64,000 nt of DNA, taken from NCBI GenBank assembly GCA_011620345.1, contig WOZJ01000050.1:66495-130494 (forward strand), read 5' to 3'. This document shows, piece by piece, positions 1 through 64,000 of this stretch. The DNA is from Nitrospirota bacterium (GTDB lineage: Bacteria; UBA2233). The notes below the pieces were generated by a model, which saw only the letters and a list, made by a program, of their open reading frames with translations, did no database searches and had not been told where the DNA came from. A program made the position numbers and the translations under genes. Within the stretch, counting starts at the first letter, position 1. Each line of letters starts with the position of its first letter.

Positions 1-563
1 GTAAAGGGTAGGGGAATCCAGTAGCGGTCCCAGGAGAAGGGATTGTGTATCTTTAGGGAGCTGGCCATGGCTACCGGAATAACCGGGACTCCGAGCCTCA
101 AGGCCAGGTAGGCCGGTCCCGGTTTGGCAATAAATCTTGGGCCCATTGGCCCGTCGGGGGCGATCGCAACGGAGTTGCCTTCTTTAAGAAGCCTAAGCAA
201 ACGTGCGGTCGTTTTCGGGCCTTCGATGCCCCTAACGCCTTGGACAAAATCGCTGCCAAACACCCGCGCCGCGGTTTTCAGTAGTTCGGCGCCCATGCTC
301 CTAGAAACCACAAAATAAACGCCCTTCGGTCCAAGAAGTCCGGGGACGAGGAACTGGTGGTGATGCCAGCCGGCCAGGACCGCGCCTTTGGGGAGGCAAT
401 CCTCGAGCGGTTCTCCCGATTCCTTGAGCCATACAACCCGGAGCGTTCCAATGTAGCGCTTGTAGAACCAAACCCCGACCCTGGCGAACGTGCGGAAGCC
501 TTTAGGGAGGTTGCAGCCCTCCTGTTGATATCCTACGCTCACGCCACTTCCTGACCGGTGCAT
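1..563 (-). CDS. DUF374-family (lysophospholipid acyltransferase-like) protein; the gene runs off the window edge at coordinate 1
   Basis: Manual minus-strand translation from ATG at 561-563 gives MHRSGSG...AGWHHHQFLVPGLLGPKGVYFVVSRSMGAELL...EGNSVAIAPDGPMGPRFIAKPGPAYLALRLGVPVIPVAMASS...NPFSWDRYWIPLPF with no stop to position 1. The xAIAPDGPxGP / FxxSRSxDGE pattern is the DUF374 hallmark. It is absent from the ORF track because the frame runs off the window edge. Confidence 0.6.
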   Translation of the reverse strand, partial: MHRSGSGVSVGYQQEGCNLPKGFRTFARVGVWFYKRYIGTLRVVWLKESGEPLEDCLPKGAVLAGWHHHQFLVPGLLGPKGVYFVVSRSMGAELLKTAARVFGSDFVQGVRGIEGPKTTARLLRLLKEGNSVAIAPDGPMGPRFIAKPGPAYLALRLGVPVIPVAMASSLKIHNPFSWDRYWIPLPF

Positions 564-647
564 GTTTTTCAACTCAACGCACTTTACAACCGTTTCCGTT
601 TTTTGGCAACATGAAAGGATGTTTTGTCGAATATCAAGGATTGGCCT

Positions 648-2717
648 ATGGTCTGGAGAAGATACCGGAAAAGCCTGTGCATTGGGGTATTCCTGGTTGG
701 CTGTATGTTTGCGGGCGCAATTTTGAAAGGAATGGCTTTTGGCCCCTTAAGCTCCCTATCTACCCCGTATCAAGGCTCAACCCAGCAAGGCCAAAACGAT
801 CAGCCCCTAGCCTACGTGGCCGAGAGCATCCATGACCTCGTCGTGTACCGGGTGTACGCGGACGGGTTCTCTTCGCTGTCCAAAGATGGCAGGGTGCTTG
901 CCTACTGGCTTACGATGGCGGCGCGTGCCGGAAGGGACATCTACTATCTCCAGTTGACAGACCGGGGGCTAGAGGTCCGGGGGCTTATCGAGGGTATTCT
1001 TGCCAACCCGGAAGGGATCGAGCCCGAGTTTCTTCGTGACCTAAAATACTACGCCTACAGGTTCTGGGATGCCTCCTCAAACTACGATACGCGCTCATAC
1101 AAGAAATTTCTCCCCCGCTTTTCCTACGACGCACTCGTTCGTGCCGCCAAGAAGGCGCATGCCAACGGGGCGGACTTTGGGCTAAAAAAGGGCAAGAGCC
1201 TGGATGGGCTCCTTGAAGAGCTTAAGCGTACGCTGTTCGACCCAGACTTTGAGCCCTACCTGATTCATCCTTCCCCAAGCGATGCGCTGCTCGATGCCGC
1301 GACAAACTTCTACGAGGGAGTAAGCGAAAAAGAGGCTAGGGAGTTCTACGCCGATACGACGGGCAAGCATCCGCTGAATTCCCAGCTTGCCAAGCAGGAC
1401 GGTGCTCTCGTGGAGAAGGTATGGAAGGCGGGCGGCATGTACGACCCGCAGGTTAGGCAGATTATCCGGTATTTGAAGAAGGCTGTTCCTTTTATGGAAA
1501 AAGCCCAGGCGGAGGCTACGGGGCATTTGATCGCCTATTACGAAACGGGCGATACGGCCCACTGGAGAGCCTTCAACGAAGCGTGGGCAAAGACCCCATC
1601 AAAAGTCGATTTTATCAACGGGTTCGTCGAAGTTTACCACGACCCGCTCAATTTAAAGGGAAGCTTCGAAGGGCTCGTGGGCTACACGAACGAAGGAAGG
1701 CTTGCGATCGCGAAGAAGGTGTTAGGCGACATCCAGGCGTTCGAAGACTCTGAACCTTGGGATGATGCCTACAAAAAGACCTGGACGGACCTGCCAGCCG
1801 TCAACCCGGTCGATATCGTTACCGAAACGGGCGATGCGATGGCCTGCTGTACGATAGGGATCAACCTGCCCAACGAAGCCGACATCCGCGAGCGTGTAGG
1901 CTCAAAGAATTTTACGCTCGAAAACGTCATCGATGCGATGAATTTAGGCTCGAAGCAGGCTTATGGCAGCAAGGTACTCGATGCGTTTGCGCTTGAAGAC
2001 GAACGGGCGTACGATGAAGCCTACTCTACCGAGGCGGACTGGCTCCATACGCTATACCACGAAATCGTCGGCCACGGTGGCGGGAAGGTGCTCATCGATC
2101 GCGACCCTTCGGAGGTGTTGCTGGAGACGTACAACGCGCTCGAGGAGGCGAGGGCGGAGCTCGTCGCACTCTGGCAAATCGGAAACCCATTGACGATCAA
2201 GCTTGGCCTTTTGCCAAACGAGCGGGCCGCGCTCGCACACTACCGCTCGTTTGCGCGTAACGCGCTGCTTCTCCTCCGCAAGTACGAGGAGGCAGACGGA
2301 GTAGGTGAGGCCCACGATAGGGCAAGACACCTGATCGTCAATTTCATGATCCGGAACGGTTACGGCGTGAATGTCTTGAACGTCGAGGGCAAGACGTACT
2401 ACCGCGTAAAGAACTTAGAAGCGATGCGCGAGGGCGTTGGTAAGCTCTTGGCCGAAATTCAGCGCATCAAGGCCAACGGAGATTATCCCGCGGCCAAGCG
2501 GCTTATTGAGGACTATGCCGTCCGTTTCGAACCCGCGCTCAGGGACGAGGTGGTAGCCCGCTACAAGGCGCTCGGGGTTCCTGCCTACAGCGTTGCTTTA
2601 AGGCCAGTGATCGTGCCCGTCCTCGAGAACGGTGAGGTTGTCGACGCCAAGCTCTACGAGCCCGCGGATTTACTCGAAGAGAACCTAATTTACTCGGGTC
2701 TTATAGAGCCGAATTAG
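648..2717 (+). CDS. M49-family dipeptidyl-peptidase III-like zinc peptidase, predicted lipoprotein
   Basis: HEIVGH (HExxGH) and EEARAE (EExRAE) motifs typical of M49/DPP III. N-terminus MVWRRYRKSLCIGVFLVGC ends in a lipobox (LVGC). The ATG at 648 is preceded by AAGGA; the alternative TTG at 624 also has an RBS. Confidence 0.75.
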   Translation: MVWRRYRKSLCIGVFLVGCMFAGAILKGMAFGPLSSLSTPYQGSTQQGQNDQPLAYVAESIHDLVVYRVYADGFSSLSKDGRVLAYWLTMAARAGRDIYYLQLTDRGLEVRGLIEGILANPEGIEPEFLRDLKYYAYRFWDASSNYDTRSYKKFLPRFSYDALVRAAKKAHANGADFGLKKGKSLDGLLEELKRTLFDPDFEPYLIHPSPSDALLDAATNFYEGVSEKEAREFYADTTGKHPLNSQLAKQDGALVEKVWKAGGMYDPQVRQIIRYLKKAVPFMEKAQAEATGHLIAYYETGDTAHWRAFNEAWAKTPSKVDFINGFVEVYHDPLNLKGSFEGLVGYTNEGRLAIAKKVLGDIQAFEDSEPWDDAYKKTWTDLPAVNPVDIVTETGDAMACCTIGINLPNEADIRERVGSKNFTLENVIDAMNLGSKQAYGSKVLDAFALEDERAYDEAYSTEADWLHTLYHEIVGHGGGKVLIDRDPSEVLLETYNALEEARAELVALWQIGNPLTIKLGLLPNERAALAHYRSFARNALLLLRKYEEADGVGEAHDRARHLIVNFMIRNGYGVNVLNVEGKTYYRVKNLEAMREGVGKLLAEIQRIKANGDYPAAKRLIEDYAVRFEPALRDEVVARYKALGVPAYSVALRPVIVPVLENGEVVDAKLYEPADLLEENLIYSGLIEPN

Positions 2718-2746
2718 CCTGGGCTTTCCAACCCGGACGGGGTTAT

Positions 2747-2790
2747 AGGCGGGACAAGAATGTCCCGCCTATCAAAAAGGGGGGTTTTGT
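2747..2790 (+). terminator. putative intrinsic terminator after the M49 peptidase gene
   Basis: Hairpin AGGCGGGACA-agaa-TGTCCCGCCT 30 nt after the stop, followed by an A5G6T4 stretch. There is no clean U-run, so it is weak. Confidence 0.35.
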
Positions 2791-2929
2791 CGATAACCCA
2801 AGGCTTTCTAGCCTTGGCGGAGGCGGGCTTGCTTCGTAAGATTAAGTTCGTAAGATTTAATAACGTTTCGCCTGCGATAAGGGACGTAAACGGAATGGAA
2901 AAACCCCATAAAGAGGTAAAAGGCTTCGC

Positions 2930-3277
2930 ATGAATCGCGTGGAAATGCAGCGGCTCATCGGAATCGGGGTCGTCTTCTTGCTGCTTCTGGCCCGTGTCCT
3001 TACCTACGACCCCTTCAAAGCCAGCATCGTTCCCCTTGACCCTTCCAACGCGTATGCCAGGCCTGCGCTTGGTCCCTCTCCTGGTTCGATCGCGCTGAAC
3101 CTAGCGAGCGCAAAAGAGCTCGAGCTCCTGCCTGGCATCGGCCCCTCCCTGGCCTCACGCATTCTCGAACACCGCCAAACTCACGGCCCATTCAAGAGCG
3201 TAGAAGAGCTACTGGCCGTGAAGGGCATAGGCCCAAAGACGCTCGAAAAAATCCGGCCTTATCTCAGGCTCGAATAA
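2930..3277 (+). CDS. comEA: ComEA-like helix-hairpin-helix DNA-binding competence protein
   Basis: N-terminal TM segment followed by ...LNLASAKELELLPGIGPSLASRILEHR...FKSVEELLAVKGIGPKTLEKIRPYL (tandem HhH). Confidence 0.8.
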   Translation: MNRVEMQRLIGIGVVFLLLLARVLTYDPFKASIVPLDPSNAYARPALGPSPGSIALNLASAKELELLPGIGPSLASRILEHRQTHGPFKSVEELLAVKGIGPKTLEKIRPYLRLE

Positions 3278-3506
3278 CCGGTATATCCCGCTTAGCCGGC
3301 GTGGCCGGAAAGAAAGTTATGCCCGTCGTGGCAAGGAAAGCTGGAGCTTTTCTGGTAGGCCATGAAGGCGTTACTATGAAGAATACCTTGTTATTATCCT
3401 CAGGGCCGGCCAGGCTTTTCCCTGTTGCCCTAGAAATCCTTCCTCCTTAAGGGGGGATCGTCAAGTTTGTTGAGGTGCTTAACCTGATCCTGAAGAAATC
3501 CCCTCG

Positions 3507-4769
3507 ATGAAGCTCCCCAGCACGCTTCGTGCTTTCCGGTCGTACAACTATAGGCTATTCTTTGTCGGCCAGGGCATCTCGCTCGTTGGAAGCTGGATGC
3601 AGCAGGTGGCGCTTGGATGGCTTGTGTACCGGCTTACTTCGTCTCCTTGGTACCTAGGGCTCGTGGGTTTTTTAGACCAAATTCCGATCTTCTTGTTCGC
3701 CCCAATTGGCGGGGTCATCTCGGACCGCTTCGATCGAAGAAAAGTGCTGATCGTCTCCCAGGCGCTTGCGATGCTCCAGGCGTTTTTGCTTGCACTGCTC
3801 GTGTTCTCTGGGAGGGCTTCGGTGGCATGGATCTTTCCCTTGGCCTTTATGCTGGGCGTTGCCCACGCGCTCGATGTGCCCACGCGCCAGGCCTTTGTCT
3901 TGGACATGATCGATCGCGCCGAGGACCTAGGCAACGCGATCGCGCTCAACTCCTCGATGGTGAACGTGGCGCGCTTCTTGGGGCCGATGGTTGCCGGCGG
4001 GCTGATCGCGGCCGTGGGGGAGGGGTGGTGTTTTCTTCTGAACGCGCTTAGCTATTTGGCGGTGATCGGCTCGCTCATCATGATGCAAACCCGAAAGGGT
4101 GTAAGAATTACCCCAAACCAGCCCTTTCTCACCGCGTTCAAGGAAGGCTTTAGCTATACGTTCGGCTTCTTGCCGCTACGCACGATCGTAATCTACCTAG
4201 GACTCATCAGCCTTGTGGGTGTTCCCTACCAGACGCTGGCGCCGGTGTTTGCCAGGGATGTCTTTCATGGAGGTCCAAACACGCTTGGGGCTTTGATGGC
4301 CGCCTCTGGGGTTGGGGCGCTAGCGGGTGCGCTGTACCTTGCCTCGCGAAAGAGAGTGCTTGGTCTTGGCCACCACATCCGGGCGGCAGGGTTCTTGTTC
4401 GGGGTTGCGCTCATTGCTTACGCGCTTTCTGGCACGCTCTGGCTCTCGCTTTGCTTCCTTGCGCTCATAGGTTTCGGGATGATCATTCAGATGGCCGCAT
4501 CAAACACGCTCTTACAGATGATTGCCGAGGACGACAAACGAGGAAGGGTGATGAGTTTCTTTGCCATGGCCTTCCGGGGCATGGTGCCATTTGGCAGCCT
4601 ATTGGCTGGAACGCTAGCGTCAAATTTTGGGGCGCCAACGAGCGTTTTGATGGGCGGGCTGGCCGCGCTGGTAGGGGCGGGGTGGTTTTCTTTGGAATTG
4701 CCGAAAATGCGCGTTTCGCTTCAGGCCGTGTACCAAAAGAAGGGCCTCCTCAAGACTACTTCGAGCTAA
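3507..4769 (+). CDS. MFS transporter (about 12 TM)
   Basis: Highly hydrophobic 420 aa protein with the MFS signature region GGVISDRFDRRKVLI and a repeated 6+6 TM architecture. Confidence 0.75.
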   Translation: MKLPSTLRAFRSYNYRLFFVGQGISLVGSWMQQVALGWLVYRLTSSPWYLGLVGFLDQIPIFLFAPIGGVISDRFDRRKVLIVSQALAMLQAFLLALLVFSGRASVAWIFPLAFMLGVAHALDVPTRQAFVLDMIDRAEDLGNAIALNSSMVNVARFLGPMVAGGLIAAVGEGWCFLLNALSYLAVIGSLIMMQTRKGVRITPNQPFLTAFKEGFSYTFGFLPLRTIVIYLGLISLVGVPYQTLAPVFARDVFHGGPNTLGALMAASGVGALAGALYLASRKRVLGLGHHIRAAGFLFGVALIAYALSGTLWLSLCFLALIGFGMIIQMAASNTLLQMIAEDDKRGRVMSFFAMAFRGMVPFGSLLAGTLASNFGAPTSVLMGGLAALVGAGWFSLELPKMRVSLQAVYQKKGLLKTTSS

Positions 4770-6109
4770 AGGGATTCCATGGTTGCTTTGAGTGAATCAA
4801 AAAGAATGCCTACGAGCTCTCTTAGCGTTTCCTCCTCGATTGCCAAAGGCGGCATCAAAACGAGCACGTCCCCCAAAGGCCTTACCAGCGCCCCGCGTTT
4901 TCTCGCCTCTAGCGTGACCCTGTGGCCTAGACAGAGTTCCTCCGGAAAAGGCTTTTTGTTATTTCTGTCTTGGACAAGCTCAATCCCAACCATGAACCCA
5001 AGCCGCCTCACCTCGCCAACGTAAGGAAGCGAAGCAAACTTCAAGAGCTCTTCTTTAAGTGCGTTTGCCTTTAAGGCGAGGCGCTCGAGCGTCCGGTCTT
5101 TCTCGAAGAGATCAAGGCTGGCCAAAGCGGCCGCTGAAGCGAGCGGGTTGCCCGTGTAGGTGTGGCCGTGGTAGAACGTCGTGCCCAAAAAGGCCTCGAA
5201 GACCCGCTCGGTAGCGAGCGTTGCCGCAAGCGGCAGGTATCCGCCCGTTACCCCCTTGGCGAGCGTTAAAATATCTGGGCTGACGCTCTCGTGTTCGCAA
5301 GCAAACATCCTGCCCGTACGCCCGAACCCTGTCGCCACCTCGTCTACGATCATCAAGACGCCAAGCTGTGCCGAGAGCTCCCGGACTTTCCTAAGGTACC
5401 CTTCCGGGTGGACAATCATCCCGCCTGCCGCCTGGATCTTGGGCTCCAAGATAACCGCGCATGCCTGTTTGTGGTGCTCAAAGAAAACCCTTTCGAGCGC
5501 GTTGAAACACTCGTGATCGCACGATTCCTGGTGTTGACCCCAGGGACAGCGGAAGCAGTAAGGGGCCTGGGCTTGGATGCTTTCAAAGAGCAAAGGCTCG
5601 AACAGCCTATGGAAGGCGGCGATCCCGCCAACGCTGACCGCGCCCAGCGTGTCGCCGTGGTAGGCGTTCGTGAGGCAAAGGAATGTGGTTCGTTGGCTTT
5701 CGCCCAAGTTTCGCCAGTACTGAAAAGCCATCTTAAGCGCGATCTCGACGGCCGCCGCGCCCGTGTCCGAGTAGAACACGCGGTTTAAGCCTTGCGGCGC
5801 AACATCGATGAGGCGCCCGGCCAGCAGGATACCAGGAGGGTGGCTGGCCCCAAGCATCGTCGAGTGCTCCAAGCGGGCTAGCTGTTCTTTGATCGCTTGG
5901 TTGATCTCTGGCCGGTTGTGGCCGTGAACATTAACCCAAAGCGAGGAGACGCCGTCGATGTAGCGCTTTCCTTCCGTATCGAACAGGAACACGCCCTCGG
6001 CTCGATCGATGATGAGCTGGTCCTCCTCGAGCCACCTGGCCATGGGGGTGAAAGGGTGCCAGAGGTGGCGGTTGCCGAGCTCGGCAAGCGTACGCGTTCG
6101 CAATTCCAT
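4766..6109 (-). CDS. bioA: adenosylmethionine-8-amino-7-oxononanoate aminotransferase
   Basis: Class-III aminotransferase. The N-terminus ...HLWHPFT...DTEGKRYIDGVSSLWVNVHGH and the overall layout are typical of BioA. It overlaps the upstream bioF by operon coupling. Confidence 0.85.
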   Translation of the reverse strand: MELRTRTLAELGNRHLWHPFTPMARWLEEDQLIIDRAEGVFLFDTEGKRYIDGVSSLWVNVHGHNRPEINQAIKEQLARLEHSTMLGASHPPGILLAGRLIDVAPQGLNRVFYSDTGAAAVEIALKMAFQYWRNLGESQRTTFLCLTNAYHGDTLGAVSVGGIAAFHRLFEPLLFESIQAQAPYCFRCPWGQHQESCDHECFNALERVFFEHHKQACAVILEPKIQAAGGMIVHPEGYLRKVRELSAQLGVLMIVDEVATGFGRTGRMFACEHESVSPDILTLAKGVTGGYLPLAATLATERVFEAFLGTTFYHGHTYTGNPLASAAALASLDLFEKDRTLERLALKANALKEELLKFASLPYVGEVRRLGFMVGIELVQDRNNKKPFPEELCLGHRVTLEARKRGALVRPLGDVLVLMPPLAIEEETLRELVGILFDSLKATMESL

Positions 6110-6129
6110 GAAGCTCTTCCCCTACACGT

Positions 6130-7296
<1,167 letters not shown>

Positions 7297-7498
7297 GGCG
7301 TTACTCTAAAAAAAAAGAAAAACATAATTCTAAGGGGTATACGGTGCTTCAAATGTCTCATTGTAGCTTCCGGAGCGGATCTTTGCCAACACCTTAAGCA
7401 AGTTGGCGAGGACAGCCAGGGAACCTGCAGGCATGACTTGTTCGAGGGCCCGTGGCCTCGATTTATATTCCAATCAACCTATCAAAGTGAGGCTAGGC

Positions 7499-8620
7499 AT
7501 GCATTATCCGAACCTCTTCCAAGCGTTTTCTCTTAAGGGCATCCAGATCAAGAGCCGGATCGTTCTTGCCCCGATGTACACTGGCTGGTACCAAGAAGAC
7601 GGGGTCCCTTCGGAGTGGATGATTGAGCTGTACGCAAAGCGGGCGCGAGCGCTGGTAGGCCTTAGCGTCGTCGAATGCGCGGCCGTCAACGAGAGCGCGA
7701 AAGGAAGCCGCTACATGCTCCGGACAGATCAAGACCGATTTATACCAGAGCTTGCAAGGTTGGCAAGGGCTATCGAAAAAAACGAAAGCGTTCCCATCCT
7801 GCAGCTTTACCACGCTGGAAGGTACGGGCTTGGCGAACGACCTAAGGCCCCCTCGGCCGAGCCCTTCTTCAGGTCCAAGGTAGGCTACATCACTCCCGAA
7901 GCGCTGACGGAGAAAGAGATCGAAGGCATCGTCCAAGAGTTTGCCATGGGAGCAAAGAGGGCGATCGACGCCGGGTTTGCCGGCATCGAGGTCCACGGGG
8001 CGACGGGGTACTTGATCGTACAGTTCTTGTCGCCTAGGATGAACAAGCGCCTGGATGCCTACGGAGGCCCGCTAGAGAACCGGGCGCGTTTTTACCTTGA
8101 AGTCGTCCGGTCGATTCGAGATGCGATAGGGAAGGACCCCGTGCTCGGGTGCCGGTTTATGCCGGACGAATGGGCGGATGGCGGGTTTGGGCTTGGTGAG
8201 GCTAAAACCCTGGCTAAATGGCTCGAGGCGTGCGGCGTCGATTACCTCTCTTGCAATGCGGGTACGTACGAATCCTGGTCCAGGACAGAAATTAAAAGGA
8301 TCATCGCCAAGCCGGGCTACCAGGTTGACGTTGTCCATGAGGTCAAAAAGGCGGTGAACCTCCCCGTATTCACGAACGGAAGGTTCGTTTCACCCGATTT
8401 GGCGGAAAGCGTGCTCGATGAGGGAAAGGCCGATGCCGTGGCCTTGGCTAGGCCGCTCTTTGCCGACCCGGAGTATGCGCTCAAGGCCTTTGAAGGTCGA
8501 CAAGGGGATATTGTAACGTGTAAAGGGGATGGGATATGCACTAGGCAGGTTCAGCAGGGCAAATGGGCTGTCTGCTCGCAATGGAAAGAGCCCCCTTGGG
8601 GGTTACGCAGCAAGCGCTAA
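7499..8620 (+). CDS. Old Yellow Enzyme family NADH:flavin oxidoreductase (ene-reductase)
   Basis: LKGIQIKSRIVLAPMYT...ELYAKRA...GFAGIEVHGATGYLIVQFLSPRMNKRLDAYGG is typical of OYE/NemA-like TIM-barrel FMN enzymes. Start placed at MHYPNLF (7499). Confidence 0.8.
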   Translation: MHYPNLFQAFSLKGIQIKSRIVLAPMYTGWYQEDGVPSEWMIELYAKRARALVGLSVVECAAVNESAKGSRYMLRTDQDRFIPELARLARAIEKNESVPILQLYHAGRYGLGERPKAPSAEPFFRSKVGYITPEALTEKEIEGIVQEFAMGAKRAIDAGFAGIEVHGATGYLIVQFLSPRMNKRLDAYGGPLENRARFYLEVVRSIRDAIGKDPVLGCRFMPDEWADGGFGLGEAKTLAKWLEACGVDYLSCNAGTYESWSRTEIKRIIAKPGYQVDVVHEVKKAVNLPVFTNGRFVSPDLAESVLDEGKADAVALARPLFADPEYALKAFEGRQGDIVTCKGDGICTRQVQQGKWAVCSQWKEPPWGLRSKR

Positions 8621-8715
8621 AGGCTTCCTACGCTGACGGGGTTTTGACAAGCGCCGTGTTTTATGCTTTCGGCTCGTTTTCGCATACACCGAAAAATCAA
8701 AAAAAGGGAAGCGGT

Positions 8716-9462
8716 ATGGTTCTTGAAGGAAAAGTCGCGATGGTTACGGCTTCATCGAGAGGGATTGGGCTCGAGATCGCAAGGTACTTTTCTAGGGAGG
8801 GGGCCAAGATCGCCATGACCTCCAGAAGGCTCGAAAACGTCTCAAGGGCGGCAGAGCAGATTGGGGCGTTTCCCATTCAGGCCCATGCAGGCGACCCTGA
8901 CCAGGCAGGGGCCGCCTTCGAGGCCTGTCTTAAGCATTTCGGCAGGCTCGACATCCTCGTGAACAACGCGGCCTCCAACCCCTCCATGAGCCCCGTTCAC
9001 GAAACCCCTGTCGAGCTCTGGGGTAAGATTCTAGGCGTTGGGCTAACGGGAAACTTTTTAATGAGCCAGCTGGCCGCTCGGCATTTCATCGCAAGCGCCA
9101 CGAAGGGCGTGATCCTCAACATCGCTTCGATCGCGGGTCTCAGGGCGAGCCCGCTTTTGGGGGCCTACGGGGCGGCCAAGGCGGGGCTCATCTCGCTTAC
9201 CAAGACAATGGCGGTAGAGCTCGCGGGCTACGGGATACGGGTGAACGCTATCGCGCCAGGCGTCGTACGAACGCGCTTTGCCGGGGCGCTCGTCGATATG
9301 TTCGAAGCGGGCCAGAGTGCGGCCAACCCCCTTTTAACCATTCCACTGGGTAGGGTAGGAGAGGCCTCCGAGGTGGCAGAGCTTGCGCTCTTTCTCGCTT
9401 CCGACAAGGCCAGCTACATCACGGGGGGCGTGTACCCGATCGACGGAGGCTCTTCGGCCTAA
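8716..9462 (+). CDS. SDR-family short-chain dehydrogenase/reductase
   Basis: TASSRGIGLEIA (TGxxxGIG Rossmann motif), NNAAS, and the catalytic YGAAK motif. Start at MVLEGK with AAAGGGAAG RBS. Confidence 0.8.
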   Translation: MVLEGKVAMVTASSRGIGLEIARYFSREGAKIAMTSRRLENVSRAAEQIGAFPIQAHAGDPDQAGAAFEACLKHFGRLDILVNNAASNPSMSPVHETPVELWGKILGVGLTGNFLMSQLAARHFIASATKGVILNIASIAGLRASPLLGAYGAAKAGLISLTKTMAVELAGYGIRVNAIAPGVVRTRFAGALVDMFEAGQSAANPLLTIPLGRVGEASEVAELALFLASDKASYITGGVYPIDGGSSA

Positions 9463-10292
9463 TCGCCAGATAGACTGGTGTCCTCAGGGGTCACCGTGCG
9501 CTCGGGCGGCCTTGGCGCCCCTTCAGGCGGGGCGGCTTCCCAGGAAACGGGCGGGCCCAAGGTTGCCTTGCGCTTCCGAAACAGTCCGAAGTACGAGGCG
9601 ATTAACGCCCGCTTCAGCCGTTGAATTCCGAGCGCCGGGTCTACCCCTTTTGGACATGCTTCGGAACATGCACCCGCCAAATGGCAGTTCCAGACGCCGT
9701 GAGGCCTGTCGAGAGACTCTTTTCTTTTTGCAAACCCTTCATCGCGGTTATCGGCACTGTAGCGCCAGGCCTGGGCAAGCGCCTGCGGACCCAAGAAGGT
9801 GGGGTCGGAGGCGCAGGTTGGGCAGCCAGAGACGCAAATCCCGCACTTGATGCAGTAACTGAATTTCAGGAACGCTTCGAGTTCGTCTGGACGCTGCACA
9901 ATAGGCCGCGTGTCGTCCGGCTCTTCGCTCCTGATTAAGTACGGAAGGACGGTCCTGTGGCGATCAAAGAGGCTGCTTAAATCGACTACGAGGTCTTTGA
10001 CCACCGGGAAGTTGGGCAGCGGCTTGATGATAAGCTCTTGCTTGCCGATCTCGTGGATTTGGGTATGGCATGCGAGGTAGGGGTAGCCGTTGACGAACAT
10101 CGCGCAACTGCCGCAGATTCCCATTCTGCAAGAGGCCCTGAAGGCGAGCGAACCGTCCAGGTTTTCTTTGATGAACATGAGGGCGTCTAGTATGGTCATT
10201 CCCTCTTTTTGCGGAACTTCGTACTGTTCGATCCTTGGCGGCAACCCATTGGAAGCGTACCGCTGTACCTTGACGGAAACCCGTCGTTCCAT
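9459..10292 (-). CDS. sdhB: succinate dehydrogenase/fumarate reductase iron-sulfur subunit
   Basis: CRMGICGSCAM ([2Fe-2S]) plus two Cys clusters CIKCGICVSGCP / CHLAGACSEACP. It carries an unusual Pro-rich C-terminal tail of about 35 aa. Confidence 0.9.
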   Translation of the reverse strand: MERRVSVKVQRYASNGLPPRIEQYEVPQKEGMTILDALMFIKENLDGSLAFRASCRMGICGSCAMFVNGYPYLACHTQIHEIGKQELIIKPLPNFPVVKDLVVDLSSLFDRHRTVLPYLIRSEEPDDTRPIVQRPDELEAFLKFSYCIKCGICVSGCPTCASDPTFLGPQALAQAWRYSADNRDEGFAKRKESLDRPHGVWNCHLAGACSEACPKGVDPALGIQRLKRALIASYFGLFRKRKATLGPPVSWEAAPPEGAPRPPERTVTPEDTSLSGD

Positions 10293-10315
10293 TCGCCCAC
10301 CTCCATAAGGCTAGG

Positions 10316-10678
10316 TTAAACCAAGAAAAACCCGACACTCACGGCAGTTCCGAGAAAGAACAAGAACAGCCCAAGGCTCCAAACGAGCATATTGATGGAA
10401 GATAGCGTGCGGCTCGAGGCCCATACCTCCATCAAAACCGCTCGAAGCCCGTAGAAGCCATGGTAGAGGGCCAAGCCTAGGAACACGACGTAGAATGCCA
10501 CGAACAAGGGAGCATGGCCGCGTTTGAGAACCTCTTGAAACACAAGGGGGTCTTTGTAGCCCATGCCAAAACGCGGCAAGAGGGTGTCCATGTGCATCCC
10601 AAGCATGTGAACGCCAAGGAGCGCGACCAAGAAAAGCCCCGTAAAGAGTTGGAAAAACCATCCGAGCCCTTCTTTCAT
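10316..10678 (-). CDS. sdhD: succinate dehydrogenase membrane anchor subunit (SdhD-like)
   Basis: Small 3-TM hydrophobic protein between sdhC and sdhB. Start moved to MKEGLGW (10678), which is preceded by AAAGGAGG. Confidence 0.6.
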   Translation of the reverse strand: MKEGLGWFFQLFTGLFLVALLGVHMLGMHMDTLLPRFGMGYKDPLVFQEVLKRGHAPLFVAFYVVFLGLALYHGFYGLRAVLMEVWASSRTLSSINMLVWSLGLFLFFLGTAVSVGFFLV

Positions 10679-10689
10679 GCCAGCCTCCT

Positions 10690-11133
10690 TTAGACGAGGA
10701 ACATGTCGCAAAAGGCCACGAACGCGCCCACAACGGCCAGGACGACGACCAGGAACGCGACGGGCCGAAAATCCCTTAGGCCATAGCTGTAAGGGAATAC
10801 GGGAGGGGTAGGTTTGCCCAGCAGGTAGCCCAACTCCTGGAAGATTAGCCGGACGCCGTTGAGCGCGTGGAACACGAACCCAGCGAACACGAGGTACTCG
10901 CCAAAACGAAATGCAGGATGGTGCAGGAAGCCCATGGTCGCTTTCCAGGCCGGCTCTCCAAAAATCCGTGTCGACGTGGCAAAGATGTGAAGGACTAAGT
11001 AGAACAGCACGCCTAGACCCGTAAGGCGGTGGAGGGTGTAGAGGTAGCGCTCAAGCCCGTACCTACCGGCCCATCCCCAGCCGACGATCCCTAGGTCGTT
11101 TTGAACGGGCCTTGCCTTGAGCGGAATCGCCAT
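10690..11133 (-). CDS. sdhC: succinate dehydrogenase cytochrome b subunit (SdhC-like)
   Basis: ...LERYLYTLHRLTGLGVLFYLVLHIF...HHPAFRFGEYLVFAGFVFHALNGVRLI: heme-ligand His residues in TM helices. Start at MAIPLKARP (11133) with GGAGAAG RBS. Confidence 0.75.
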   Translation of the reverse strand: MAIPLKARPVQNDLGIVGWGWAGRYGLERYLYTLHRLTGLGVLFYLVLHIFATSTRIFGEPAWKATMGFLHHPAFRFGEYLVFAGFVFHALNGVRLIFQELGYLLGKPTPPVFPYSYGLRDFRPVAFLVVVLAVVGAFVAFCDMFLV

Positions 11134-11149
11134 GGCTTCTCCCCCTTTG

Positions 11150-12865
11150 TTAGTATGTCCGCTCGACGGGCTTCCAGTAAGTAAGGCGGACATCACTCGT
11201 CCCAAACTGCAGCCGGCCGTTTTCGAGCGAACAGAGCGTGTGCTTCAAGAAACGCTCGTCGTCGCGTTTGGGGTAGTCCTTCCTAAAATGCCCCCCGCGC
11301 GATTCGGTACGCCTAAGCGCCCCTTCGACGACCACCTCGGCCAACAAGAGCATGTTCTCTAGCTCTAGGACGCTCATGAGATCCGTGTTATACACCAAAG
11401 ACTTGTCGGTGAGCTGGACGTGCTCGAAGCGTTGTTTGAGTTCCTGGACCTTGGCGAGCGTCTTTTGGATGCCCGTTTCGTCCCGGAACACGCCAACCCC
11501 TTCATCCATTGCTGCCCTAAGCTCGTTCCTTATGGCGTAAGGGTTTTCCGACCCACGCTTTTCGAAAAACCGGCCGAAGGCCCGCCATTCGGCCTCGGTC
11601 GCCTCCTTTTCGGAAACCTTAGGCGGAGTCCCAAGCTTTGAGATGTCCCCTAAGACGGCCTGCCCGACGATCCTGCCCCAGACCAGACATTCGGCCGTGG
11701 AGTTTGACCCCAAACGGTTCGCCCCGTGCAAGGACACGCAGGCTGCCTCTCCCGCGGCGTACACACCGGGCAAGGGGGTTCTTCCATTGATGTCGACGTG
11801 AACTCCCCCCATGGAGTAATGCGCGGCCGGACGGATGGGGATTGGCTTTTCGATCGGATCTACCCCTACGAACTTGATGGCCACCTCCCTAATCAACGGA
11901 AGGCGCTCGTTGATCGTCTTTGCCCCTAGATGGCGCAAATCCAGCGCGATGTACCCCATCCTCTCGGGCCCTTCAAACCCTCGGCCCTCGAGGATTTCCG
12001 TCATTTCCGCCCTGGCAACGATATCCCTCGGGGCTAGTTCCATCTTGGCCTTCGCGTAGCGCTCCATGAAGCGTGCGCCAAGGGCGTTCTTCAAGTACCC
12101 CCCTTCGCCTCGGGCGCCCTCTGTAATGAGTACGCCGGACGGGACGAGCCCTGTGGGGTGAAACTGAACAAACTCCATGTCTTTTAGATGAAGCCCAGCC
12201 CTCAAAGCGAGCGCCGCACCATCGCCCGTTGCCGTGATCGAGTAGGTCGTGAAGCTGTACATCCTGCAGCACCCGCCCGTTGCGATGATGAGCGCCTTGG
12301 CCCGGATGAGGAAAAACCCGCCCGTGTTGAGGTCCCAAGCGGCGAGCGCGCAGAAAGCCCCATCCTTGACAATCAGCTCGGCCGCGAACATATCGGGATA
12401 GAGCGTGACCTGGCCGTAACGCTGGAGCGTGTCGTAGAGTGTCTGGACCTCGAAGAACCCAGTCTTGTCCGCGGCATAAACAGTTCGGTCGACGCTGTGC
12501 CCCCCAAAGGGCCTGTACGCGGCCGACCCGTCTTCCCTGCGGGACCATGGGATGCCCAGGTGGTCTAAAAAGAATATTTCCTTTGGTATCGTCTCGACAA
12601 ACCGAAACACGACGTCCTGGTCCGCAAGAAAATCCGAACCTTTTACCGTATCCCAGGCATGAAGATCTAGGGAATCCCCGCCTTCGGGGTGAAGGACGGC
12701 CGCCGTTCCGCCCTCTGCGCATACCGAGTGCGGCCTCAAGATGTGGGTTTTTGAAACGAGCCCGATGTCGATCCGCCCTTGAGAGGCTAAAGCAAGCTCC
12801 AACGCGGCGCGCATGCCCGCAAGCCCAGACCCCAAAATAACGACGTCATGGTTTCTTTGTTCCAC
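11150..12865 (-). CDS. sdhA: succinate dehydrogenase/fumarate reductase flavoprotein subunit
   Basis: DVVILGSGLAGMRAALE (FAD-binding dinucleotide fold), ...RPHSVCAEGG..., HYSMGGV. GTG start with AAGGAGG RBS. Confidence 0.9.
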   Translation of the reverse strand: MEQRNHDVVILGSGLAGMRAALELALASQGRIDIGLVSKTHILRPHSVCAEGGTAAVLHPEGGDSLDLHAWDTVKGSDFLADQDVVFRFVETIPKEIFFLDHLGIPWSRREDGSAAYRPFGGHSVDRTVYAADKTGFFEVQTLYDTLQRYGQVTLYPDMFAAELIVKDGAFCALAAWDLNTGGFFLIRAKALIIATGGCCRMYSFTTYSITATGDGAALALRAGLHLKDMEFVQFHPTGLVPSGVLITEGARGEGGYLKNALGARFMERYAKAKMELAPRDIVARAEMTEILEGRGFEGPERMGYIALDLRHLGAKTINERLPLIREVAIKFVGVDPIEKPIPIRPAAHYSMGGVHVDINGRTPLPGVYAAGEAACVSLHGANRLGSNSTAECLVWGRIVGQAVLGDISKLGTPPKVSEKEATEAEWRAFGRFFEKRGSENPYAIRNELRAAMDEGVGVFRDETGIQKTLAKVQELKQRFEHVQLTDKSLVYNTDLMSVLELENMLLLAEVVVEGALRRTESRGGHFRKDYPKRDDERFLKHTLCSLENGRLQFGTSDVRLTYWKPVERTY

Positions 12866-12890
12866 GCCGCCTCCTTGTATGCCGGTTGAT

Positions 12891-12929
12891 ATTCGTATGC
12901 ATTATACGACGAATCATTGTGCTGATCAA
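12891..12929 (-). promoter_or_regulatory. sigma70-type promoter of the sdhACDB operon with an inverted repeat flanking the -10 box
   Basis: On the minus strand: TTGATC-N17-TATAAT. The -35 corresponds to + strand 12924-12929 and the -10 to 12901-12906. The inverted repeat ATTCGT (12891-12896) ... ACGAAT (12909-12914) brackets the -10. Confidence 0.45.
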
Positions 12930-12974
12930 CGGCAAGAAGGCGTGCAGATGCTCCTTGGTAGGGCTTCGAGTTTG

Positions 12975-15128
12975 CTAGCGTTGTTCCCCCGCGGCCAAAA
13001 GCGCCCTCAAGGCAGGGATGTAGGCCTTGTTTGCGTACTCCTTGAGCATCCTGCGGGCGCTGAAGGTAGGGCCGCAGCTTTTGATTGCTGCCTTCATCAT
13101 GGCAACCCAGCCGTGAGGGGTGCCGTCTTCCCCTATGTCGTAGTACAAAGGAATAATCTCTTCTTCGAGCACTCGGTAGAGCGCTTCGGCATCCGTCCTG
13201 TCCCTGTTCTCGGTAGGCGTTCCGACCCCGAAGGCCCAGCCGTTTTGGCCGTTGAACCCCTCGACCCACCAGCCGTCCAGAATGCTCAAATTTGGGACGC
13301 CGTTTAACGACGCTTTCATGCCCGAGGTTCCGGAAGCTTCCAGCGGAGGGATGGGGTTGTTGAGCCAGGCATCCACGCCGTGCACCAAGTACTGGGCGGT
13401 CTGTTCGCCGTAGTCTTCGACAAACGCGATCCTCCCGCAGAAGGAGGGGTCCTTTGCGACGTTGAACACGTTTTGAAGGATGCGTTTGCCTAGGCTGTCG
13501 TCTGGATGGGCCTTGCCTGCAAAAATAACCTGGACGGGCCTTAACGGGTTGCACGTGATCCGCTTAAGCCGTTCCGGGTCTGAAAGGATCAAATCGGCGC
13601 GCTTGTAGGCGGCAAAGCGTCTTGCGAACCCAAGCGTGAGGACAAACGGGTCAAGAAGTGCCCCTTGAGCCAGCCCTACCGATGCGGGCACTTTATCGCG
13701 GGCCCAACGGCGCCTTGCACGCTCGCGCATGATGTTTAAGAGCTTGGTTTTGAGCCAGATATGGAGCTCCCAAAGTTCTTTATCCGGGACGTCTTGGATA
13801 TTAGACCAGGTTCTTTGGTCGTCATGGCGTTCCAGCCAGTCTCGGCCCAAATGACGGTCGAACAACAGCCCTACCTTTGGGTCTACCCAGGTAGGTACGT
13901 GCACGCCGTTGGTTACGTGGAAGATGGGAATTTCTTCCAGCCTTTTGTTCGGCCAAAGAGCCTTCCACATGTCCTTGGTCACTTCAAGGTGTTTTTTGCT
14001 GACAGCATTGGCGAATTGGCACATTTTTAAGGCAAATACGGCCATGTTAAACCCGGCGTTCGGGTCGGCAGGGTTCAGCCCGAGCTTGAAGAACGCCTCA
14101 CGGCTTAGCCCGAGCGCTTCCCAGTAGGGATGGAAGTATTTCTCCACGAGCGCGTAGCTGAAGACGTCGATCCCGGCAGGAACAGGGGTATGCGTTGTAA
14201 AGAGCGAGGTCCTGTAGACATACTCCTTGGCCTGCTTAAAATCGAGCCCACGCCCCATGAGACCCCTGGCATGCTCCAAAAGGGCGAAGGCTGGGTGCCC
14301 CTCGTTTAAATGGACCATGAACTCTTGAAGGCCGAGCGTTCTTAGGACCGCTATGCCCCCCAGCCCTAGAACAATTTCCTGGCGGAGACGCTCCTCTGGA
14401 TCCCCTATGTAGAGCCTCGCCGAGATTTCCCTGTTCCAAGGCTCGTTCGCCTCGATGTTCGTATCCATTAAATAAAGGGGAACACGGCCGACCTGAACCC
14501 GCCATACAGAAACGTATATGGCGGGTTCGATGACAGGGACGCGAACAGTCAGCCATTTTCCCGCTTTGTCTTTAACCTTTTCGATCGGCAGATAGTTGTA
14601 GTTTATAAGCTCGTGGTGTTCTTCCTGCCAGCCTTGCTCCGTGAGCCTCTGGTGAACGTAGCCTTCTGGGTAGAAGAGTCCTATCCCTACGACCGGGACA
14701 CCCAAATCGCTCGATTCCTTAAGATGGTCCCCCGCCAGCATGCCAAGCCCTCCGGCATAGATGGGGAGAGACCGGTGTAGGCCATACTCGAAACTAAAGT
14801 AGGCGATGAGCGGCTCTTTTTGTGGCCTTGGAAAAACCGTATCGAACCACCTAGATGTGTTGACCATGTAGGCCTCGAACTCGGCCATGACCTCGTCGTA
14901 GAGGCGAAGGTACGACCGGCTTTTGCAGGCCTTCTCGAGTTCCTCCAAGGGAAGCTCGCTTAGCATCTTTACAGGGTTGTGAACGGTTTCCTTCCAGCGC
15001 ATTCTTCCTAGGAGCTTGAACAGCATCCGGGCCTTAGGGTTCCAGCTCCAGTATAGGTTCATAGAGAGTTTTCCTAGCCCTTTAATCCTTTCGGGCAAAA
15101 GTGGACAGGTATGATTCATCGATTCCAT
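12975..15128 (-). CDS. glgP: alpha-glucan (glycogen/maltodextrin) phosphorylase, GT35 with DUF3417-type N-terminus
   Basis: N-terminus ...LSMNLYWSWNPKARMLF... (DUF3417). Also HTPVPAG, a PLP-lysine region ...NGVPNLSILDGWWVEG..., and 717 aa length. Confidence 0.85.
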   Translation of the reverse strand: MESMNHTCPLLPERIKGLGKLSMNLYWSWNPKARMLFKLLGRMRWKETVHNPVKMLSELPLEELEKACKSRSYLRLYDEVMAEFEAYMVNTSRWFDTVFPRPQKEPLIAYFSFEYGLHRSLPIYAGGLGMLAGDHLKESSDLGVPVVGIGLFYPEGYVHQRLTEQGWQEEHHELINYNYLPIEKVKDKAGKWLTVRVPVIEPAIYVSVWRVQVGRVPLYLMDTNIEANEPWNREISARLYIGDPEERLRQEIVLGLGGIAVLRTLGLQEFMVHLNEGHPAFALLEHARGLMGRGLDFKQAKEYVYRTSLFTTHTPVPAGIDVFSYALVEKYFHPYWEALGLSREAFFKLGLNPADPNAGFNMAVFALKMCQFANAVSKKHLEVTKDMWKALWPNKRLEEIPIFHVTNGVHVPTWVDPKVGLLFDRHLGRDWLERHDDQRTWSNIQDVPDKELWELHIWLKTKLLNIMRERARRRWARDKVPASVGLAQGALLDPFVLTLGFARRFAAYKRADLILSDPERLKRITCNPLRPVQVIFAGKAHPDDSLGKRILQNVFNVAKDPSFCGRIAFVEDYGEQTAQYLVHGVDAWLNNPIPPLEASGTSGMKASLNGVPNLSILDGWWVEGFNGQNGWAFGVGTPTENRDRTDAEALYRVLEEEIIPLYYDIGEDGTPHGWVAMMKAAIKSCGPTFSARRMLKEYANKAYIPALRALLAAGEQR

Positions 15129-15196
15129 CGTCGTTTGCCTTCATGCCATGAATTGGTGGAACGTTTGGAGAGTGCGATCATCTATCCATGATTTAT

Positions 15197-15940
15197 CTAT
15201 GCCTTGACTTGCCGTTTGACAGCCTCGGCGGCCCTTTGAACCTCTTCTTGGCTTCCCAAGTAATAGTGGCGAAGGGCGCGGAAGTCCTGATCGAGTTCGT
15301 AGACCAACGGAAACCCTGTCGGAATGTTTAGGCCTACAATATCTTGATCGGAGATTCCGTCCAGATACTTTACGAGCGCGCGCAAGCTGTTGCCGTGGGC
15401 GGCGATTAGCACGCTCTTCCCGTTTCGGATTTTGGGGACGATTGCATCTTGCCAAAACGGAATCGTTCGTTGAAGGGTTGTTTTGAGCGATTCGGAGGCC
15501 GGCAAAAGCCTTGGGTCTAGCTCTTGGTAACGCGGGTCGGACTTAGGGTGCCTTGGATCGTCCGACTCGAGCTCTGGCGGGGGGATGTCGTAGCTGCGCC
15601 GCCAGGCGAGCACTTGTTCCGCCCCGTACTTATCTGCCGTTTCTTGCTTGTTGAGCCCTTGGAGCGCTCCGTAGTGACGCTCGTTCAGCCTCCAGGACCG
15701 TTGGACAGGTATCCACATCAAATCCATTTCTTCCATTACGATCCACAGCGTTCGTATGGCCCGTTTTAGGACCGAGGTGAGCGCATAATCGAAGCTGACC
15801 CCGGCTTCTTTGAGGAGCCTTGCTGCGTTCTTTGCCTCTCTAACGCCCTGTTCGGACAAATCGACATCCACCCAGCCCGTAAAGCGGTTCTCTAGGTTCC
15901 AGGTGCTCTGTCCATGCCTTAGGAGAACCAAGCGGTACAT
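15197..15940 (-). CDS. gpmA: 2,3-bisphosphoglycerate-dependent phosphoglycerate mutase
   Basis: [29 protein letters not shown] (RHG phosphohistidine motif), ...[11 protein letters not shown]. Confidence 0.9.
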
Positions 15941-15963
15941 TTCTGCCCCCCTTTTATCGCACT

Positions 15964-16887
15964 TTATAGAGGCTTAATTTCAACCTTTGACAGGATTTCA
16001 AGGAACGCTTCTTGCGTGCAGATGGCCGTTCCTGGCATGAGCGTGGTGGCCGTCCCCGCAGCGACGGCACATTTGAGCGCCCAGGTAGGATCCTTTTTTT
16101 GCCGGAATCCATGAAGGAACCCCGCCACGAAAGAATCTCCGGCCCCGACGGTGTTTTTTGCCTGAACCTTCGGAGGAACGGCCAAAAGTCTAAGGTCGTT
16201 TTTGACGAGCAGCGCGCCCTTGCCGCCAAGCGAAACGAGCACCCAGGGAATCCCTCTTTCGAGGACATCCATGGCCGCTTGCAGGGTCTCATTTAAATTG
16301 GTGAGCTCTTTGCCCACAAGCCCAGCCAGCTCGTGCTCGTTTGGCTTGATCGCATCGGGAAGGCCCTCAACCCCCGCCTTTAGCGCCTCGCCGTCGGCAT
16401 CTAGGAATACCATTGCACCCTTGGACTTGGCTAGCGCCACAACCTGCCTGTAAACAACGGGGTGAACTCCAGCGGGGAGGCTACCGCTGATGGCAAGGAA
16501 TTCTATATCTTTAAGATTTTCGATTCTTCGGATGAGACGCATGAGCTCGTAAGGGTGAACCTTCGGGCCTTTGGCGTTGAAGATGACTTGCCTGTGGTCG
16601 CCTTGTTCATTGACGATGATGTTCGTCCGGGTTTCACCAGAAATTCTAACGAAGCTGCAAGAAACCCCCGCGTTCAATAGCTGTCCTTCGAGCTCTTCGC
16701 CAGCGAACCCACCGACGAACCCCAACGCCATGTTTGGCGTGCCGAGCGAGGTGAGCACCTTCGAGACGTCGATCCCTTTTCCCGCGGCGTAACGCTCTTC
16801 GTGGACAACCCGGTTGGCCGTGTCGAGGTAAACCTCTTTGACCCATAGGGCCCGATCAAGCGCGGGGTTGAGGGTCAGCGTGTATAT
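15964..16887 (-). CDS. PfkB-family sugar kinase (1-phosphofructokinase/tagatose-6-P kinase-like); the N-terminus lies upstream of the first ATG
   Basis: The track ORF (ATG at 16758) begins inside the conserved region. In-frame upstream translation continues ...[50 protein letters not shown]..., which is the canonical PfkB N-terminus (ribokinase-like GG region). There is no ATG/GTG/TTG in frame before the stop at about 16993. An ATA codon at 16885-16887 is preceded by AAAGGGGA. Confidence 0.65.
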
Positions 16888-16981
16888 AACGGCCCGATCC
16901 CCTTTGGATGTTTCTATTTGCGCACTTTTATTATATAGGGTACTCCAGGCTCTGGTTGAAGTGCAAGCGTTCGCCAGGCCC

Positions 16982-18457
16982 TTAAACGGCCTGGGTCATG
17001 CTTTCTGGAAGGGCAGGAAGCATTTGGCCCCTCCTTTGGTAGCGCACGTGGAATGATAGCGCTTCTTCTAAGATATGGGGGGTATGCCCTCCTCGTTTGA
17101 GTGCATCCTTGCAGTAGTCTTTGAGGATCTCACGATAGCTTGGGTGTGCGCAGTGCTCGACAATCAACGGCGCCCTTTCTCTGGGGGCAAGCCCCCTTAA
17201 ATCGGCAAGCCCCTGCTCGGTGATCAGGATGTCCACGTCATGCTCTGGATGGTCGACGTGGGCCACCATCGGAACGATGCAGGATATTTTCCCCTCCTTA
17301 ACGATTGAAGGGGTAACAAATATAGACAGGTGGCTGTTGCGGGCAAAATCCCCCGACCCCCCTATCCCGTTCATCATGTGCGTGCCCATGATGTGGGTCG
17401 AGTTGATGTTGCCGTAGATGTCCGCCTCGATGGCTGCATTGATGGCCACGATCCCTAGCCTTCGAACCACCTCCGGGTGGTTGGAAATCTCTTGAGGTCT
17501 TAGAATAAGTTTATCCCGGTAGCGTCCAATATTGGCCATGATTTCCCTGTGGGCCTTGGCCGAGAGCGTGATCGAGGTGCACGAGGCAAAGGACATCTTT
17601 CCGGCATCGATCAGCATGAACACGGCATCCTGCAGCACTTCGGAATACATCTTGAGGTTCTCGAAATCTGAGCCTATAAACCCTTCCAAGACAGCGTTTG
17701 CCGTGGCACCGATTCCTGCCTGCAGCGGCGGGAGTTGTTTGCTGAGTCTTCCTTTTTTCACCTCGTGCTTGAGGAAATCGATCAACTGGACTGCGATCGC
17801 TTCGGTCGCCCCGTCGGGCGGTAAGATGCGTGCCTCCGAATCGGGCTTGTTGGTAATGACGATGCCTACAATCTTCGAGGGGTCTACGGGGATGGCCGAA
17901 ACCCCCACCCTGTCTTCGGGGTGGACGATTGGGATTGGTTCCCTGTAGGGCCTTCTTGCTGGGATATAAATGTCGTGGACGCCCTGGAGAGCATCGGGTT
18001 GGGCCAGGTTGATCTCTAGCAGAATCTTGTCGGCGAACAGCGCGTAAGAGGCAGAATTCCCAACCGAGGTTGTCGGTACGAGCCCCCCGTCCTCCTCGAT
18101 GGCCAAAACCTCCAAAAGGGCAACGTCCACCTTGGGCAATTGCCTGGAGCGCAACAGCTCGACGGTTTTAGAGAGGTGTTGGTCGATGAACATCACCTCT
18201 CCTGCGTTGATCGCCTCCCTAAGCATACCATCCGACATAAAAGGAAGCCGTCTTGCGATGACTCCGGCCTCCGTGAGCGGAGAGTCGCAGTCTTCCCCCG
18301 TCGAGGCGCCCGTCATCAGCGTAATCTTGAACGGCTCTTCTTTGGCACGCTCTGCAAGTGCCCTTGGAATCGCCTTAACATCGCCCGCCCGCGTAAACCC
18401 GCTCATTCCGACAACCATCCCGTCTTGGATGAACGAGGCTGCCTCCTCGGCGTTCAT
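16982..18457 (-). CDS. acetyl-CoA hydrolase/transferase family protein (succinyl-CoA:acetate CoA-transferase-like)
   Basis: N-terminus MNAEEAASFIQDGMVVGMSGFT..., ...GIGATANAV..., ...NGIGGSGDF (the GxGGxxD CoA-transferase motif). Start at ATG 18457 with GGGGAAGG RBS. Confidence 0.8.
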   Translation of the reverse strand: MNAEEAASFIQDGMVVGMSGFTRAGDVKAIPRALAERAKEEPFKITLMTGASTGEDCDSPLTEAGVIARRLPFMSDGMLREAINAGEVMFIDQHLSKTVELLRSRQLPKVDVALLEVLAIEEDGGLVPTTSVGNSASYALFADKILLEINLAQPDALQGVHDIYIPARRPYREPIPIVHPEDRVGVSAIPVDPSKIVGIVITNKPDSEARILPPDGATEAIAVQLIDFLKHEVKKGRLSKQLPPLQAGIGATANAVLEGFIGSDFENLKMYSEVLQDAVFMLIDAGKMSFASCTSITLSAKAHREIMANIGRYRDKLILRPQEISNHPEVVRRLGIVAINAAIEADIYGNINSTHIMGTHMMNGIGGSGDFARNSHLSIFVTPSIVKEGKISCIVPMVAHVDHPEHDVDILITEQGLADLRGLAPRERAPLIVEHCAHPSYREILKDYCKDALKRGGHTPHILEEALSFHVRYQRRGQMLPALPESMTQAV

Positions 18458-18574
18458 AACCTTCCCCAAAAGTGACTTGCACCTTAATCTATCGCGGTAC
18501 ACCCTCTAAGCCTCCAGAAAATAAAAAAACATACATTTATAAAATCAAACATATTTGTGTAATCGTCTTTCTAG

Positions 18575-18604
18575 AATTGTAGCTTATAATGAGAAGAAGT
18601 ATCA
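18575..18604 (-). promoter_or_regulatory. candidate sigma70 promoter for the acetyl-CoA hydrolase/transferase gene
   Basis: The minus strand reads TTGATA-N18-TACAAT inside an AT-rich 240-bp intergenic region. Confidence 0.35.
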
Positions 18605-18697
18605 ACCCATAACGTATTTTCCACGAAAAGGCCGCAGTCATACTGAAAGACCAAATGCAAAGCTCGAAGTTTTACCAAAATAAGGTTCGGGAGAGTC

Positions 18698-19243
18698 CTA
18701 CGAGGGGGAGCCTGGGTGGAGCTCGTTCAGGGCATGTTCGAAGACGGTCTTCGACACTTTGTCTATCAGGACAAACCGTACAATCCTAATGGACCGGAGC
18801 TTTTTTGCCTCCTTAAGGATTGTTGCGAGCGCCACACGAGCCGCTTCCTCCATAGGGTAGCCGAACGCACCCGTCGATACGGCCGGGAAGGCGATGGAGC
18901 GCAATCCTTTCTCCTCGGCTAGCTTAAGAGCATTTGCGTAGCAATCGGCAAGGAGATTTTGAGGCTGGTTGTCCACCCCATAAACAGGCCCTAGGCAGTG
19001 GATGACCCATGGGTTTGGCAGGTTGAACCCTGGTGTGATAACGGCATCGCCCGGTTCGATCGGAGCAAGCGGCCCGCAGGCTTTTTCGAGGCTGGGCCCC
19101 GCGGCGCGGTGAATGGCCCCTGCTACGCCTCCGCCGGGTTTGAGCTTCGCGTTGGCCGCGTTGACGATCGCATCAATCCCTTCTTGCTGTGCGATATCCC
19201 CCGTCACGATTTCCAGCGTAATCGGTCCTAGCGCTCTCCCCAT
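18698..19243 (-). CDS. macro-domain protein (O-acetyl-ADP-ribose deacetylase-like)
   Basis: ...GDIAQQEGIDAIVNAANAKLKPGGGVAGAIHRAAGP... is the classic macro-domain nucleotide-binding N-terminus. Confidence 0.8.
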   Translation of the reverse strand: MGRALGPITLEIVTGDIAQQEGIDAIVNAANAKLKPGGGVAGAIHRAAGPSLEKACGPLAPIEPGDAVITPGFNLPNPWVIHCLGPVYGVDNQPQNLLADCYANALKLAEEKGLRSIAFPAVSTGAFGYPMEEAARVALATILKEAKKLRSIRIVRFVLIDKVSKTVFEHALNELHPGSPS

Positions 19244-19412
19244 CTGTCTTCCTTATTCTGTAGTCGGTAGCAGGGGAATCGTGAAGGAGGGCTCTAACGG
19301 CCCTAGGCATGGGTTATCCGTGCTTGACAAACGATACTTTGACTCTATCGGCCATTCAAGTATAGTACCTCTAAATTGTTTACAAACGGCCTTCGGCCAA
19401 AGAGGAGGACGA

Positions 19413-20048
19413 ATGAATGTGAACGTTCTCGATACGGCCCTTATCCAGCACGAGCTTAGTATACTTCGTGATTCAAGCACGGGTGGAATTGCCTTCAGGA
19501 AGGGCCTTCAGCACCTAGGCCGCTATTTTGCCTACGAGATTTCTAAAAGTTTTCCAAGAATTAAGCGTCCCATAGCTACTCCGCTGGACACAGCAGTTGG
19601 GTTGTTTATCGAGGGGCTGGGCAGAATCGTTATCGTGAACGTCCTAAGGGCGGCCATTCCGCTTGTCGAAGGGCTCTTGAGCGTGTTCTTCGAGGCTAGA
19701 GTGGGCATTATCAGCGCCTTTCGCGGTGAAGCTCCTCCGTTTCCCGTTCAAATCGATTACGTGCGTGTTCCCAAGATCGAGCCCGAAGATACGCTCATCG
19801 TGGCCGACCCGATGGTGGCAACCGGCTCGACGATAACGGGCGTCCTAAAAGTACTCGAGCGTTACGGGGCTCCGAAACGTACCATTCTGGCTTGCATTTT
19901 GACGACGCCCGTCGCTTTAGACCGCCTAGAGCGGGCGTTCCCGGGCCTTAATGTCTACACATCGGGCATTGATAATTCGCTGAACGATCAAGGCTATATC
20001 GTGCCCGGGCTAGGAGATGCAGGAGATAGGGCATTCTTGACCCTATGA
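19413..20048 (+). CDS. upp: uracil phosphoribosyltransferase
   Basis: ...HELSILRD..., PRPP-binding loop LIVADPMVATGSTI, C-terminus ...YIVPGLGDAGDRAFLTL. Start at ATG 19413 after AGAGGAGGA. Confidence 0.9.
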   Translation: MNVNVLDTALIQHELSILRDSSTGGIAFRKGLQHLGRYFAYEISKSFPRIKRPIATPLDTAVGLFIEGLGRIVIVNVLRAAIPLVEGLLSVFFEARVGIISAFRGEAPPFPVQIDYVRVPKIEPEDTLIVADPMVATGSTITGVLKVLERYGAPKRTILACILTTPVALDRLERAFPGLNVYTSGIDNSLNDQGYIVPGLGDAGDRAFLTL

Positions 20049-20395
20049 TTCATTGCTTGGCCGAACGACGGGGAGGTCTCGTCGGATACTGAAGAGGCGG
20101 GTCTATCCACTGTTCGTATCACGATCGCCATTGAGAGTGTTGCAGTTGACGAGCGTGCGTATCCTTGCGGCCGGGATCACGCCAGCGCTTGCAAGAAACC
20201 TTGTTTACACGAGGGTGTTTTCTAAAAATATCCAAACGTTTACGACGCTCTAGCAGGCCCTTCGGGCCATGATTGCCCATACTCGAGAATCTTAGAGTAC
20301 ACCGTACAAAAACAACAGCTTGACTTTATACTTCTCTCATGCTACCTCTATCAATAGATTTTATTAAAATAAATCTAACGTTTTATGGAGGAAGC

Positions 20396-22063
20396 ATGGG
20401 GAGGCTTAGGTTTCTTTGGGGGTTCTTTGCGTTTATGTTTGCATTCTCGTATTTTGGGTCACTGGCTGAGGTTTTCGCCTTGGGCCCTCTCATGCAAGGA
20501 GTAGCTTCGAGTGCCTTTAACGCCCTGCCAGGAACGCTCTCGGTACCAGGGCTCCATTTCGAGACAAAGACGTTTACCGTCAAAGCGCTGGATGGCGCGG
20601 AACTTCCAGGGCACGTACTGGTTCCAAAAAACGTTTCTCCAGGTCAACGCTTGCCCGTGATTTTATTCGTCCATTCTTGGCTGTTAAACCAGATCGAGTA
20701 CGTTACCCAAGAGGTACAATTTGCGAGCAAGGGCTACATCGTAGGTAGCTACGATTGCAGGGGCTGGTATGCCGGTCAGGGCAAAATTCAGGTGACTGGT
20801 CCCGCCGAGATGGACGATTTAAGCCGCGTGCTCGATCATATCTTAAGCATTCCGTCGGCGGACTCCGGCAATGTTGGAGTGGTGGGTATTTCCTACGGCG
20901 GCGGCCATGCCCTGCTGGCCCCGGCCTTCGATGAACGCGTTAAAGTCGTGTACAGCATGAGCGGCTGGGCCGACCTTCAAGACGCTCTTGTTCCCTACGA
21001 TTCGGGCAAGGGGCTGTGGGATTTGATGCTCGTGGGCTCTGCCCAGATGATCGCAAACCCTGATCCGATGCTTTGGGGATGGATATCCTCTTTCCTTACC
21101 GGCGGGCCCAGCGAGCGCGATGCGACCAAGGATGACTTACGCCGCCGTTCGGCCAAGACGTACGTGGACAAGATTAACGCCAAGGGAACGCCCGTTTACA
21201 TTCAGAACAACATCAACGATGATTTGTTCACCTCCAGGCAGATGGTTGATTTTTTTTCAAGCCTAAACGTTCCCAAAAAACTGGCATTTTTAAACGGCGT
21301 ACACGCGACTGGCGAGGCGCCGGGGCTGCTTTTTATGTCTAGCTTTGCCTGGAATCAGGCCCATAAATGGTTCGATTACTGGCTTAAGGGCGTTCCAACG
21401 GGCATCATGGAAGAGCCTGATGTGCACGTGTACACCAAATGGAACGATTCCTTAGCAGCGTTCGATGACCTTCCGCTCAACGATTCAGCGATGAATATGG
21501 TCGTGAGCGATGAGGGGCTCCGAGAGGGGAGGGCCGCTTCAAGCAAAACCTACAGACTCGAGAATCGTGTGGGCATCTCGGATACGAACTCCGGCATTTT
21601 TATGACTACGCCGCTTATGTACTCGTATTTTGGCCTGCCCGTAACACAAGGGCCGAAGGTCGCGGGGAATTCGATCGACTGGGATACGATCGCGTTTTCT
21701 ACCCCTGTTACGTTCATGGGAATTCCAGAAGTCAAGGTGAACGTCAGGACGGATTCAGAAACCTTTCAGGTAAACGCCTTTCTTTGGGATGTTGACCCCT
21801 CTGGTAGGGCGAGCATGCTTTTGCACGAGGCATACACCAAGTTTGAGGCGACACCCGGATCGGTCTATCCCGTTGACATCAGAATGAACCTTTTAGCCCA
21901 AAAACTAGGGGCAGGCCATAAACTGCGCCTAACGCTTAGCACCTCAGACCCGGCCTTTGCCTTGAGCGTCCTTCAACCATTCACGCTAGAGGTCCTTTCC
22001 GGTCAAGATGGACCCATTAGCTTAACGCTACCCGTAATGGGCGGACAAAGGAGCGCGCAATGA
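20396..22063 (+). CDS. secreted CocE/NonD-family hydrolase (X-Pro dipeptidyl-peptidase S15-like alpha/beta hydrolase)
   Basis: Signal peptide MGRLRFLWGFFAFMFAFSYFGSLAEVFA. ...YDCRGWYAGQG..., nucleophile elbow GISYGG, and a C-terminal beta-sandwich domain. The upstream region is AT-rich. Confidence 0.75.
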   Translation: MGRLRFLWGFFAFMFAFSYFGSLAEVFALGPLMQGVASSAFNALPGTLSVPGLHFETKTFTVKALDGAELPGHVLVPKNVSPGQRLPVILFVHSWLLNQIEYVTQEVQFASKGYIVGSYDCRGWYAGQGKIQVTGPAEMDDLSRVLDHILSIPSADSGNVGVVGISYGGGHALLAPAFDERVKVVYSMSGWADLQDALVPYDSGKGLWDLMLVGSAQMIANPDPMLWGWISSFLTGGPSERDATKDDLRRRSAKTYVDKINAKGTPVYIQNNINDDLFTSRQMVDFFSSLNVPKKLAFLNGVHATGEAPGLLFMSSFAWNQAHKWFDYWLKGVPTGIMEEPDVHVYTKWNDSLAAFDDLPLNDSAMNMVVSDEGLREGRAASSKTYRLENRVGISDTNSGIFMTTPLMYSYFGLPVTQGPKVAGNSIDWDTIAFSTPVTFMGIPEVKVNVRTDSETFQVNAFLWDVDPSGRASMLLHEAYTKFEATPGSVYPVDIRMNLLAQKLGAGHKLRLTLSTSDPAFALSVLQPFTLEVLSGQDGPISLTLPVMGGQRSAQ

Positions 22064-22242
22064 ACCTAACGCTTACGTTCCTCGACCCCGTGAAGGCATT
22101 GATCGAGATGGTGTTCGGTTCCCTTGGGACGGTGATGGTCCCAAGCGCGCCTGCATTCTCTTCGGTGTATACGCTTATGGGGCCGGTTATGCTAGGCCTC
22201 CAGCTGGGCCTAGGCCAAATCCTCTCGATGCTCGGGCTGTAA
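22060..22242 (+). CDS. small hydrophobic protein (60 aa), translationally coupled to the hydrolase
   Basis: ATGA overlap with the hydrolase stop. Two predicted TM segments (…VFGSLGTVMV… and …LMGPVMLGLQLGLGQILSMLGL) and Gly-rich. Could be spurious. Confidence 0.35.
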   Translation: MNLTLTFLDPVKALIEMVFGSLGTVMVPSAPAFSSVYTLMGPVMLGLQLGLGQILSMLGL

Positions 22243-22263
22243 GCGGCCCTTTCAGTTCAGATC

Positions 22264-22290
22264 AAAAAGGGGGCCAAAGGCCCCCTTTTT
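22264..22290. terminator. bidirectional intrinsic terminator
   Basis: AAAAA-GGGGGCC-aaa-GGCCCCC-TTTTT: a perfect palindromic hairpin with A-tract and T-tract. It sits between the convergent + strand hydrolase operon (ends 22242) and the - strand korB (ends 22515). Confidence 0.7.
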
Positions 22291-22514
22291 GATCTTGGTC
22301 TCTGAAGCGCAAGAATAGCCTAATCTTTCAAGCTCCGGGGGGGACAGAAATGTCCAGCCTATCATTTGACAGTAGATGGCAATAATCCGTTCCCAGCCCT
22401 ATTAAAGCGAAGCCCAAGGCTTTTCGCCCCGGCAATAGGCCTGCAAATGTGGGGAGGAAACCCCGCCATCCTGAATGGGCAACCCCGATCATAGCGATTC
22501 TCATATCCAAGCTT

Positions 22515-23540
22515 CTAGTTGATCGTCCAGGTCTCGAGCCCGTCGAACAGCGCCATGAAAGAGTTGTCCTTCGCTTTGGCTTTTGCTTTCTTGACTTGAC
22601 CGTCTAGGATTTCGTCGTAGGCTGGGCTTTGAACGTTTCTAAAAATGCCCATAGGAACGGGAAATTCCGGGTAGGTCATGCCAGAGACTAGGAAGGCATA
22701 CGCCGGGTCTTGGAGCCCTGATTTATGAACGAGAAGGCGCTCTTTTGGGGCCTCAGAGGCGGGGACGACCCTTGGCGACATTTCCTCTGAAATAACGGCA
22801 TTTTCTTTGTCTTTGCCGAACAGAAGCGGCTGGCCTTCTTCTAGGTATAGCAAGTGGTCGGGCCTCGATTCCTTGGAAACGATCGGGTCAAACACAGAGT
22901 CGTTAAAGACTACGCAATTCTGCCAAATCTCGATAAAGGCGGAGCCTTTGTGCAACGCCGCCTCTTTCAAAATAGCCTGGAGGTGCGGTCCGTCGACATC
23001 GAACGCCCTCGCCACGAACGTCGCTCCGGCGCCCAAGGCAAGCCGAAGCGGGGAGAACGGGTAGTCTGGAACTCCGTAGGGGGATGATTTGGTAACCTGC
23101 CCCATTTGCGTGGTGGGAGAGTATTGTCCCTTCGTAAGGCCGTATATTTCGTTGTTGAACATGACGATCTTGAGGTCCAAGTTCCTACGGAGCGCATGGA
23201 TCAAATGGTTCCCCCCTATGCTCATGGCGTCTCCGTCGCCCGTCATCACCCAGACGCTCAACTTTGGGTTTGCAAGCTTCACGCCCGTGGCGACCGCCGG
23301 TGCCCTGCCGTGGATGCTGTGGAGCCCGTAGGTGTTCATGTAGTAAGGGAAACGGCTCGAGCATCCTATCCCCGATACGAAAACAAAGTTCTCTCTGGGG
23401 GTGTTCAACTCAGGAAGTATCTTTTGGATGCTTGCCAGGATGGCGTAATCTCCGCAGCCGGGACACCACTTCACCTCCCCGCCTGGAATAAGATCTTTTC
23501 TCGTGAACTTCGGTATGGATGCCGATTCCTGCATTTTCAT
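22515..23540 (-). CDS. korB: 2-oxoglutarate:ferredoxin oxidoreductase beta subunit (TPP-binding), two-subunit Kor type
   Basis: ...WCPGCGDYAIL..., ...GIGCSSRFPYYMNTYGLHSIHGRAPAVATG..., GDGDAMSIGGNHLIHALRRN (TPP/Mg-binding GDGx motif). Confidence 0.85.
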   Translation of the reverse strand: MKMQESASIPKFTRKDLIPGGEVKWCPGCGDYAILASIQKILPELNTPRENFVFVSGIGCSSRFPYYMNTYGLHSIHGRAPAVATGVKLANPKLSVWVMTGDGDAMSIGGNHLIHALRRNLDLKIVMFNNEIYGLTKGQYSPTTQMGQVTKSSPYGVPDYPFSPLRLALGAGATFVARAFDVDGPHLQAILKEAALHKGSAFIEIWQNCVVFNDSVFDPIVSKESRPDHLLYLEEGQPLLFGKDKENAVISEEMSPRVVPASEAPKERLLVHKSGLQDPAYAFLVSGMTYPEFPVPMGIFRNVQSPAYDEILDGQVKKAKAKAKDNSFMALFDGLETWTIN

Positions 23541-25402
23541 GCAACGACTCCTTCAAAAACTTGGTGGACAAATTCTACGATCTCTTGCGCTCGTATAGGA
23601 ACCCCTAGGACACGATTGAACGGGATGGTCTCGATCAAATACGTTGCCCGGAGGATTCTGGAGAGCTGGCCAAGGTTAATTTCGGGGACGATCACTTTTT
23701 TGAAGCGCTTGAGGACCTCGCCCAAGTTCCCAGGCAACGGGTTTAGGTAGCTCAAATGGACCTGGGCGACGGGAATGCCGCTACGGTTAAGCTCATCGAC
23801 GCTCTGGGCGATCGCCCCGAACGTCGAACCCCACCCGACCAAAGCCACCTCAGAGTCGGGGCTGCCTAGCACCTCGACGTCGGGAATGTCTTGCTGAACC
23901 CTGGCGATCTTCTCTTGCCTCGTAAGAACCATTTTCTCGTGATTGTCGGCATCGTAGCTTACGCATCCTGTCAAGGAGTCTTTTTCAAGGCCTCCAATTC
24001 GGTGTTCCAGGCCCGGCGTTCCGGGAATCGCCCACGGCCTTGCAAGGGTTTTCGGATCCCGCAGATAGGGGTAAAAGCCGTTCGGGTCCGTTCGTAACTG
24101 AACTTTTATCTCGGGAAGTTCGTTGGGGCTAGGGATGCGAAATGGCTCCGAGCCGTTTGCCAGGTAGCTGTCCGAGAGGACAATTACGGGGATCATGTAC
24201 TTGGTGGCGATTCTGACAGCCTCGTATGCCATGTGGAAACAATCGGCCGAGTTCTTCGCGGCCAGGACGACGACTGGGGCCTCGCCATGCCGGCCGTAGA
24301 TGGCCTGCATGAGGTCGGATTGCTCGGTCTTGGTCGGCAATCCTGTCGATGGCCCACCCCTTTGGACGTCCACGATGACTAACGGGATCTCAAGCATGAG
24401 GGCAAGACCAAGCGCTTCTTGTTTGAGCGACAAGCCAGGACCGGAAGTGGACGTTGCAGCGATCATTCCAGCAAAGCTAGCCCCGATGGCCGAGCAAATA
24501 CCCGCAATTTCATCTTCAGCCTGGAAGGTGACAACATTTAGGTGCTTTAGCTTGGCCAGCTCATGAAGAATTTCTGATGCGGGCGTGATCGGATAGCTGC
24601 CTAAAAACAGCTCAAGCCCGGCCTGCTTTGCAGCCGCGACAAGCCCGTAAGCAATGGCTTGATTGCCTGTTAAATTAGTGTACAACCCTGGGTTCATCCT
24701 TGCCCGAGGAATATCGTAGAGAGGGAAAGCGCTAAAAATTTCGGCGTTTTCTCCGTAACGATAGCCCGCCACAAGGGTCTTTTCGTTTGCCTCCATAATG
24801 GCAGGATTCTTGGCAAACTTCTTTTTGATCCAGTCGATCGTGGGCTCGATTTTCCGGTTGAACATCCAAGAAATTAGGCCGAGCGCGAAGAAATTCTTGC
24901 AGCGCTCCGCTTGGGCCGGGGTTAAGCCTAGGTCGTTTACGGCAAGCTGGGTAAGCTTGGTGATCTCGACCTCGTAGAGGCGGTAGCTGGACTTGATACG
25001 GTCCAAGTCTTCCTTGGTCAAACCGGCCTTTTGGAGGTTACGCTCTGTAAGGCTCGAGGTGTTCAAAAGCACGATTCCGCCATCTTTGAGCCCCTTGAGG
25101 CCTACTTTGAGGGCTGCGGGGTTCATGGCGACGAGGACGTCTGGGTTGTCTCCTGGCGTGTAAACATCGGATGCCCCGATCTGGAGCTGAAACCCGCTTA
25201 CGCCGTTCAGGGTTCCAATCGGGGCCCGGATTTCTGCGGGATAATCTGGAAAGGTGGCTAGGTCGTTTCCCATCCAGGCGGCTTCCGTTGCAAAAAGGTT
25301 CCCTATCAGCTGCATGCCGTCGCCGGAGTCGCCCGCAAAGCGTACGGTAACTTTGTTGACAATCGTGCGTTCTTGGCTTGCAAGGCCCGAATCGGATGGC
25401 AT
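23537..25402 (-). CDS. korA: 2-oxoglutarate:ferredoxin oxidoreductase alpha subunit (gamma-alpha fusion), Kor type
   Basis: N-terminal gamma-like domain ...VRFAGDSGDGMQLIGNLFA... followed by alpha domains ...GSYPITPASEILHELA.... Start at ATG 25402 with AAGGAGGAG RBS; the track start at 25450 is a TTG with no RBS. Confidence 0.85.
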   Translation of the reverse strand: MPSDSGLASQERTIVNKVTVRFAGDSGDGMQLIGNLFATEAAWMGNDLATFPDYPAEIRAPIGTLNGVSGFQLQIGASDVYTPGDNPDVLVAMNPAALKVGLKGLKDGGIVLLNTSSLTERNLQKAGLTKEDLDRIKSSYRLYEVEITKLTQLAVNDLGLTPAQAERCKNFFALGLISWMFNRKIEPTIDWIKKKFAKNPAIMEANEKTLVAGYRYGENAEIFSAFPLYDIPRARMNPGLYTNLTGNQAIAYGLVAAAKQAGLELFLGSYPITPASEILHELAKLKHLNVVTFQAEDEIAGICSAIGASFAGMIAATSTSGPGLSLKQEALGLALMLEIPLVIVDVQRGGPSTGLPTKTEQSDLMQAIYGRHGEAPVVVLAAKNSADCFHMAYEAVRIATKYMIPVIVLSDSYLANGSEPFRIPSPNELPEIKVQLRTDPNGFYPYLRDPKTLARPWAIPGTPGLEHRIGGLEKDSLTGCVSYDADNHEKMVLTRQEKIARVQQDIPDVEVLGSPDSEVALVGWGSTFGAIAQSVDELNRSGIPVAQVHLSYLNPLPGNLGEVLKRFKKVIVPEINLGQLSRILRATYLIETIPFNRVLGVPIRAQEIVEFVHQVFEGVVA

Positions 25403-25450
25403 ATCGCTCCTCCTTAAAGGATTGAGGCGGGAAGCCCGCTTATGAGACAA

Positions 25451-25474
25451 GGAGCGGCCTCCATAGGCCGCTCC
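25451..25474 (-). promoter_or_regulatory. stable hairpin at the oor-kor junction (oor terminator and/or 5' leader of kor) adjacent to a TATAAT box
   Basis: GGAGCGGCC-tccata-GGCCGCTCC (9-bp stem). A minus-strand TATAAT sits at 25480-25485, immediately upstream of the hairpin. It lies about 50-70 nt upstream of the korA start. Confidence 0.4.
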
Positions 25475-25609
25475 TTTCTATTATACAACCAAACGCACGG
25501 AAAAAAAGAGTATCGACACCTCTTACGGAAGGATTGGCCGCAAATCGCTGCCTTTTTGTTTCTTTTCTAAAATGCCAGCCAGACTTGCTTTGCGGCGAGG
25601 TGGCACGAT

Positions 25610-26164
25610 TTAGTTCGCCACGTAGCGTTCGAGCCCGTAGGTGTATCCCATCTCGAACGCCTTGAGGTTTAGAGCCTCCGTCCCTTTGGGGACTGAGCTT
25701 TCCACCGCCTGCTTCATCGCATCCTTCGAGACAATACCTGTGGTTGCAGTGAGAAACCCTAGCATGACGATATTCGTGACCATCCTGCGGCCGGCCTCCT
25801 CGGCTAGCCGGGTTGCTGGAATGGCGAACGTTCGTAGTGCGGGTAAGGCTTTTTCAAGCTTGACGAGCTCTTCTTCGATTAGGAGCGTTCCTTCGGGCTT
25901 GAGAGAGCTGGCGTATACATTATAGGCCTCCTGCGACATGGCTACGAGAATGTCTGCTTGTGTCGTGTAAGGATAGAGAACCTTCCCCTCTTCGAGCACA
26001 ACCTGGGCACTACAAGCGCCTCCCCTGGCCTCAGGTCCAAAGCTCTGCGTCATGGCGGCTTCTTTCCCCTCGAACAGGGCCCAGGCCTTTCCTAAGATGA
26101 TGCCCATCAAGATGACGCCCTGACCGCCGAACCCAGCAATCCGTATTTCGATGCGTTTATCCAT
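25610..26164 (-). CDS. 2-oxoacid:ferredoxin oxidoreductase gamma subunit
   Basis: ...IRIAGFGGQGVILMG... is the gamma-subunit N-terminus. 184 aa. Confidence 0.85.
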   Translation of the reverse strand: MDKRIEIRIAGFGGQGVILMGIILGKAWALFEGKEAAMTQSFGPEARGGACSAQVVLEEGKVLYPYTTQADILVAMSQEAYNVYASSLKPEGTLLIEEELVKLEKALPALRTFAIPATRLAEEAGRRMVTNIVMLGFLTATTGIVSKDAMKQAVESSVPKGTEALNLKAFEMGYTYGLERYVAN

Positions 26165-26167
26165 TGC

Positions 26168-27049
26168 CTATGCCCCCGCGACTGCTTGTTTTCCGCCCTT
26201 TAGCAGGCCTGCGTAGTGCTCTTGGTAGGCGTCGTAGTACTCCTTTTTCTCGATGTCGAGAAACTTGCCGATCGTGACCTTGTCCTGGTGTCGAAGGTCT
26301 ATGCCGACATCTTTGGTATCGGCCCCGTTTTGTATCACGCAGTGCTCCTTGTAGTATTTCAGCTCTTCGACGGCCCCGCCAAGGCGATTGCGTCTTAAGT
26401 AAATTGTGGGGCAGGGGGCAAGGATTTCCACGAACGAAAACCCTTTTTTCTGAAGTGCTTCCAGTATGGCCTTTTTGGTCTGGACGACGTGGTAGGCAGT
26501 CCACCTGGCCACGTAAACGGCCCCGGAAGAAGCGGCGAGGTGGGGGAGGTTGAACGGCTCCTCAAACACGCCATACGGGGCAGTCGTTTCTATGCTTTCT
26601 TTTGGGGCCGTCGGTGTTGCTTGGCCTCCCGTCATCGCGTAGGTGAAGTTGTTTACCAGGATGACCGTGAGGTCAAGGTTGCGTCTTGCCGCGTGGATAA
26701 AGTGGTTCCCCCCGATACCGGCGAGGTCGCCGTCGCCGGAGTACACGACGACATGGAGTTTTGGGTTGGAGAGCTTAAGCCCCGTTGCGAACGGGATGGC
26801 CCTGCCGTGGGTTGTGTGGAACGAATCGAGCTTCAGGTAACCCGCAACCCGGCCCGTGCATCCTATCCCTGAGACGATGGCAAGCTCATCGAGCGGGATA
26901 CCGCAGTCCATGACCGCCCTGGCAAAGCAGTTGACGGTCGTCCCGATGCCGCAACCAGGACACCAGATATGAGGCATGCGTTCCGTCCGTAAGAAGGGAA
27001 CAACCGGGTTGAGCGGTAGAGTGCATTCGGTGGAATCGTTCGAATTCAT
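26168..27049 (-). CDS. 2-oxoacid:ferredoxin oxidoreductase beta subunit (TPP-binding)
   Basis: ...WCPGCGIG..., ...SGIGCTGRVAGY..., GDGDLAGIGGNHFIHAARRN. Confidence 0.9.
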   Translation of the reverse strand: MNSNDSTECTLPLNPVVPFLRTERMPHIWCPGCGIGTTVNCFARAVMDCGIPLDELAIVSGIGCTGRVAGYLKLDSFHTTHGRAIPFATGLKLSNPKLHVVVYSGDGDLAGIGGNHFIHAARRNLDLTVILVNNFTYAMTGGQATPTAPKESIETTAPYGVFEEPFNLPHLAASSGAVYVARWTAYHVVQTKKAILEALQKKGFSFVEILAPCPTIYLRRNRLGGAVEELKYYKEHCVIQNGADTKDVGIDLRHQDKVTIGKFLDIEKKEYYDAYQEHYAGLLKGGKQAVAGA

Positions 27050-28227
27050 GAAAGGGCCTCCTTGATCGCATGAAAAATATCTTGAGGGTCATGAACGCCA
27101 CCGCCCGGATGACCTACTGGAACGACCGGGCAACGCCCCTGGACGGCGCGCTCGACTTCGTTGGCCACCTGGCCTCGCAGGTTAAGTTCGGGGACGACGA
27201 TTGCCCGAACCCGCGTAGCGAGCTCCTGGATGCGCTGGCCGGGGAAAGGCCATACCGTGATTAACCGAAAGAGGCCCGCTTGAATGCCATCTTGCTTGGC
27301 GAGTTCTATCGCCTTTAGTGCCACGCGCGCGGAAATTCCGTAGGAAATCACCGCGACTTCCGCGCCTTGAAGGTTGCGCTCTTCCCACTTCCATATTTTT
27401 GGGGCGTTTCGTTGGATCTTTTCGATAAGCCTTACGACGAGCTGTCTTTGGGTTGCAAGGGTGGTAGATGGGTAGCCTCGTTCGTCGTGCGTTAAGCCGG
27501 TTACGTGGAACCGGTAGCCGTCTCCCGCCTTGACCATTTCGGGAACGAGGTCCTCTCCGGGGGCGTAAGGGAGGAATTCTTCCGGGGGCTTTTTCGTAAA
27601 GCGCCGCCCGAGCACAGAAATTTCCCTTGCATCCGGAATGACAAGCTTCTCTGTCATGTGGCCGACACACTCGTCCATCATGAAAAACACGGGAACCCGG
27701 TAGGCTTCTGCAAGGTTAAAAGCCTCGATCATGAAATCAAAGCATTCCTGGACGCTTGAAGGACAGAGCGCGATCGCTTCGTAATCCCCGTGCGATCCAA
27801 AGCGGCACTGAAGCATGTCGCCTTGAGCGGGAAGCGTTGGAAGGCCGGTCGATGGGCCTGCGCGCTGGACATCGACAAAAACACATGGAGTCTCCGTCAT
27901 GGCGGCGTACCCCGTATGCTCCATCATGAGCGAAAACCCAGGGCCTGAGGTGACCGTCATGGCCTTGAGTCCTCCCCAAACCGCACCTTGCAGGCAGATG
28001 CTCGATGCGATCTCGTCTTCCATTTGGATGAACATGGCGCCTACGTGTGGCGCCCGTTCGGCGAAGCGTTCGACGATCTCGGTCGAGGGTGTGATTGGAT
28101 AGCCAGCGGCAAACCGACAACCGGCAGCGATCGCACCTTCGCAGGCAGCGTGGTTGCCATCCATAAAATGAGTGCCCGAAAGAACTGCCTCGGGCTCGGC
28201 ATGCTGGTAGAGAAGCTCAGCCATCAA
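27046..28227 (-). CDS. 2-oxoacid:ferredoxin oxidoreductase alpha subunit
   Basis: ...GNHAACEGAIAAGCRFAAGYPITPSTEI... is the alpha-subunit N-terminus. 393 aa. Confidence 0.9.
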   Translation of the reverse strand: MMAELLYQHAEPEAVLSGTHFMDGNHAACEGAIAAGCRFAAGYPITPSTEIVERFAERAPHVGAMFIQMEDEIASSICLQGAVWGGLKAMTVTSGPGFSLMMEHTGYAAMTETPCVFVDVQRAGPSTGLPTLPAQGDMLQCRFGSHGDYEAIALCPSSVQECFDFMIEAFNLAEAYRVPVFFMMDECVGHMTEKLVIPDAREISVLGRRFTKKPPEEFLPYAPGEDLVPEMVKAGDGYRFHVTGLTHDERGYPSTTLATQRQLVVRLIEKIQRNAPKIWKWEERNLQGAEVAVISYGISARVALKAIELAKQDGIQAGLFRLITVWPFPGQRIQELATRVRAIVVPELNLRGQVANEVERAVQGRCPVVPVGHPGGGVHDPQDIFHAIKEALS

Positions 28228-28469
28228 GACGCCTCCTTCATTTCACGCTTGAACGCGTAGATGGCAAAATCGGGACAGTACATGCCGCACAGATCGCACC
28301 CCGAACACTTTTCCGGATCTTTGAGCTCCGGGAAGTGGTAACCCTTTTGGTTGAAGGCGTCTGACATGGAAAGGACATGAACAGGACAGAATTCAACGCA
28401 AACGGTGCAACCTTTGCACCGTTCCTGGGTGATCATGACCACCCCTTCGAAGCGCCTTTTGCGCTGCAC
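28224..28469 (-). CDS. 2-oxoacid:ferredoxin oxidoreductase delta subunit (2x[4Fe-4S] ferredoxin)
   Basis: CKGCTVCVEFCP and CSGCDLCGMYCP clusters. GTG start at 28469 (RBS AAGGGGGA); the alternative ATG is at 28436. The operon order delta-alpha-beta-gamma matches oorDABC-type enzymes. Confidence 0.8.
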   Translation of the reverse strand: MQRKRRFEGVVMITQERCKGCTVCVEFCPVHVLSMSDAFNQKGYHFPELKDPEKCSGCDLCGMYCPDFAIYAFKREMKEAS

Positions 28470-28513
28470 GGTATTCCCCCTTACGTTATGGATGTTTTGT
28501 GGATAACCTGTTT

Positions 28514-28542
28514 AGTATACTCCATGGCGCATGGAACGCCAA
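28514..28542 (-). promoter_or_regulatory. candidate promoter of the oorDABC-like operon overlapping the TTAGTATACT element
   Basis: The minus strand reads TTGGCG-N17-TATACT. The -10 coincides with the palindromic element TTAGTATACTcc (28512-28523). A CCATG-cgc-CATGG inverted repeat lies in the spacer. Confidence 0.35.
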
Positions 28543-28559
28543 ACGGTAGAATGACCCGT

Positions 28560-29201
28560 TTAAAACGGCATACGTTCTTGGGAGGCCTTTTTTGCTGAGC
28601 GTCGTCGCTTGATCAAGAAAACGGCAAGGCTCGCGATTGCCGCGCCCACAAGCCCAAGTCCTGCCGATAGACTTAGATAGGCCTGAAAAGCTTCGTAAGA
28701 GCGGTAGAAGAAATACCCCATGAACGTGAGCGATGTTGCCCAAAGGAGGGCGCTGGCTAGCTCTACGACAAAGAACGCCGCTGCAGCCATGTGAAACATC
28801 CCGGCAAGCAGCGGTACGATGCACCGGAGCGGCCCGATGAATTTACCTAGAACAAGCGCCCAGACGCCGTAACGCGCGATGAAACGCTTGCCCATCTCGA
28901 AGGATTCGGGCCTTAGACTAGCCCTTTTGAGCAGCCAAGAGCTTTTCCTTCCGACAAAGAAGCTAAACGTATCCCCCAAGAAGGCCCCCAGGCTTGCGAC
29001 GAGAATCAGCCAGATGGGGCTGAACGCGCCGTGGAACGCCAGGAACCCAGCGACGACGAGCAAGACCGTTCCCGGAAAGGCGAGGCTCACGAACGCGAGC
29101 GATTCGGCAAACGAGAATGCGAACACGGCCAGATAACCTAGGTCTTGGTGGGCGCTTAGCCATTGGGTCAGCCCAGCAATCGTCACGGCGTAACCTTCCA
29201 A
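28560..29201 (-). CDS. DedA/SNARE-associated family membrane protein
   Basis: ...LAVFAFSFAESLAFVSLAFPGTVLLVVAGFLA... GDTFSFFVGRK... matches the DedA (TVP38/TMEM64) signature and TM layout. Confidence 0.8.
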   Translation of the reverse strand: MEGYAVTIAGLTQWLSAHQDLGYLAVFAFSFAESLAFVSLAFPGTVLLVVAGFLAFHGAFSPIWLILVASLGAFLGDTFSFFVGRKSSWLLKRASLRPESFEMGKRFIARYGVWALVLGKFIGPLRCIVPLLAGMFHMAAAAFFVVELASALLWATSLTFMGYFFYRSYEAFQAYLSLSAGLGLVGAAIASLAVFLIKRRRSAKKASQERMPF

Positions 29202-30004
29202 TCCTTGACCATCCTAGAATGGGCAGAGCAAAGAGGAATGTCCTGCGAAAGGCCTGCGTTTTGGGCCTCATCAGGCCCGTAAAGGGCGATCAACTCATGG
29301 TGCCAATGCGCGTTGTGCAAGCTGCACCTTGCATCGTCACAAAACGCGTTGCCCGTTCGTAAATACGCAAGCGCTTGAAGCGCAAGCCCGGCAACGACCC
29401 GAGGCAGCCTTGAATCCCCATGATCGATGAACAGGGCCTTGAAGGCTCTATTGAGGCCGGCCGGGTCCAACCCGGATCGCTTCAAGAGGTAGTATTCCCT
29501 TGGCTTTGCAGGGGCAAGAACGATGCCTGGAATCGAGATGAGCGCCGGGAAGCCTAAGACATTCATCCGCAAATGGTAACGGCGGTCCGAAGGTTCGAAC
29601 GTTGCCAGCAAGTCGGGCAAAAGCACTACAGGAAGGCTTGATAGGCGGGAAAAACCGGCTTGCTTCAGCAATGGCCGCAGAAAAACTTGAAGCAAGGCCC
29701 CCTCGTAAGGAATGCCGTAAGGTTTTTTTTCCGGGCTGGTCAAAAACCGGCCTTCAAAGGCGACCTCTGCCGGGAAGGGTTCTACGCTTTCGTTAGGGCC
29801 TACCTTGGCCGTAAGCTCTTTGATTCGCAGCTTGGCGAGCATCCCCGCGAGCGTTTCTTTGTCGGCGTTTTTTTCTTCCAAGATAACGCGGTATACATAG
29901 GGCGCGAAAGCGGGGAGGGGAGAGCCCGTTTCCTCGATGGAGGCCTTTAGCTTACGGGCTTCTCCCCCTAGGAGCTCTTCGGCCCCTAATACGACCCAGT
30001 CCAT
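29183..30004 (-). CDS. uncharacterised protein with C-terminal Cys/His cluster, in an operon with thi4 and thiF
   Basis: 273 aa with no recognisable motif except the C-terminal segment CDDARCSLHNAHWHHE...PLCSAH (possible metal site). It overlaps dedA by 19 nt and starts 20 nt after thi4, so co-transcription is implied. Confidence 0.5.
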   Translation of the reverse strand: MDWVVLGAEELLGGEARKLKASIEETGSPLPAFAPYVYRVILEEKNADKETLAGMLAKLRIKELTAKVGPNESVEPFPAEVAFEGRFLTSPEKKPYGIPYEGALLQVFLRPLLKQAGFSRLSSLPVVLLPDLLATFEPSDRRYHLRMNVLGFPALISIPGIVLAPAKPREYYLLKRSGLDPAGLNRAFKALFIDHGDSRLPRVVAGLALQALAYLRTGNAFCDDARCSLHNAHWHHELIALYGPDEAQNAGLSQDIPLCSAHSRMVKDWKVTP

Positions 30005-30023
30005 GGCCGCTTCTTGTTTCTCG

Positions 30024-30821
30024 CTAACGCCCTATTTTTAGGCTTTCCAGGATTGTCTCGGCCACGCGCTTGCCAGAAAGAAGCATACCCGAGAACGTCG
30101 GCCCCATTCTTGGGATTCCATACGTCGTCGTTACGGACATGCCGCAGACGAAAAGCCCCGGGTAGACCTCCCCCGTGTGTTCGACAACAAGGTCCTCGGA
30201 GGCCTCGACCCACATGGAGCCGTGCCCTGGCACCTTGAGCAACCCCTTGGATTCGAGCATCTTGACAACGAGGGCATCATGACCCGTCGCGTCCACGACG
30301 ATTTTCGTTTCCAGGGCGATTGGGTCCACGCAGGTGATTTCTCTCGGTAGCGCCCTGACAGGCGTCCAGTTGACGACCACGCCCTGAACACGGTTGTCTC
30401 TAAGGACGACGTCATCGAAGATCGTCATGTTTGCAAACTTGACCCCAGCATCGCAGGCGGATGCGATGAGTTTTGAGCATGCGTGAGGCCCGTCGGCTAC
30501 GAAAAGACCCTCTTGAGCCTTTTCGTAGGGCACGCCGATCTCATCGAGCACTTTCTCGCCCGGAGCACGGAACGTCACCTTGTTTAGCAGGTATCCCCCG
30601 ATCCAGAACCCGCCGCCCAGATAGTTGTTCCGCTCGACGATGAGCGTTTTTAACCCTTGCCTTGCAAGGTCCCTCCCGGCTATCAGCCCGCTCGGGCCGG
30701 CACCAACGATGATGCAGTCAGACTCTACATACTCGACGAACTGCTTGGCAAAGGTATTGACGATAGCCCTGGTGATTTCCTTTTCCCCTACGGGGGCAAA
30801 CAAACGACCCTCTTGCGCCAC
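30024..30821 (-). CDS. thi4: Thi4-family thiazole synthase (His-type, non-suicidal/sulfide-dependent class)
   Basis: ...[19 protein letters not shown]... (FAD/NAD fold). ...[12 protein letters not shown]... has His at the position of the yeast active-site Cys. ...[29 protein letters not shown]. Confidence 0.85.
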
Positions 30822-30887
30822 TACGCACTCCCAAAGATTTAATTTAAGGATTTGCTAAAACACCTCTTCCATTTTATCCTGCCGGGA

Positions 30888-31625
30888 TTAGCCCTGGCAA
30901 GCGATACAACCGGCCAGTTTTACAACACGGATCCGGGTGCATTCGAGCGAAAGCGTTCGGATAAAATGAATGCTCCCTGCCGTTGAAGAAGGGAGGCCCA
31001 GTAGCCATTTAAGAGCCTCGAGCGCTTGAAGGACCCCGAGAAGCCCCGGCGTAGTTCCGATCACCGGGAAAGGGCTCGAGGCGGCGGGCGGCCTGCGTTT
31101 TCCCAGATAGCAGGCATAGCAGGCCGTTTTTCCTGGGACGAACAGGCCGACCTCGCCGTCAAACCCGTGGACGGCGGCATGAACGAAAGGGATGCGAGCT
31201 CTGAAGCAGGCCTCGTTAAGAAGGATCCGAGATGGAAGGTTGTCTAGGCAATCTAGCGCGATATCGATGTCGCAAAGCAGGCGTTCTGCGCTTTGGGAAT
31301 GAAATTCTTCCTGAAATGCCTCGATCGCCACCGCAGGGTTGGCTTTGGTTAGCTTGTCTTTTGCCGATTCGACCTTCGGCCTTCCTATGTCGGAAGACGT
31401 ATGGAGGGTTTGCCGGTTCAAGTTGGAAGCCTCCACCCGGTCGCGGTCGATCAGCCGAAGCTTGCCGATTCCGGCGTAAGCCAAGTACGTTGCGGCCGGG
31501 CTCCCCAACCCGCCCACGCCGATGAGGGCTACCGAGGCGTTCTTCAGGCGTTCCTGGCCTTCTTCCTGAACCTCGGGCAGGAGCAATTGCCGCTGGTAGC
31601 GTTCATGCTCCTGCTCGGTCAGCAT
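30888..31625 (-). CDS. ThiF/MoeB-family E1-like adenylyltransferase
   Basis: ...RYQRQLLLPEVQEEGQERLKNASVALIGVGGLGSPAATYLAYAGIG...DRD.VEASNLNRQ... C-terminal CxxC pairs (CYACY...CIACQ). Confidence 0.8.
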   Translation of the reverse strand: MLTEQEHERYQRQLLLPEVQEEGQERLKNASVALIGVGGLGSPAATYLAYAGIGKLRLIDRDRVEASNLNRQTLHTSSDIGRPKVESAKDKLTKANPAVAIEAFQEEFHSQSAERLLCDIDIALDCLDNLPSRILLNEACFRARIPFVHAAVHGFDGEVGLFVPGKTACYACYLGKRRPPAASSPFPVIGTTPGLLGVLQALEALKWLLGLPSSTAGSIHFIRTLSLECTRIRVVKLAGCIACQG

Positions 31626-31731
31626 CTTTCCAATTCCTGGTCATCAAATAACATAAGCGAGCGCCGTCGGTCGTGTACTTACATCTCAATTCTAGAGGCA
31701 GAAGCATCCTTCGGGCAAGGCCGCGGCCCTG

Positions 31732-33600
31732 TTACTCTTCTAGTGTCGAAACGTCTCCCGTATCAAGCCCTAGCTCTTTCGCCCTCAAGAGCCTCCTTAA
31801 AATCTTTCCGCTCCTCGTTTTTGGCAAATTGTCCATAAAAAGGATACTTTCTGGCTTCGCGATAGGACCGACTTCGTGGCCGACGTGCGCCTTGAGCTCT
31901 TCTTCGAGAGCTATGGAGGGGGAGAACCCTGGTTTTAGTGCGACGAAGGCCTTGATCACGTTACCTTTGATGTCGTGCGGGACACCGATCACGGCCGCCT
32001 CGGCCACAGCAGGATGGGAAACAAGCCCGCTTTCAACCTCTGCCGTGCCGAGCCTGTAGCCAGATACCTTGATAATTTCGTCCGAACGCCCGATGACCCA
32101 GAAGTACCCGTCTTCGTCCAGCCTTGCCGTATCGCCGGTAAAGTATTTTCCTGGAAATTTACTGAAATAGATCCGCTGAAACTCTTCCGGGTCTTTGTAG
32201 AGTGTCCTGGCAAGTGAAGGGAAGGGCCGTGTAAGGACAAGGTAGCCCTCCTCGTTCGGGCCGCAGGGTTCGCCCGATTCCGTGAGAATCTCTGCTCCCA
32301 TTCCAGGCAGAGGCTTGGCGCATGAGCCGGGCTTAAGCGGCGTCTCTGGAAGGGGAGAGATGCAGATCATCCCGGTTTCGGTCTGCCAGTAGGTGTCCAT
32401 GATGGGGCACTGCCCATCGCCGACCGCTCGATGGAACCATTTCCAGGCGGCAGGGTTGATGGGCTCGCCAACGCTGCCTAAGAGCCTTAGCTGCTTCAAG
32501 TCATGGCGCTTGGGCCAGGCATCGCCGTAACGCATCAACCCGCGGATGGCCGTGGGAGTCGTGTAGAAGATGCTGATGCCGTACTTGGAAATGAGATGCC
32601 ACCACCTGTCTGGGTAAGGGGTGGATGGCCCGCCCTCGTAAAGCAAGAGCGTGGCGCCGTTTATCAGGGGGCCGTAGGTCACGTAGGTATGACCCGTAAT
32701 CCAACCTGGGTCTGCCGTACAGAAGTAGCGGTCTTCGTCTCGGATATCGAACACCCATTTGGTCGAGCAGTACGCCCCGACCATATAGCCGCCGTGGACA
32801 TGCACGACGCCTTTGGGCTTGCCCGTGGTGCCCGAGGTGTAGAGGATAAACAGCGGGTCTTCGGCATCCATTGGCTCAGTTTGGACCAAATTGGCCAGCT
32901 TGAGGCTCATCAGGTCGTGGTAGAAGTAGTCACGGCCGGGCTCCATCGAGACCTCCTGGCCGATGTGCTTGACCACGATGACGGACTCTAAGCTTGGCAC
33001 CCTCTTGATGGCCTCGGTTGCTATTTCTTTGAGCGGGACAACCTTTCCGTTCATGTATCCGCCGTCCGCCGTGATCAATAGGCGTGATTCCGCTGACATC
33101 ATCCTCTCTCTTAGGGCATCCGTGCTGAAGCCTCCGTACACGACGCTGTGGACGGCGCCGATTTTGGCGGTTGCGAGCATTGCGATGACCTGCTCGGGAA
33201 TCCTGGGCATGTAGATCGTGACGCGATCGCCCTTGTTGATGCCCATGCTTTTTAATACGGTGGCAAGGCGTGTCACTTCCCGGTTCAGCGCATGGTAGCT
33301 AAGCGTCCTCGTTTCACCGTTTTCGCCCTCCCAGATGATGGCAAGCTTGTTCTTTCTCCACGTTTTGGCGTGGCGATCGAGCGTGTTGGCTACGATGTTG
33401 CATTTCCCGCCAAGGAACCACTTTCCCGTAACGCCGTTTCCTTCAAACACGGCTTGAAAATCCTGGAACCACTCCAGCTCGCGGGCTATCCCGGCCCAAA
33501 AATCGATCGGGTCCTCCTCGGCCTTTTTCGAGAGCTCCTCGTAGGCTGGCCGATCGGGACGCGATAACGTATCGGGCGGGAGATAAACTTCTGTTGTCAT
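31732..33600 (-). CDS. acs: acetyl-CoA synthetase (AMP-forming)
   Basis: ...YTSGTTGKPKGVVH... (AMP-binding motif), ...WWQTETG..., ...GDTARLDEDGYFWVIGRSDEIIKVSGYRLGTAEVES.... Start placed at ATG 33600 (MTTEVY), which is preceded by AGGATGGG; the alternative ATG at 33630 lies inside the palindrome. Confidence 0.85.
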   Translation of the reverse strand: MTTEVYLPPDTLSRPDRPAYEELSKKAEEDPIDFWAGIARELEWFQDFQAVFEGNGVTGKWFLGGKCNIVANTLDRHAKTWRKNKLAIIWEGENGETRTLSYHALNREVTRLATVLKSMGINKGDRVTIYMPRIPEQVIAMLATAKIGAVHSVVYGGFSTDALRERMMSAESRLLITADGGYMNGKVVPLKEIATEAIKRVPSLESVIVVKHIGQEVSMEPGRDYFYHDLMSLKLANLVQTEPMDAEDPLFILYTSGTTGKPKGVVHVHGGYMVGAYCSTKWVFDIRDEDRYFCTADPGWITGHTYVTYGPLINGATLLLYEGGPSTPYPDRWWHLISKYGISIFYTTPTAIRGLMRYGDAWPKRHDLKQLRLLGSVGEPINPAAWKWFHRAVGDGQCPIMDTYWQTETGMICISPLPETPLKPGSCAKPLPGMGAEILTESGEPCGPNEEGYLVLTRPFPSLARTLYKDPEEFQRIYFSKFPGKYFTGDTARLDEDGYFWVIGRSDEIIKVSGYRLGTAEVESGLVSHPAVAEAAVIGVPHDIKGNVIKAFVALKPGFSPSIALEEELKAHVGHEVGPIAKPESILFMDNLPKTRSGKILRRLLRAKELGLDTGDVSTLEE

Positions 33601-33625
33601 TGGAACCCATCCTAGTTGTTCATCA

Positions 33626-33654
33626 AACATTAGTATTTACTATATACTAATGTT
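33626..33654. promoter_or_regulatory. 29-bp AT-rich palindrome upstream of acs (candidate operator)
   Basis: AACATTAGTAT-ttactat-ATACTAATGTT: perfect 11-bp arms. It shares TTAGTAT/ATACTAA half-sites with the elements at 28512 and 47852. Confidence 0.5.
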
Positions 33655-33702
33655 ATGCATACAGCAAAGACCGGAAAGAAAGCCGTACGTTCTAAGGCTG
33701 GT

Positions 33703-34404
33703 TCAAGGCCGCACGCCGTACCCAAGGGACGACTGCAAGAATTCAAAGAGCTTTCGCTTAATCAAGGGGGCGCTTGGGCCCTCCAGCAAGCGGGTGCCGT
33801 GCGCTGAGCCTTCCACGAGTAGGATCTCTTTGGGTTCCGGGGCGTGGGCGTAGAAGTGCTTCGCGCTGTCGTAGGCTGCTGCATCGCTCTTTGCCGCAAC
33901 AAAGAGCTTTGGAGGCTTGAGCTCGGAAACCTTCGAGCGGGCGTCCAAGCCTTGGAAAGCAGCCGGGGCCGAGAGCGTCACGACCCCTTTGACCTTCGGA
34001 TGATTGCCCTCGAGAATGCTTGCCGTGCCGCCCATGCTCGCACCGATCAGAACCATGCACGTCACGCGTTCTGCCATGAAACGGACGGCGGCGTTCATGT
34101 CGAGCGCGATCCTTGAGATGTCCTTGGACCCTTCGGAGTTTCCATATCCCCGAAAGTTGAACGTAAGTACGGGATATCCCTTTCTAGCCAGGTCCTTTGC
34201 CAACGCCTCGTAGCTCGTCTGGTCGGCGGGAAACATATGAGCGCATACAACGCCTTTCTTCATCCCGCCGGGGTAGAAGCGCCCTTCGAGGGTCAGGCCG
34301 TCTGGCGTCTTGAATAGGACGGGTTCGAAGGCCGGTTGCGCGCTCGATGCCTTAAAGAAAAAAAACCCGCACAAGATTGCCAAGGCCAAGGAGGCATACT
34401 TCAT
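33703..34404 (-). CDS. secreted alpha/beta hydrolase (dienelactone hydrolase/BAAT-like)
   Basis: Signal peptide MKYASLALAILCGFFFFKASSA. ...FNFRGYGNSEG..., nucleophile elbow GASMGG, ...EGSAHG. Confidence 0.7.
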   Translation of the reverse strand: MKYASLALAILCGFFFFKASSAQPAFEPVLFKTPDGLTLEGRFYPGGMKKGVVCAHMFPADQTSYEALAKDLARKGYPVLTFNFRGYGNSEGSKDISRIALDMNAAVRFMAERVTCMVLIGASMGGTASILEGNHPKVKGVVTLSAPAAFQGLDARSKVSELKPPKLFVAAKSDAAAYDSAKHFYAHAPEPKEILLVEGSAHGTRLLEGPSAPLIKRKLFEFLQSSLGYGVRP

Positions 34405-34424
34405 GGTGTACCCTTACTCGTTGC

Positions 34425-35204
34425 TTAAAACGTGTTCCTGAGCTCCCTTAATTTTAAAAAGCAAGCTTTAGGGTCATGGGGATCGAGCCCAACGCTTGAA
34501 GCCATCTTCTGCGCCAACTTGGGGCTAAAGACCATCAAGAAAGGGTTGTTCTCCCTCTCGTCTTCGAGGGTTGAGAAAGGGACTCCGGAGCTTGCGTGGG
34601 CTTGCTCCATCTTCTTTTGGAGCCCGTCAATTCCATAAAAGTCAGGCAGAATGGATTTAAGGAAGGATAGGTTCTTTGGAGAGTAGTCGTGGCCCGGCAA
34701 AACCATGAGATGACCGGGCAACTGTGCATAGACCCTCTTGAACGTATCATAAAGGACCTCGACATTTCCGCCGACATTTGGGTTTCCGCAGCCCAAGAAA
34801 AACAACGTATCCCCCGTTATGAGCGCTTCGTGCTCGACCTCAAACGTAAGCCCCCCCTTGGTATGGCCTGGCGTGTCGTGAACCTTGATGGAAATGCCCG
34901 CCAAGTCAAGAACCTGCCCACCCTCGATGGGATAGCGGAGCATGGGGATGGCCTCGGCTTCCCGGGCAGGCCCATAAACCGGGATGCTGTACGCTTTGGC
35001 CAGGCGTTCGTTTCCTTGGGTGTGGTCAGGATGCGAATGGGTGTTCAGAATCGCGGCGGGCTTAAGGCCGAGAGTCTTTAGGGAACGCTCGACCTTCTCC
35101 GGGTCGGTCGGGTCCACAACGAGAGCGTGTCCCATTTCTCGATCGAAGACAAGGTAGGAAAGGTTGTCCTGAGCGCACAAGACGTAGACGTGCTGCCAAG
35201 CCAT
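34425..35204 (-). CDS. gloB: hydroxyacylglutathione hydrolase (metallo-beta-lactamase fold)
   Basis: ...LNTHSHPDHTQGN... (HxHxDH), ...HDTPGHTKGG..., ...LPGHDY..., plus a C-terminal GloB-specific domain. Confidence 0.8.
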   Translation of the reverse strand: MAWQHVYVLCAQDNLSYLVFDREMGHALVVDPTDPEKVERSLKTLGLKPAAILNTHSHPDHTQGNERLAKAYSIPVYGPAREAEAIPMLRYPIEGGQVLDLAGISIKVHDTPGHTKGGLTFEVEHEALITGDTLFFLGCGNPNVGGNVEVLYDTFKRVYAQLPGHLMVLPGHDYSPKNLSFLKSILPDFYGIDGLQKKMEQAHASSGVPFSTLEDERENNPFLMVFSPKLAQKMASSVGLDPHDPKACFLKLRELRNTF

Positions 35205-35327
35205 TGTTCGTCCTCCTTTGATGAAAACTTCTATAACTTAGTGTTCCTTACTCTGGGCTCCGTTGCAACTCTTGGCCGAGCGTGGCTTGCATGCTATGTT
35301 GAAGGGATGAGGTGTTCTCAAAGCGCG

Positions 35328-36053
35328 ATGGACGTCCAAGAAAGAGCGCCCGAAATTGAGCAGGTTTGCGCCAGGTATTGCGAGGTTCGCTCAAAGGTAA
35401 GGGAGCTAGGGCTGCGCCATCACGGCTCTTCGGAGGCCGTAGCGCTTCTTTTGGCGTCCAAAAGACAGCCCGCCTGGATTCTTGGGCCACTCGCCAAGGA
35501 GGGGGCCAGGCTGTTTGGGGAGAATTATGTCCAGGAGGCGAGGGCCAAGATGGCCGAGCTGCAAGGCCTGTCCGCCGAATGGCACCTCATCGGTACGCTC
35601 CAGGCAAACAAGGCCAAAAAAGCGATCGAGAGTTTTTCGGTCATCCAGACGCTTGATACGATCGAGCTCGCTCAAAGGCTAAACAGCCTAGCCGAGGACA
35701 TGCATCGCCGGGTGCGGTGCTTGGTCGAGGTAAACATTGGGGCGGAACAGACGAAGGCCGGCGTTTTCCCGGGCGATCTCATGGGCTTCTTGGAGAAGAT
35801 GCTATCCTTTTCCTCGCTCGAGGTCCTTGGACTCATGGCCATTCCTCCTCTAGAGCTCGAAATTGACGCCTCTCGAAGGCACTTTGAGAGGATGTACGGA
35901 CTCTTTCAAGGGGCGAAGGATGCAGGCTACCCGATGCACTGGCTTTCGATGGGAACGAGCCATGACTTTGAGCAGGCTATCGGAGCGGGTGCCAACATGG
36001 TGCGTGTCGGAACGCGCGTATTCGGCCCGAGGCAGGCGGGCAAACTTCAATAG
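35328..36053 (+). CDS. yggS: YggS-family pyridoxal-phosphate homeostasis protein
   Basis: ...LLLASKRQP... (PLP-Lys), ...FGENYVQE..., ...WHLIGTLQANKAK..., ...MVRVGTRVFGPR. Start at MDVQERA (35328). Confidence 0.8.
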   Translation: MDVQERAPEIEQVCARYCEVRSKVRELGLRHHGSSEAVALLLASKRQPAWILGPLAKEGARLFGENYVQEARAKMAELQGLSAEWHLIGTLQANKAKKAIESFSVIQTLDTIELAQRLNSLAEDMHRRVRCLVEVNIGAEQTKAGVFPGDLMGFLEKMLSFSSLEVLGLMAIPPLELEIDASRRHFERMYGLFQGAKDAGYPMHWLSMGTSHDFEQAIGAGANMVRVGTRVFGPRQAGKLQ

Positions 36054-36072
36054 AATCGATTAGGGGAATTAC

Positions 36073-36915
36073 GTGGATCAAGAGGCACCTGGCGGGGTGT
36101 TCCCTTTGGTGATCGTCGGGCTTGGGCAGATGGGCTCGGCGATGGCCAAGGGGATCGTTGGAGCTTATCCTCGAGCCAAGGGTTTGATATTCGGCCACGA
36201 CCAGGATCCCTTGAGGGTTGCTGAAGCAGAGGCTTTCGGGCTCGAAGGGACAAAAAAATTGGAAGAGGTCCTATCGAGAGCAAGGACGATTCTTTTGGCA
36301 CTGAAACCCTTGCAGGTTCTTCCTTGGCTTCGTTTGTACCGGGAGACGTTTGGAAAGGACGTTATGCTTATTTCTATCGCCGCGGGCGTCCCTATCAAGG
36401 CCTTTCGCGAAGTCCTCGAGGAAAAGGCCCATGTGGCAAGGGTCATGCCGAACCTGGCGGTTGCACTCAGGACATGCCCGGTGGGGGTTTCGTGTGAGCC
36501 TGGGTTTCCTGAAGAAAAAAAAGTCTCGCTGATAGAGGCCCTTTCTTTGGTAGGGATGCCGATTGAGCTTGAGGAAGGGCAGCTGGATGCGCTTACGGCG
36601 CTTTCCAGTTCGGGCATTGCCTTTGTCTGGCATGCCCTAGAGGGCTTTGCGGCGGCCGGTGTAAGGCTTGGTTTACCTCCTGCACTTTCCAGGAAGGTCG
36701 CCGTAGAAACGTTTTTGGGGGCCGGGATGCTGGCGAAGGAGGATGAGGCCGCTTCGCTTGCGAGCCTAAAAGAGCGGGTGACCACACCCAAAGGGACGAC
36801 GATGGAAGGGCTTTTTGTTTTAGAAAGGCTAGGGCTTAAAGGGATTTTGATCGAAGCGATCACGAGCGCCTACAATCGCACGCAGGCAATGCTTTCACCC
36901 CAAAAAGGAGTTTAA
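36073..36915 (+). CDS. proC: pyrroline-5-carboxylate reductase
   Basis: ...VIVGLGQMGSAMAKGI... NADP fold and C-terminal ...TTPKGTTMEGLFVLERLGLKGILIEAITSA. Confidence 0.85.
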   Translation: MDQEAPGGVFPLVIVGLGQMGSAMAKGIVGAYPRAKGLIFGHDQDPLRVAEAEAFGLEGTKKLEEVLSRARTILLALKPLQVLPWLRLYRETFGKDVMLISIAAGVPIKAFREVLEEKAHVARVMPNLAVALRTCPVGVSCEPGFPEEKKVSLIEALSLVGMPIELEEGQLDALTALSSSGIAFVWHALEGFAAAGVRLGLPPALSRKVAVETFLGAGMLAKEDEAASLASLKERVTTPKGTTMEGLFVLERLGLKGILIEAITSAYNRTQAMLSPQKGV

Positions 36916-36920
36916 GTGTA

Positions 36921-37220
36921 ATGGTGGTTTTCTCCCGCATCTTGACCGCGCTCGCGTTTATTCTTGACCAGGCGTTGCAGCTTTACATGTGGGTGATTAT
37001 TATCGCCGCGCTGATTACATGGGTTCAGCCAAACCCCTATAACCCTGTCGTGATGTTCCTAGAAAGAATCACGGAGCCCGTTTTGCGGCCCATCCGCAGG
37101 ATCCTTCCGCCTATGGGGTTGGACATTTCGCCCGTGATAGCGATTTTTGCGATCATGTTCGTTCGTATGGTGATTCCCCCGACGCTCCGGGATATGGCGT
37201 ATTCGATCGTAGGAATATGA
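36921..37220 (+). CDS. yggT: YggT-family membrane protein
   Basis: 99 aa, 2-3 TM, ...LQLYMWVIIIAALITWV... Conserved position after yggS-proC. Confidence 0.75.
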   Translation: MVVFSRILTALAFILDQALQLYMWVIIIAALITWVQPNPYNPVVMFLERITEPVLRPIRRILPPMGLDISPVIAIFAIMFVRMVIPPTLRDMAYSIVGI

Positions 37221-37477
37221 CGCTGACCGTTCATGTCAAAACGGGGAAGTCCATCGAACGGGTCGCCCTACTCCCTGACGGGTCGCTCGAAGTGAGCACG
37301 TCCAAAAGGCCTCATGACAACGAGGCAAACCGTGCCGTGGCATCTTTGCTCTCCGAAGCGCTCGGCCTTCCAAAGCGCGCCGTAACAATCCTCAAGGGAC
37401 AGAAGAGCCATAAAAAACTCGTGATGCTGGATGGGGTTCCAAAAGAGGCCCTGTCTCGGCTCTTAAAGGAGCCATAG
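37217..37477 (+). CDS. DUF167 (YggU-like) protein
   Basis: ...LTVHVKTGKS.ERVA...DGSLEVSTSKRPHDNEANRAVASLLSEALGLPKRAVTILKGQKSHKK matches the YggU/DUF167 pattern. Confidence 0.7.
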   Translation: MTLTVHVKTGKSIERVALLPDGSLEVSTSKRPHDNEANRAVASLLSEALGLPKRAVTILKGQKSHKKLVMLDGVPKEALSRLLKEP

Positions 37478-37482
37478 GCCTT

Positions 37483-37899
37483 ATGGCATCCGGGCTTATC
37501 GAACACACGGCCGATGTTGGGTTCTGGGTAAGGGCAAGGGGGCTTGAGCACCTCTTTTTGGAGGCCCTTGAAGCGTTCGAGGGGCTTCTTACGCCTCTAG
37601 GCTGCGTCTTGCCTAAAGAGCGCCACTTTTTTGTCTTTCATGAGCAAGGAGTGGACGTCCTGTTGCACGAAGCGTTGAATGAGCTACTCTACGCGTTCGA
37701 TACCCGCAGGCTTTTGTTCTCCAGGTTCGCCATCCTTGGCTTGGATGAAGGATTGTTCGAGTTCGTAGCCTTCGGTGAAACGCTTGAGCCCGAGCGGCAT
37801 CGTATTCGGTGCATCCCTAAGGCCGTTACCTACAACGATTTTGCCATCCGGCAAGAGCCAAAGGGCTTCCTAAGCGTCCGCGTTATCTTGGATGTCTAG
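37483..37899 (+). CDS. archease
   Basis: ...EHTADVGFWVRARGLEHLFLEALEAF..., ...LNELLYAFD..., ...IPKAVTYNDFAI..., C-terminus ...VRVILDV. This matches the archease family (EHTADxG...VKAxTY...VIxDx). Confidence 0.75.
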   Translation: MASGLIEHTADVGFWVRARGLEHLFLEALEAFEGLLTPLGCVLPKERHFFVFHEQGVDVLLHEALNELLYAFDTRRLLFSRFAILGLDEGLFEFVAFGETLEPERHRIRCIPKAVTYNDFAIRQEPKGFLSVRVILDV

Positions 37900-37988
37900 G
37901 CCGTACTTTTACATGGACATGCCATTGAACCTGTACTAGGATAGAAGAAAGCGTCTTTATGCGCTTCTATGCAAGGAAGGGATGTGTC

Positions 37989-38225
37989 ATGTTTGGGATT
38001 GGGACGGGAGAACTCATTGTTATCCTCATCGTTGCACTCATTATCATCGGGCCTCAGAAGTTGCCCGAAATCGCCAAATCTCTTGGCAAGGCGATGGGTG
38101 AAGTCAAGCGGGCAACGCGGGATATCCAAGACGAGCTTAAGTTTGACGATCTACTCAACGATGAAGACCCGCCGCAAGCTCCCTCTCGCAGAACATCGCC
38201 AACCCAGCCCCCTAGGGTTTCTTGA
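37989..38225 (+). CDS. tatA: twin-arginine translocase TatA/E
   Basis: MFGIGTGELIVILIVALIIIGPQKLPEIAKSLGKAMGEVKRA is the canonical TatA. Confidence 0.85.
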   Translation: MFGIGTGELIVILIVALIIIGPQKLPEIAKSLGKAMGEVKRATRDIQDELKFDDLLNDEDPPQAPSRRTSPTQPPRVS

Positions 38226-47810: not shown

Positions 47811-47851
47811 GGGATTTATTGCTTTCTTTTTTTGGTTGTCTCAACTGATAT

Positions 47852-47863
47852 TTAGTATACTAA
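47852..47863. promoter_or_regulatory. perfect 12-bp palindrome TTAGTATACTAA in the divergent NUDIX-AMMECR1 / ppx intergenic region
   Basis: Self-complementary. Same half-sites as 33626-33654 and 28512-28523. Located 42 nt from the NUDIX-AMMECR1 start and about 100 nt from the ppx start. Confidence 0.5.
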
Positions 47864-47965
47864 TCGAAGCATGCGGGCTTGGCAATACGACGGCCGCTTC
47901 CTTGATTCCTCGCCAAAGCCTTGCTAGTATGAAAAGGGTTTGGGTATTGCCTTTAGGGAGCTACG

Positions 47966-48973
47966 GTGAATACAGGACTTTCTGGGCCATCTAAACAAGC
48001 TGTTGCCGCGCTGGACATTGGCTCCAATGCATTTCGTCTCTTGGCGTGCGAGGTTCCGCTAGAAGGTATCATCCGGCCCAAAAAGCTTGCTTCTCGTCAG
48101 GTCATCACGAGGCTTTCCGGCGGGTTCAGCTCTTCTTTTGGGCTAACCAAGGAAGCGATGGAACGCTCCATCGACGCCCTTAAGCAATTCCGGGTCGCCA
48201 TGGATGAGCTCGGGGTAGCCCATTATAAAGCCGTGGGAACGGGCGTTCTAAGGCGTGCGGTCAACCGGCAGGACTTTCTCGAGCGTGCTAAGCAAGAAGC
48301 CGACATTGCACTTGAAATCATCGACCCCAAGAAGGAGGCACTTCTTACGTACGAGGGGGTCATATCGACAACGAACACTCCGATTGGCTACCCGGTCCTG
48401 ATCATTGACGTGGGCGGGTTCAGCGTGGAGTTTATCTACGCCGAAACCCCTTTGAGGCCTACGTTTATGGCAAGCCTCGATATTGGGAGTGTTTTGTTGC
48501 GGGAGCGCTTCTTAATTTCTGACCCTCCCACCCCACAAGAGATCCAAGGGCTCCGCGATTATCTTCTGGAGAACCTAAACCGCCTTCAAGCGATTCTCTA
48601 TTCCTCAGGGTGTCTCGGAGGTTTGAAGAAAAAAGGGCAACTCATCGGAACAGCGGGTACGCTCACTACGCTCGCCCAGATCGACATGGCCTTGGCGGAT
48701 TACAACCCTCTGCTGATCCAGAATTATATCCTGACCGAGCAAAGGCTGGAGACCGTCTTTGAGCAGCTTATCAGGCTTCCCTCAAAAGATCGTCTTGCGA
48801 TCCGAGGTCTCAAACCTGGCAGGGAGGACGTGATTGTCGCTGGCGCTCTGCTCGTGATCGAGGCCGTCAAGGCATTTCGAAAGCCCGGGATTGTCGTATC
48901 CGACGCGGGGCTTCTCGAGGGGTTAATGGAAGAGGTTCTTTTGGAGCTTAGGGTTTCTACCTCGGATTCGTAA
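47966..48973 (+). CDS. Ppx/GppA-family phosphatase (exopolyphosphatase / pppGpp phosphohydrolase)
   Basis: ...AALDIGSNAFRLL... (ASKHA phosphate-1 motif), ...LIIDVGGFSVEF... (phosphate-2), ...GTAGTLTTLA.... GTG start after GGGAG. Confidence 0.8.
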   Translation: MNTGLSGPSKQAVAALDIGSNAFRLLACEVPLEGIIRPKKLASRQVITRLSGGFSSSFGLTKEAMERSIDALKQFRVAMDELGVAHYKAVGTGVLRRAVNRQDFLERAKQEADIALEIIDPKKEALLTYEGVISTTNTPIGYPVLIIDVGGFSVEFIYAETPLRPTFMASLDIGSVLLRERFLISDPPTPQEIQGLRDYLLENLNRLQAILYSSGCLGGLKKKGQLIGTAGTLTTLAQIDMALADYNPLLIQNYILTEQRLETVFEQLIRLPSKDRLAIRGLKPGREDVIVAGALLVIEAVKAFRKPGIVVSDAGLLEGLMEEVLLELRVSTSDS

Positions 48974-48981
48974 CCCCTTAA

Positions 48982-49554
48982 TCATTTTTTGAACAATGCC
49001 TCTAGGGTCTTCCCGGCGGAGCTGGCTATGTTCGGGTCTTGGTTGTCGGTGTTGAATGCTACGCAGGTATTCTGCAATGTTTCGTGCCGCATAAACAGGT
49101 GGCGCTTTTCCTCTAAGGAGAGGGACGAGATTTGCTCCTTATATTTTTGAAGCATGGAAGGCTCTATCTCCGCAAACAGCGAGCGTAGGCCCGCCTCGAT
49201 AAGCTCGCCTAGATGAGTACAGCCGTAGGCCCGCGGGATCAATGTTTTGATCTCTTTAAGAATGCCTCGCTTGAAGATGAACAAGCCTTCGATAGACTCA
49301 AGCGAGGCGATCGCTTGTTCGCAGATAGGGTAAGGAATACGGTCCATTCGGGCGTCGATCCCCTCGATCGTAAGCGATTTGGCGCCTATGAGCATGGCAA
49401 GGCGCATGTCATGGTAGTCGTCGTGCATCCTTACAACGGCAAGGATCTGGTTTTCCGTTGGCCTGTAGATCTCGGCGTTTACTTGACGGCCAAACGTTTG
49501 CTTGTGATGCCTGGCAAGGCCTATCAGACTATCGAACGAACTCTGGACCTTCAT
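48982..49554 (-). CDS. hypothetical protein (190 aa)
   Basis: No motif I can assign. Good RBS (AGAGGAAAG) and no competing ORF. Convergent with ppx. Confidence 0.45.
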   Translation of the reverse strand: MKVQSSFDSLIGLARHHKQTFGRQVNAEIYRPTENQILAVVRMHDDYHDMRLAMLIGAKSLTIEGIDARMDRIPYPICEQAIASLESIEGLFIFKRGILKEIKTLIPRAYGCTHLGELIEAGLRSLFAEIEPSMLQKYKEQISSLSLEEKRHLFMRHETLQNTCVAFNTDNQDPNIASSAGKTLEALFKK

Positions 49555-49649
49555 CTACTCTTTTCTTTCCTCTTTGTGTCGGGATTGCATTCAGGTTCCA
49601 TTTCTTTAATTTTATCATGTACTTAGAAAAGGCCAAGCTCAAAGCCTAG

Positions 49650-50834
49650 ATGTTTGGCGGCACCGGTGCGATCATGACCATGGAAAAACCCAATCGGCCA
49701 AACATTCAGGGATGCCCGCGAGAAGCCCCCGCAGGCCTTTATATCCATATTCCCTTTTGCCTCTCAAAATGTGCCTATTGCGATTTTGATTCGGCGCCAT
49801 TTCCAGAAGATGTTCGAGCGCGCTACGTGGAAAGCCTCTGCGTCGAAATAGGCAAGGCGAAAAGGGTTGAGGCCGACACGGTGTATTTCGGGGGAGGAAC
49901 ACCGTCGCTCCTTGCCCCTCTTGAGCTTGGAAAAATCTTAGGGGCCCTAAGGGAACGTTTTACGGGTGATGCCGGCGAAATCACCCTCGAGGCCAACCCG
50001 GAAACGATCACTCCCGCAGCGGCCGATGCTTGGGCCGGGGCAGGTATCAACCGGGTCAGCGTTGGAGCGCAGTCCTTTCATGACGATGAGCTGAGCTTCA
50101 TGGGTAGAAGGCACAACGCAAAGGATACCCTCAAGGCGCTTGCTCTATTACGGAAGGCTGGCTTTAGAAATATCGGCATAGACCTCATTCTTGGGCTTCC
50201 TCACCAAACCTTGCAACGATGGGAAGAGAGCCTAAACGTCCTTTTTGCCCTAAAGCCAGAGCATTTTTCGGCCTATATTCTGGATATCCACGAAGGGGCG
50301 GCATGGTCTAAAGAGCAGGTCTCCGCCTTGCTCCCCAAAGAGCGCGTTACGGTGAAAATGTACGAAAGGCTTCTGGAGCTTACAAGCGTCCAGGGCTATG
50401 TGCACTACGAAATCTCCAACTTTTGTCTTCCTGGGTATGCCAGCCGCCACAACCTAAAATACTTCTCGGATGAGCCCTACCTCGGGTTTGGTCCAAGCGC
50501 CCATTCTTACACCATTGAGGAGCGGTTTTGGAATGTGACGGGTCTCCTTGCCTACCTTGGGGCAGTGGGTGCGAAAGGAAATGCAAGGGCTCGCTCAATC
50601 CAGATGAGCCTGGAGGATCGCCGAAAAGAAGCGTTCATGATGGGGATGCGCAAGACGGAAGGAGTGGACCTTGAGTCCTTTTTTTTCTTGTATGGTTGGG
50701 ATATTCTTAAGGAGCACGCCGGAGTACTCGAACGTTTTATGAGTGCCGGAGTGCTCGAACTATCTAAAAAGCGGCTCAGATTCACCCCTAAAGGATACCT
50801 TGTCTCCAACGAAGTTCTTTCAAGCTTCTTTTAA
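49650..50834 (+). CDS. hemW: radical SAM heme chaperone HemW / oxygen-independent coproporphyrinogen-III oxidase-like
   Basis: ...LYIHIPFCLSKCAYCDF... (CxxxCxxC radical-SAM motif), ...VYFGGGTPSLL..., HemN C-terminal domain. Confidence 0.8.
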   Translation: MFGGTGAIMTMEKPNRPNIQGCPREAPAGLYIHIPFCLSKCAYCDFDSAPFPEDVRARYVESLCVEIGKAKRVEADTVYFGGGTPSLLAPLELGKILGALRERFTGDAGEITLEANPETITPAAADAWAGAGINRVSVGAQSFHDDELSFMGRRHNAKDTLKALALLRKAGFRNIGIDLILGLPHQTLQRWEESLNVLFALKPEHFSAYILDIHEGAAWSKEQVSALLPKERVTVKMYERLLELTSVQGYVHYEISNFCLPGYASRHNLKYFSDEPYLGFGPSAHSYTIEERFWNVTGLLAYLGAVGAKGNARARSIQMSLEDRRKEAFMMGMRKTEGVDLESFFFLYGWDILKEHAGVLERFMSAGVLELSKKRLRFTPKGYLVSNEVLSSFF

Positions 50835-50849
50835 TATGGAGGGTACTCG

Positions 50850-51968
50850 ATGCGCGTAAAGGCTGCGGTCGCCTACGAGCCAAACAAGCCCATACAAATC
50901 GAGACGGTTGAGTTGGAAGGCCCCAAAGAAGGGGAGGTGCTTATCGAGGTCAAGGCAACGGGCGTATGCCATACCGATGCCTATACGCTCTCTGGCAAGG
51001 ACCCCGAAGGGGTGTTTCCTTCCATTCTAGGCCATGAGGGCGCCGGTGTTGTTGTCGAAGTAGGTAAAGGCGTGAGGAGCGTAAAAAAAGACGATCATGT
51101 GATTCCTTTGTATACGCCTGAGTGCAGAGAGTGTGAATACTGCCTTTCTCAAAAGACAAACCTCTGTCAAGCGATACGGGAAACACAGGGCAAGGGCCTC
51201 ATGCCCGACGGAACTTCGCGTTTCTCCTTATCGGGCAAGCCAATCTACCACTACATGGGAACCTCGACGTTTGCGAATTTTATCGTCCTGCCCGAGATTT
51301 CCGTGGCAAAGGTGCGCGAGGATGCCCCTTTCGATAAAATCTGCCTAATTGGCTGTGGCGTAACGACGGGCGTAGGAGCCGCGGTATTCACGGCCAAGGT
51401 TCGCCCCGGTGACCGGGTCGTCGTCTTCGGACTTGGCTGTATTGGCCTTAACGTTATTCAAGGGGCAAGGCTTTGTGGGGCGGAGCAAATCGTGGGCGTC
51501 GACATCAACCCGGCCAAAAAGGAGATCGCCGAACGCTTCGGCATGACAGACTTTGTAAATCCCTCCGATTTGGGTGAAGATCTCGTCCAGTACCTGCTCC
51601 ATCTTACGAAGGGCGGGGCGGATTTCAGCTTTGAATGTATCGGAAGCGTAAAGGTCATGGCTCAGGCGCTCGGCTGCTGCCACAAAGGATGGGGGACATC
51701 CATCATTATCGGGGTTGCCGGTGCGGGTGAGGAAATTTCAACCAGGCCTTTCATGCTTGTGACGGGGAGGGTATGGAAGGGTTCGGCCTTTGGAGGGGCA
51801 AGGGGAAGGACAGATGTCCCCAAGCTTGTCGATTGGTATATGTCCGGCAAAATTCTTGTAGACGAGCTCGTAACGCATGAGCTTCCCATCGAGAGGATAA
51901 ACGAAGCGTTCGATATGCTGCACCAAGGCTGTTCCATTCGAAGCGTCCTATCCTACAACCCCGTCTAA
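50850..51968 (+). CDS. class III zinc alcohol dehydrogenase / S-(hydroxymethyl)glutathione dehydrogenase
   Basis: ...[12 protein letters not shown]..., ...[14 protein letters not shown]..., structural Zn site ...[15 protein letters not shown].... 372 aa. Confidence 0.85.
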
Positions 51969-51992
51969 AGCGCGAAGATGCGCTGGTCTTTT
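51969..51992 (+). terminator. putative intrinsic terminator after the ADH gene
   Basis: AGCGC-gaagat-GCGCT followed by GGTCTTTT. Confidence 0.35.
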
Positions 51993-52126
51993 AGGCCATA
52001 GCAACCCTAGGATCTTGAAGGAGCAAGAATGAACGCGGAAAACCAGGCCCATCTCCTGCTTTGCCTTGGTGTTTTTGTTGCAGGCATTTTTTATAGAAAT
52101 GGCACGTTTAGGGCCAAGGGGCAGGC

Positions 52127-53431
52127 ATGATTGAAAGGTATGCACGGAAAAAAGCAAGCGGGATTTTCTCGCTTTCCTCGCGCTATGCCTACTGGCAGCG
52201 CATCGAGGCGGCATGCCTTGAAGCAATGGAAGAGTTAGGGGTAGTCCCTAGCGGAGCAGCGTCCGAGCTAAGGGCAGTTTCGATCGACGTCCAAGAGATT
52301 CTTGAGATTGAAAAAGAGCGCGGACATGACGTCATCGCTTTTATCGAGTACGCCGCGGCACGCATGCCCACGCACGGGCGCTTTCTCCATTACGGCATGA
52401 CATCCTCGGACGTCGTTGATTCCGCGTTTGCATGCCAGTTGCTCGATGCACTCGACCTTGTCCTTAGCGGGGCAACGAGAGCGTTCGATTCTTTAAGGCG
52501 TCTTGCGCTCGAACATAAAGACACGGTCATGGTTGGCAGGACCCACGGGATTCATGCAGAACCCTACAGCTTTGGCCTCAAGGTGCTGTCTTGGTACAAA
52601 GAGCTAGAGCGAAATATCGGAAGGCTTGAAGAGGCCAGGGAGCAGCTTGCCTACGGAAAGATTTCCGGCGCGGTCGGGACGTATGCCCACCTTCCTCCCG
52701 AGGTTGAAGCACGCGCGCTCAAGAAGGTAGGCCTCAAGCCAGAGCCCCTATCGACGCAAGTCGTCCCACGGGACCGGCATGCGCATTTGTTTCTCCAGTT
52801 GGCTTTGCTCGCTGCGGGGATCGAGCGTATCATGCTCGAGATCCGTCACCTTCAGCGCACGGAGGTGCTAGAGCTTGAAGAGCCCTTCGGTAGAAGCCAA
52901 CGCGGCTCTTCGGCCATGCCGCACAAGAAGAACCCTATCCTGTGCGAGAACCTTTGCGGTTTGGCAAGGCTGATGCGAAGCTACGTAGGCCCCGCCTTGG
53001 AGGATGTCGCTCTTTGGCACGAGAGGGACATCTCGCATTCGAGCGTAGAACGTGTGATCGGCGAGGATGCCCTAGTCCTGGCCGATTTCATGCTCCACCG
53101 GCTTGCGTTCATTCTCGATGGGCTTATCGTCCATAAAGGCAGGATGCTGCACAATCTTGAGGCCTTGGGGGGGATGGTCTATTCCCAGCGCATCCTCCTT
53201 GCATTGACCGAAAGGGGTATGACAAGGACAAAAGCCTATGAGGCAGTACAGAAGGCGGCCCTCGATGCCTTTTCAGAAGGCGGCTCGTTCAAGGAGCGCA
53301 TAGCACAAGATCAAAACGTGCGCGAGGTACTTTCCGACAAGGAGCTTGAGGAGCTCTTTTCTTGGGGGCCGTACCTTAAGCACGTAGATACCGTTTATGA
53401 GCGTTGTTTGGGTCCTTCTATTCAAGATTAG
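52127..53431 (+). CDS. purB: adenylosuccinate lyase
   Basis: Fumarate-lyase family with the signature ...GSSAMPHKKNP.... 434 aa. Confidence 0.9.
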   Translation: MIERYARKKASGIFSLSSRYAYWQRIEAACLEAMEELGVVPSGAASELRAVSIDVQEILEIEKERGHDVIAFIEYAAARMPTHGRFLHYGMTSSDVVDSAFACQLLDALDLVLSGATRAFDSLRRLALEHKDTVMVGRTHGIHAEPYSFGLKVLSWYKELERNIGRLEEAREQLAYGKISGAVGTYAHLPPEVEARALKKVGLKPEPLSTQVVPRDRHAHLFLQLALLAAGIERIMLEIRHLQRTEVLELEEPFGRSQRGSSAMPHKKNPILCENLCGLARLMRSYVGPALEDVALWHERDISHSSVERVIGEDALVLADFMLHRLAFILDGLIVHKGRMLHNLEALGGMVYSQRILLALTERGMTRTKAYEAVQKAALDAFSEGGSFKERIAQDQNVREVLSDKELEELFSWGPYLKHVDTVYERCLGPSIQD

Positions 53432-53457
53432 CCTTTTTATCAATGTGAGGTGAAGCC

Positions 53458-54186
53458 ATGCAAAAGGGGCGAGCTCTTTACACCGGAAAGGCAAAGGTTG
53501 TTTACGAAACAGACATGCCAGACCGGCTCGTTCTTTACTTTCGAGACGACGCGACAGCGTTCAACGCGAAGAAGCGGGGGGTCATTGCGAATAAGGGTGT
53601 TATCAACGCCTACATAACCGCCAAGATCTTCAGCTACCTCGAAGATCGTGGAATCCCTACGCATTTTTTGGAGCGAGCCTCCGACAGGGAATTGACGGTG
53701 AAGAAGGTCGAGATCGTCCCGGTCGAGGTGGTCGTTAGGAACCGCGTTGCGGGCTCGCTTGCCAAACGGATGGGGCGGGAAGAGGGTGCACCGCTTAGGA
53801 AGCCCGTAAGGGAATACTTCTTTAAAAGCGACTCGCTGGACGACCCGATGATATCGGAGGATTTTATTCTGGCCGACGGCCTTGCGACCGAAGATGAGTT
53901 TAATGCCATCAAAGAGAAGGCGCTGATTGTCAACGGACTACTTTTGGAGATGTTCCAGAAGACGGGCATCCTGCTTGTGGATTTTAAGCTCGAGTTTGGC
54001 CGCGCTGACGGGCAAATTCTCTTGGCTGACGAAATTACCCCGGATGGTTGCAGGCTATGGGATGCGACAACGCTCGAAAAACTTGACAAGGACCGTTTTC
54101 GTAGGGACTTAGGGAAGGTCGAAGAGGCTTACCTTGAGGTCGTGAACCGGCTATTCCCGGATTTTCCCAAGGAAGTTTCGCTGTGA
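53458..54186 (+). CDS. purC: SAICAR synthetase
   Basis: ...LYTGKAKVVYETD... and the standard PurC layout. Confidence 0.9.
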   Translation: MQKGRALYTGKAKVVYETDMPDRLVLYFRDDATAFNAKKRGVIANKGVINAYITAKIFSYLEDRGIPTHFLERASDRELTVKKVEIVPVEVVVRNRVAGSLAKRMGREEGAPLRKPVREYFFKSDSLDDPMISEDFILADGLATEDEFNAIKEKALIVNGLLLEMFQKTGILLVDFKLEFGRADGQILLADEITPDGCRLWDATTLEKLDKDRFRRDLGKVEEAYLEVVNRLFPDFPKEVSL

Positions 54187-54437
54187 AGCTCTTTTACAAC
54201 ATAACCCCCAAGCCCGACCTCCACGACCCTCAGGGAGAGGCCCTTCAGCGGATTCTCGACCGGATTGGTGTACTCGGGGTATCTAGGGTTCACGTGGGCA
54301 AAATGGTCGTGCTCGAGATAGAGGGAGACCTCTTAGAGGCCGAGAGAAAGGAGCGGTTCGAAGAATTAGGGAAAACATTCTTTTCCAACCCATTGCTCGA
54401 GGATGTAGAGTGCCGCGTGGAAAGCGAGGAACCATGA
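54183..54437 (+). CDS. purS: FGAM synthase PurS subunit
   Basis: 84 aa, ...ITPKPDLHDPQGEAL.... Overlaps purC and purQ. Confidence 0.85.
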   Translation: MKLFYNITPKPDLHDPQGEALQRILDRIGVLGVSRVHVGKMVVLEIEGDLLEAERKERFEELGKTFFSNPLLEDVECRVESEEP

Positions 54438-55132
54438 AGGTTGGCGTTGTCGTATTTCCTGGGTCAAACTGTGACCTTGACGTGGTACACGTTGTGCAGG
54501 ATGTACTTGGATGGTCTACGCGAATACTCTGGCATACAGAAACAAATCTCGTGGGGCTGGACCTGGTCGTTTTGCCTGGAGGGTTTTCTTACGGCGACTA
54601 CCTAAGGCCCGGGGCTTTGGCAAGCTACTCTCCCATCATGGCAGCCATCAAGGATTTTGCCTCGAAGGGGGGTCTGGTGCTCGGCATATGCAACGGATTC
54701 CAAATCCTGCTCGAGGCGGGGATGCTTCAAGGGGCGCTCATGCAGAACCGTCAGATTCGGTTTGTGTGCAAACCGACGTGGGTCAGGGTCGATTCGACAA
54801 GGTCCTTCCTTACGGCATCGGCCTATAAGGGCCAGGTTTTGAGTCTCCCGATCGCGCACCATTCTGGGAGCTATTATGTCACGAAAGAGGCCCTAAAAGG
54901 CATGAACGACTCCGGTCGAATTCTCTTTAGGTACGTGAGCCCGGACGGTGCCCAAGACGATGCCTTTAACCCGAACGGCTCGATCGAAGCAATTGCCGGC
55001 GTTTCAAACGAGGAAGGGAACGTTGTCGGGCTCATGCCCCATCCAGAAAGGGCGGCAGAGCGTTTGTTGGGAAGCGAGGATGGTCTTGTGCTGTTCCGAG
55101 GCGTCCTTTCTTGGATAAGCCAAGCCTCTTAG
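54434..55132 (+). CDS. purQ: FGAM synthase glutaminase subunit
   Basis: ...VVVFPGSNCD..., ...LGICNGFQIL... (catalytic Cys), ...MPHPER.... Confidence 0.9.
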   Translation: MKVGVVVFPGSNCDLDVVHVVQDVLGWSTRILWHTETNLVGLDLVVLPGGFSYGDYLRPGALASYSPIMAAIKDFASKGGLVLGICNGFQILLEAGMLQGALMQNRQIRFVCKPTWVRVDSTRSFLTASAYKGQVLSLPIAHHSGSYYVTKEALKGMNDSGRILFRYVSPDGAQDDAFNPNGSIEAIAGVSNEEGNVVGLMPHPERAAERLLGSEDGLVLFRGVLSWISQAS

Positions 55133-55159
55133 TCTCAGAGCACGAAGGAGTTTCTATCC

Positions 55160-57364
55160 GTGGACGAAGTGATTCTCGAGGAGGAAGAGCGGGCATTGCT
55201 TGCCTCCGTGCTTTGCAGAGAGCCCACCACGCTTGAGGAGGCGATCACCCAAGGGCTTTGGAACGAGCATTGCAGCTACAAGAGCTCAAAGCTCCTGATT
55301 GAACGGTTTCAGGCGCTCGGAACGCGCCTCGGGGGGATCGATGAAAACGCGGGCGGGGTACGTCTTAAGGATGGAACCGTCGTGGTCTTCAAAATGGAGA
55401 GCCACAACCATCCTTCTTTCATTGAGCCCTTTCAAGGAGCGGCCACGGGTGTAGGCGGCATCCTCCGGGACATCTTCGCCATGGGGGCCAGGCCCATCGC
55501 GCTCTTGGACGCGCTGTTTTTTGGTGAGCCGGATTTTGGGCGAACCCCTTACCTCGCTTCCCGCGTCATCGATGGCATTGCTTGGTATGGTAATTGTGTC
55601 GGCGTCCCTACGGTTGGGGGCATGTTCGTTTCCGACGTGGGGTATAACGCAAACTGTCTGGTCAACGCGATGGCCGTAGGGGTGCTCGAACCAGGACAGG
55701 CCATGCTGAGCGCAAAGGCTAGAGGGGTCGGCAACCTTATTGTGTATGCCGGCCAAAAGACCGGCCCGGATGGAATTTACGGATCCCGGATGGCGTCCAA
55801 ATCCTTCGGTGTCGGGGTGGAGCAGCTACGCCCGCAGGTGCAGGTTGGCGACCCATTCAAAGGGAAACTCCTGATCGAGGCGACCCTCTCGCTGGCGAGG
55901 CGAGGGCTTGCCTTGTCCTGTCAAGATTTTGGGGCATCTGGGCTGGTTTCATCCGTCTTTGAGATGGCCTACAAGGGCAATATCGGGGTTCGACTCAACC
56001 TAGACGCCATCCCCTTGCGCATGAAGGGGCTTCAGCCCTGGGAGATCCTCCTTTCGGAATCTCAAGAGCGGATGGTCTATGTGGTCTTGCCCGAAAACGC
56101 CGAAGAGGTCCTGAAGGTTCTCCAGGGGTACGAGCTCGATGCCGCCGTGATCGGCGAACTCGTCCAGGGCGAAGAGATAGAGGTCTTCTACCGGGGTGAG
56201 CCCTTGATTCGATTCCCACACCTCCGCGTCTTAAAGGCCGCCCCTCGCTTAAACCGCCCCATGGCACCACCCTTTACGAAGCAAGGGAGAGCGACCGGCC
56301 CCATAGGGTCGTTTTCCGCCGAGCGGCTCGGAACAACCCTTGGACGCTTGATTGGGCACCCCGGCGTGGGCTCCAAGGAGGACATCTACAGACAGTACGA
56401 TCACGAGGTTGGGATCCGCACGCTTGTTCCCCCTTCGCTTGGCCCCTCCATCCTGCGGGTTTACCCGACAAGGGATACGGCCATTGCCGTCGTAGTGGGC
56501 TCAAGGCCCTTCCTTGCCGTGTCCGACCCGAGAGGGGCAGCGCATCAGCTGATCGCGGGGCTTTCCCTTGCGTTGGCCAGTTCTGGAGCCACGGCCATAG
56601 GGATGACCAACTGTTTGAACTTTGGCACCCCAGAAGACCCAAAAATAATGTATGCCCTAAAGGAGACGATCGAAGGCCTCGCGGAGGCTTGCGAGGCGCT
56701 AGGCATAGCGGTCGTAAGCGGCAACGTAAGCCTTTATAACACAACCGAGGATGCGAGCATTCTCCCGACGGCCGTGGTTGGTATGGTTGGAGAGGTGCAA
56801 ATCCCGCTTGAAGAGGTAGGCCAAAAACCACTCTTACCGAATGACAGGCTTTGGGTCATCGAATACGGCAAACCCGCGCTTAAAGGTTCCCAGCTGAATC
56901 GCCTCATGCCTGCAGAATGGGCTGACGAGGGCCTTGTTTCCGCAGATTTCAAACGTCACAGGGATCTCCTCACGCTCGCGACAGCGCTCAGGGCAGATTC
57001 GATCCGACTCATCACGCCAGGTGGGGGCGGGACGCTTATTTCCATCGTCAAGCGCTTGCTCGAGCAAGCGAAACATGCGGATCGGCCGCTTGCCTTACTA
57101 GACTCGCACGGAATTCAGCTTGACCCTGAGTTCTGCTCAGACCCTGTAAACGGCTTTGGAGAAGGCTGTGCCCGGTTCGTTGCGGCCGTTGAGCCTTCCG
57201 AAGAGCCTAGACTCCTAAAGCAGACCGGCCTGTCCGGCTTTAAGTCTTCCTACCTAGGCAAGGTGATCAGCGAACCGGAGGTTTGGCTTGGCCAAAACAC
57301 CGCGGCAAGAATGGAGGACCTTTTTTTGAAATACACTTTGAGCCTTAGGGCTTTTTTGGAGTAA
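55160..57364 (+). CDS. purL: FGAM synthase II
   Basis: ...KMESHNHPSFIEPFQGAATGVGGILRD.... 734 aa. Confidence 0.9.
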   Translation: MDEVILEEEERALLASVLCREPTTLEEAITQGLWNEHCSYKSSKLLIERFQALGTRLGGIDENAGGVRLKDGTVVVFKMESHNHPSFIEPFQGAATGVGGILRDIFAMGARPIALLDALFFGEPDFGRTPYLASRVIDGIAWYGNCVGVPTVGGMFVSDVGYNANCLVNAMAVGVLEPGQAMLSAKARGVGNLIVYAGQKTGPDGIYGSRMASKSFGVGVEQLRPQVQVGDPFKGKLLIEATLSLARRGLALSCQDFGASGLVSSVFEMAYKGNIGVRLNLDAIPLRMKGLQPWEILLSESQERMVYVVLPENAEEVLKVLQGYELDAAVIGELVQGEEIEVFYRGEPLIRFPHLRVLKAAPRLNRPMAPPFTKQGRATGPIGSFSAERLGTTLGRLIGHPGVGSKEDIYRQYDHEVGIRTLVPPSLGPSILRVYPTRDTAIAVVVGSRPFLAVSDPRGAAHQLIAGLSLALASSGATAIGMTNCLNFGTPEDPKIMYALKETIEGLAEACEALGIAVVSGNVSLYNTTEDASILPTAVVGMVGEVQIPLEEVGQKPLLPNDRLWVIEYGKPALKGSQLNRLMPAEWADEGLVSADFKRHRDLLTLATALRADSIRLITPGGGGTLISIVKRLLEQAKHADRPLALLDSHGIQLDPEFCSDPVNGFGEGCARFVAAVEPSEEPRLLKQTGLSGFKSSYLGKVISEPEVWLGQNTAARMEDLFLKYTLSLRAFLE

Positions 57365-57369
57365 ATAAA

Positions 57370-58779
57370 GTGACAGACCGACGATTGCGAGAGAAGTGCG
57401 CCGTGGTGGGCGTGTGGGGACACCCGGAGGCTAGCAATATTGCATACTTGGGGCTTTACGCCCTCCAACACAGGGGACAAGAGGGCGCTGGGATCGCCTC
57501 TCTTCGGCCTCACGAGGACAGGTTCTGCCTCTACAAACGTAAAGGCCTCGTTGCGGATATCTTTACGAAGGATGTCTTAGAGAAGCTGCCCGGCACCTGC
57601 GCGATCGGGCACACTCGCTATAGCACGTCCGGCTCGAAGGAAGCGGAGAACCTTCAGCCTCTTTTGGTGGACCACGAGGGCCAGAGTATTGCAGTAGCCC
57701 ACAACGGGAACCTGGTCAATTACCCAGAATTGGCCGAATTGCTAGCCAGAAAAGATGTGCACTTGTCTAGCTCCGTAGATTCGGAGATCTTTGGACACTT
57801 CTTTGGACTCTACAAGGGGTTAGGGGTAAAAGAGGCCATAGCCAGGGTGATGATGGATGTCCGTGGAGCCTACTCTGTCGTGCTTTTGACCCAGGACCGC
57901 CTTTTGGCTTTTCGCGACCCGCTTGGCTTTCGCCCTCTTTGCTTTGGGAAAGTCAAAGGTGCCGTCGTGGTGGCCTCCGAGTCATGCGCGCTAGACCTGA
58001 TCGAGGCGGAATACTTGGGCGAGCTAAACCCAGGGGAGCTTCTAGAGGTTTCCGAGGCCGGACTCGTTCGAACGCAGATTGTGCAAGCCCCTCGACAGGC
58101 GGCTTGTATTTTCGAGCTTGTCTATTTCTCCAGGCCGGACAGCAGGGTGTTTAACCGAAACGTCTACGAGACAAGGAAGGCCTTTGGCGAGGGCCTATTT
58201 AAGGAAGACTCAATTGAAGCAGACATGGTTATTCCCGTTCCCGATTCTGGCGTTCCAGCGGCGATCGGCTACCATCAAGCAAGCGGCATTCCTTTTGAGA
58301 TGGGCCTTATCCGCAACCATTACGTGGGACGGACGTTCATCGAACCGAGGCAAAACATACGGTCTTTTGGAGTCAAAATCAAGCTTAACCCTGTCGGGCA
58401 CCTGATCGAGGGGAAACGTTTGGTGTTGGTTGACGATTCGCTAGTCCGCGGGACAACGCTCAAGAAGATCGTTGGCCTATTAAGGGGTTGCGGGGCAAAA
58501 GAAGTGCATGTTCGGATCAGTTCGCCGCCGATCGTATCCTCCTGTTATTTCGGCATCGACACCCCCTCGCAAGAGGAGCTTCTGGCCTCTAGGCTAGAAA
58601 CCCAAGAAATTGCCCGATTTGTAGGGGCCGATTCGCTCCGGTACTTAAGCGTGCAGGGAATGCTCGGCGCGGCGGGAATGGAAAGGTCCAAGGTTTGCCT
58701 TGGGTGTTTTACGGGGTCTTATCCAATTGCAGTTCGATCAGGAGGGGTTGATGAACGGCATGGAGTTTGGCCGGCTTAA
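57370..58779 (+). CDS. purF: amidophosphoribosyltransferase (with short N-terminal propeptide)
   Basis: Nucleophile Cys in ...REKCAVVGVWG..., the PRPP loop, and C-terminal Cys ligands for [4Fe-4S]. Confidence 0.9.
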   Translation: MTDRRLREKCAVVGVWGHPEASNIAYLGLYALQHRGQEGAGIASLRPHEDRFCLYKRKGLVADIFTKDVLEKLPGTCAIGHTRYSTSGSKEAENLQPLLVDHEGQSIAVAHNGNLVNYPELAELLARKDVHLSSSVDSEIFGHFFGLYKGLGVKEAIARVMMDVRGAYSVVLLTQDRLLAFRDPLGFRPLCFGKVKGAVVVASESCALDLIEAEYLGELNPGELLEVSEAGLVRTQIVQAPRQAACIFELVYFSRPDSRVFNRNVYETRKAFGEGLFKEDSIEADMVIPVPDSGVPAAIGYHQASGIPFEMGLIRNHYVGRTFIEPRQNIRSFGVKIKLNPVGHLIEGKRLVLVDDSLVRGTTLKKIVGLLRGCGAKEVHVRISSPPIVSSCYFGIDTPSQEELLASRLETQEIARFVGADSLRYLSVQGMLGAAGMERSKVCLGCFTGSYPIAVRSGGVDERHGVWPA

Positions 58780-59323
58780 GCGGCGTCTCATCGAGATCGT
58801 CCGGGATATCGCCTACTACACGGGTGAATTCACGCTGAGTTCCGGAAAGAAGAGCTCCTTTTATCTGGACGTCAAAAAGCTCAGCCTTCATCCGGAGGGG
58901 CTATTCTTGATAACCAGCCTGTTTCGTTCGATTCTCCATACCCTAAGGCCCTACCCGGATGGCGTAGGAGGGCCCGTGATTGGGGCAGACCCCATAGTGG
59001 GGGCCTTGGTTTACTCGTCGTACGGTTCCGGGAGTCCGCTTGCCGGGTTCCTTGTTCGAAGCGGCCCAAGGGAACATGGAAGACTGAGGAAAATCGAGGG
59101 CCTTGAAAACTTCCCAAAGGAAGGGCACGTCGTCGTTCTTGAGGATGTTGCTACAACTGGCGGCTCGCTGCTTGGAGCAATTGATGAGGCGCTAGAAAAC
59201 CAGTTACGCGTTATTGCGGCCTTTTGCGTGATCGATCGCTCAGAGGGTGGGAGAGAGGCTCTTGAAAAACGTGGCATCCCCTTCTATTCTTTAATGACAA
59301 TCGAGGAGGTTCAATCGGGTTAG
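58751..59323 (+). CDS. pyrE: orotate phosphoribosyltransferase
   Basis: ...GEFTLSSGKKSSFYLD..., PRPP motif ...VVVLEDVATTGGSL.... Start at ATG 58751 after AGGAGGGG; overlaps the purF end. Confidence 0.85.
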   Translation: MNGMEFGRLKRRLIEIVRDIAYYTGEFTLSSGKKSSFYLDVKKLSLHPEGLFLITSLFRSILHTLRPYPDGVGGPVIGADPIVGALVYSSYGSGSPLAGFLVRSGPREHGRLRKIEGLENFPKEGHVVVLEDVATTGGSLLGAIDEALENQLRVIAAFCVIDRSEGGREALEKRGIPFYSLMTIEEVQSG

Positions 59324-59340
59324 CGGAAACGAAAGGTCTG

Positions 59341-60111
59341 ATGATGGGGGGAGCGGGCTTGAGGCGAATCCGACAGGGTATGTTCCTTACGGCCTTTCTT
59401 GTGCTATGCCTCGTTCCTATGGGGGGTGCGCACGGGGAGGATATCTACGTATTTCAGGACGCAGAAGGGACCTTTCATTACGCCACTCCTTCCAGGATTC
59501 CTCCGGCTTACAGGAAATCTGCCCGGATTTACCTAAAGAAAGGCTCAGCTTACGCAAGCGTTCGCAAGCGATTCCCTAATGGATACAACGAAAGCTCCAT
59601 CGTTTTTTCTAAGAAACAACCCCTGCGCGCAGCCTTCGCTTCTACCAAGCCTGTAAGCGTAGAGCTTCCTTACGAGGCTCGATACGGCAAGGTTGCACGG
59701 GAGGATCGCTACGATTCAATCATCACCCAGGCTTCGAGGACCTATGGAGTCAGTTTTAGCCTTCTTAAGTCCGTCATCAAGGCGGAGTCCAACTTCAACC
59801 CCTTGGCTGTATCGCCAAAGGGAGCCTGTGGAATGATGCAGCTCATGCCCGCAACAGCCCAAGAGCTAGGCGTTCAAGATGTTTTTGACCCTAACGAAAA
59901 CATCCACGCCGGAAGCCGTTATTTGAAATGGCTTTTGGATGCCTTCGAAGGAGACGTGCAGAAGGCGCTCGCAGCTTATAATGCCGGGCCTAACAGGGTG
60001 TGGCTTGAAGGAATTCCAGACATTCAGGAGACCCGAGTATATCTGCAACGGGTAGGATCTTTCCTCCAGGAGTACGCCGATAGGGCGGGCCCCACCGTGG
60101 CGTCCAAATAA
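59341..60111 (+). CDS. lytic transglycosylase (DUF4124 N-terminus + SLT domain)
   Basis: Signal/TM region, ...IYVFQDAEGTFHYATP... (DUF4124-like), ...ESNFNPLAVSPKGACGMMQLMPATA... (SLT catalytic Glu-Ser), ...AYNAGP.... Confidence 0.75.
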   Translation: MMGGAGLRRIRQGMFLTAFLVLCLVPMGGAHGEDIYVFQDAEGTFHYATPSRIPPAYRKSARIYLKKGSAYASVRKRFPNGYNESSIVFSKKQPLRAAFASTKPVSVELPYEARYGKVAREDRYDSIITQASRTYGVSFSLLKSVIKAESNFNPLAVSPKGACGMMQLMPATAQELGVQDVFDPNENIHAGSRYLKWLLDAFEGDVQKALAAYNAGPNRVWLEGIPDIQETRVYLQRVGSFLQEYADRAGPTVASK

Positions 60112-60134
60112 TACGAGCAGGTTTTCTTAGGAGT

Positions 60135-60695
60135 ATGTACTACGTTTTTTTTCCTAACGCCCTGACAGTGTCGCGAGTTCTCATCTCGGCGCTGCTCGTT
60201 TTTTTGCTCTCTTGGTCTAACGAAACCGCGCCAAGCCTCTTGGCCGGGTTGTTCGCCGTCGGTTGCCTGACGGATTTCCTAGACGGCGTATTGGCAAGGC
60301 GTTGGCAATCTGTAAGCGGGTGGGGAAAGGTCATGGATCCACTGGCCGATAAGGTGCTGATCCTTTCTGTTCTGGTCATGCTCACAGAAAGGGCCCTTGT
60401 GCCAGGATGGATTGCCGCGCTGTTCGTCGTACGAGAGCTTTGGGTGACGGGCATCCGCTCTAAAGCGCGAATGTCCGCCTCAAGACTTGGAAAGCTCAAG
60501 ATGTTCCTTCAAAGCCTTGGGCTTTTCCTAATTCTCCTCCAGAGGCCAGGGAGCCTAGCGGCGATTGGACTTGTATGCCTTTTTGGGGCTCTTGCCGCCG
60601 GTTATGGTTCGATGATTGATTACATGTTTCGTTTTCGAAACGACAGAGAATTCTCGAGCAGTCAGAGCGATCTGTGTTATACTAAAGACGGCTAG
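60135..60695 (+). CDS. pgsA: CDP-alcohol phosphatidyltransferase (PgsA-like)
   Basis: ...DFLDGVLARRWQSVSGWGKVMDPLADK... matches D-G-x2-A-R-x8-G-x3-D-x3-D. Confidence 0.75.
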   Translation: MYYVFFPNALTVSRVLISALLVFLLSWSNETAPSLLAGLFAVGCLTDFLDGVLARRWQSVSGWGKVMDPLADKVLILSVLVMLTERALVPGWIAALFVVRELWVTGIRSKARMSASRLGKLKMFLQSLGLFLILLQRPGSLAAIGLVCLFGALAAGYGSMIDYMFRFRNDREFSSSQSDLCYTKDG

Positions 60696-60723
60696 TCATG
60701 TTTGTAGTTCTAGGAGGTCTTGT

Positions 60724-61266
60724 ATGCTAGCAAAGGGGATGCCCGTAAGCAGGCCCAAGCTAACTTTCATGGAACGGGTGTACGTAGTGGAAGTGCTGAA
60801 GGGGTTGTATGTCACCTCAAGGCATTTCTTTAAAAACATGTCTTTGCATACTCTGCATCTTTTCGGGGTAGCGAAAAGAATTCCTGCGGCGGTAACGTTG
60901 CAGTATCCAGAGCAGAAACGGCCTTATCCTGAGCGTTTCCGAGGTTCTCACAGGCTTACGCTCAAGCCGGATGGCTCTGTGCGGTGTACCGCTTGCATGC
61001 TCTGCGCTACGGCATGCCCTTCGCACTGTATTACGATCGAGGCAGGAGAGCATCCCGACTCGAACGTCGAGAAATATCCTCTCCGTTATGACATCGATAC
61101 AATCCTTTGTATTTATTGCGGGGACTGTGTCGAGGCCTGCCCCGTGGACGCTATCCGAATGGATACAGGACTGCATCCGAATCCGCGCTACACGAGAGAA
61201 GGGTTTGTAGATAGGATCGATGTGCTGAAAAAACGCTCCGAACCGTTTAGCGCCGTTGTCATCTAA
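60724..61266 (+). CDS. NuoI-like 2x[4Fe-4S] ferredoxin subunit (stand-alone)
   Basis: ...LKGLYVTSRHFF..., ...QYPEQKRPYPERFRGSHRL..., CTACMLCATACP and CIYCGDCVEACP clusters. Start at ATG 60724 after AGGAGG. Confidence 0.7.
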   Translation: MLAKGMPVSRPKLTFMERVYVVEVLKGLYVTSRHFFKNMSLHTLHLFGVAKRIPAAVTLQYPEQKRPYPERFRGSHRLTLKPDGSVRCTACMLCATACPSHCITIEAGEHPDSNVEKYPLRYDIDTILCIYCGDCVEACPVDAIRMDTGLHPNPRYTREGFVDRIDVLKKRSEPFSAVVI

Positions 61267-61282
61267 GCAAGAAAGGGTATGT

Positions 61283-62362
61283 ATGGCAGTTGCACGTGAA
61301 CGCCTTCTTGAGGCGTTGCGCAGCGTGGAGGACCCAGAGTTACACAGGGATATTGTTGCCTTGGGGATGGTCAAGGATTTAAAGGTCGATGCCAAGGGGA
61401 ATGTTCATACAACCATTAATCTCACAACGCCCGCATGCCCCCTCAAGCAGCACATTAGAGAGGAGGTCGAAAAGGCCCTCTTGGCGATTGAGGGCGTTCA
61501 TGCGGTGGATGTCTCTCTAACGGCCGAGGTTAAGGCTGCACGCCTCACCCCCAACGACGGAAAGGCGGCGATACCGGGTGTGAAAAACGTTCTTGCCGTA
61601 GGCTCTGGCAAGGGTGGCGTAGGAAAGTCTACGGTAAGCGTAAACTTAGCCATAGCCCTTGCCAGACAAGGTGCTCGAGTAGGGCTTTTGGACGCGGATT
61701 TTTATGGTCCAAACGCCCCTATTCTTCTTGGGCTAGAAGGGGAGCGCCCCAAGGGGACACCGGATGGCAAGATCCACCCTTTGGAGGCTTACGGGATCAG
61801 CGTTATGTCTGTTGGGTTCCTCGTGGCGGAGGACACCCCGCTGGTTTGGAGGGGGCCGATGCTACACGGACTTATGAAGCAGTTTTTAGAGGATGTCGTT
61901 TGGGGAGAGTTGGATTACCTCGTCGTCGATCTCCCCCCTGGAACAGGGGATGTGCAGTTGACGCTTGCGCAGTCTTCGCCTTTGATGGGGGCCCTGATCG
62001 TGGTCACCCCCCAAAAGATGGCCATCGGGGATGCGAAAAAGGCAATCGCGATGTTTCAGAAGGTAAACGTCCCTATTCTTGGCGTTGTCGAGAACATGAG
62101 CGGGTTTGTTTGCCCTAAATGCCACGAGATTTCCTACATCTTCTCCGGCGGAGGGGGCCAGAGGCTTGCCGAACAATTCCAGGTTCCCTTCTTAGGGCAA
62201 ATTCCGCTAGACCAGAGGCTTGGGCAGGCTTCTGACATTGGCCGGCCGCTTGTGGCAACCGAACCGCTGGAGGAAGCAAAGGGGGTTGTAGCAGTCTTTA
62301 ATGAGCTCGCCCTACGGCTAGCCGGAAGGGTTAGCGTGGTCAACGCAGAAGGTATCGTCTAA
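61283..62362 (+). CDS. apbC: Mrp/ApbC/NBP35 Fe-S cluster carrier ATPase
   Basis: N-terminal DUF59-like ...LRSVEDPEL..., Walker A ...VGSGKGGVGKSTVS..., ...CPKCHE... CxxC. Confidence 0.85.
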   Translation: MAVARERLLEALRSVEDPELHRDIVALGMVKDLKVDAKGNVHTTINLTTPACPLKQHIREEVEKALLAIEGVHAVDVSLTAEVKAARLTPNDGKAAIPGVKNVLAVGSGKGGVGKSTVSVNLAIALARQGARVGLLDADFYGPNAPILLGLEGERPKGTPDGKIHPLEAYGISVMSVGFLVAEDTPLVWRGPMLHGLMKQFLEDVVWGELDYLVVDLPPGTGDVQLTLAQSSPLMGALIVVTPQKMAIGDAKKAIAMFQKVNVPILGVVENMSGFVCPKCHEISYIFSGGGGQRLAEQFQVPFLGQIPLDQRLGQASDIGRPLVATEPLEEAKGVVAVFNELALRLAGRVSVVNAEGIV

Positions 62363-62487
62363 AGGAGCCCGTTGGAACTCCGAGACGACTTAAGGTAAGA
62401 TAGACATAGGGCACCAATCGGTGGGCCTTTTCACGCTGCATGGCTGTTCAGGGGTGCGCCCTGTTCATGAGCGCCGCAATTGGAAGT

Positions 62488-62564
<77 letters not shown>

Positions 62565-62576
62565 CTCCAACCCTTC

Positions 62577-62660
62577 GCGAGAGTGGCGGAATGGCAGACG
62601 CGCTAGACTTAGGATCTAGTGGGACTACCCGTGGGGGTTCAAGTCCCCCCTCTCGCACCA
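62577..62660 (+). tRNA. tRNA-Leu (anticodon TAG)
   Basis: GCGAGAG/CTCTCGC acceptor stem. Anticodon loop CTTAGGA, long variable arm, encoded CCA. Confidence 0.85.
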
Positions 62661-62729
62661 TTTGCATCAGAAAAGCGCCTTCAGTCTATTTAGTATCGAT
62701 ATCTGATCGAGCAAGGAGCATGAGGCTGT

Positions 62730-63977
62730 ATGAGGGTTGAGCTCGTAGAATTTCCTGGTTTGAAGCGAGTTATTGAAGCTGAGGTTTCTCCAGAGGAAAG
62801 CCTTGATGCCTTGAAAGTGGCCTACCAGGAACTAAAGCACCGCGTGCGTCTCCCAGGATTTCGCCAGGGTCACATCCCACGGCCTGTCTTGGAGAGGTAT
62901 TTTGGGAAAGATGTGGAGGCCAATGTACGCGAACGGCTTCTCAATCAAGGGCTTGAAGAGGCTATTGAGAAATACAGCCTTGAGCTCGCGACCCGGCCTA
63001 AGCTTGTCGAAGATCTGGCTTTTACCCCCGGAGAGCTGTGCCGCTTTCGCCTCGAGGTCGAACTTAAGCCAAAAATCTCTTTGAAGCCCCTGGAAACATT
63101 CCAAATCGTTGATGATTCGAACGTCTCGGTCACAGACGATGAAGTCCTCTCTATGCTGGCCTACCTTCAAAAGGTAAACGCGCCATACGCATCGCTTTCC
63201 TCCGGGGATACCTTGTTGCCGGAGGATCTTGTCAGGCTTAAGGGAGCCTTTCATGAACAGCGCGGCGAGGCTCACGAGGTTGAGCTTGAGGGGATTGTAG
63301 ATTCAGAGTTTCGCCTCGTACTTGACCCTAGACATGCTCCTCTCCAGCCAGAGAGTCCATGGGACGGTGAGGGGGAGTTTGTGTATACAGGGGATTTTCC
63401 TTATTTGCCCAGCATTCCCGAGATTGTTCGCGGAAAACGCGGAACACTTCGGGCAAGGCTCGTTCACGCCCAAAGGAAGCAGCTTCCGGTCCTCGATGAT
63501 GAGTTTGCAAAAGATCTTGGGCTTTCCACACTCGACGAGCTTAAAGGCCGGGTAAGGGATGACCTTCAAAGAGAAAAAGAGTCTCGTGTCAAGGAACTTC
63601 TAAAGGAAAAGGTTGCCAATGCCCTTATGGAAGGCCACGATGTAGGTTTGCCGGAGGGGGTGCTCGAAGAGGCCATCCAGCGGCACATCGCGGCGCTTGA
63701 AAGAAGTGGCGACCACAAAGATATAGACAAGGACAAGGTTCACGCGTGGGTGACGCGACAGCTTAAATGGCATTACCTCTCAGAAGCATTGATCCGGCAG
63801 GCGGGAATCGAGGTGGGAGATGCAGAGGTAGAAGCCTTTTTAAGGAGGCGTTTCTCGGACAAGGGGGTTGCGCTCCCTTCCGGTTTGTATGACGAGGCTC
63901 GCCGTGTATTGCTCGACGAGAAGCTGTATGATTATCTCCTTGCCAATGTTACACTTAGAAGAGGAGATGCGGCTTAG
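62730..63977 (+). CDS. tig: trigger factor
   Basis: ...LPGFRQGHIPRPVLERYFG... (ribosome-binding N-domain) and PPIase/C-domain layout. Conserved position downstream of tRNA-Leu. Confidence 0.9.
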   Translation: MRVELVEFPGLKRVIEAEVSPEESLDALKVAYQELKHRVRLPGFRQGHIPRPVLERYFGKDVEANVRERLLNQGLEEAIEKYSLELATRPKLVEDLAFTPGELCRFRLEVELKPKISLKPLETFQIVDDSNVSVTDDEVLSMLAYLQKVNAPYASLSSGDTLLPEDLVRLKGAFHEQRGEAHEVELEGIVDSEFRLVLDPRHAPLQPESPWDGEGEFVYTGDFPYLPSIPEIVRGKRGTLRARLVHAQRKQLPVLDDEFAKDLGLSTLDELKGRVRDDLQREKESRVKELLKEKVANALMEGHDVGLPEGVLEEAIQRHIAALERSGDHKDIDKDKVHAWVTRQLKWHYLSEALIRQAGIEVGDAEVEAFLRRRFSDKGVALPSGLYDEARRVLLDEKLYDYLLANVTLRRGDAA

Positions 63978-64000
63978 CCCCATCCTCTCAACGGTTCATC

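What the first reader, a model, noticed from the sequence alone, without database searches (positions are those of the whole stretch)
22515..28469. Tandem four-subunit (oorDABC-order) and two-subunit (korAB) 2-oxoacid:ferredoxin oxidoreductases
Six same-strand genes: delta (28224-28469), alpha, beta, gamma (down to 25610), then a hairpin/TATAAT junction, then korA (gamma-alpha fusion, 637 aa) and korB. The region ends in a perfect bidirectional terminator. Two distinct OFOR types sit back to back next to acs, an acetyl-CoA hydrolase/CoA-transferase and an sdh/frd operon. Two OFOR types together are the classic signature of organisms running a reductive or branched TCA cycle. The strong hairpin (25451-25474) with an adjacent TATAAT between the two clusters suggests separate or attenuated expression.
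Basis: partly seen in the sequence, partly recalled or inferred. Interest (0 to 1): 0.5.

Follow-up and report, generated by a model that had tools for sequence, protein, structure and literature searches.

The report
Two tandem 2-oxoglutarate:ferredoxin oxidoreductase operons
Two differently built versions of an ordinary ferredoxin-dependent citric-acid-cycle enzyme (most likely both acting on 2-oxoglutarate) sit back to back in a bacterium from a barely studied lineage; this fits known biology and does not by itself show CO2 fixation by a reverse cycle.

Summary
The six minus-strand genes are real and intact. They are a four-subunit OFOR (delta-alpha-beta-gamma, 28469-25610) and a two-subunit OFOR (gamma/alpha fusion plus beta, 25402-22515). 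A 207-nt spacer lies between them, and a perfect palindromic terminator follows at 22259-22295. One correction: korA starts at ATG 25402 (621 aa), not at the TTG inside the hairpin. Both enzymes fall with 2-oxoglutarate enzymes, not with pyruvate or 2-ketoisovalerate enzymes. KorAB carries the same substrate-pocket residues as the Magnetococcus OGOR. The closest outside orthologues of the four-subunit enzyme (72% identity) end an mdh-fumAB-sdhCDAB-sucCD TCA cluster. The pair is therefore probably two OGOR isoenzymes, not a POR plus OGOR pair. The spacer holds an invariant TGTATAAT and a hairpin that is kept through compensatory changes in relatives, which supports separate control of korAB. 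The tandem layout is confined to a narrow lineage, GTDB placeholder phylum UBA2233. [quoted passage not shown] These suit an oxidative, acetate-oxidising ferredoxin-type TCA cycle at least as well as a reductive one. The window holds no rTCA marker. This is a new member of a known kind, of low interest.

The parts
28514..28542 (-). sigma-70-like promoter candidate (TTGGCG-17-TATACT) upstream of the four-subunit operon
   Evidence: Consensus scan. It lies 45 nt upstream of the delta start in the 90-nt gap after the VTT/DedA gene. It is a pattern match only.
28224..28469 (-). korD/oorD-like delta subunit, 81 aa, 2x[4Fe-4S] ferredoxin
   Evidence: Pfam Fer4 and Fer4_7. The best NCBIfam hits are OorD and OGOR_delta, both below cut-off. 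Two CxxCxxCxxxCP motifs are present. RBS GGGGG precedes the GTG start.
27046..28227 (-). alpha subunit (domains I-II), 392-393 aa; likely start ATG 28224
   Evidence: POR_N and PFOR_II. NF006412 scores 559 bits against a cut-off of 411. PDB 1YD7 at 3e-115 and 8YS5 OGOR alpha at 1.6e-82. YPITP, Arg122, Thr127 and Leu245 are present.
26168..27049 (-). beta subunit (TPP and [4Fe-4S]), 293 aa
   Evidence: TPP_enzyme_C. Best PDB hit is 8YS5_C OGOR beta at 7.9e-61. Motifs CPGC, GIGCTGR, GDGD...NN and YAMTGGQ are present. The gene overlaps the alpha stop by 4 nt.
25610..26164 (-). gamma subunit (domain III, CoA-binding side), 184 aa
   Evidence: Pfam POR. NF006323 scores 216 bits, just under its cut-off of 235.
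25403..25609 (-). 207-nt spacer between the two operons. It holds a conserved T7 run (25507-25501), an invariant TGTATAAT (25487-25480), hairpin 1 (25476-25449), hairpin 2 GCGGG-CUU-CCCGC (25439-25427) and RBS AAGGAGG (25415-25409).
   Evidence: Sequence. In the alignment with L090 and L088, the promoter-proximal half is better conserved than the half next to the gamma stop. Folds give z = -3.2 to -4.8, and both stems are kept through compensatory changes. No Rfam family matches.
23537..25402 (-). korA, gamma/alpha fusion (domains III-I-II), 621 aa
   Evidence: POR, POR_N and PFOR_II. TIGR03710 scores 656.7 bits against a cut-off of 482.75. Best PDB hit is 6N2N_A MmOGOR at 2.8e-80. Pocket residues are Ala56, Thr273, Arg348, Thr353 and Leu472.
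22515..23540 (-). korB, beta subunit (TPP and a single [4Fe-4S]), 341 aa
   Evidence: TPP_enzyme_C. TIGR02177 scores 271.5 bits against a cut-off of 261.9. PDB 5B46_B at 7.5e-58 and 6N2N_B at 7e-56. The motifs GIGCSSR.PY and IYGLTKGQYSPT are identical to MmOGOR. The gene overlaps the korA stop by 4 nt.
22259..22295 (.). bidirectional intrinsic terminator shared with the convergent peptidase-S15 operon
   Evidence: 17-nt perfect arms and a 3-nt loop, flanked by A5 and T5. It is conserved in L090 with compensatory changes.

Best explanation
The locus encodes two complete, independently assembled 2-oxoacid:ferredoxin oxidoreductases. Both most likely act on 2-oxoglutarate:
2-oxoglutarate + CoA + 2 Fd(ox) <-> succinyl-CoA + CO2 + 2 Fd(red).

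The upstream enzyme, KorDABC, has the TPP-proximal [4Fe-4S] cluster in beta plus two clusters in its built-in ferredoxin subunit delta. The downstream enzyme, KorAB, is the minimal form. Its gamma and alpha subunits are fused, it has a single cluster, and it must dock a free ferredoxin.

Each unit is translationally coupled within itself by 1-4-nt start/stop overlaps. The two units are separated by a 207-nt spacer that holds a conserved -10-like TGTATAAT. A stable hairpin begins 3 nt after it. A transcript started there would carry a 5'-terminal stem-loop.

I infer that korAB can be expressed apart from korDABC, giving the cell two isoenzymes for the same TCA step. By analogy with Hydrogenobacter Kor/For and the aerotolerant mycobacterial KorAB, they probably differ in oxygen tolerance, redox partner or catalytic bias.

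SucCD is absent from the window, and ScpC, Sdh/Frd and Acs lie nearby. [quoted passage not shown]

Shown: gene content, cofactor motifs, family placement, and conservation of the layout and the spacer elements. Inferred: substrate, isoenzyme specialisation, promoter and hairpin function, and direction of flux.
For: - Domains and cofactor motifs are complete in all six proteins.
- KorA and KorB are nearest to the structurally characterised Magnetococcus OGOR (6N2N; 2.8e-80 and 7e-56).
- KorAB has Ala/Thr/Leu/Arg/Leu at the five pocket positions that PMC5020499 identifies (StOFOR1 S41a, T349a, D468a, K49b, L123b). MmOGOR has the same residues. Four of them match the Ala/Thr/Leu/Leu pattern that the paper gives for the 2-OG-specific H. 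thermophilus KorAB. The fifth position (K49b) is missing from that enzyme.
- These pocket residues are conserved in 119 of 119 KorA homologues and 81 of 81 KorB homologues.
- KorAB homologues are followed directly by sucCD in L025, L049 and L067.
- The four-subunit alpha and beta match far better to the OGOR entry 8YS5 (1.6e-82, 7.9e-61) than to any PFOR (1e-8 or weaker).
- The 72%-identical orthologues of the four-subunit alpha close an (acn-gltA-)mdh-fumAB-sdhCDAB-sucCD-korDABC cluster. They share its pocket residues Pro/Thr/Leu/Arg/Met.
- The tandem layout and the spacer are conserved in L090, where KorA is 86% identical.
- TGTATAAT is invariant, and both hairpins are kept through compensatory changes.
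- ScpC scores 813 bits against a cut-off of 500.
- Precedents for two OGOR types in one genome are B. fragilis kor1AB plus kor2CDABEG (PMC11304471) and H. thermophilus Kor plus For (references in PMC5020499).
Against: - No enzyme of either exact subfamily has been assayed here.
- NCBI's OGOR equivalog models are not reached: alpha 362 bits against a cut-off of 579, beta 244 against 364, delta 64 against 93. Only generic '2-oxoacid:acceptor oxidoreductase' models pass.
- The four-subunit beta has Met where characterised OGORs have Leu (L123b position), and gamma has Pro where the KorA-type enzymes have Ala.
- The best PDB match of the four-subunit alpha (1YD7, P. furiosus) has no assigned substrate.
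- The spacer has no recognisable -35 element and was not picked up by the promoter scan.
- One TGTATAAT in 64 kb is not improbable by chance: 30 of 100 shuffles had at least one.
- Only three lineages are available to judge covariation.
- The rest of the genome was not seen. A separate POR or sucCD, or their absence, could change the picture.
Confidence: 0.6

Rival explanations
1. One reading: the two enzymes are a complementary pair (a pyruvate synthase plus a 2-oxoglutarate synthase, or two carboxylating enzymes) that marks a reductive or branched TCA cycle used for CO2 fixation or biosynthesis.
For: - OFORs are reversible, and MmOGOR, the nearest structure to KorAB, comes from an rTCA organism.
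- sdh/frd, acs and a CoA-transferase lie within 10 kb.
- ScpC could also run succinate -> succinyl-CoA to feed reductive carboxylation.
- Sulfolobus two-subunit OFORs accept both pyruvate and 2-OG (PMC5020499).
Against: - Neither enzyme resembles POR. PFOR matches are 1e-6 or weaker for KorB, 1e-8 for the four-subunit alpha, and absent for KorA.
- The KorAB pocket matches the 2-OG-specific enzymes and not StOFOR (Leu instead of Asp468a, Arg instead of Lys49b).
- The window has no ACL, CCS/CCL or POR.
- Orthologues of the four-subunit enzyme sit with citrate synthase and sucCD.
- Homologous KorAB works oxidatively in aerobic M. tuberculosis, with no pyruvate activity (PMC2773412).
Confidence: 0.12
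2. One of the two, most likely the four-subunit enzyme, is a broad-range or branched-chain/aromatic 2-oxoacid oxidoreductase used in amino-acid catabolism. In that case the pair covers different substrates rather than the same one.
For: - NCBI names the family only '2-oxoacid:acceptor oxidoreductase' (NF006412).
- A VorB subfamily model gives 289 bits.
- The pocket has Met and Pro where OGORs have Leu and Ala.
- Aminotransferases and peptidases occur elsewhere in the window.
Against: - The VorB score is below its cut-off of 399 and well below the 559 bits for NF006412.
- The closest characterised relative is a 2-OG enzyme (8YS5).
- Orthologues with the same pocket lie immediately after sucCD in a TCA operon.
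Confidence: 0.15
3. The tandem layout is a recent accident. korAB was inserted by horizontal transfer downstream of korDABC, the two are redundant without specialisation, and the hairpin is simply the old korDABC terminator or a stabilising element.
For: - The tandem is limited to a narrow lineage. It is absent at 67% KorA identity and in 79 loci from other phyla.
- The next KorA relatives come from unrelated phyla.
- The hairpin scores as a terminator-like site only on the opposite strand.
Against: - Both units are intact, and the arrangement plus the spacer elements persist down to 86% protein identity.
- The hairpin has no U-tract in the direction of transcription.
- G+C content of korAB (0.54-0.55) lies within the window's range.
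Confidence: 0.1

Closest known systems
Magnetococcus marinus OGOR (KorAB, PDB 6N2N/6N2O), with Hydrogenobacter thermophilus KorAB and Mycobacterium tuberculosis KorAB (Rv2454c-2455c)
   Same: Two-subunit architecture: a gamma/alpha fusion (domains III-I-II) plus beta, with no ferredoxin domain and a single [4Fe-4S]. The residues at the five substrate-pocket positions are identical to MmOGOR. TIGR03710 and TIGR02177 cut-offs are passed.
   Different: - The match is distant overall (274 bits, E 2.8e-80, with most of domain III only weakly aligned).
- KorB has a roughly 125-aa C-terminal region outside the profile, 341 aa against 292 in MmOGOR. The 79 KorB-family homologues aligned over about 330-345 residues, so they appear to share it.
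- Here the genes sit directly behind a second OFOR operon. None of the 79 other korAB loci examined shows this.
Helicobacter pylori-type OorDABC (PDB 8YS5/8YS6) and archaeal four-subunit KGOR
   Same: Gene order delta-alpha-beta-gamma, three clusters, the same domain set, and OGOR-type best hits for the delta, alpha and beta subunits.
   Different: - It belongs to a separate, very widespread subfamily (NF006412), about 68% identical across Acidobacteriota, Bacteroidota, KSB1 and others.
- The OorA and OorB equivalog cut-offs are not reached.
- It has Met instead of Leu at the L123b position.
- That 8YS5 is the H. pylori enzyme is my inference from subunit lengths, not from the database entry.
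Genomes with two OGOR isoenzymes: Hydrogenobacter thermophilus Kor + For, and Bacteroides fragilis kor1AB + kor2CDABEG
   Same: A minimal two-subunit OGOR coexists with a multi-subunit, ferredoxin-containing one in the same organism (PMC11304471; references 52-54 in PMC5020499).
   Different: I know of no description of those pairs as adjacent. Here they are head to tail on one strand, with a conserved regulatory spacer. The multi-subunit partner here has four subunits, not five or six.
CoA-transferase variant of the ferredoxin-dependent oxidative TCA cycle (Desulfobacter, Desulfuromonas, Desulfurella, probably Geobacter)
   Same: OGOR and a Cat1-family succinyl-CoA:acetate CoA-transferase are encoded close together, with Sdh/Frd nearby (PMC9768450).
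   Different: The pathway is only inferred from 64 kb. Citrate synthase, aconitase, IDH and the terminal electron acceptor were not seen. An AMP-forming Acs is also present.

Membership tests
2-oxoacid:ferredoxin oxidoreductase (OFOR) superfamily | TPP-binding beta subunit with GDG(X)n-NN motif | tested here: met
   Both beta subunits hit TPP_enzyme_C (2e-31, 2.6e-34). The sequences carry GDGDAMSIGG...FNN and GDGDLAGIGG...VNN.
2-oxoacid:ferredoxin oxidoreductase (OFOR) superfamily | Four Cys ligands of the TPP-proximal [4Fe-4S] in beta | tested here: met
   KorB has CPGC, GIGCS and QNC. The four-subunit beta has CPGC, GIGCT and APC. Assignment is by alignment to 6N2N_B and 5B46_B.
2-oxoacid:ferredoxin oxidoreductase (OFOR) superfamily | YPITP motif and the Arg that binds the 2-oxoacid carboxylate in alpha | tested here: met
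   YPITP and Q-R-G/A-GPSTG are present in both alphas. They are invariant in 119 and 120 homologues respectively.
2-oxoacid:ferredoxin oxidoreductase (OFOR) superfamily | Domain III (gamma), either as a separate subunit or fused | tested here: met
   Pfam POR in the separate gamma (9e-35) and at KorA residues 43-230 (9e-27).
Two-subunit KorAB-type OGOR | Passes curated family models for the gamma/alpha fusion and beta | tested here: met
   TIGR03710 656.7 bits against 482.75. TIGR02177 271.5 bits against 261.9. These are subfamily models and are not substrate-specific.
Two-subunit KorAB-type OGOR | Substrate pocket like 2-OG-specific enzymes (StOFOR1 positions S41a, T349a, D468a, K49b, L123b) | tested here: met
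   Ala/Thr/Leu/Arg/Leu, the same as in MmOGOR in the HMMER alignments. The H. thermophilus KorAB pattern Ala/Thr/Leu/-/Leu is taken from PMC5020499.
Two-subunit KorAB-type OGOR | CoA-dependent 2-oxoglutarate oxidation or succinyl-CoA carboxylation activity | not testable with these tools
   Needs an enzyme assay.
Four-subunit OorDABC/KGOR-type OGOR | Reaches NCBIfam OGOR equivalog cut-offs (OorA NF007206, OorB NF007207, OorD NF007205) | tested here: not met
   362 bits against 579, 243.6 against 364, and 64.2 against 93. The generic NF006412 alpha model is passed (559 against 411).
Four-subunit OorDABC/KGOR-type OGOR | Delta subunit with two [4Fe-4S] motifs, and gene order delta-alpha-beta-gamma | tested here: met
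Four-subunit OorDABC/KGOR-type OGOR | Genomic association with the succinyl-CoA step of the TCA cycle | tested here: met
   Orthologues at 72% identity lie directly after sucCD in TCA clusters (L085, L086, L093). The association is absent from the window itself and from L094.
Reductive TCA cycle gene set | Citrate-cleaving enzyme (ATP-citrate lyase or citryl-CoA synthetase plus lyase) | tested here: inconclusive
   None among the ORFs of at least 150 aa that were scanned across the 64-kb window. The rest of the genome is not available.
Reductive TCA cycle gene set | Pyruvate synthase (POR) alongside OGOR | tested here: not met
   Neither OFOR at this locus is POR-like. A POR elsewhere in the genome cannot be excluded.

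The most novel reading that the evidence does not exclude
The conserved TGTATAAT-hairpin spacer may be a switch that selects between two OGOR isoenzymes with opposite catalytic bias or different oxygen tolerance. That would let a small-genome member (about 1.8 Mb) of the uncharacterised phylum UBA2233 run one ferredoxin-dependent TCA cycle in either direction, oxidising acetate or fixing CO2 by a reversed oxidative cycle.

One possible mechanism is as follows. The 3' arm of hairpin 1 (GCUCCUU) is complementary to the korA Shine-Dalgarno region. The choice of transcript 5' end (read-through versus internal start) could therefore also gate korA translation.
Probability: 0.1. Interest if true: 0.5.

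Novelty: new member of a known kind. Interest (0 to 1): 0.2.

Why it matters
The finding gives a first, modest view of central carbon metabolism in GTDB placeholder phylum UBA2233, a candidate phylum with almost no literature. [quoted passage not shown] This fits acetate turnover in anoxic, hydrocarbon-affected habitats. It also guards against over-reading: two OFOR architectures side by side should not be scored as evidence for autotrophy unless a citrate-cleaving enzyme and a pyruvate synthase are also found. Beyond that, the biology is well precedented.

Tried and rejected
- **Known RNA elements.** An Rfam search of the spacer and the terminator region found only sub-threshold chance hits. 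No known riboswitch or leader is present.
- **Small ORF after korB.** The 60-aa ORF at 22328-22510 lies in a roughly 170-nt insert that is absent from the 86% relative L090. It has no Pfam hit and is not repeated in the window. I rejected it as part of the system.
- **Hairpin as the korDABC terminator.** It has no U-tract in the sense direction. The terminator scan scored it only on the plus strand, where no gene reads into it.
- **Leptospirillum or Nitrospira origin.** I considered this because NCBI labels the nearest MAG Nitrospirota. I dropped it once UBA2233 proved to be its own GTDB placeholder phylum.
- **MmOGOR structure paper.** I tried to read it for the 2-OG-binding residues, but it is not held. 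I used the StOFOR paper's pocket positions instead.
- **Six-subunit complex.** I considered that the six genes encode one complex. I rejected this because each unit has its own complete alpha, beta and gamma domain set.


Full report
**Observation**

ORF listing and Pfam/NCBIfam scans confirm six intact minus-strand genes.

| Gene | Coordinates | Length | Domains |
|---|---|---|---|
| delta | 28469-28224 | 81 aa | two CxxCxxCxxxCP motifs |
| alpha | 28227/28224-27046 | 392-393 aa | POR_N + PFOR_II |
| beta | 27049-26168 | 293 aa | TPP_enzyme_C |
| gamma | 26164-25610 | 184 aa | POR |
| KorA | 25402-23537 | 621 aa | POR + POR_N + PFOR_II (gamma/alpha fusion) |
| KorB | 23540-22515 | 341 aa | TPP_enzyme_C |

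The ATG at 25402 follows AAGGAGG, and gene callers on independent metagenome contigs give 621 aa.
- Starts and stops overlap by 1-4 nt within each unit. The exception is beta/gamma, where there is a 3-nt gap.
- The two units are separated by 207 nt.
- The palindrome at 22259-22295 has perfect 17-nt arms flanked by A5 and T5. It serves korB and the convergent peptidase-S15 operon.
- The palindrome recurs in the 86% relative L090 with compensatory changes.

**Organism**

- The best genome match is 'Nitrospirae bacterium UBA2233' (KorA 97%).
- UBA2233 is a GTDB placeholder phylum. [quoted passage not shown]
- The window's G+C of 0.52-0.59 agrees.

**What the enzymes are**

*KorA and KorB*
- They are nearest to the Magnetococcus OGOR structure 6N2N (2.8e-80 and 7e-56) and to the Sulfolobus OFORs. 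PFORs match barely or not at all.
- PMC5020499 defines five pocket positions in StOFOR1: S41a, T349a, D468a, K49b and L123b. At these positions KorAB has Ala/Thr/Leu/Arg/Leu, the same residues as MmOGOR.
- That paper reports Ala/Thr/Leu/-/Leu for the 2-OG-specific H. thermophilus KorAB, which matches.
- The residues hold across 119 KorA and 81 KorB homologues.
- In three loci from other phyla, korAB is followed directly by sucCD.
- M. tuberculosis KorAB, which has the same architecture, is 2-OG-specific and aerotolerant and works in the oxidative cycle (PMC2773412).

*The four-subunit enzyme*
- It passes the generic model NF006412 (559 bits against a cut-off of 411) but not the OorA, OorB or OorD equivalogs.
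- Its best structural relatives are 1YD7 (P. furiosus, substrate unassigned) and the OGOR entry 8YS5 (1.6e-82 for alpha, 7.9e-61 for beta). PFOR scores 1e-8.
- The family is very widespread, with thousands of homologues at about 68% identity.
- The closest outside orthologues (72%) terminate an acn-gltA-mdh-fumAB-sdhCDAB-sucCD-korDABC cluster. They share the window enzyme's pocket residues Pro/Thr/Leu/Arg/Met.

I therefore assign both enzymes to 2-oxoglutarate, with more confidence for KorAB than for KorDABC.

**Layout and regulation**

- The tandem is kept in L090, with a 218-nt spacer.
- It is absent at 67% KorA identity, where korAB stands alone (L091, L092).
- It is also absent from 79 korAB loci of other phyla.
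- In the spacer, the half nearest korA is the conserved part. It holds a T7 run, an invariant TGTATAAT and hairpin 1 (12 bp; fold z-scores -3.2 to -4.8).
- Hairpin 1 is rebuilt with different sequence in L088. A second small hairpin covaries in L090.
- There is no U-tract after hairpin 1 in the sense direction, so it is not a canonical terminator for korDABC.
- A start about 7 nt after the -10 element would put the stem at the 5' end of the mRNA. This suggests an internal promoter with a 5' stabilising stem-loop. That is an inference.
- The promoter scan found no -35/-10 pair in the spacer. It found one upstream of delta, at 28542-28514.
- No Rfam family matches the spacer.

**Context and direction**

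[quoted passage not shown] It scores 813 bits on NF053853 (cut-off 500) and 752 bits on TIGR03458 (cut-off 658.7).
- acs lies at 31732-33630.
- An sdh/frd operon in the order A-C-D-B lies at 12865-9459.
- No sucCD, ACL, CCS/CCL or POR is in the window.
- All of these enzymes are reversible, so direction cannot be decided here.

**Comparison and novelty**

- Two OGOR types in one genome are already known, in H. thermophilus (Kor/For) and B. fragilis (kor1AB/kor2CDABEG, PMC11304471).
- What is particular here is their adjacency and the conserved spacer, in an unstudied phylum.
- This is a new member of a known kind. The interpretation as an rTCA signature is only partly supported.

Noticed in passing
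window 39845-42555 (-): A thiolase (NF004810, 683 bits) is followed by a 497-aa HMG-CoA-synthase-like protein. Its C-terminus carries zf-ChsH2 and OB_ChsH2_C (DUF35-like) domains. This looks like the archaeal thiolase/HMGCS/DUF35 module with HMGCS and DUF35 fused, and it hints at a mevalonate pathway in this bacterium.
   Followed up: partly
window 16982-18502 (-): [quoted passage not shown] It is syntenic in L090.
   Followed up: partly
window 9459-12865 (-): The succinate dehydrogenase/fumarate reductase operon has the unusual order flavoprotein, two membrane subunits, then iron-sulfur subunit (A-C-D-B). This differs from the C-D-A-B order in the TCA clusters of L085 and L093.
   Followed up: no
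window 22300-22515: A roughly 170-nt lineage-specific insert lies between the korB stop and the terminator. It is absent from L090, 90-99.5% conserved in close relatives, and not repeated elsewhere in the window. Its 60-aa ORF has no family match.
   Followed up: partly
window 29183-31625 (-): Thi4-type thiazole synthase, ThiF and a DUF6775/DUF7001 putative metallopeptidase lie directly upstream of the OFOR locus. These families seem to me mostly archaeal (from memory, not tested). The block is syntenic in L088 and L089.
   Followed up: no
L002 141-2004: One metagenome contig carries korA split into 222-aa and 411-aa ORFs. This is a frameshift or an assembly error in an otherwise 99%-identical copy.
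   Followed up: no
whole window; L005: The source organism belongs to GTDB placeholder phylum UBA2233, although NCBI labels it Nitrospirota. The only literature found is a taxonomy review and one tar-patty metagenome study that lists UBA2233 among lineages carrying nitrogenase genes.
   Followed up: partly
window 60616-62362 (+): A NuoI-like 2x[4Fe-4S] protein (216 aa as called, below the NuoI cut-offs) is followed by an Mrp/NUBPL Fe-S cluster carrier. No other nuo genes are adjacent.
   Followed up: no

Follow-up and report, generated by a model that had tools for sequence, protein, structure and literature searches.

Within a 64,000-nt stretch of contig WOZJ01000050.1 from a Nitrospirota bacterium (hereafter the window, meaning the whole stretch that was analyzed), four neighboring genes are encoded on the minus strand: a thiF/moeB-like gene, thi4, an open reading frame (ORF) of 273 a.a., and dedA. 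An earlier note on this DNA had described four same-strand genes that are tightly spaced or overlapping, and this layout is borne out, coordinates included: thiF and thi4 are separated by 66 nt, thi4 and the 273-a.a. ORF by 19 nt, and the latter overlaps dedA. The four-gene operon of the note is a putative one: the DNA from ~35.2 kb down to ~22.5 kb is encoded entirely on one strand, and no convincing terminator was found between dedA and the downstream ferredoxin/OFOR genes. Promoter-like sites occur on the minus strand upstream of thiF (TTGCCC-18-TAGAAT, 31689..31718) and at the thiF-thi4 junction (TTGCCA-18-TAAAAT, 10/12 matches, 30871..30900); both are consensus matches only, and weakly supported ones, given that shuffled sequence is expected to yield 2.8 ± 1.7 such sites and the scanned region has 6. 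No ThiS, ThiG, or TPP riboswitch was found within the 64-kb window. The locus is a typical thiF/thi4 (Cys-type)/DUF6775 module of a Nitrospirota bacterium, DUF6775 being the family of the 273-a.a. protein, with a lineage-specific dedA attached.

The first gene of the module (30888..31625, minus strand) encodes an E1-like adenylyltransferase of the ThiF/MoeB type (245 a.a.; PF00899, E = 3e-73, 229 of 238 model positions), which has two CxxC pairs and lacks a rhodanese domain. It is not assignable to ThiF, MoeB, or UbaA, as every NCBIfam equivalog scores under its cut-off (250.6 against 449 for MoeB NF006444; 205.5 against 275 for ThiF TIGR02356). As to a carrier of the ThiS/MoaD type, the 64-kb window contains neither a plausible 50–130-a.a. 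ORF with a GG C-terminus nor a ThiS homolog. A ThiF-like gene is present in 26–27 of 80 DUF6775 loci (fetched locus, up to 10 kb on each side), and ThiF has been reported in 30% of suicide-Thi4 neighborhoods (Oliveira-Filho et al., bioRxiv 10.1101/2025.09.23.678117; PMC13325395).

The second gene (30024..30821, minus strand) encodes a Thi4 thiazole synthase of 265 a.a., counted from a GTG at 30821 (PF01946, E = 1.8e-71, 240.6 bits; TIGR00292, 265.9 bits against a cut-off of 148.3; E = 5e-59 against 4Y4N). This GTG is preceded at 7 nt by a GGGAG Shine-Dalgarno-like sequence; an alternative TTG start at 30803 would yield 259 a.a., the length at which the gene is called in the close relative L082. 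Alignment to solved Thi4 structures pairs Cys164 (REITC164VDP; codon 30330..30332, minus strand) with yeast Cys205, the cysteine that donates the sulfur and that directly precedes M-D-P (yeast C205S crystal construct 3FPZ). In the same column, Arabidopsis Thi4 (1RP0) has a Cys (SCMDP), the archaeal sulfide-using enzymes 4Y4N, 6HK1, and 4Y4M have a His (LHIDP or LHVDP), and 7RK0 has a Met. The earlier note had read the His of ATGHDA (His181, 30279–30281) as the replacement of the yeast suicide Cys, and had placed the enzyme in the sulfide-using class. The ATGHD motif, however, is present in all aligned Thi4s and is conserved in both classes, and the actual counterpart of the yeast residue is Cys164. 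On these two grounds the window Thi4 is assigned by motif to the Cys-type (“suicide”) class (EC 2.4.2.60). Assignment to the sulfide-dependent His-type class (EC 2.4.2.59) was rejected, since a Cys stands where 4Y4N, 6HK1, and 4Y4M carry His and 7RK0 carries Met. Whether prokaryotic Cys-type Thi4s are truly suicidal has been questioned (Oliveira-Filho et al., PMC13325395).

The 273-a.a. protein (29183..30004, minus strand) is a member of DUF6775 with an archaemetzincin fold. No recognizable motif had been noted in it apart from a C-terminal Cys/His cluster, yet it matches PF20565 (DUF6775) with 171.9 bits (gathering cut-off 27; model positions 41–240 of 259) and PF22529 (DUF7001) with 157.3 bits (cut-off 27), both of which are carried by 54/54 database homologs. 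DUF6775 is a single-domain family with ~570 representatives in many phyla, and is labeled a probable metallopeptidase in Pfam. The Cys/His cluster itself is real and family-wide, with C222, C227, and C259 conserved in 100% and H262 in 98% of 147 diverse members. Nor is the protein undescribed: Pfam contains the family, and a study of suicide-Thi4/DUF6775/ThiF clusters has published the link to Thi4, a predicted archaemetzincin-like fold, and the Cys3His site (Oliveira-Filho, Van Gelder, Obe, Voiniciuc, Wilson, and Hanson, bioRxiv 10.1101/2025.09.23.678117; ACS Omega 2026, PMC13325395). By sequence, the protein has no match to the Peptidase_M54 Pfam model at E ≤ 0.01, and neither a single-sequence nor a family-profile search found an archaemetzincin in the PDB.

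Archaemetzincins (MEROPS M54; PDB 3LMC, 2X7M, and 3ZVS; AMZ-tk TK0512) are active zinc proteases with the published fingerprint HEXXHXXGXXHCX4CXMX17CXXC. DUF6775 shares with them the metzincin/archaemetzincin fold, and below the active-site helix it has a putative second metal site of the archaemetzincin form, G-x3-C-x4-C-x-(M/L) ... C-x2-(C/H), which in 3LMC is Cys3His as well (Oliveira-Filho et al., PMC13325395). When the G-x3-C-x4-C-x-(M/L) anchor is used to set the register, a degenerate metzincin signature extends from Q210 to H262 (29219..29377, minus strand). The positions of the H-E-x-x-H-x-x-G-x-x-H motif are occupied by A211-L212-x-x-L215-x-x-G218-x-x-F221, while C222-x4-C227-x-L229 and C259-x2-H262 are kept as a putative Cys3His site with a wider spacing, of 31 residues in the window and ~21 in most members, compared with 17 in archaemetzincins. 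At position 211, 115 of 147 DUF6775 sequences have Ala; position 212 holds Val, Ile, or Leu but Glu in none, position 215 varies, and position 221 is Phe in 95%; the Met of the Met-turn is replaced by Leu in 95% of the family (Leu229 in the window). DUF6775 also differs from archaemetzincins in an N-terminus longer by ~75 residues and in helical insertions that precede the active-site helix. With Ala, Leu, Leu, and Phe standing where archaemetzincins have three His zinc ligands and a catalytic Glu, DUF6775 is almost certainly not an active protease of the conventional metallopeptidase type.

A set of polar residues has nonetheless been retained at metzincin substrate- and zinc-binding positions (among them H144 in 99%, H233 in 97%, and Q210 in 95% of 147 members), which suggests that the old cleft was remodeled rather than lost. 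R142, H144, and R146 fall on the presumed edge strand and Q210 on the old active-site helix, whereas N231 and H233 correspond to Phe136 and Asn138 of AfAmzA, the S1′-wall residues beside the catalytic zinc; D197 (97%) and E84 (96%) are conserved as well. Going by metzincin topology and the register of the motif, and not by measured distances, H144, H233, D197, and E84 may come together in one site.

The pairing of DUF6775 with Thi4 was examined from the DUF6775 side in the best 80 of at least 588 matches, which are not an unbiased sample. In 65 of the 73 evaluable loci, drawn from many bacterial and archaeal phyla, thi4 lies directly upstream on the same strand, and the two genes share a 4-nt start/stop overlap in 14 loci. 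All of the full-length neighboring Thi4s are Cys-type (70/70, from 80 DUF6775 loci), and their active-site loop, R[EQ]I[TS]CVDP[VI], varies very little. From the Thi4 side, DUF6775 has been found to be the commonest neighbor, present in 26 of 40 representative genomes (65%) and in roughly two-thirds of the >400 that were surveyed (Oliveira-Filho et al., PMC13325395). DUF6775 is the downstream partner of Cys-type Thi4, dedicated to it and as a rule coupled to it in translation. The proposal of the earlier note that the 273-a.a. protein is an accessory of the thiazole route is thus supported as far as the accessory is concerned, given the 65/73 loci and the 26/40 Thi4 genomes; its linkage to thi4 is strongly conserved, and the case of an unrelated family in an unconserved neighborhood was not encountered. 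The novelty does not stand, as the DUF6775–Thi4 pairing and its clustering with ThiF are already known (Oliveira-Filho et al., bioRxiv 2025; ACS Omega 2026). Compared with those clusters, the window has the same Pfam family, a Cys-type Thi4 partner, the frequently co-clustered ThiF, and a predicted archaemetzincin-like fold in which a Cys3His site is present and HEXXH is missing; it is a further example, from Nitrospirota. It differs in that no ThiS or other sulfur-relay gene is nearby and in its dedA, which is absent from their tables. New here are the survey from the DUF6775 side (65/73 with thi4 directly upstream; 70/70 Cys-type), the residue-by-residue map of the lost site, the conservation of the polar cleft, and the contexts without thi4.

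The other recurrent neighbors, again in the best 80 of at least 588 matches, are sulfur-assimilation and sulfur-relay genes rather than metal transporters: NIL-ferredoxin (40/80), ThiF (26–27/80), CysK-type (23/80), class-V aminotransferase (23/80), HcyBio (19/80), and ThiI-type PP-loop genes (19/80). In the 5 loci without thi4, DUF6775 still adjoins NifS or CysK and/or a ThiI-type gene.

DedA stands outside this conserved module. The gene (28560..29186, minus strand) encodes a DedA/VTT-domain membrane protein of 208 a.a. (PF09335, E = 9e-18, 65.3 bits against a cut-off of 33.9), which scores under the cut-offs of both the NCBIfam DedA and UptA equivalogs. GTG 29186 is a better start than TTG 29201, giving a 4-nt GTGA overlap with the DUF6775 stop codon and a GGAAGG Shine-Dalgarno-like sequence 6 nt upstream; independent gene calling in the 92%-identical relative L082 likewise gives a 208-a.a. 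DedA with a 4-nt overlap. The only relatives in which DedA adjoins DUF6775 are the two closest, L001 (1 of 80 reference-genome loci) and L082; no homolog was found in the other 79 reference-genome loci (best 80 of at least 588). It is a lineage-specific addition.

The explanation favored here, tentatively and with somewhat less than even confidence, is that DUF6775 is a non-proteolytic, stoichiometric metal-handling partner. DUF6775 would be made at ~1:1 with Thi4 and would dock on it through the remodeled cleft. The Cys3His site would have a structural role. Thi4 requires a loosely bound metal, and this Fe(II) or Zn(II), which it would use in transferring sulfur from Cys164 to the thiazole, would be kept or handed over by a second, labile site of the His/His/carboxylate type. 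ThiF may supply sulfur to the same step, together with a carrier encoded elsewhere. Proteins with a TRASH domain adjoin non-Cys THI4 genes in many archaea and bacteria and have been proposed to support the metal cofactor (Joshi et al., 2021, PMC8454699). They are small, Cys-rich metal-binding proteins encoded, like the putatively metal-binding DUF6775, directly beside Thi4, which suggests that each Thi4 class has its own small metal-binding neighbor. They differ in their unrelated fold and motif (C-x2-C-x19-22-C-x3-C), in the class of Thi4 that they accompany, and in their neighborhoods, which contain Co/Ni genes (PMC8454699) where those of DUF6775 contain sulfur genes. The Cys3His site, being inherited from the archaemetzincin zinc finger, may be purely structural, which counts against metal handling. 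So does the only experimental test, in which no metal was detected by ICP-MS, though the protein came from inclusion bodies, all DUF6775 constructs tried so far being insoluble (Oliveira-Filho et al., PMC13325395). Also against it is the recurrence of sulfur genes instead of metal transporters around DUF6775; together with the retention of NifS, CysK, or ThiI-type genes in loci without thi4, this points to sulfur at least as much as to metal.

That sulfur signal is the starting point for a rather unlikely alternative, in which DUF6775 is a sulfur-side helper or reactivase that lets Cys-type Thi4 work more than once. It might catalyze or guide the return of sulfide or persulfide sulfur onto the dehydroalanine at Cys164, or it might be an adaptor through which a thiocarboxylate or persulfide donor (ThiF/ThiS, NifS, or ThiI-type) reaches the active-site loop of Thi4, lodged in the peptide-binding cleft of DUF6775. 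In favor of this, only Cys-type Thi4s are linked to DUF6775 (70/70), the Thi4 loop is uniform and a metzincin cleft is suited to an extended peptide, and sulfur-mobilizing genes dominate the neighborhood, both in the 80 loci and in Table S3 of Oliveira-Filho et al.; in loci without thi4, DUF6775 is flanked by a ThiI-type PP-loop gene on one side and NifS or CysK on the other. A conceptual precedent for a non-suicidal Cys-type Thi4 is the sacrificial sulfur insertase LarE, also a Cys-to-dehydroalanine donor that is repairable by persulfide, although it belongs to another enzyme family and is without a DUF6775-type accessory protein. However, no conserved Cys able to carry a persulfide was found outside the metal site in 147 members, all three invariant Cys being putative metal ligands, and 1:1 translational coupling would be unnecessary for a catalytic reactivase. 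The metal-binding TRASH neighbors of non-Cys Thi4s suggest that metal is the common theme, and more than one turnover in prokaryotic Cys-type Thi4s is backed by indirect complementation data only (Oliveira-Filho et al., PMC13325395). An improbable further reading is that DUF6775 turns the “suicide” Cys-type Thi4 into a multiple-turnover enzyme through the remodeled cleft (H144, H233, D197, E84, R142, and R146), either by re-sulfurating the dehydroalanine at Cys164 or by co-delivering Fe and sulfur; if so, prokaryotic Cys-type Thi4s with a DUF6775 partner would not be sacrificial at all.

The same cleft could instead have been rebuilt as a hydrolase, its His, Asp, Glu, and Arg residues forming a new metal-dependent catalytic center, but this is doubtful. 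A single-turnover Thi4 retains its product and is costly to replace, and the proposed substrates are the adenylated thiazole (ADT), cleaved to thiazole phosphate and AMP for product release, or the spent, dehydroalanine-containing Thi4. The polar set conserved at cleft positions (H144, H233, D197, E84, Q210, N231, R142, R146, Y100, Y172, and S157) is unusually rich for a pure scaffold, its two conserved Arg with Tyr and Ser would fit a diphosphate or carboxylate ligand, and the Pfam label agrees. On the other hand, every member lacks the three zinc ligands as well as the canonical catalytic Glu, it is difficult to see why a protease would be produced 1:1 with the protein that it cleaves, ADT hydrolysis would be equally needed by non-Cys Thi4s, and neither these nor the eukaryotic suicide THI4s have been reported with a DUF6775 partner. 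Least probable by far is the version of the earlier note, an accessory of a sulfide-dependent His-type Thi4 acting with DedA for membrane delivery of sulfur or metal. The GTGA overlap does couple dedA translationally to DUF6775 in this lineage, and the matching NCBIfam Thi4 model is named “sulfide-dependent,” but the His-type premise fails for the window Thi4 and for the 70/70 linked Thi4s, no membrane segment is predicted in the DUF6775 model, and DedA is confined to L001 and L082 among the loci compared.

For the metal-handling explanation, HypA-type metallochaperones, which have a structural Zn-Cys4 site and a separate labile Ni site, offer a comparison. With no sequence or fold relationship between the two, the likeness is a functional analogy only: an inert Cys-rich site beside a possible exchangeable His/carboxylate site, inferred in DUF6775, in a protein encoded in the operon, or putative operon, of its client enzyme.

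The four minus-strand ORFs called in an earlier note are borne out, as are the families it had named for three of them, which Pfam matches identify as a thiF/moeB-like gene (30888-31625; ThiF PF00899, E = 3e-73), thi4 (30024-30821; Thi4 PF01946, E = 1.8e-71), and dedA (28560-29201 as first called; VTT/DedA PF09335, E = 9e-18). The fourth (29183-30004, between thi4 and dedA) encodes a 273-aa protein that had been described as lacking a recognizable motif apart from a C-terminal Cys/His cluster; it belongs to PF20565 (DUF6775, "probable metallopeptidase family"; 171.9 bits) and to PF22529 (DUF7001; 157.3 bits). No NCBIfam model matches this protein, and a search of PDB chains gave no relevant sequence match with either the single protein or a 50-sequence family profile; archaemetzincin relatives were recovered by fold comparison only. 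An exact look-up found no record of the window's own protein, and a 92% identical homolog (P0001) sits on a syntenic 82-kb contig. DUF6775 proteins are compact and single-domain (240-350 aa; 568 representatives at 50% identity), with no informative domain fusions among the best 150 of these 568. An apparent 641-aa DUF6775-MnmA fusion in an Elusimicrobia genome (locus L016, 9842-11767) is an artefact of a masked base (X) that joins adjacent genes, and the long ORF at another locus (L051) results from a spurious extension upstream through high-GC sequence. In the Elusimicrobia genome, MnmA (tRNA 2-thiouridylase) lies directly 3' of DUF6775.

The archaemetzincin fingerprint, HEXXHXXGXXHCX4CXMX17CXXC, contains three histidines that are the catalytic zinc ligands, a glutamate that is the catalytic base, and four cysteines for a second zinc. 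The register of the window protein against this motif is set by the anchor that it retains, G218-x3-C222-x4-C227-x-L229 and C259-x2-H262. The first His ligand thereby corresponds to A211 (Ala in 115 of 147 diverse family members), the catalytic Glu to L212 (Val, Ile, or Leu, never Glu, in the same 147), the second His ligand to L215 (variable), and the third to F221 (Phe in 95%). Because the ligand and Glu positions are never His-Glu, the peptidase site is missing family-wide, which makes an active archaemetzincin peptidase most unlikely. DUF6775 is a non-peptidase protein of the archaemetzincin fold in which a Cys3His site is kept (C222, C227, and C259, 100% conserved; H262, 98%). AMZ-tk (TK0512), considered as a characterized relative, has an intact M54 motif and falls outside DUF6775. 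Within residues 227-262 (29219-29326), the Nitrospirota lineage (the window protein and the homologs P0001, P0002, and P0004-P0007) carries an insertion of ~10 residues (…GPDEAQNAGLSQD…) that separates the second Cys ligand from the third. Members of this lineage also have His at 235, vs. Gln in 97% of the family, and Gly at 251, vs. Gln in 93%.

The 147 members share a conserved polar set comprising H144 (99%), H233, D197, Y100, Y172, and R146 (97% each), E84 (96%), and Q210 and R142 (95% each), and S157 and G160 are invariant (100%). N231 and H233 stand at Met-turn +2 and +4, the positions of Phe136 and Asn138 in the archaemetzincin AfAmzA, where they make the S1' wall beside the catalytic zinc. 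R142, H144, and R146 alternate along the fourth core strand of the structure model, which, by metzincin topology, would be the substrate-binding edge strand. Since conserved polar residues map to S1'-wall and edge-strand positions, the old peptidase cleft looks remodeled and conserved rather than decayed.

The neighboring Thi4 had been assigned to the His-type, sulfide-using class on the premise that the His of its ATGHDA motif replaces the yeast suicide Cys. This premise is wrong, as alignment to solved Thi4 structures and the yeast C205S construct rule out a His-type enzyme; the (A/S/T)TGH(D/E) motif is kept in all Thi4 classes in these alignments. At the residue level, Cys164 of the window Thi4 (REITC164VDP) aligns to the His of the archaeal catalytic enzymes 4Y4N, 6HK1, and 4Y4M (LHIDP or LHVDP), and this position is Met in Thermovibrio 7RK0 and Cys in Arabidopsis THI1 1RP0 (SCMDP). 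A control comparison of the yeast sequence with the PDB entry 3FPZ showed the two to be identical except at residue 205, which is Ser in this C205S construct and directly precedes M-D-P. Because Cys164 occupies the yeast 205/Arabidopsis Cys column, the window Thi4 is, judged by its motif, a Cys-type enzyme of the "suicide" class, which draws sulfur from its own active-site Cys. The NCBIfam model that it passes (TIGR00292) is named "sulfide-dependent adenosine diphosphate thiazole synthase." This name is misleading here, as automatic annotation would mislabel an enzyme whose active-site Cys marks it as Cys-dependent, and presumably would do the same to all 70 of the DUF6775-linked Thi4s considered below.

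With each species represented by a single genome, a scan returned at least 588 DUF6775 relatives, of which the best 80 loci were analyzed. These span Nitrospirota, Chloroflexota/Dehalococcoidia, Thermodesulfobacteriota, Elusimicrobiota, Clostridia, Omnitrophota, Planctomycetota, Hadarchaeota, Thermoplasmatota, Methanobacteriota, Nitrososphaerales, and others; the closest of the best 80 is from Nitrospirae bacterium UBA2233 (89% identity), which assigns the window to a member of Nitrospirota. Conservation of the thi4 neighborhood, a check proposed in the earlier note, was found: among the 73 of these 80 loci with sufficient upstream sequence, thi4 lies immediately upstream of DUF6775 on the same strand in 65, lies within 3 kb in 3, and is lacking from the locus in 5. 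The stop and start of the two genes overlap by 4 nt at 14 loci. All 70 full-length Thi4 neighbors in the best 80 loci have the Cys, within a loop that varies very little (R[EQ]I[TS]CVDP[VI]). The pairing is near-obligatory, directional (thi4 then DUF6775), and often translationally coupled. At one locus (L025, Deltaproteobacteria bin23 chromosome), the Thi4 ORF directly 5' of DUF6775 (9842-10663) diverges past REIT (REITELNKQ), suggesting that its reading frame is shifted or cut short at the active-site Cys. Another Thi4 ORF ~3 kb upstream is intact and Cys-type; a pseudogene, a duplication, or a misassembly could explain this arrangement. DedA, which had been proposed as part of the system, is ruled out as a member, since a homolog occurs only at L001 among the best 80 loci and at L082, the contig of the 92%-identical relative.

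The recurrent neighbors of thi4-DUF6775 are sulfur-incorporation genes. Within 6 kb at the best 80 of the at least 588 loci, they encode a NIL-ferredoxin (40/80; e.g., L007, 6049-6459), a CysK-type PALP enzyme (23/80), a class-V aminotransferase that is NifS- or SepCysS-like (23/80), the homocysteine-sulfur-incorporation protein HcyBio (COG1900; 19/80; e.g., L073, 11722-12933), a ThiI-type PP-loop protein with an NFACT-R_2 domain (19/80), a ThrC-like protein (13/80), and NadA (7/80); a ThiF-like protein, counted over the entire fetched locus (up to 10 kb each side), occurs in 26-27 of 80. The recurrence of NIL-ferredoxin and HcyBio places the thi4-DUF6775 pair inside a broader anaerobe sulfide-incorporation module. 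Even at the five loci that lack thi4, DUF6775 remains next to NifS or CysK, the ThiI-type gene, or both. The ThiI-type gene encodes a PP-loop ATPase of ~333 aa fused to the NFACT-R_2 RNA-binding domain and is often directly downstream of DUF6775 (L021, 5330-6331; L022, 6082-7080; L063, 2219-3337; L067, 1873-2880; and 15 further loci); it remains adjacent to DUF6775 where thi4 is missing. This ATPase may belong to the system itself or may instead thiolate tRNA, drawing on a common sulfur supply.

A full-text search for the Pfam names led to a single work, "Rethinking suicide Thi4 thiazole synthases" (Oliveira-Filho et al., bioRxiv 2025; ACS Omega 2026, PMC13325395), in which DUF6775 is the commonest gene clustered with suicide (Cys) Thi4, at 26 of 40 representative genomes and about two-thirds of more than 400; ThiF occurs near suicide Thi4 in 30% and ThiS in 20%. 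Their AlphaFold3 model of DUF6775 resembles the archaemetzincins 3LMC and 2X7M, with three Cys and one His and without HEXXH. Five recombinant DUF6775 proteins were insoluble, ICP-MS on the inclusion bodies detected no metal, and a role in metal-cofactor support was proposed (PMC13325395). The guess that the 273-aa protein is an accessory of the thiazole route was therefore right in substance, as the thi4 pairing attests, and mistaken in calling it undescribed, in its His-type premise, and in including DedA. The window is one more example of the published link and not a discovery, as the group behind that link already pursues the suicide question. The additions made here are the statistics from the DUF6775 side, the finding that the linked Thi4s are all Cys-type, the mapping of the lost peptidase site residue by residue, and the conservation of the cleft.

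We infer that DUF6775 acts stoichiometrically on or with Thi4. The preferred, tentative mechanism is that it is a metal-handling partner of Cys-type Thi4: the Cys3His site would be structural, and the remodeled cleft would contain a second, exchangeable site, formed by two conserved His and conserved carboxylate residues, that loads Thi4 with the loosely bound Fe(II) or Zn(II) it requires or keeps this metal in place. This model is favored because a small metal-binding neighbor accompanies each Thi4 class, DUF6775 the suicide enzymes and TRASH proteins the non-suicide ones (PMC13325395; likewise Joshi et al., 2021, PMC8454699, the published survey from which the comparison with non-Cys THI4 neighborhoods was taken), because DUF6775 has no free conserved Cys for carrying a persulfide, and because 1:1 coupling fits a single-use client enzyme. 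The main rival, a less likely one, is a sulfur-side role, in which DUF6775 would repair dehydroalanine or present a sulfur donor; the exclusive link to Cys-type Thi4 and the sulfur-rich neighborhood, also evident in loci without thi4, speak for it. Less probable still is a hydrolase with a rebuilt center, acting on bound adenylated thiazole (ADT) or on spent Thi4.

One suicide Thi4 protein yields only one thiazole, and its replacement in plants is estimated to cost 2-4% of biomass (Joshi et al., 2021, PMC8454699). If a dedicated prokaryotic partner supplies Cys-type Thi4 with metal or restores its sulfur, or services it in some other way, it could be moved into crops or engineered pathways and would also decide if the "suicide" Thi4s of prokaryotes are truly suicidal; the importance would become high if DUF6775 proved to make Cys-type Thi4 catalytic. 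The conserved polar cleft offers concrete mutagenesis targets (H144, H233, D197, E84, Q210, R142, and R146).

In the window, thiF and thi4 are separated by 66 nt, and thi4 and the DUF6775 gene by 19 nt. The dedA start is most likely GTG 29186, which overlaps the upstream stop by 4 nt (GTGA) and is preceded by GGAAGG at 6 nt; independent gene calling on L082 likewise gives a 208-aa product and a 4-nt overlap. The thi4 start is ambiguous, as GTG 30821 (265 aa) has a Shine-Dalgarno-like GGGAG 7 nt upstream and the L082 gene caller chose the equivalent of TTG 30803 (259 aa). Transcription of thiF-thi4-DUF6775-dedA as one operon is plausible; promoter-like matches lie 5' of thiF and inside the thiF-thi4 spacer, no convincing terminator was found 3' of dedA, and the same-strand run extends past dedA into two 2-oxoacid:ferredoxin oxidoreductase clusters. 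An Rfam scan of the window found no TPP riboswitch, so the thiazole genes are not under a recognizable THI-box; its sole matches were two adjacent plus-strand tRNA genes (62488-62561 and 62577-62657). The window holds no candidate ORF for a ThiS/MoaD-type carrier, and the other sulfur-module genes of DUF6775 loci are absent from it.

Just upstream of the thiazole genes lies an acetyl-CoA synthetase gene (31732-33630). Directly downstream of dedA, with no clear terminator before them, are two complete 2-oxoacid:ferredoxin oxidoreductase gene sets (22515-28469, minus strand), the first with a ferredoxin-like delta subunit, POR_N/PFOR_II, TPP_enzyme_C, and POR gamma, and the second a pair of POR/POR_N and TPP_enzyme_C; the arrangement at L082 (11536-17489) matches. 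These oxidoreductases are thiamine-diphosphate enzymes, and their closeness to thiazole synthesis genes may or may not be meaningful.
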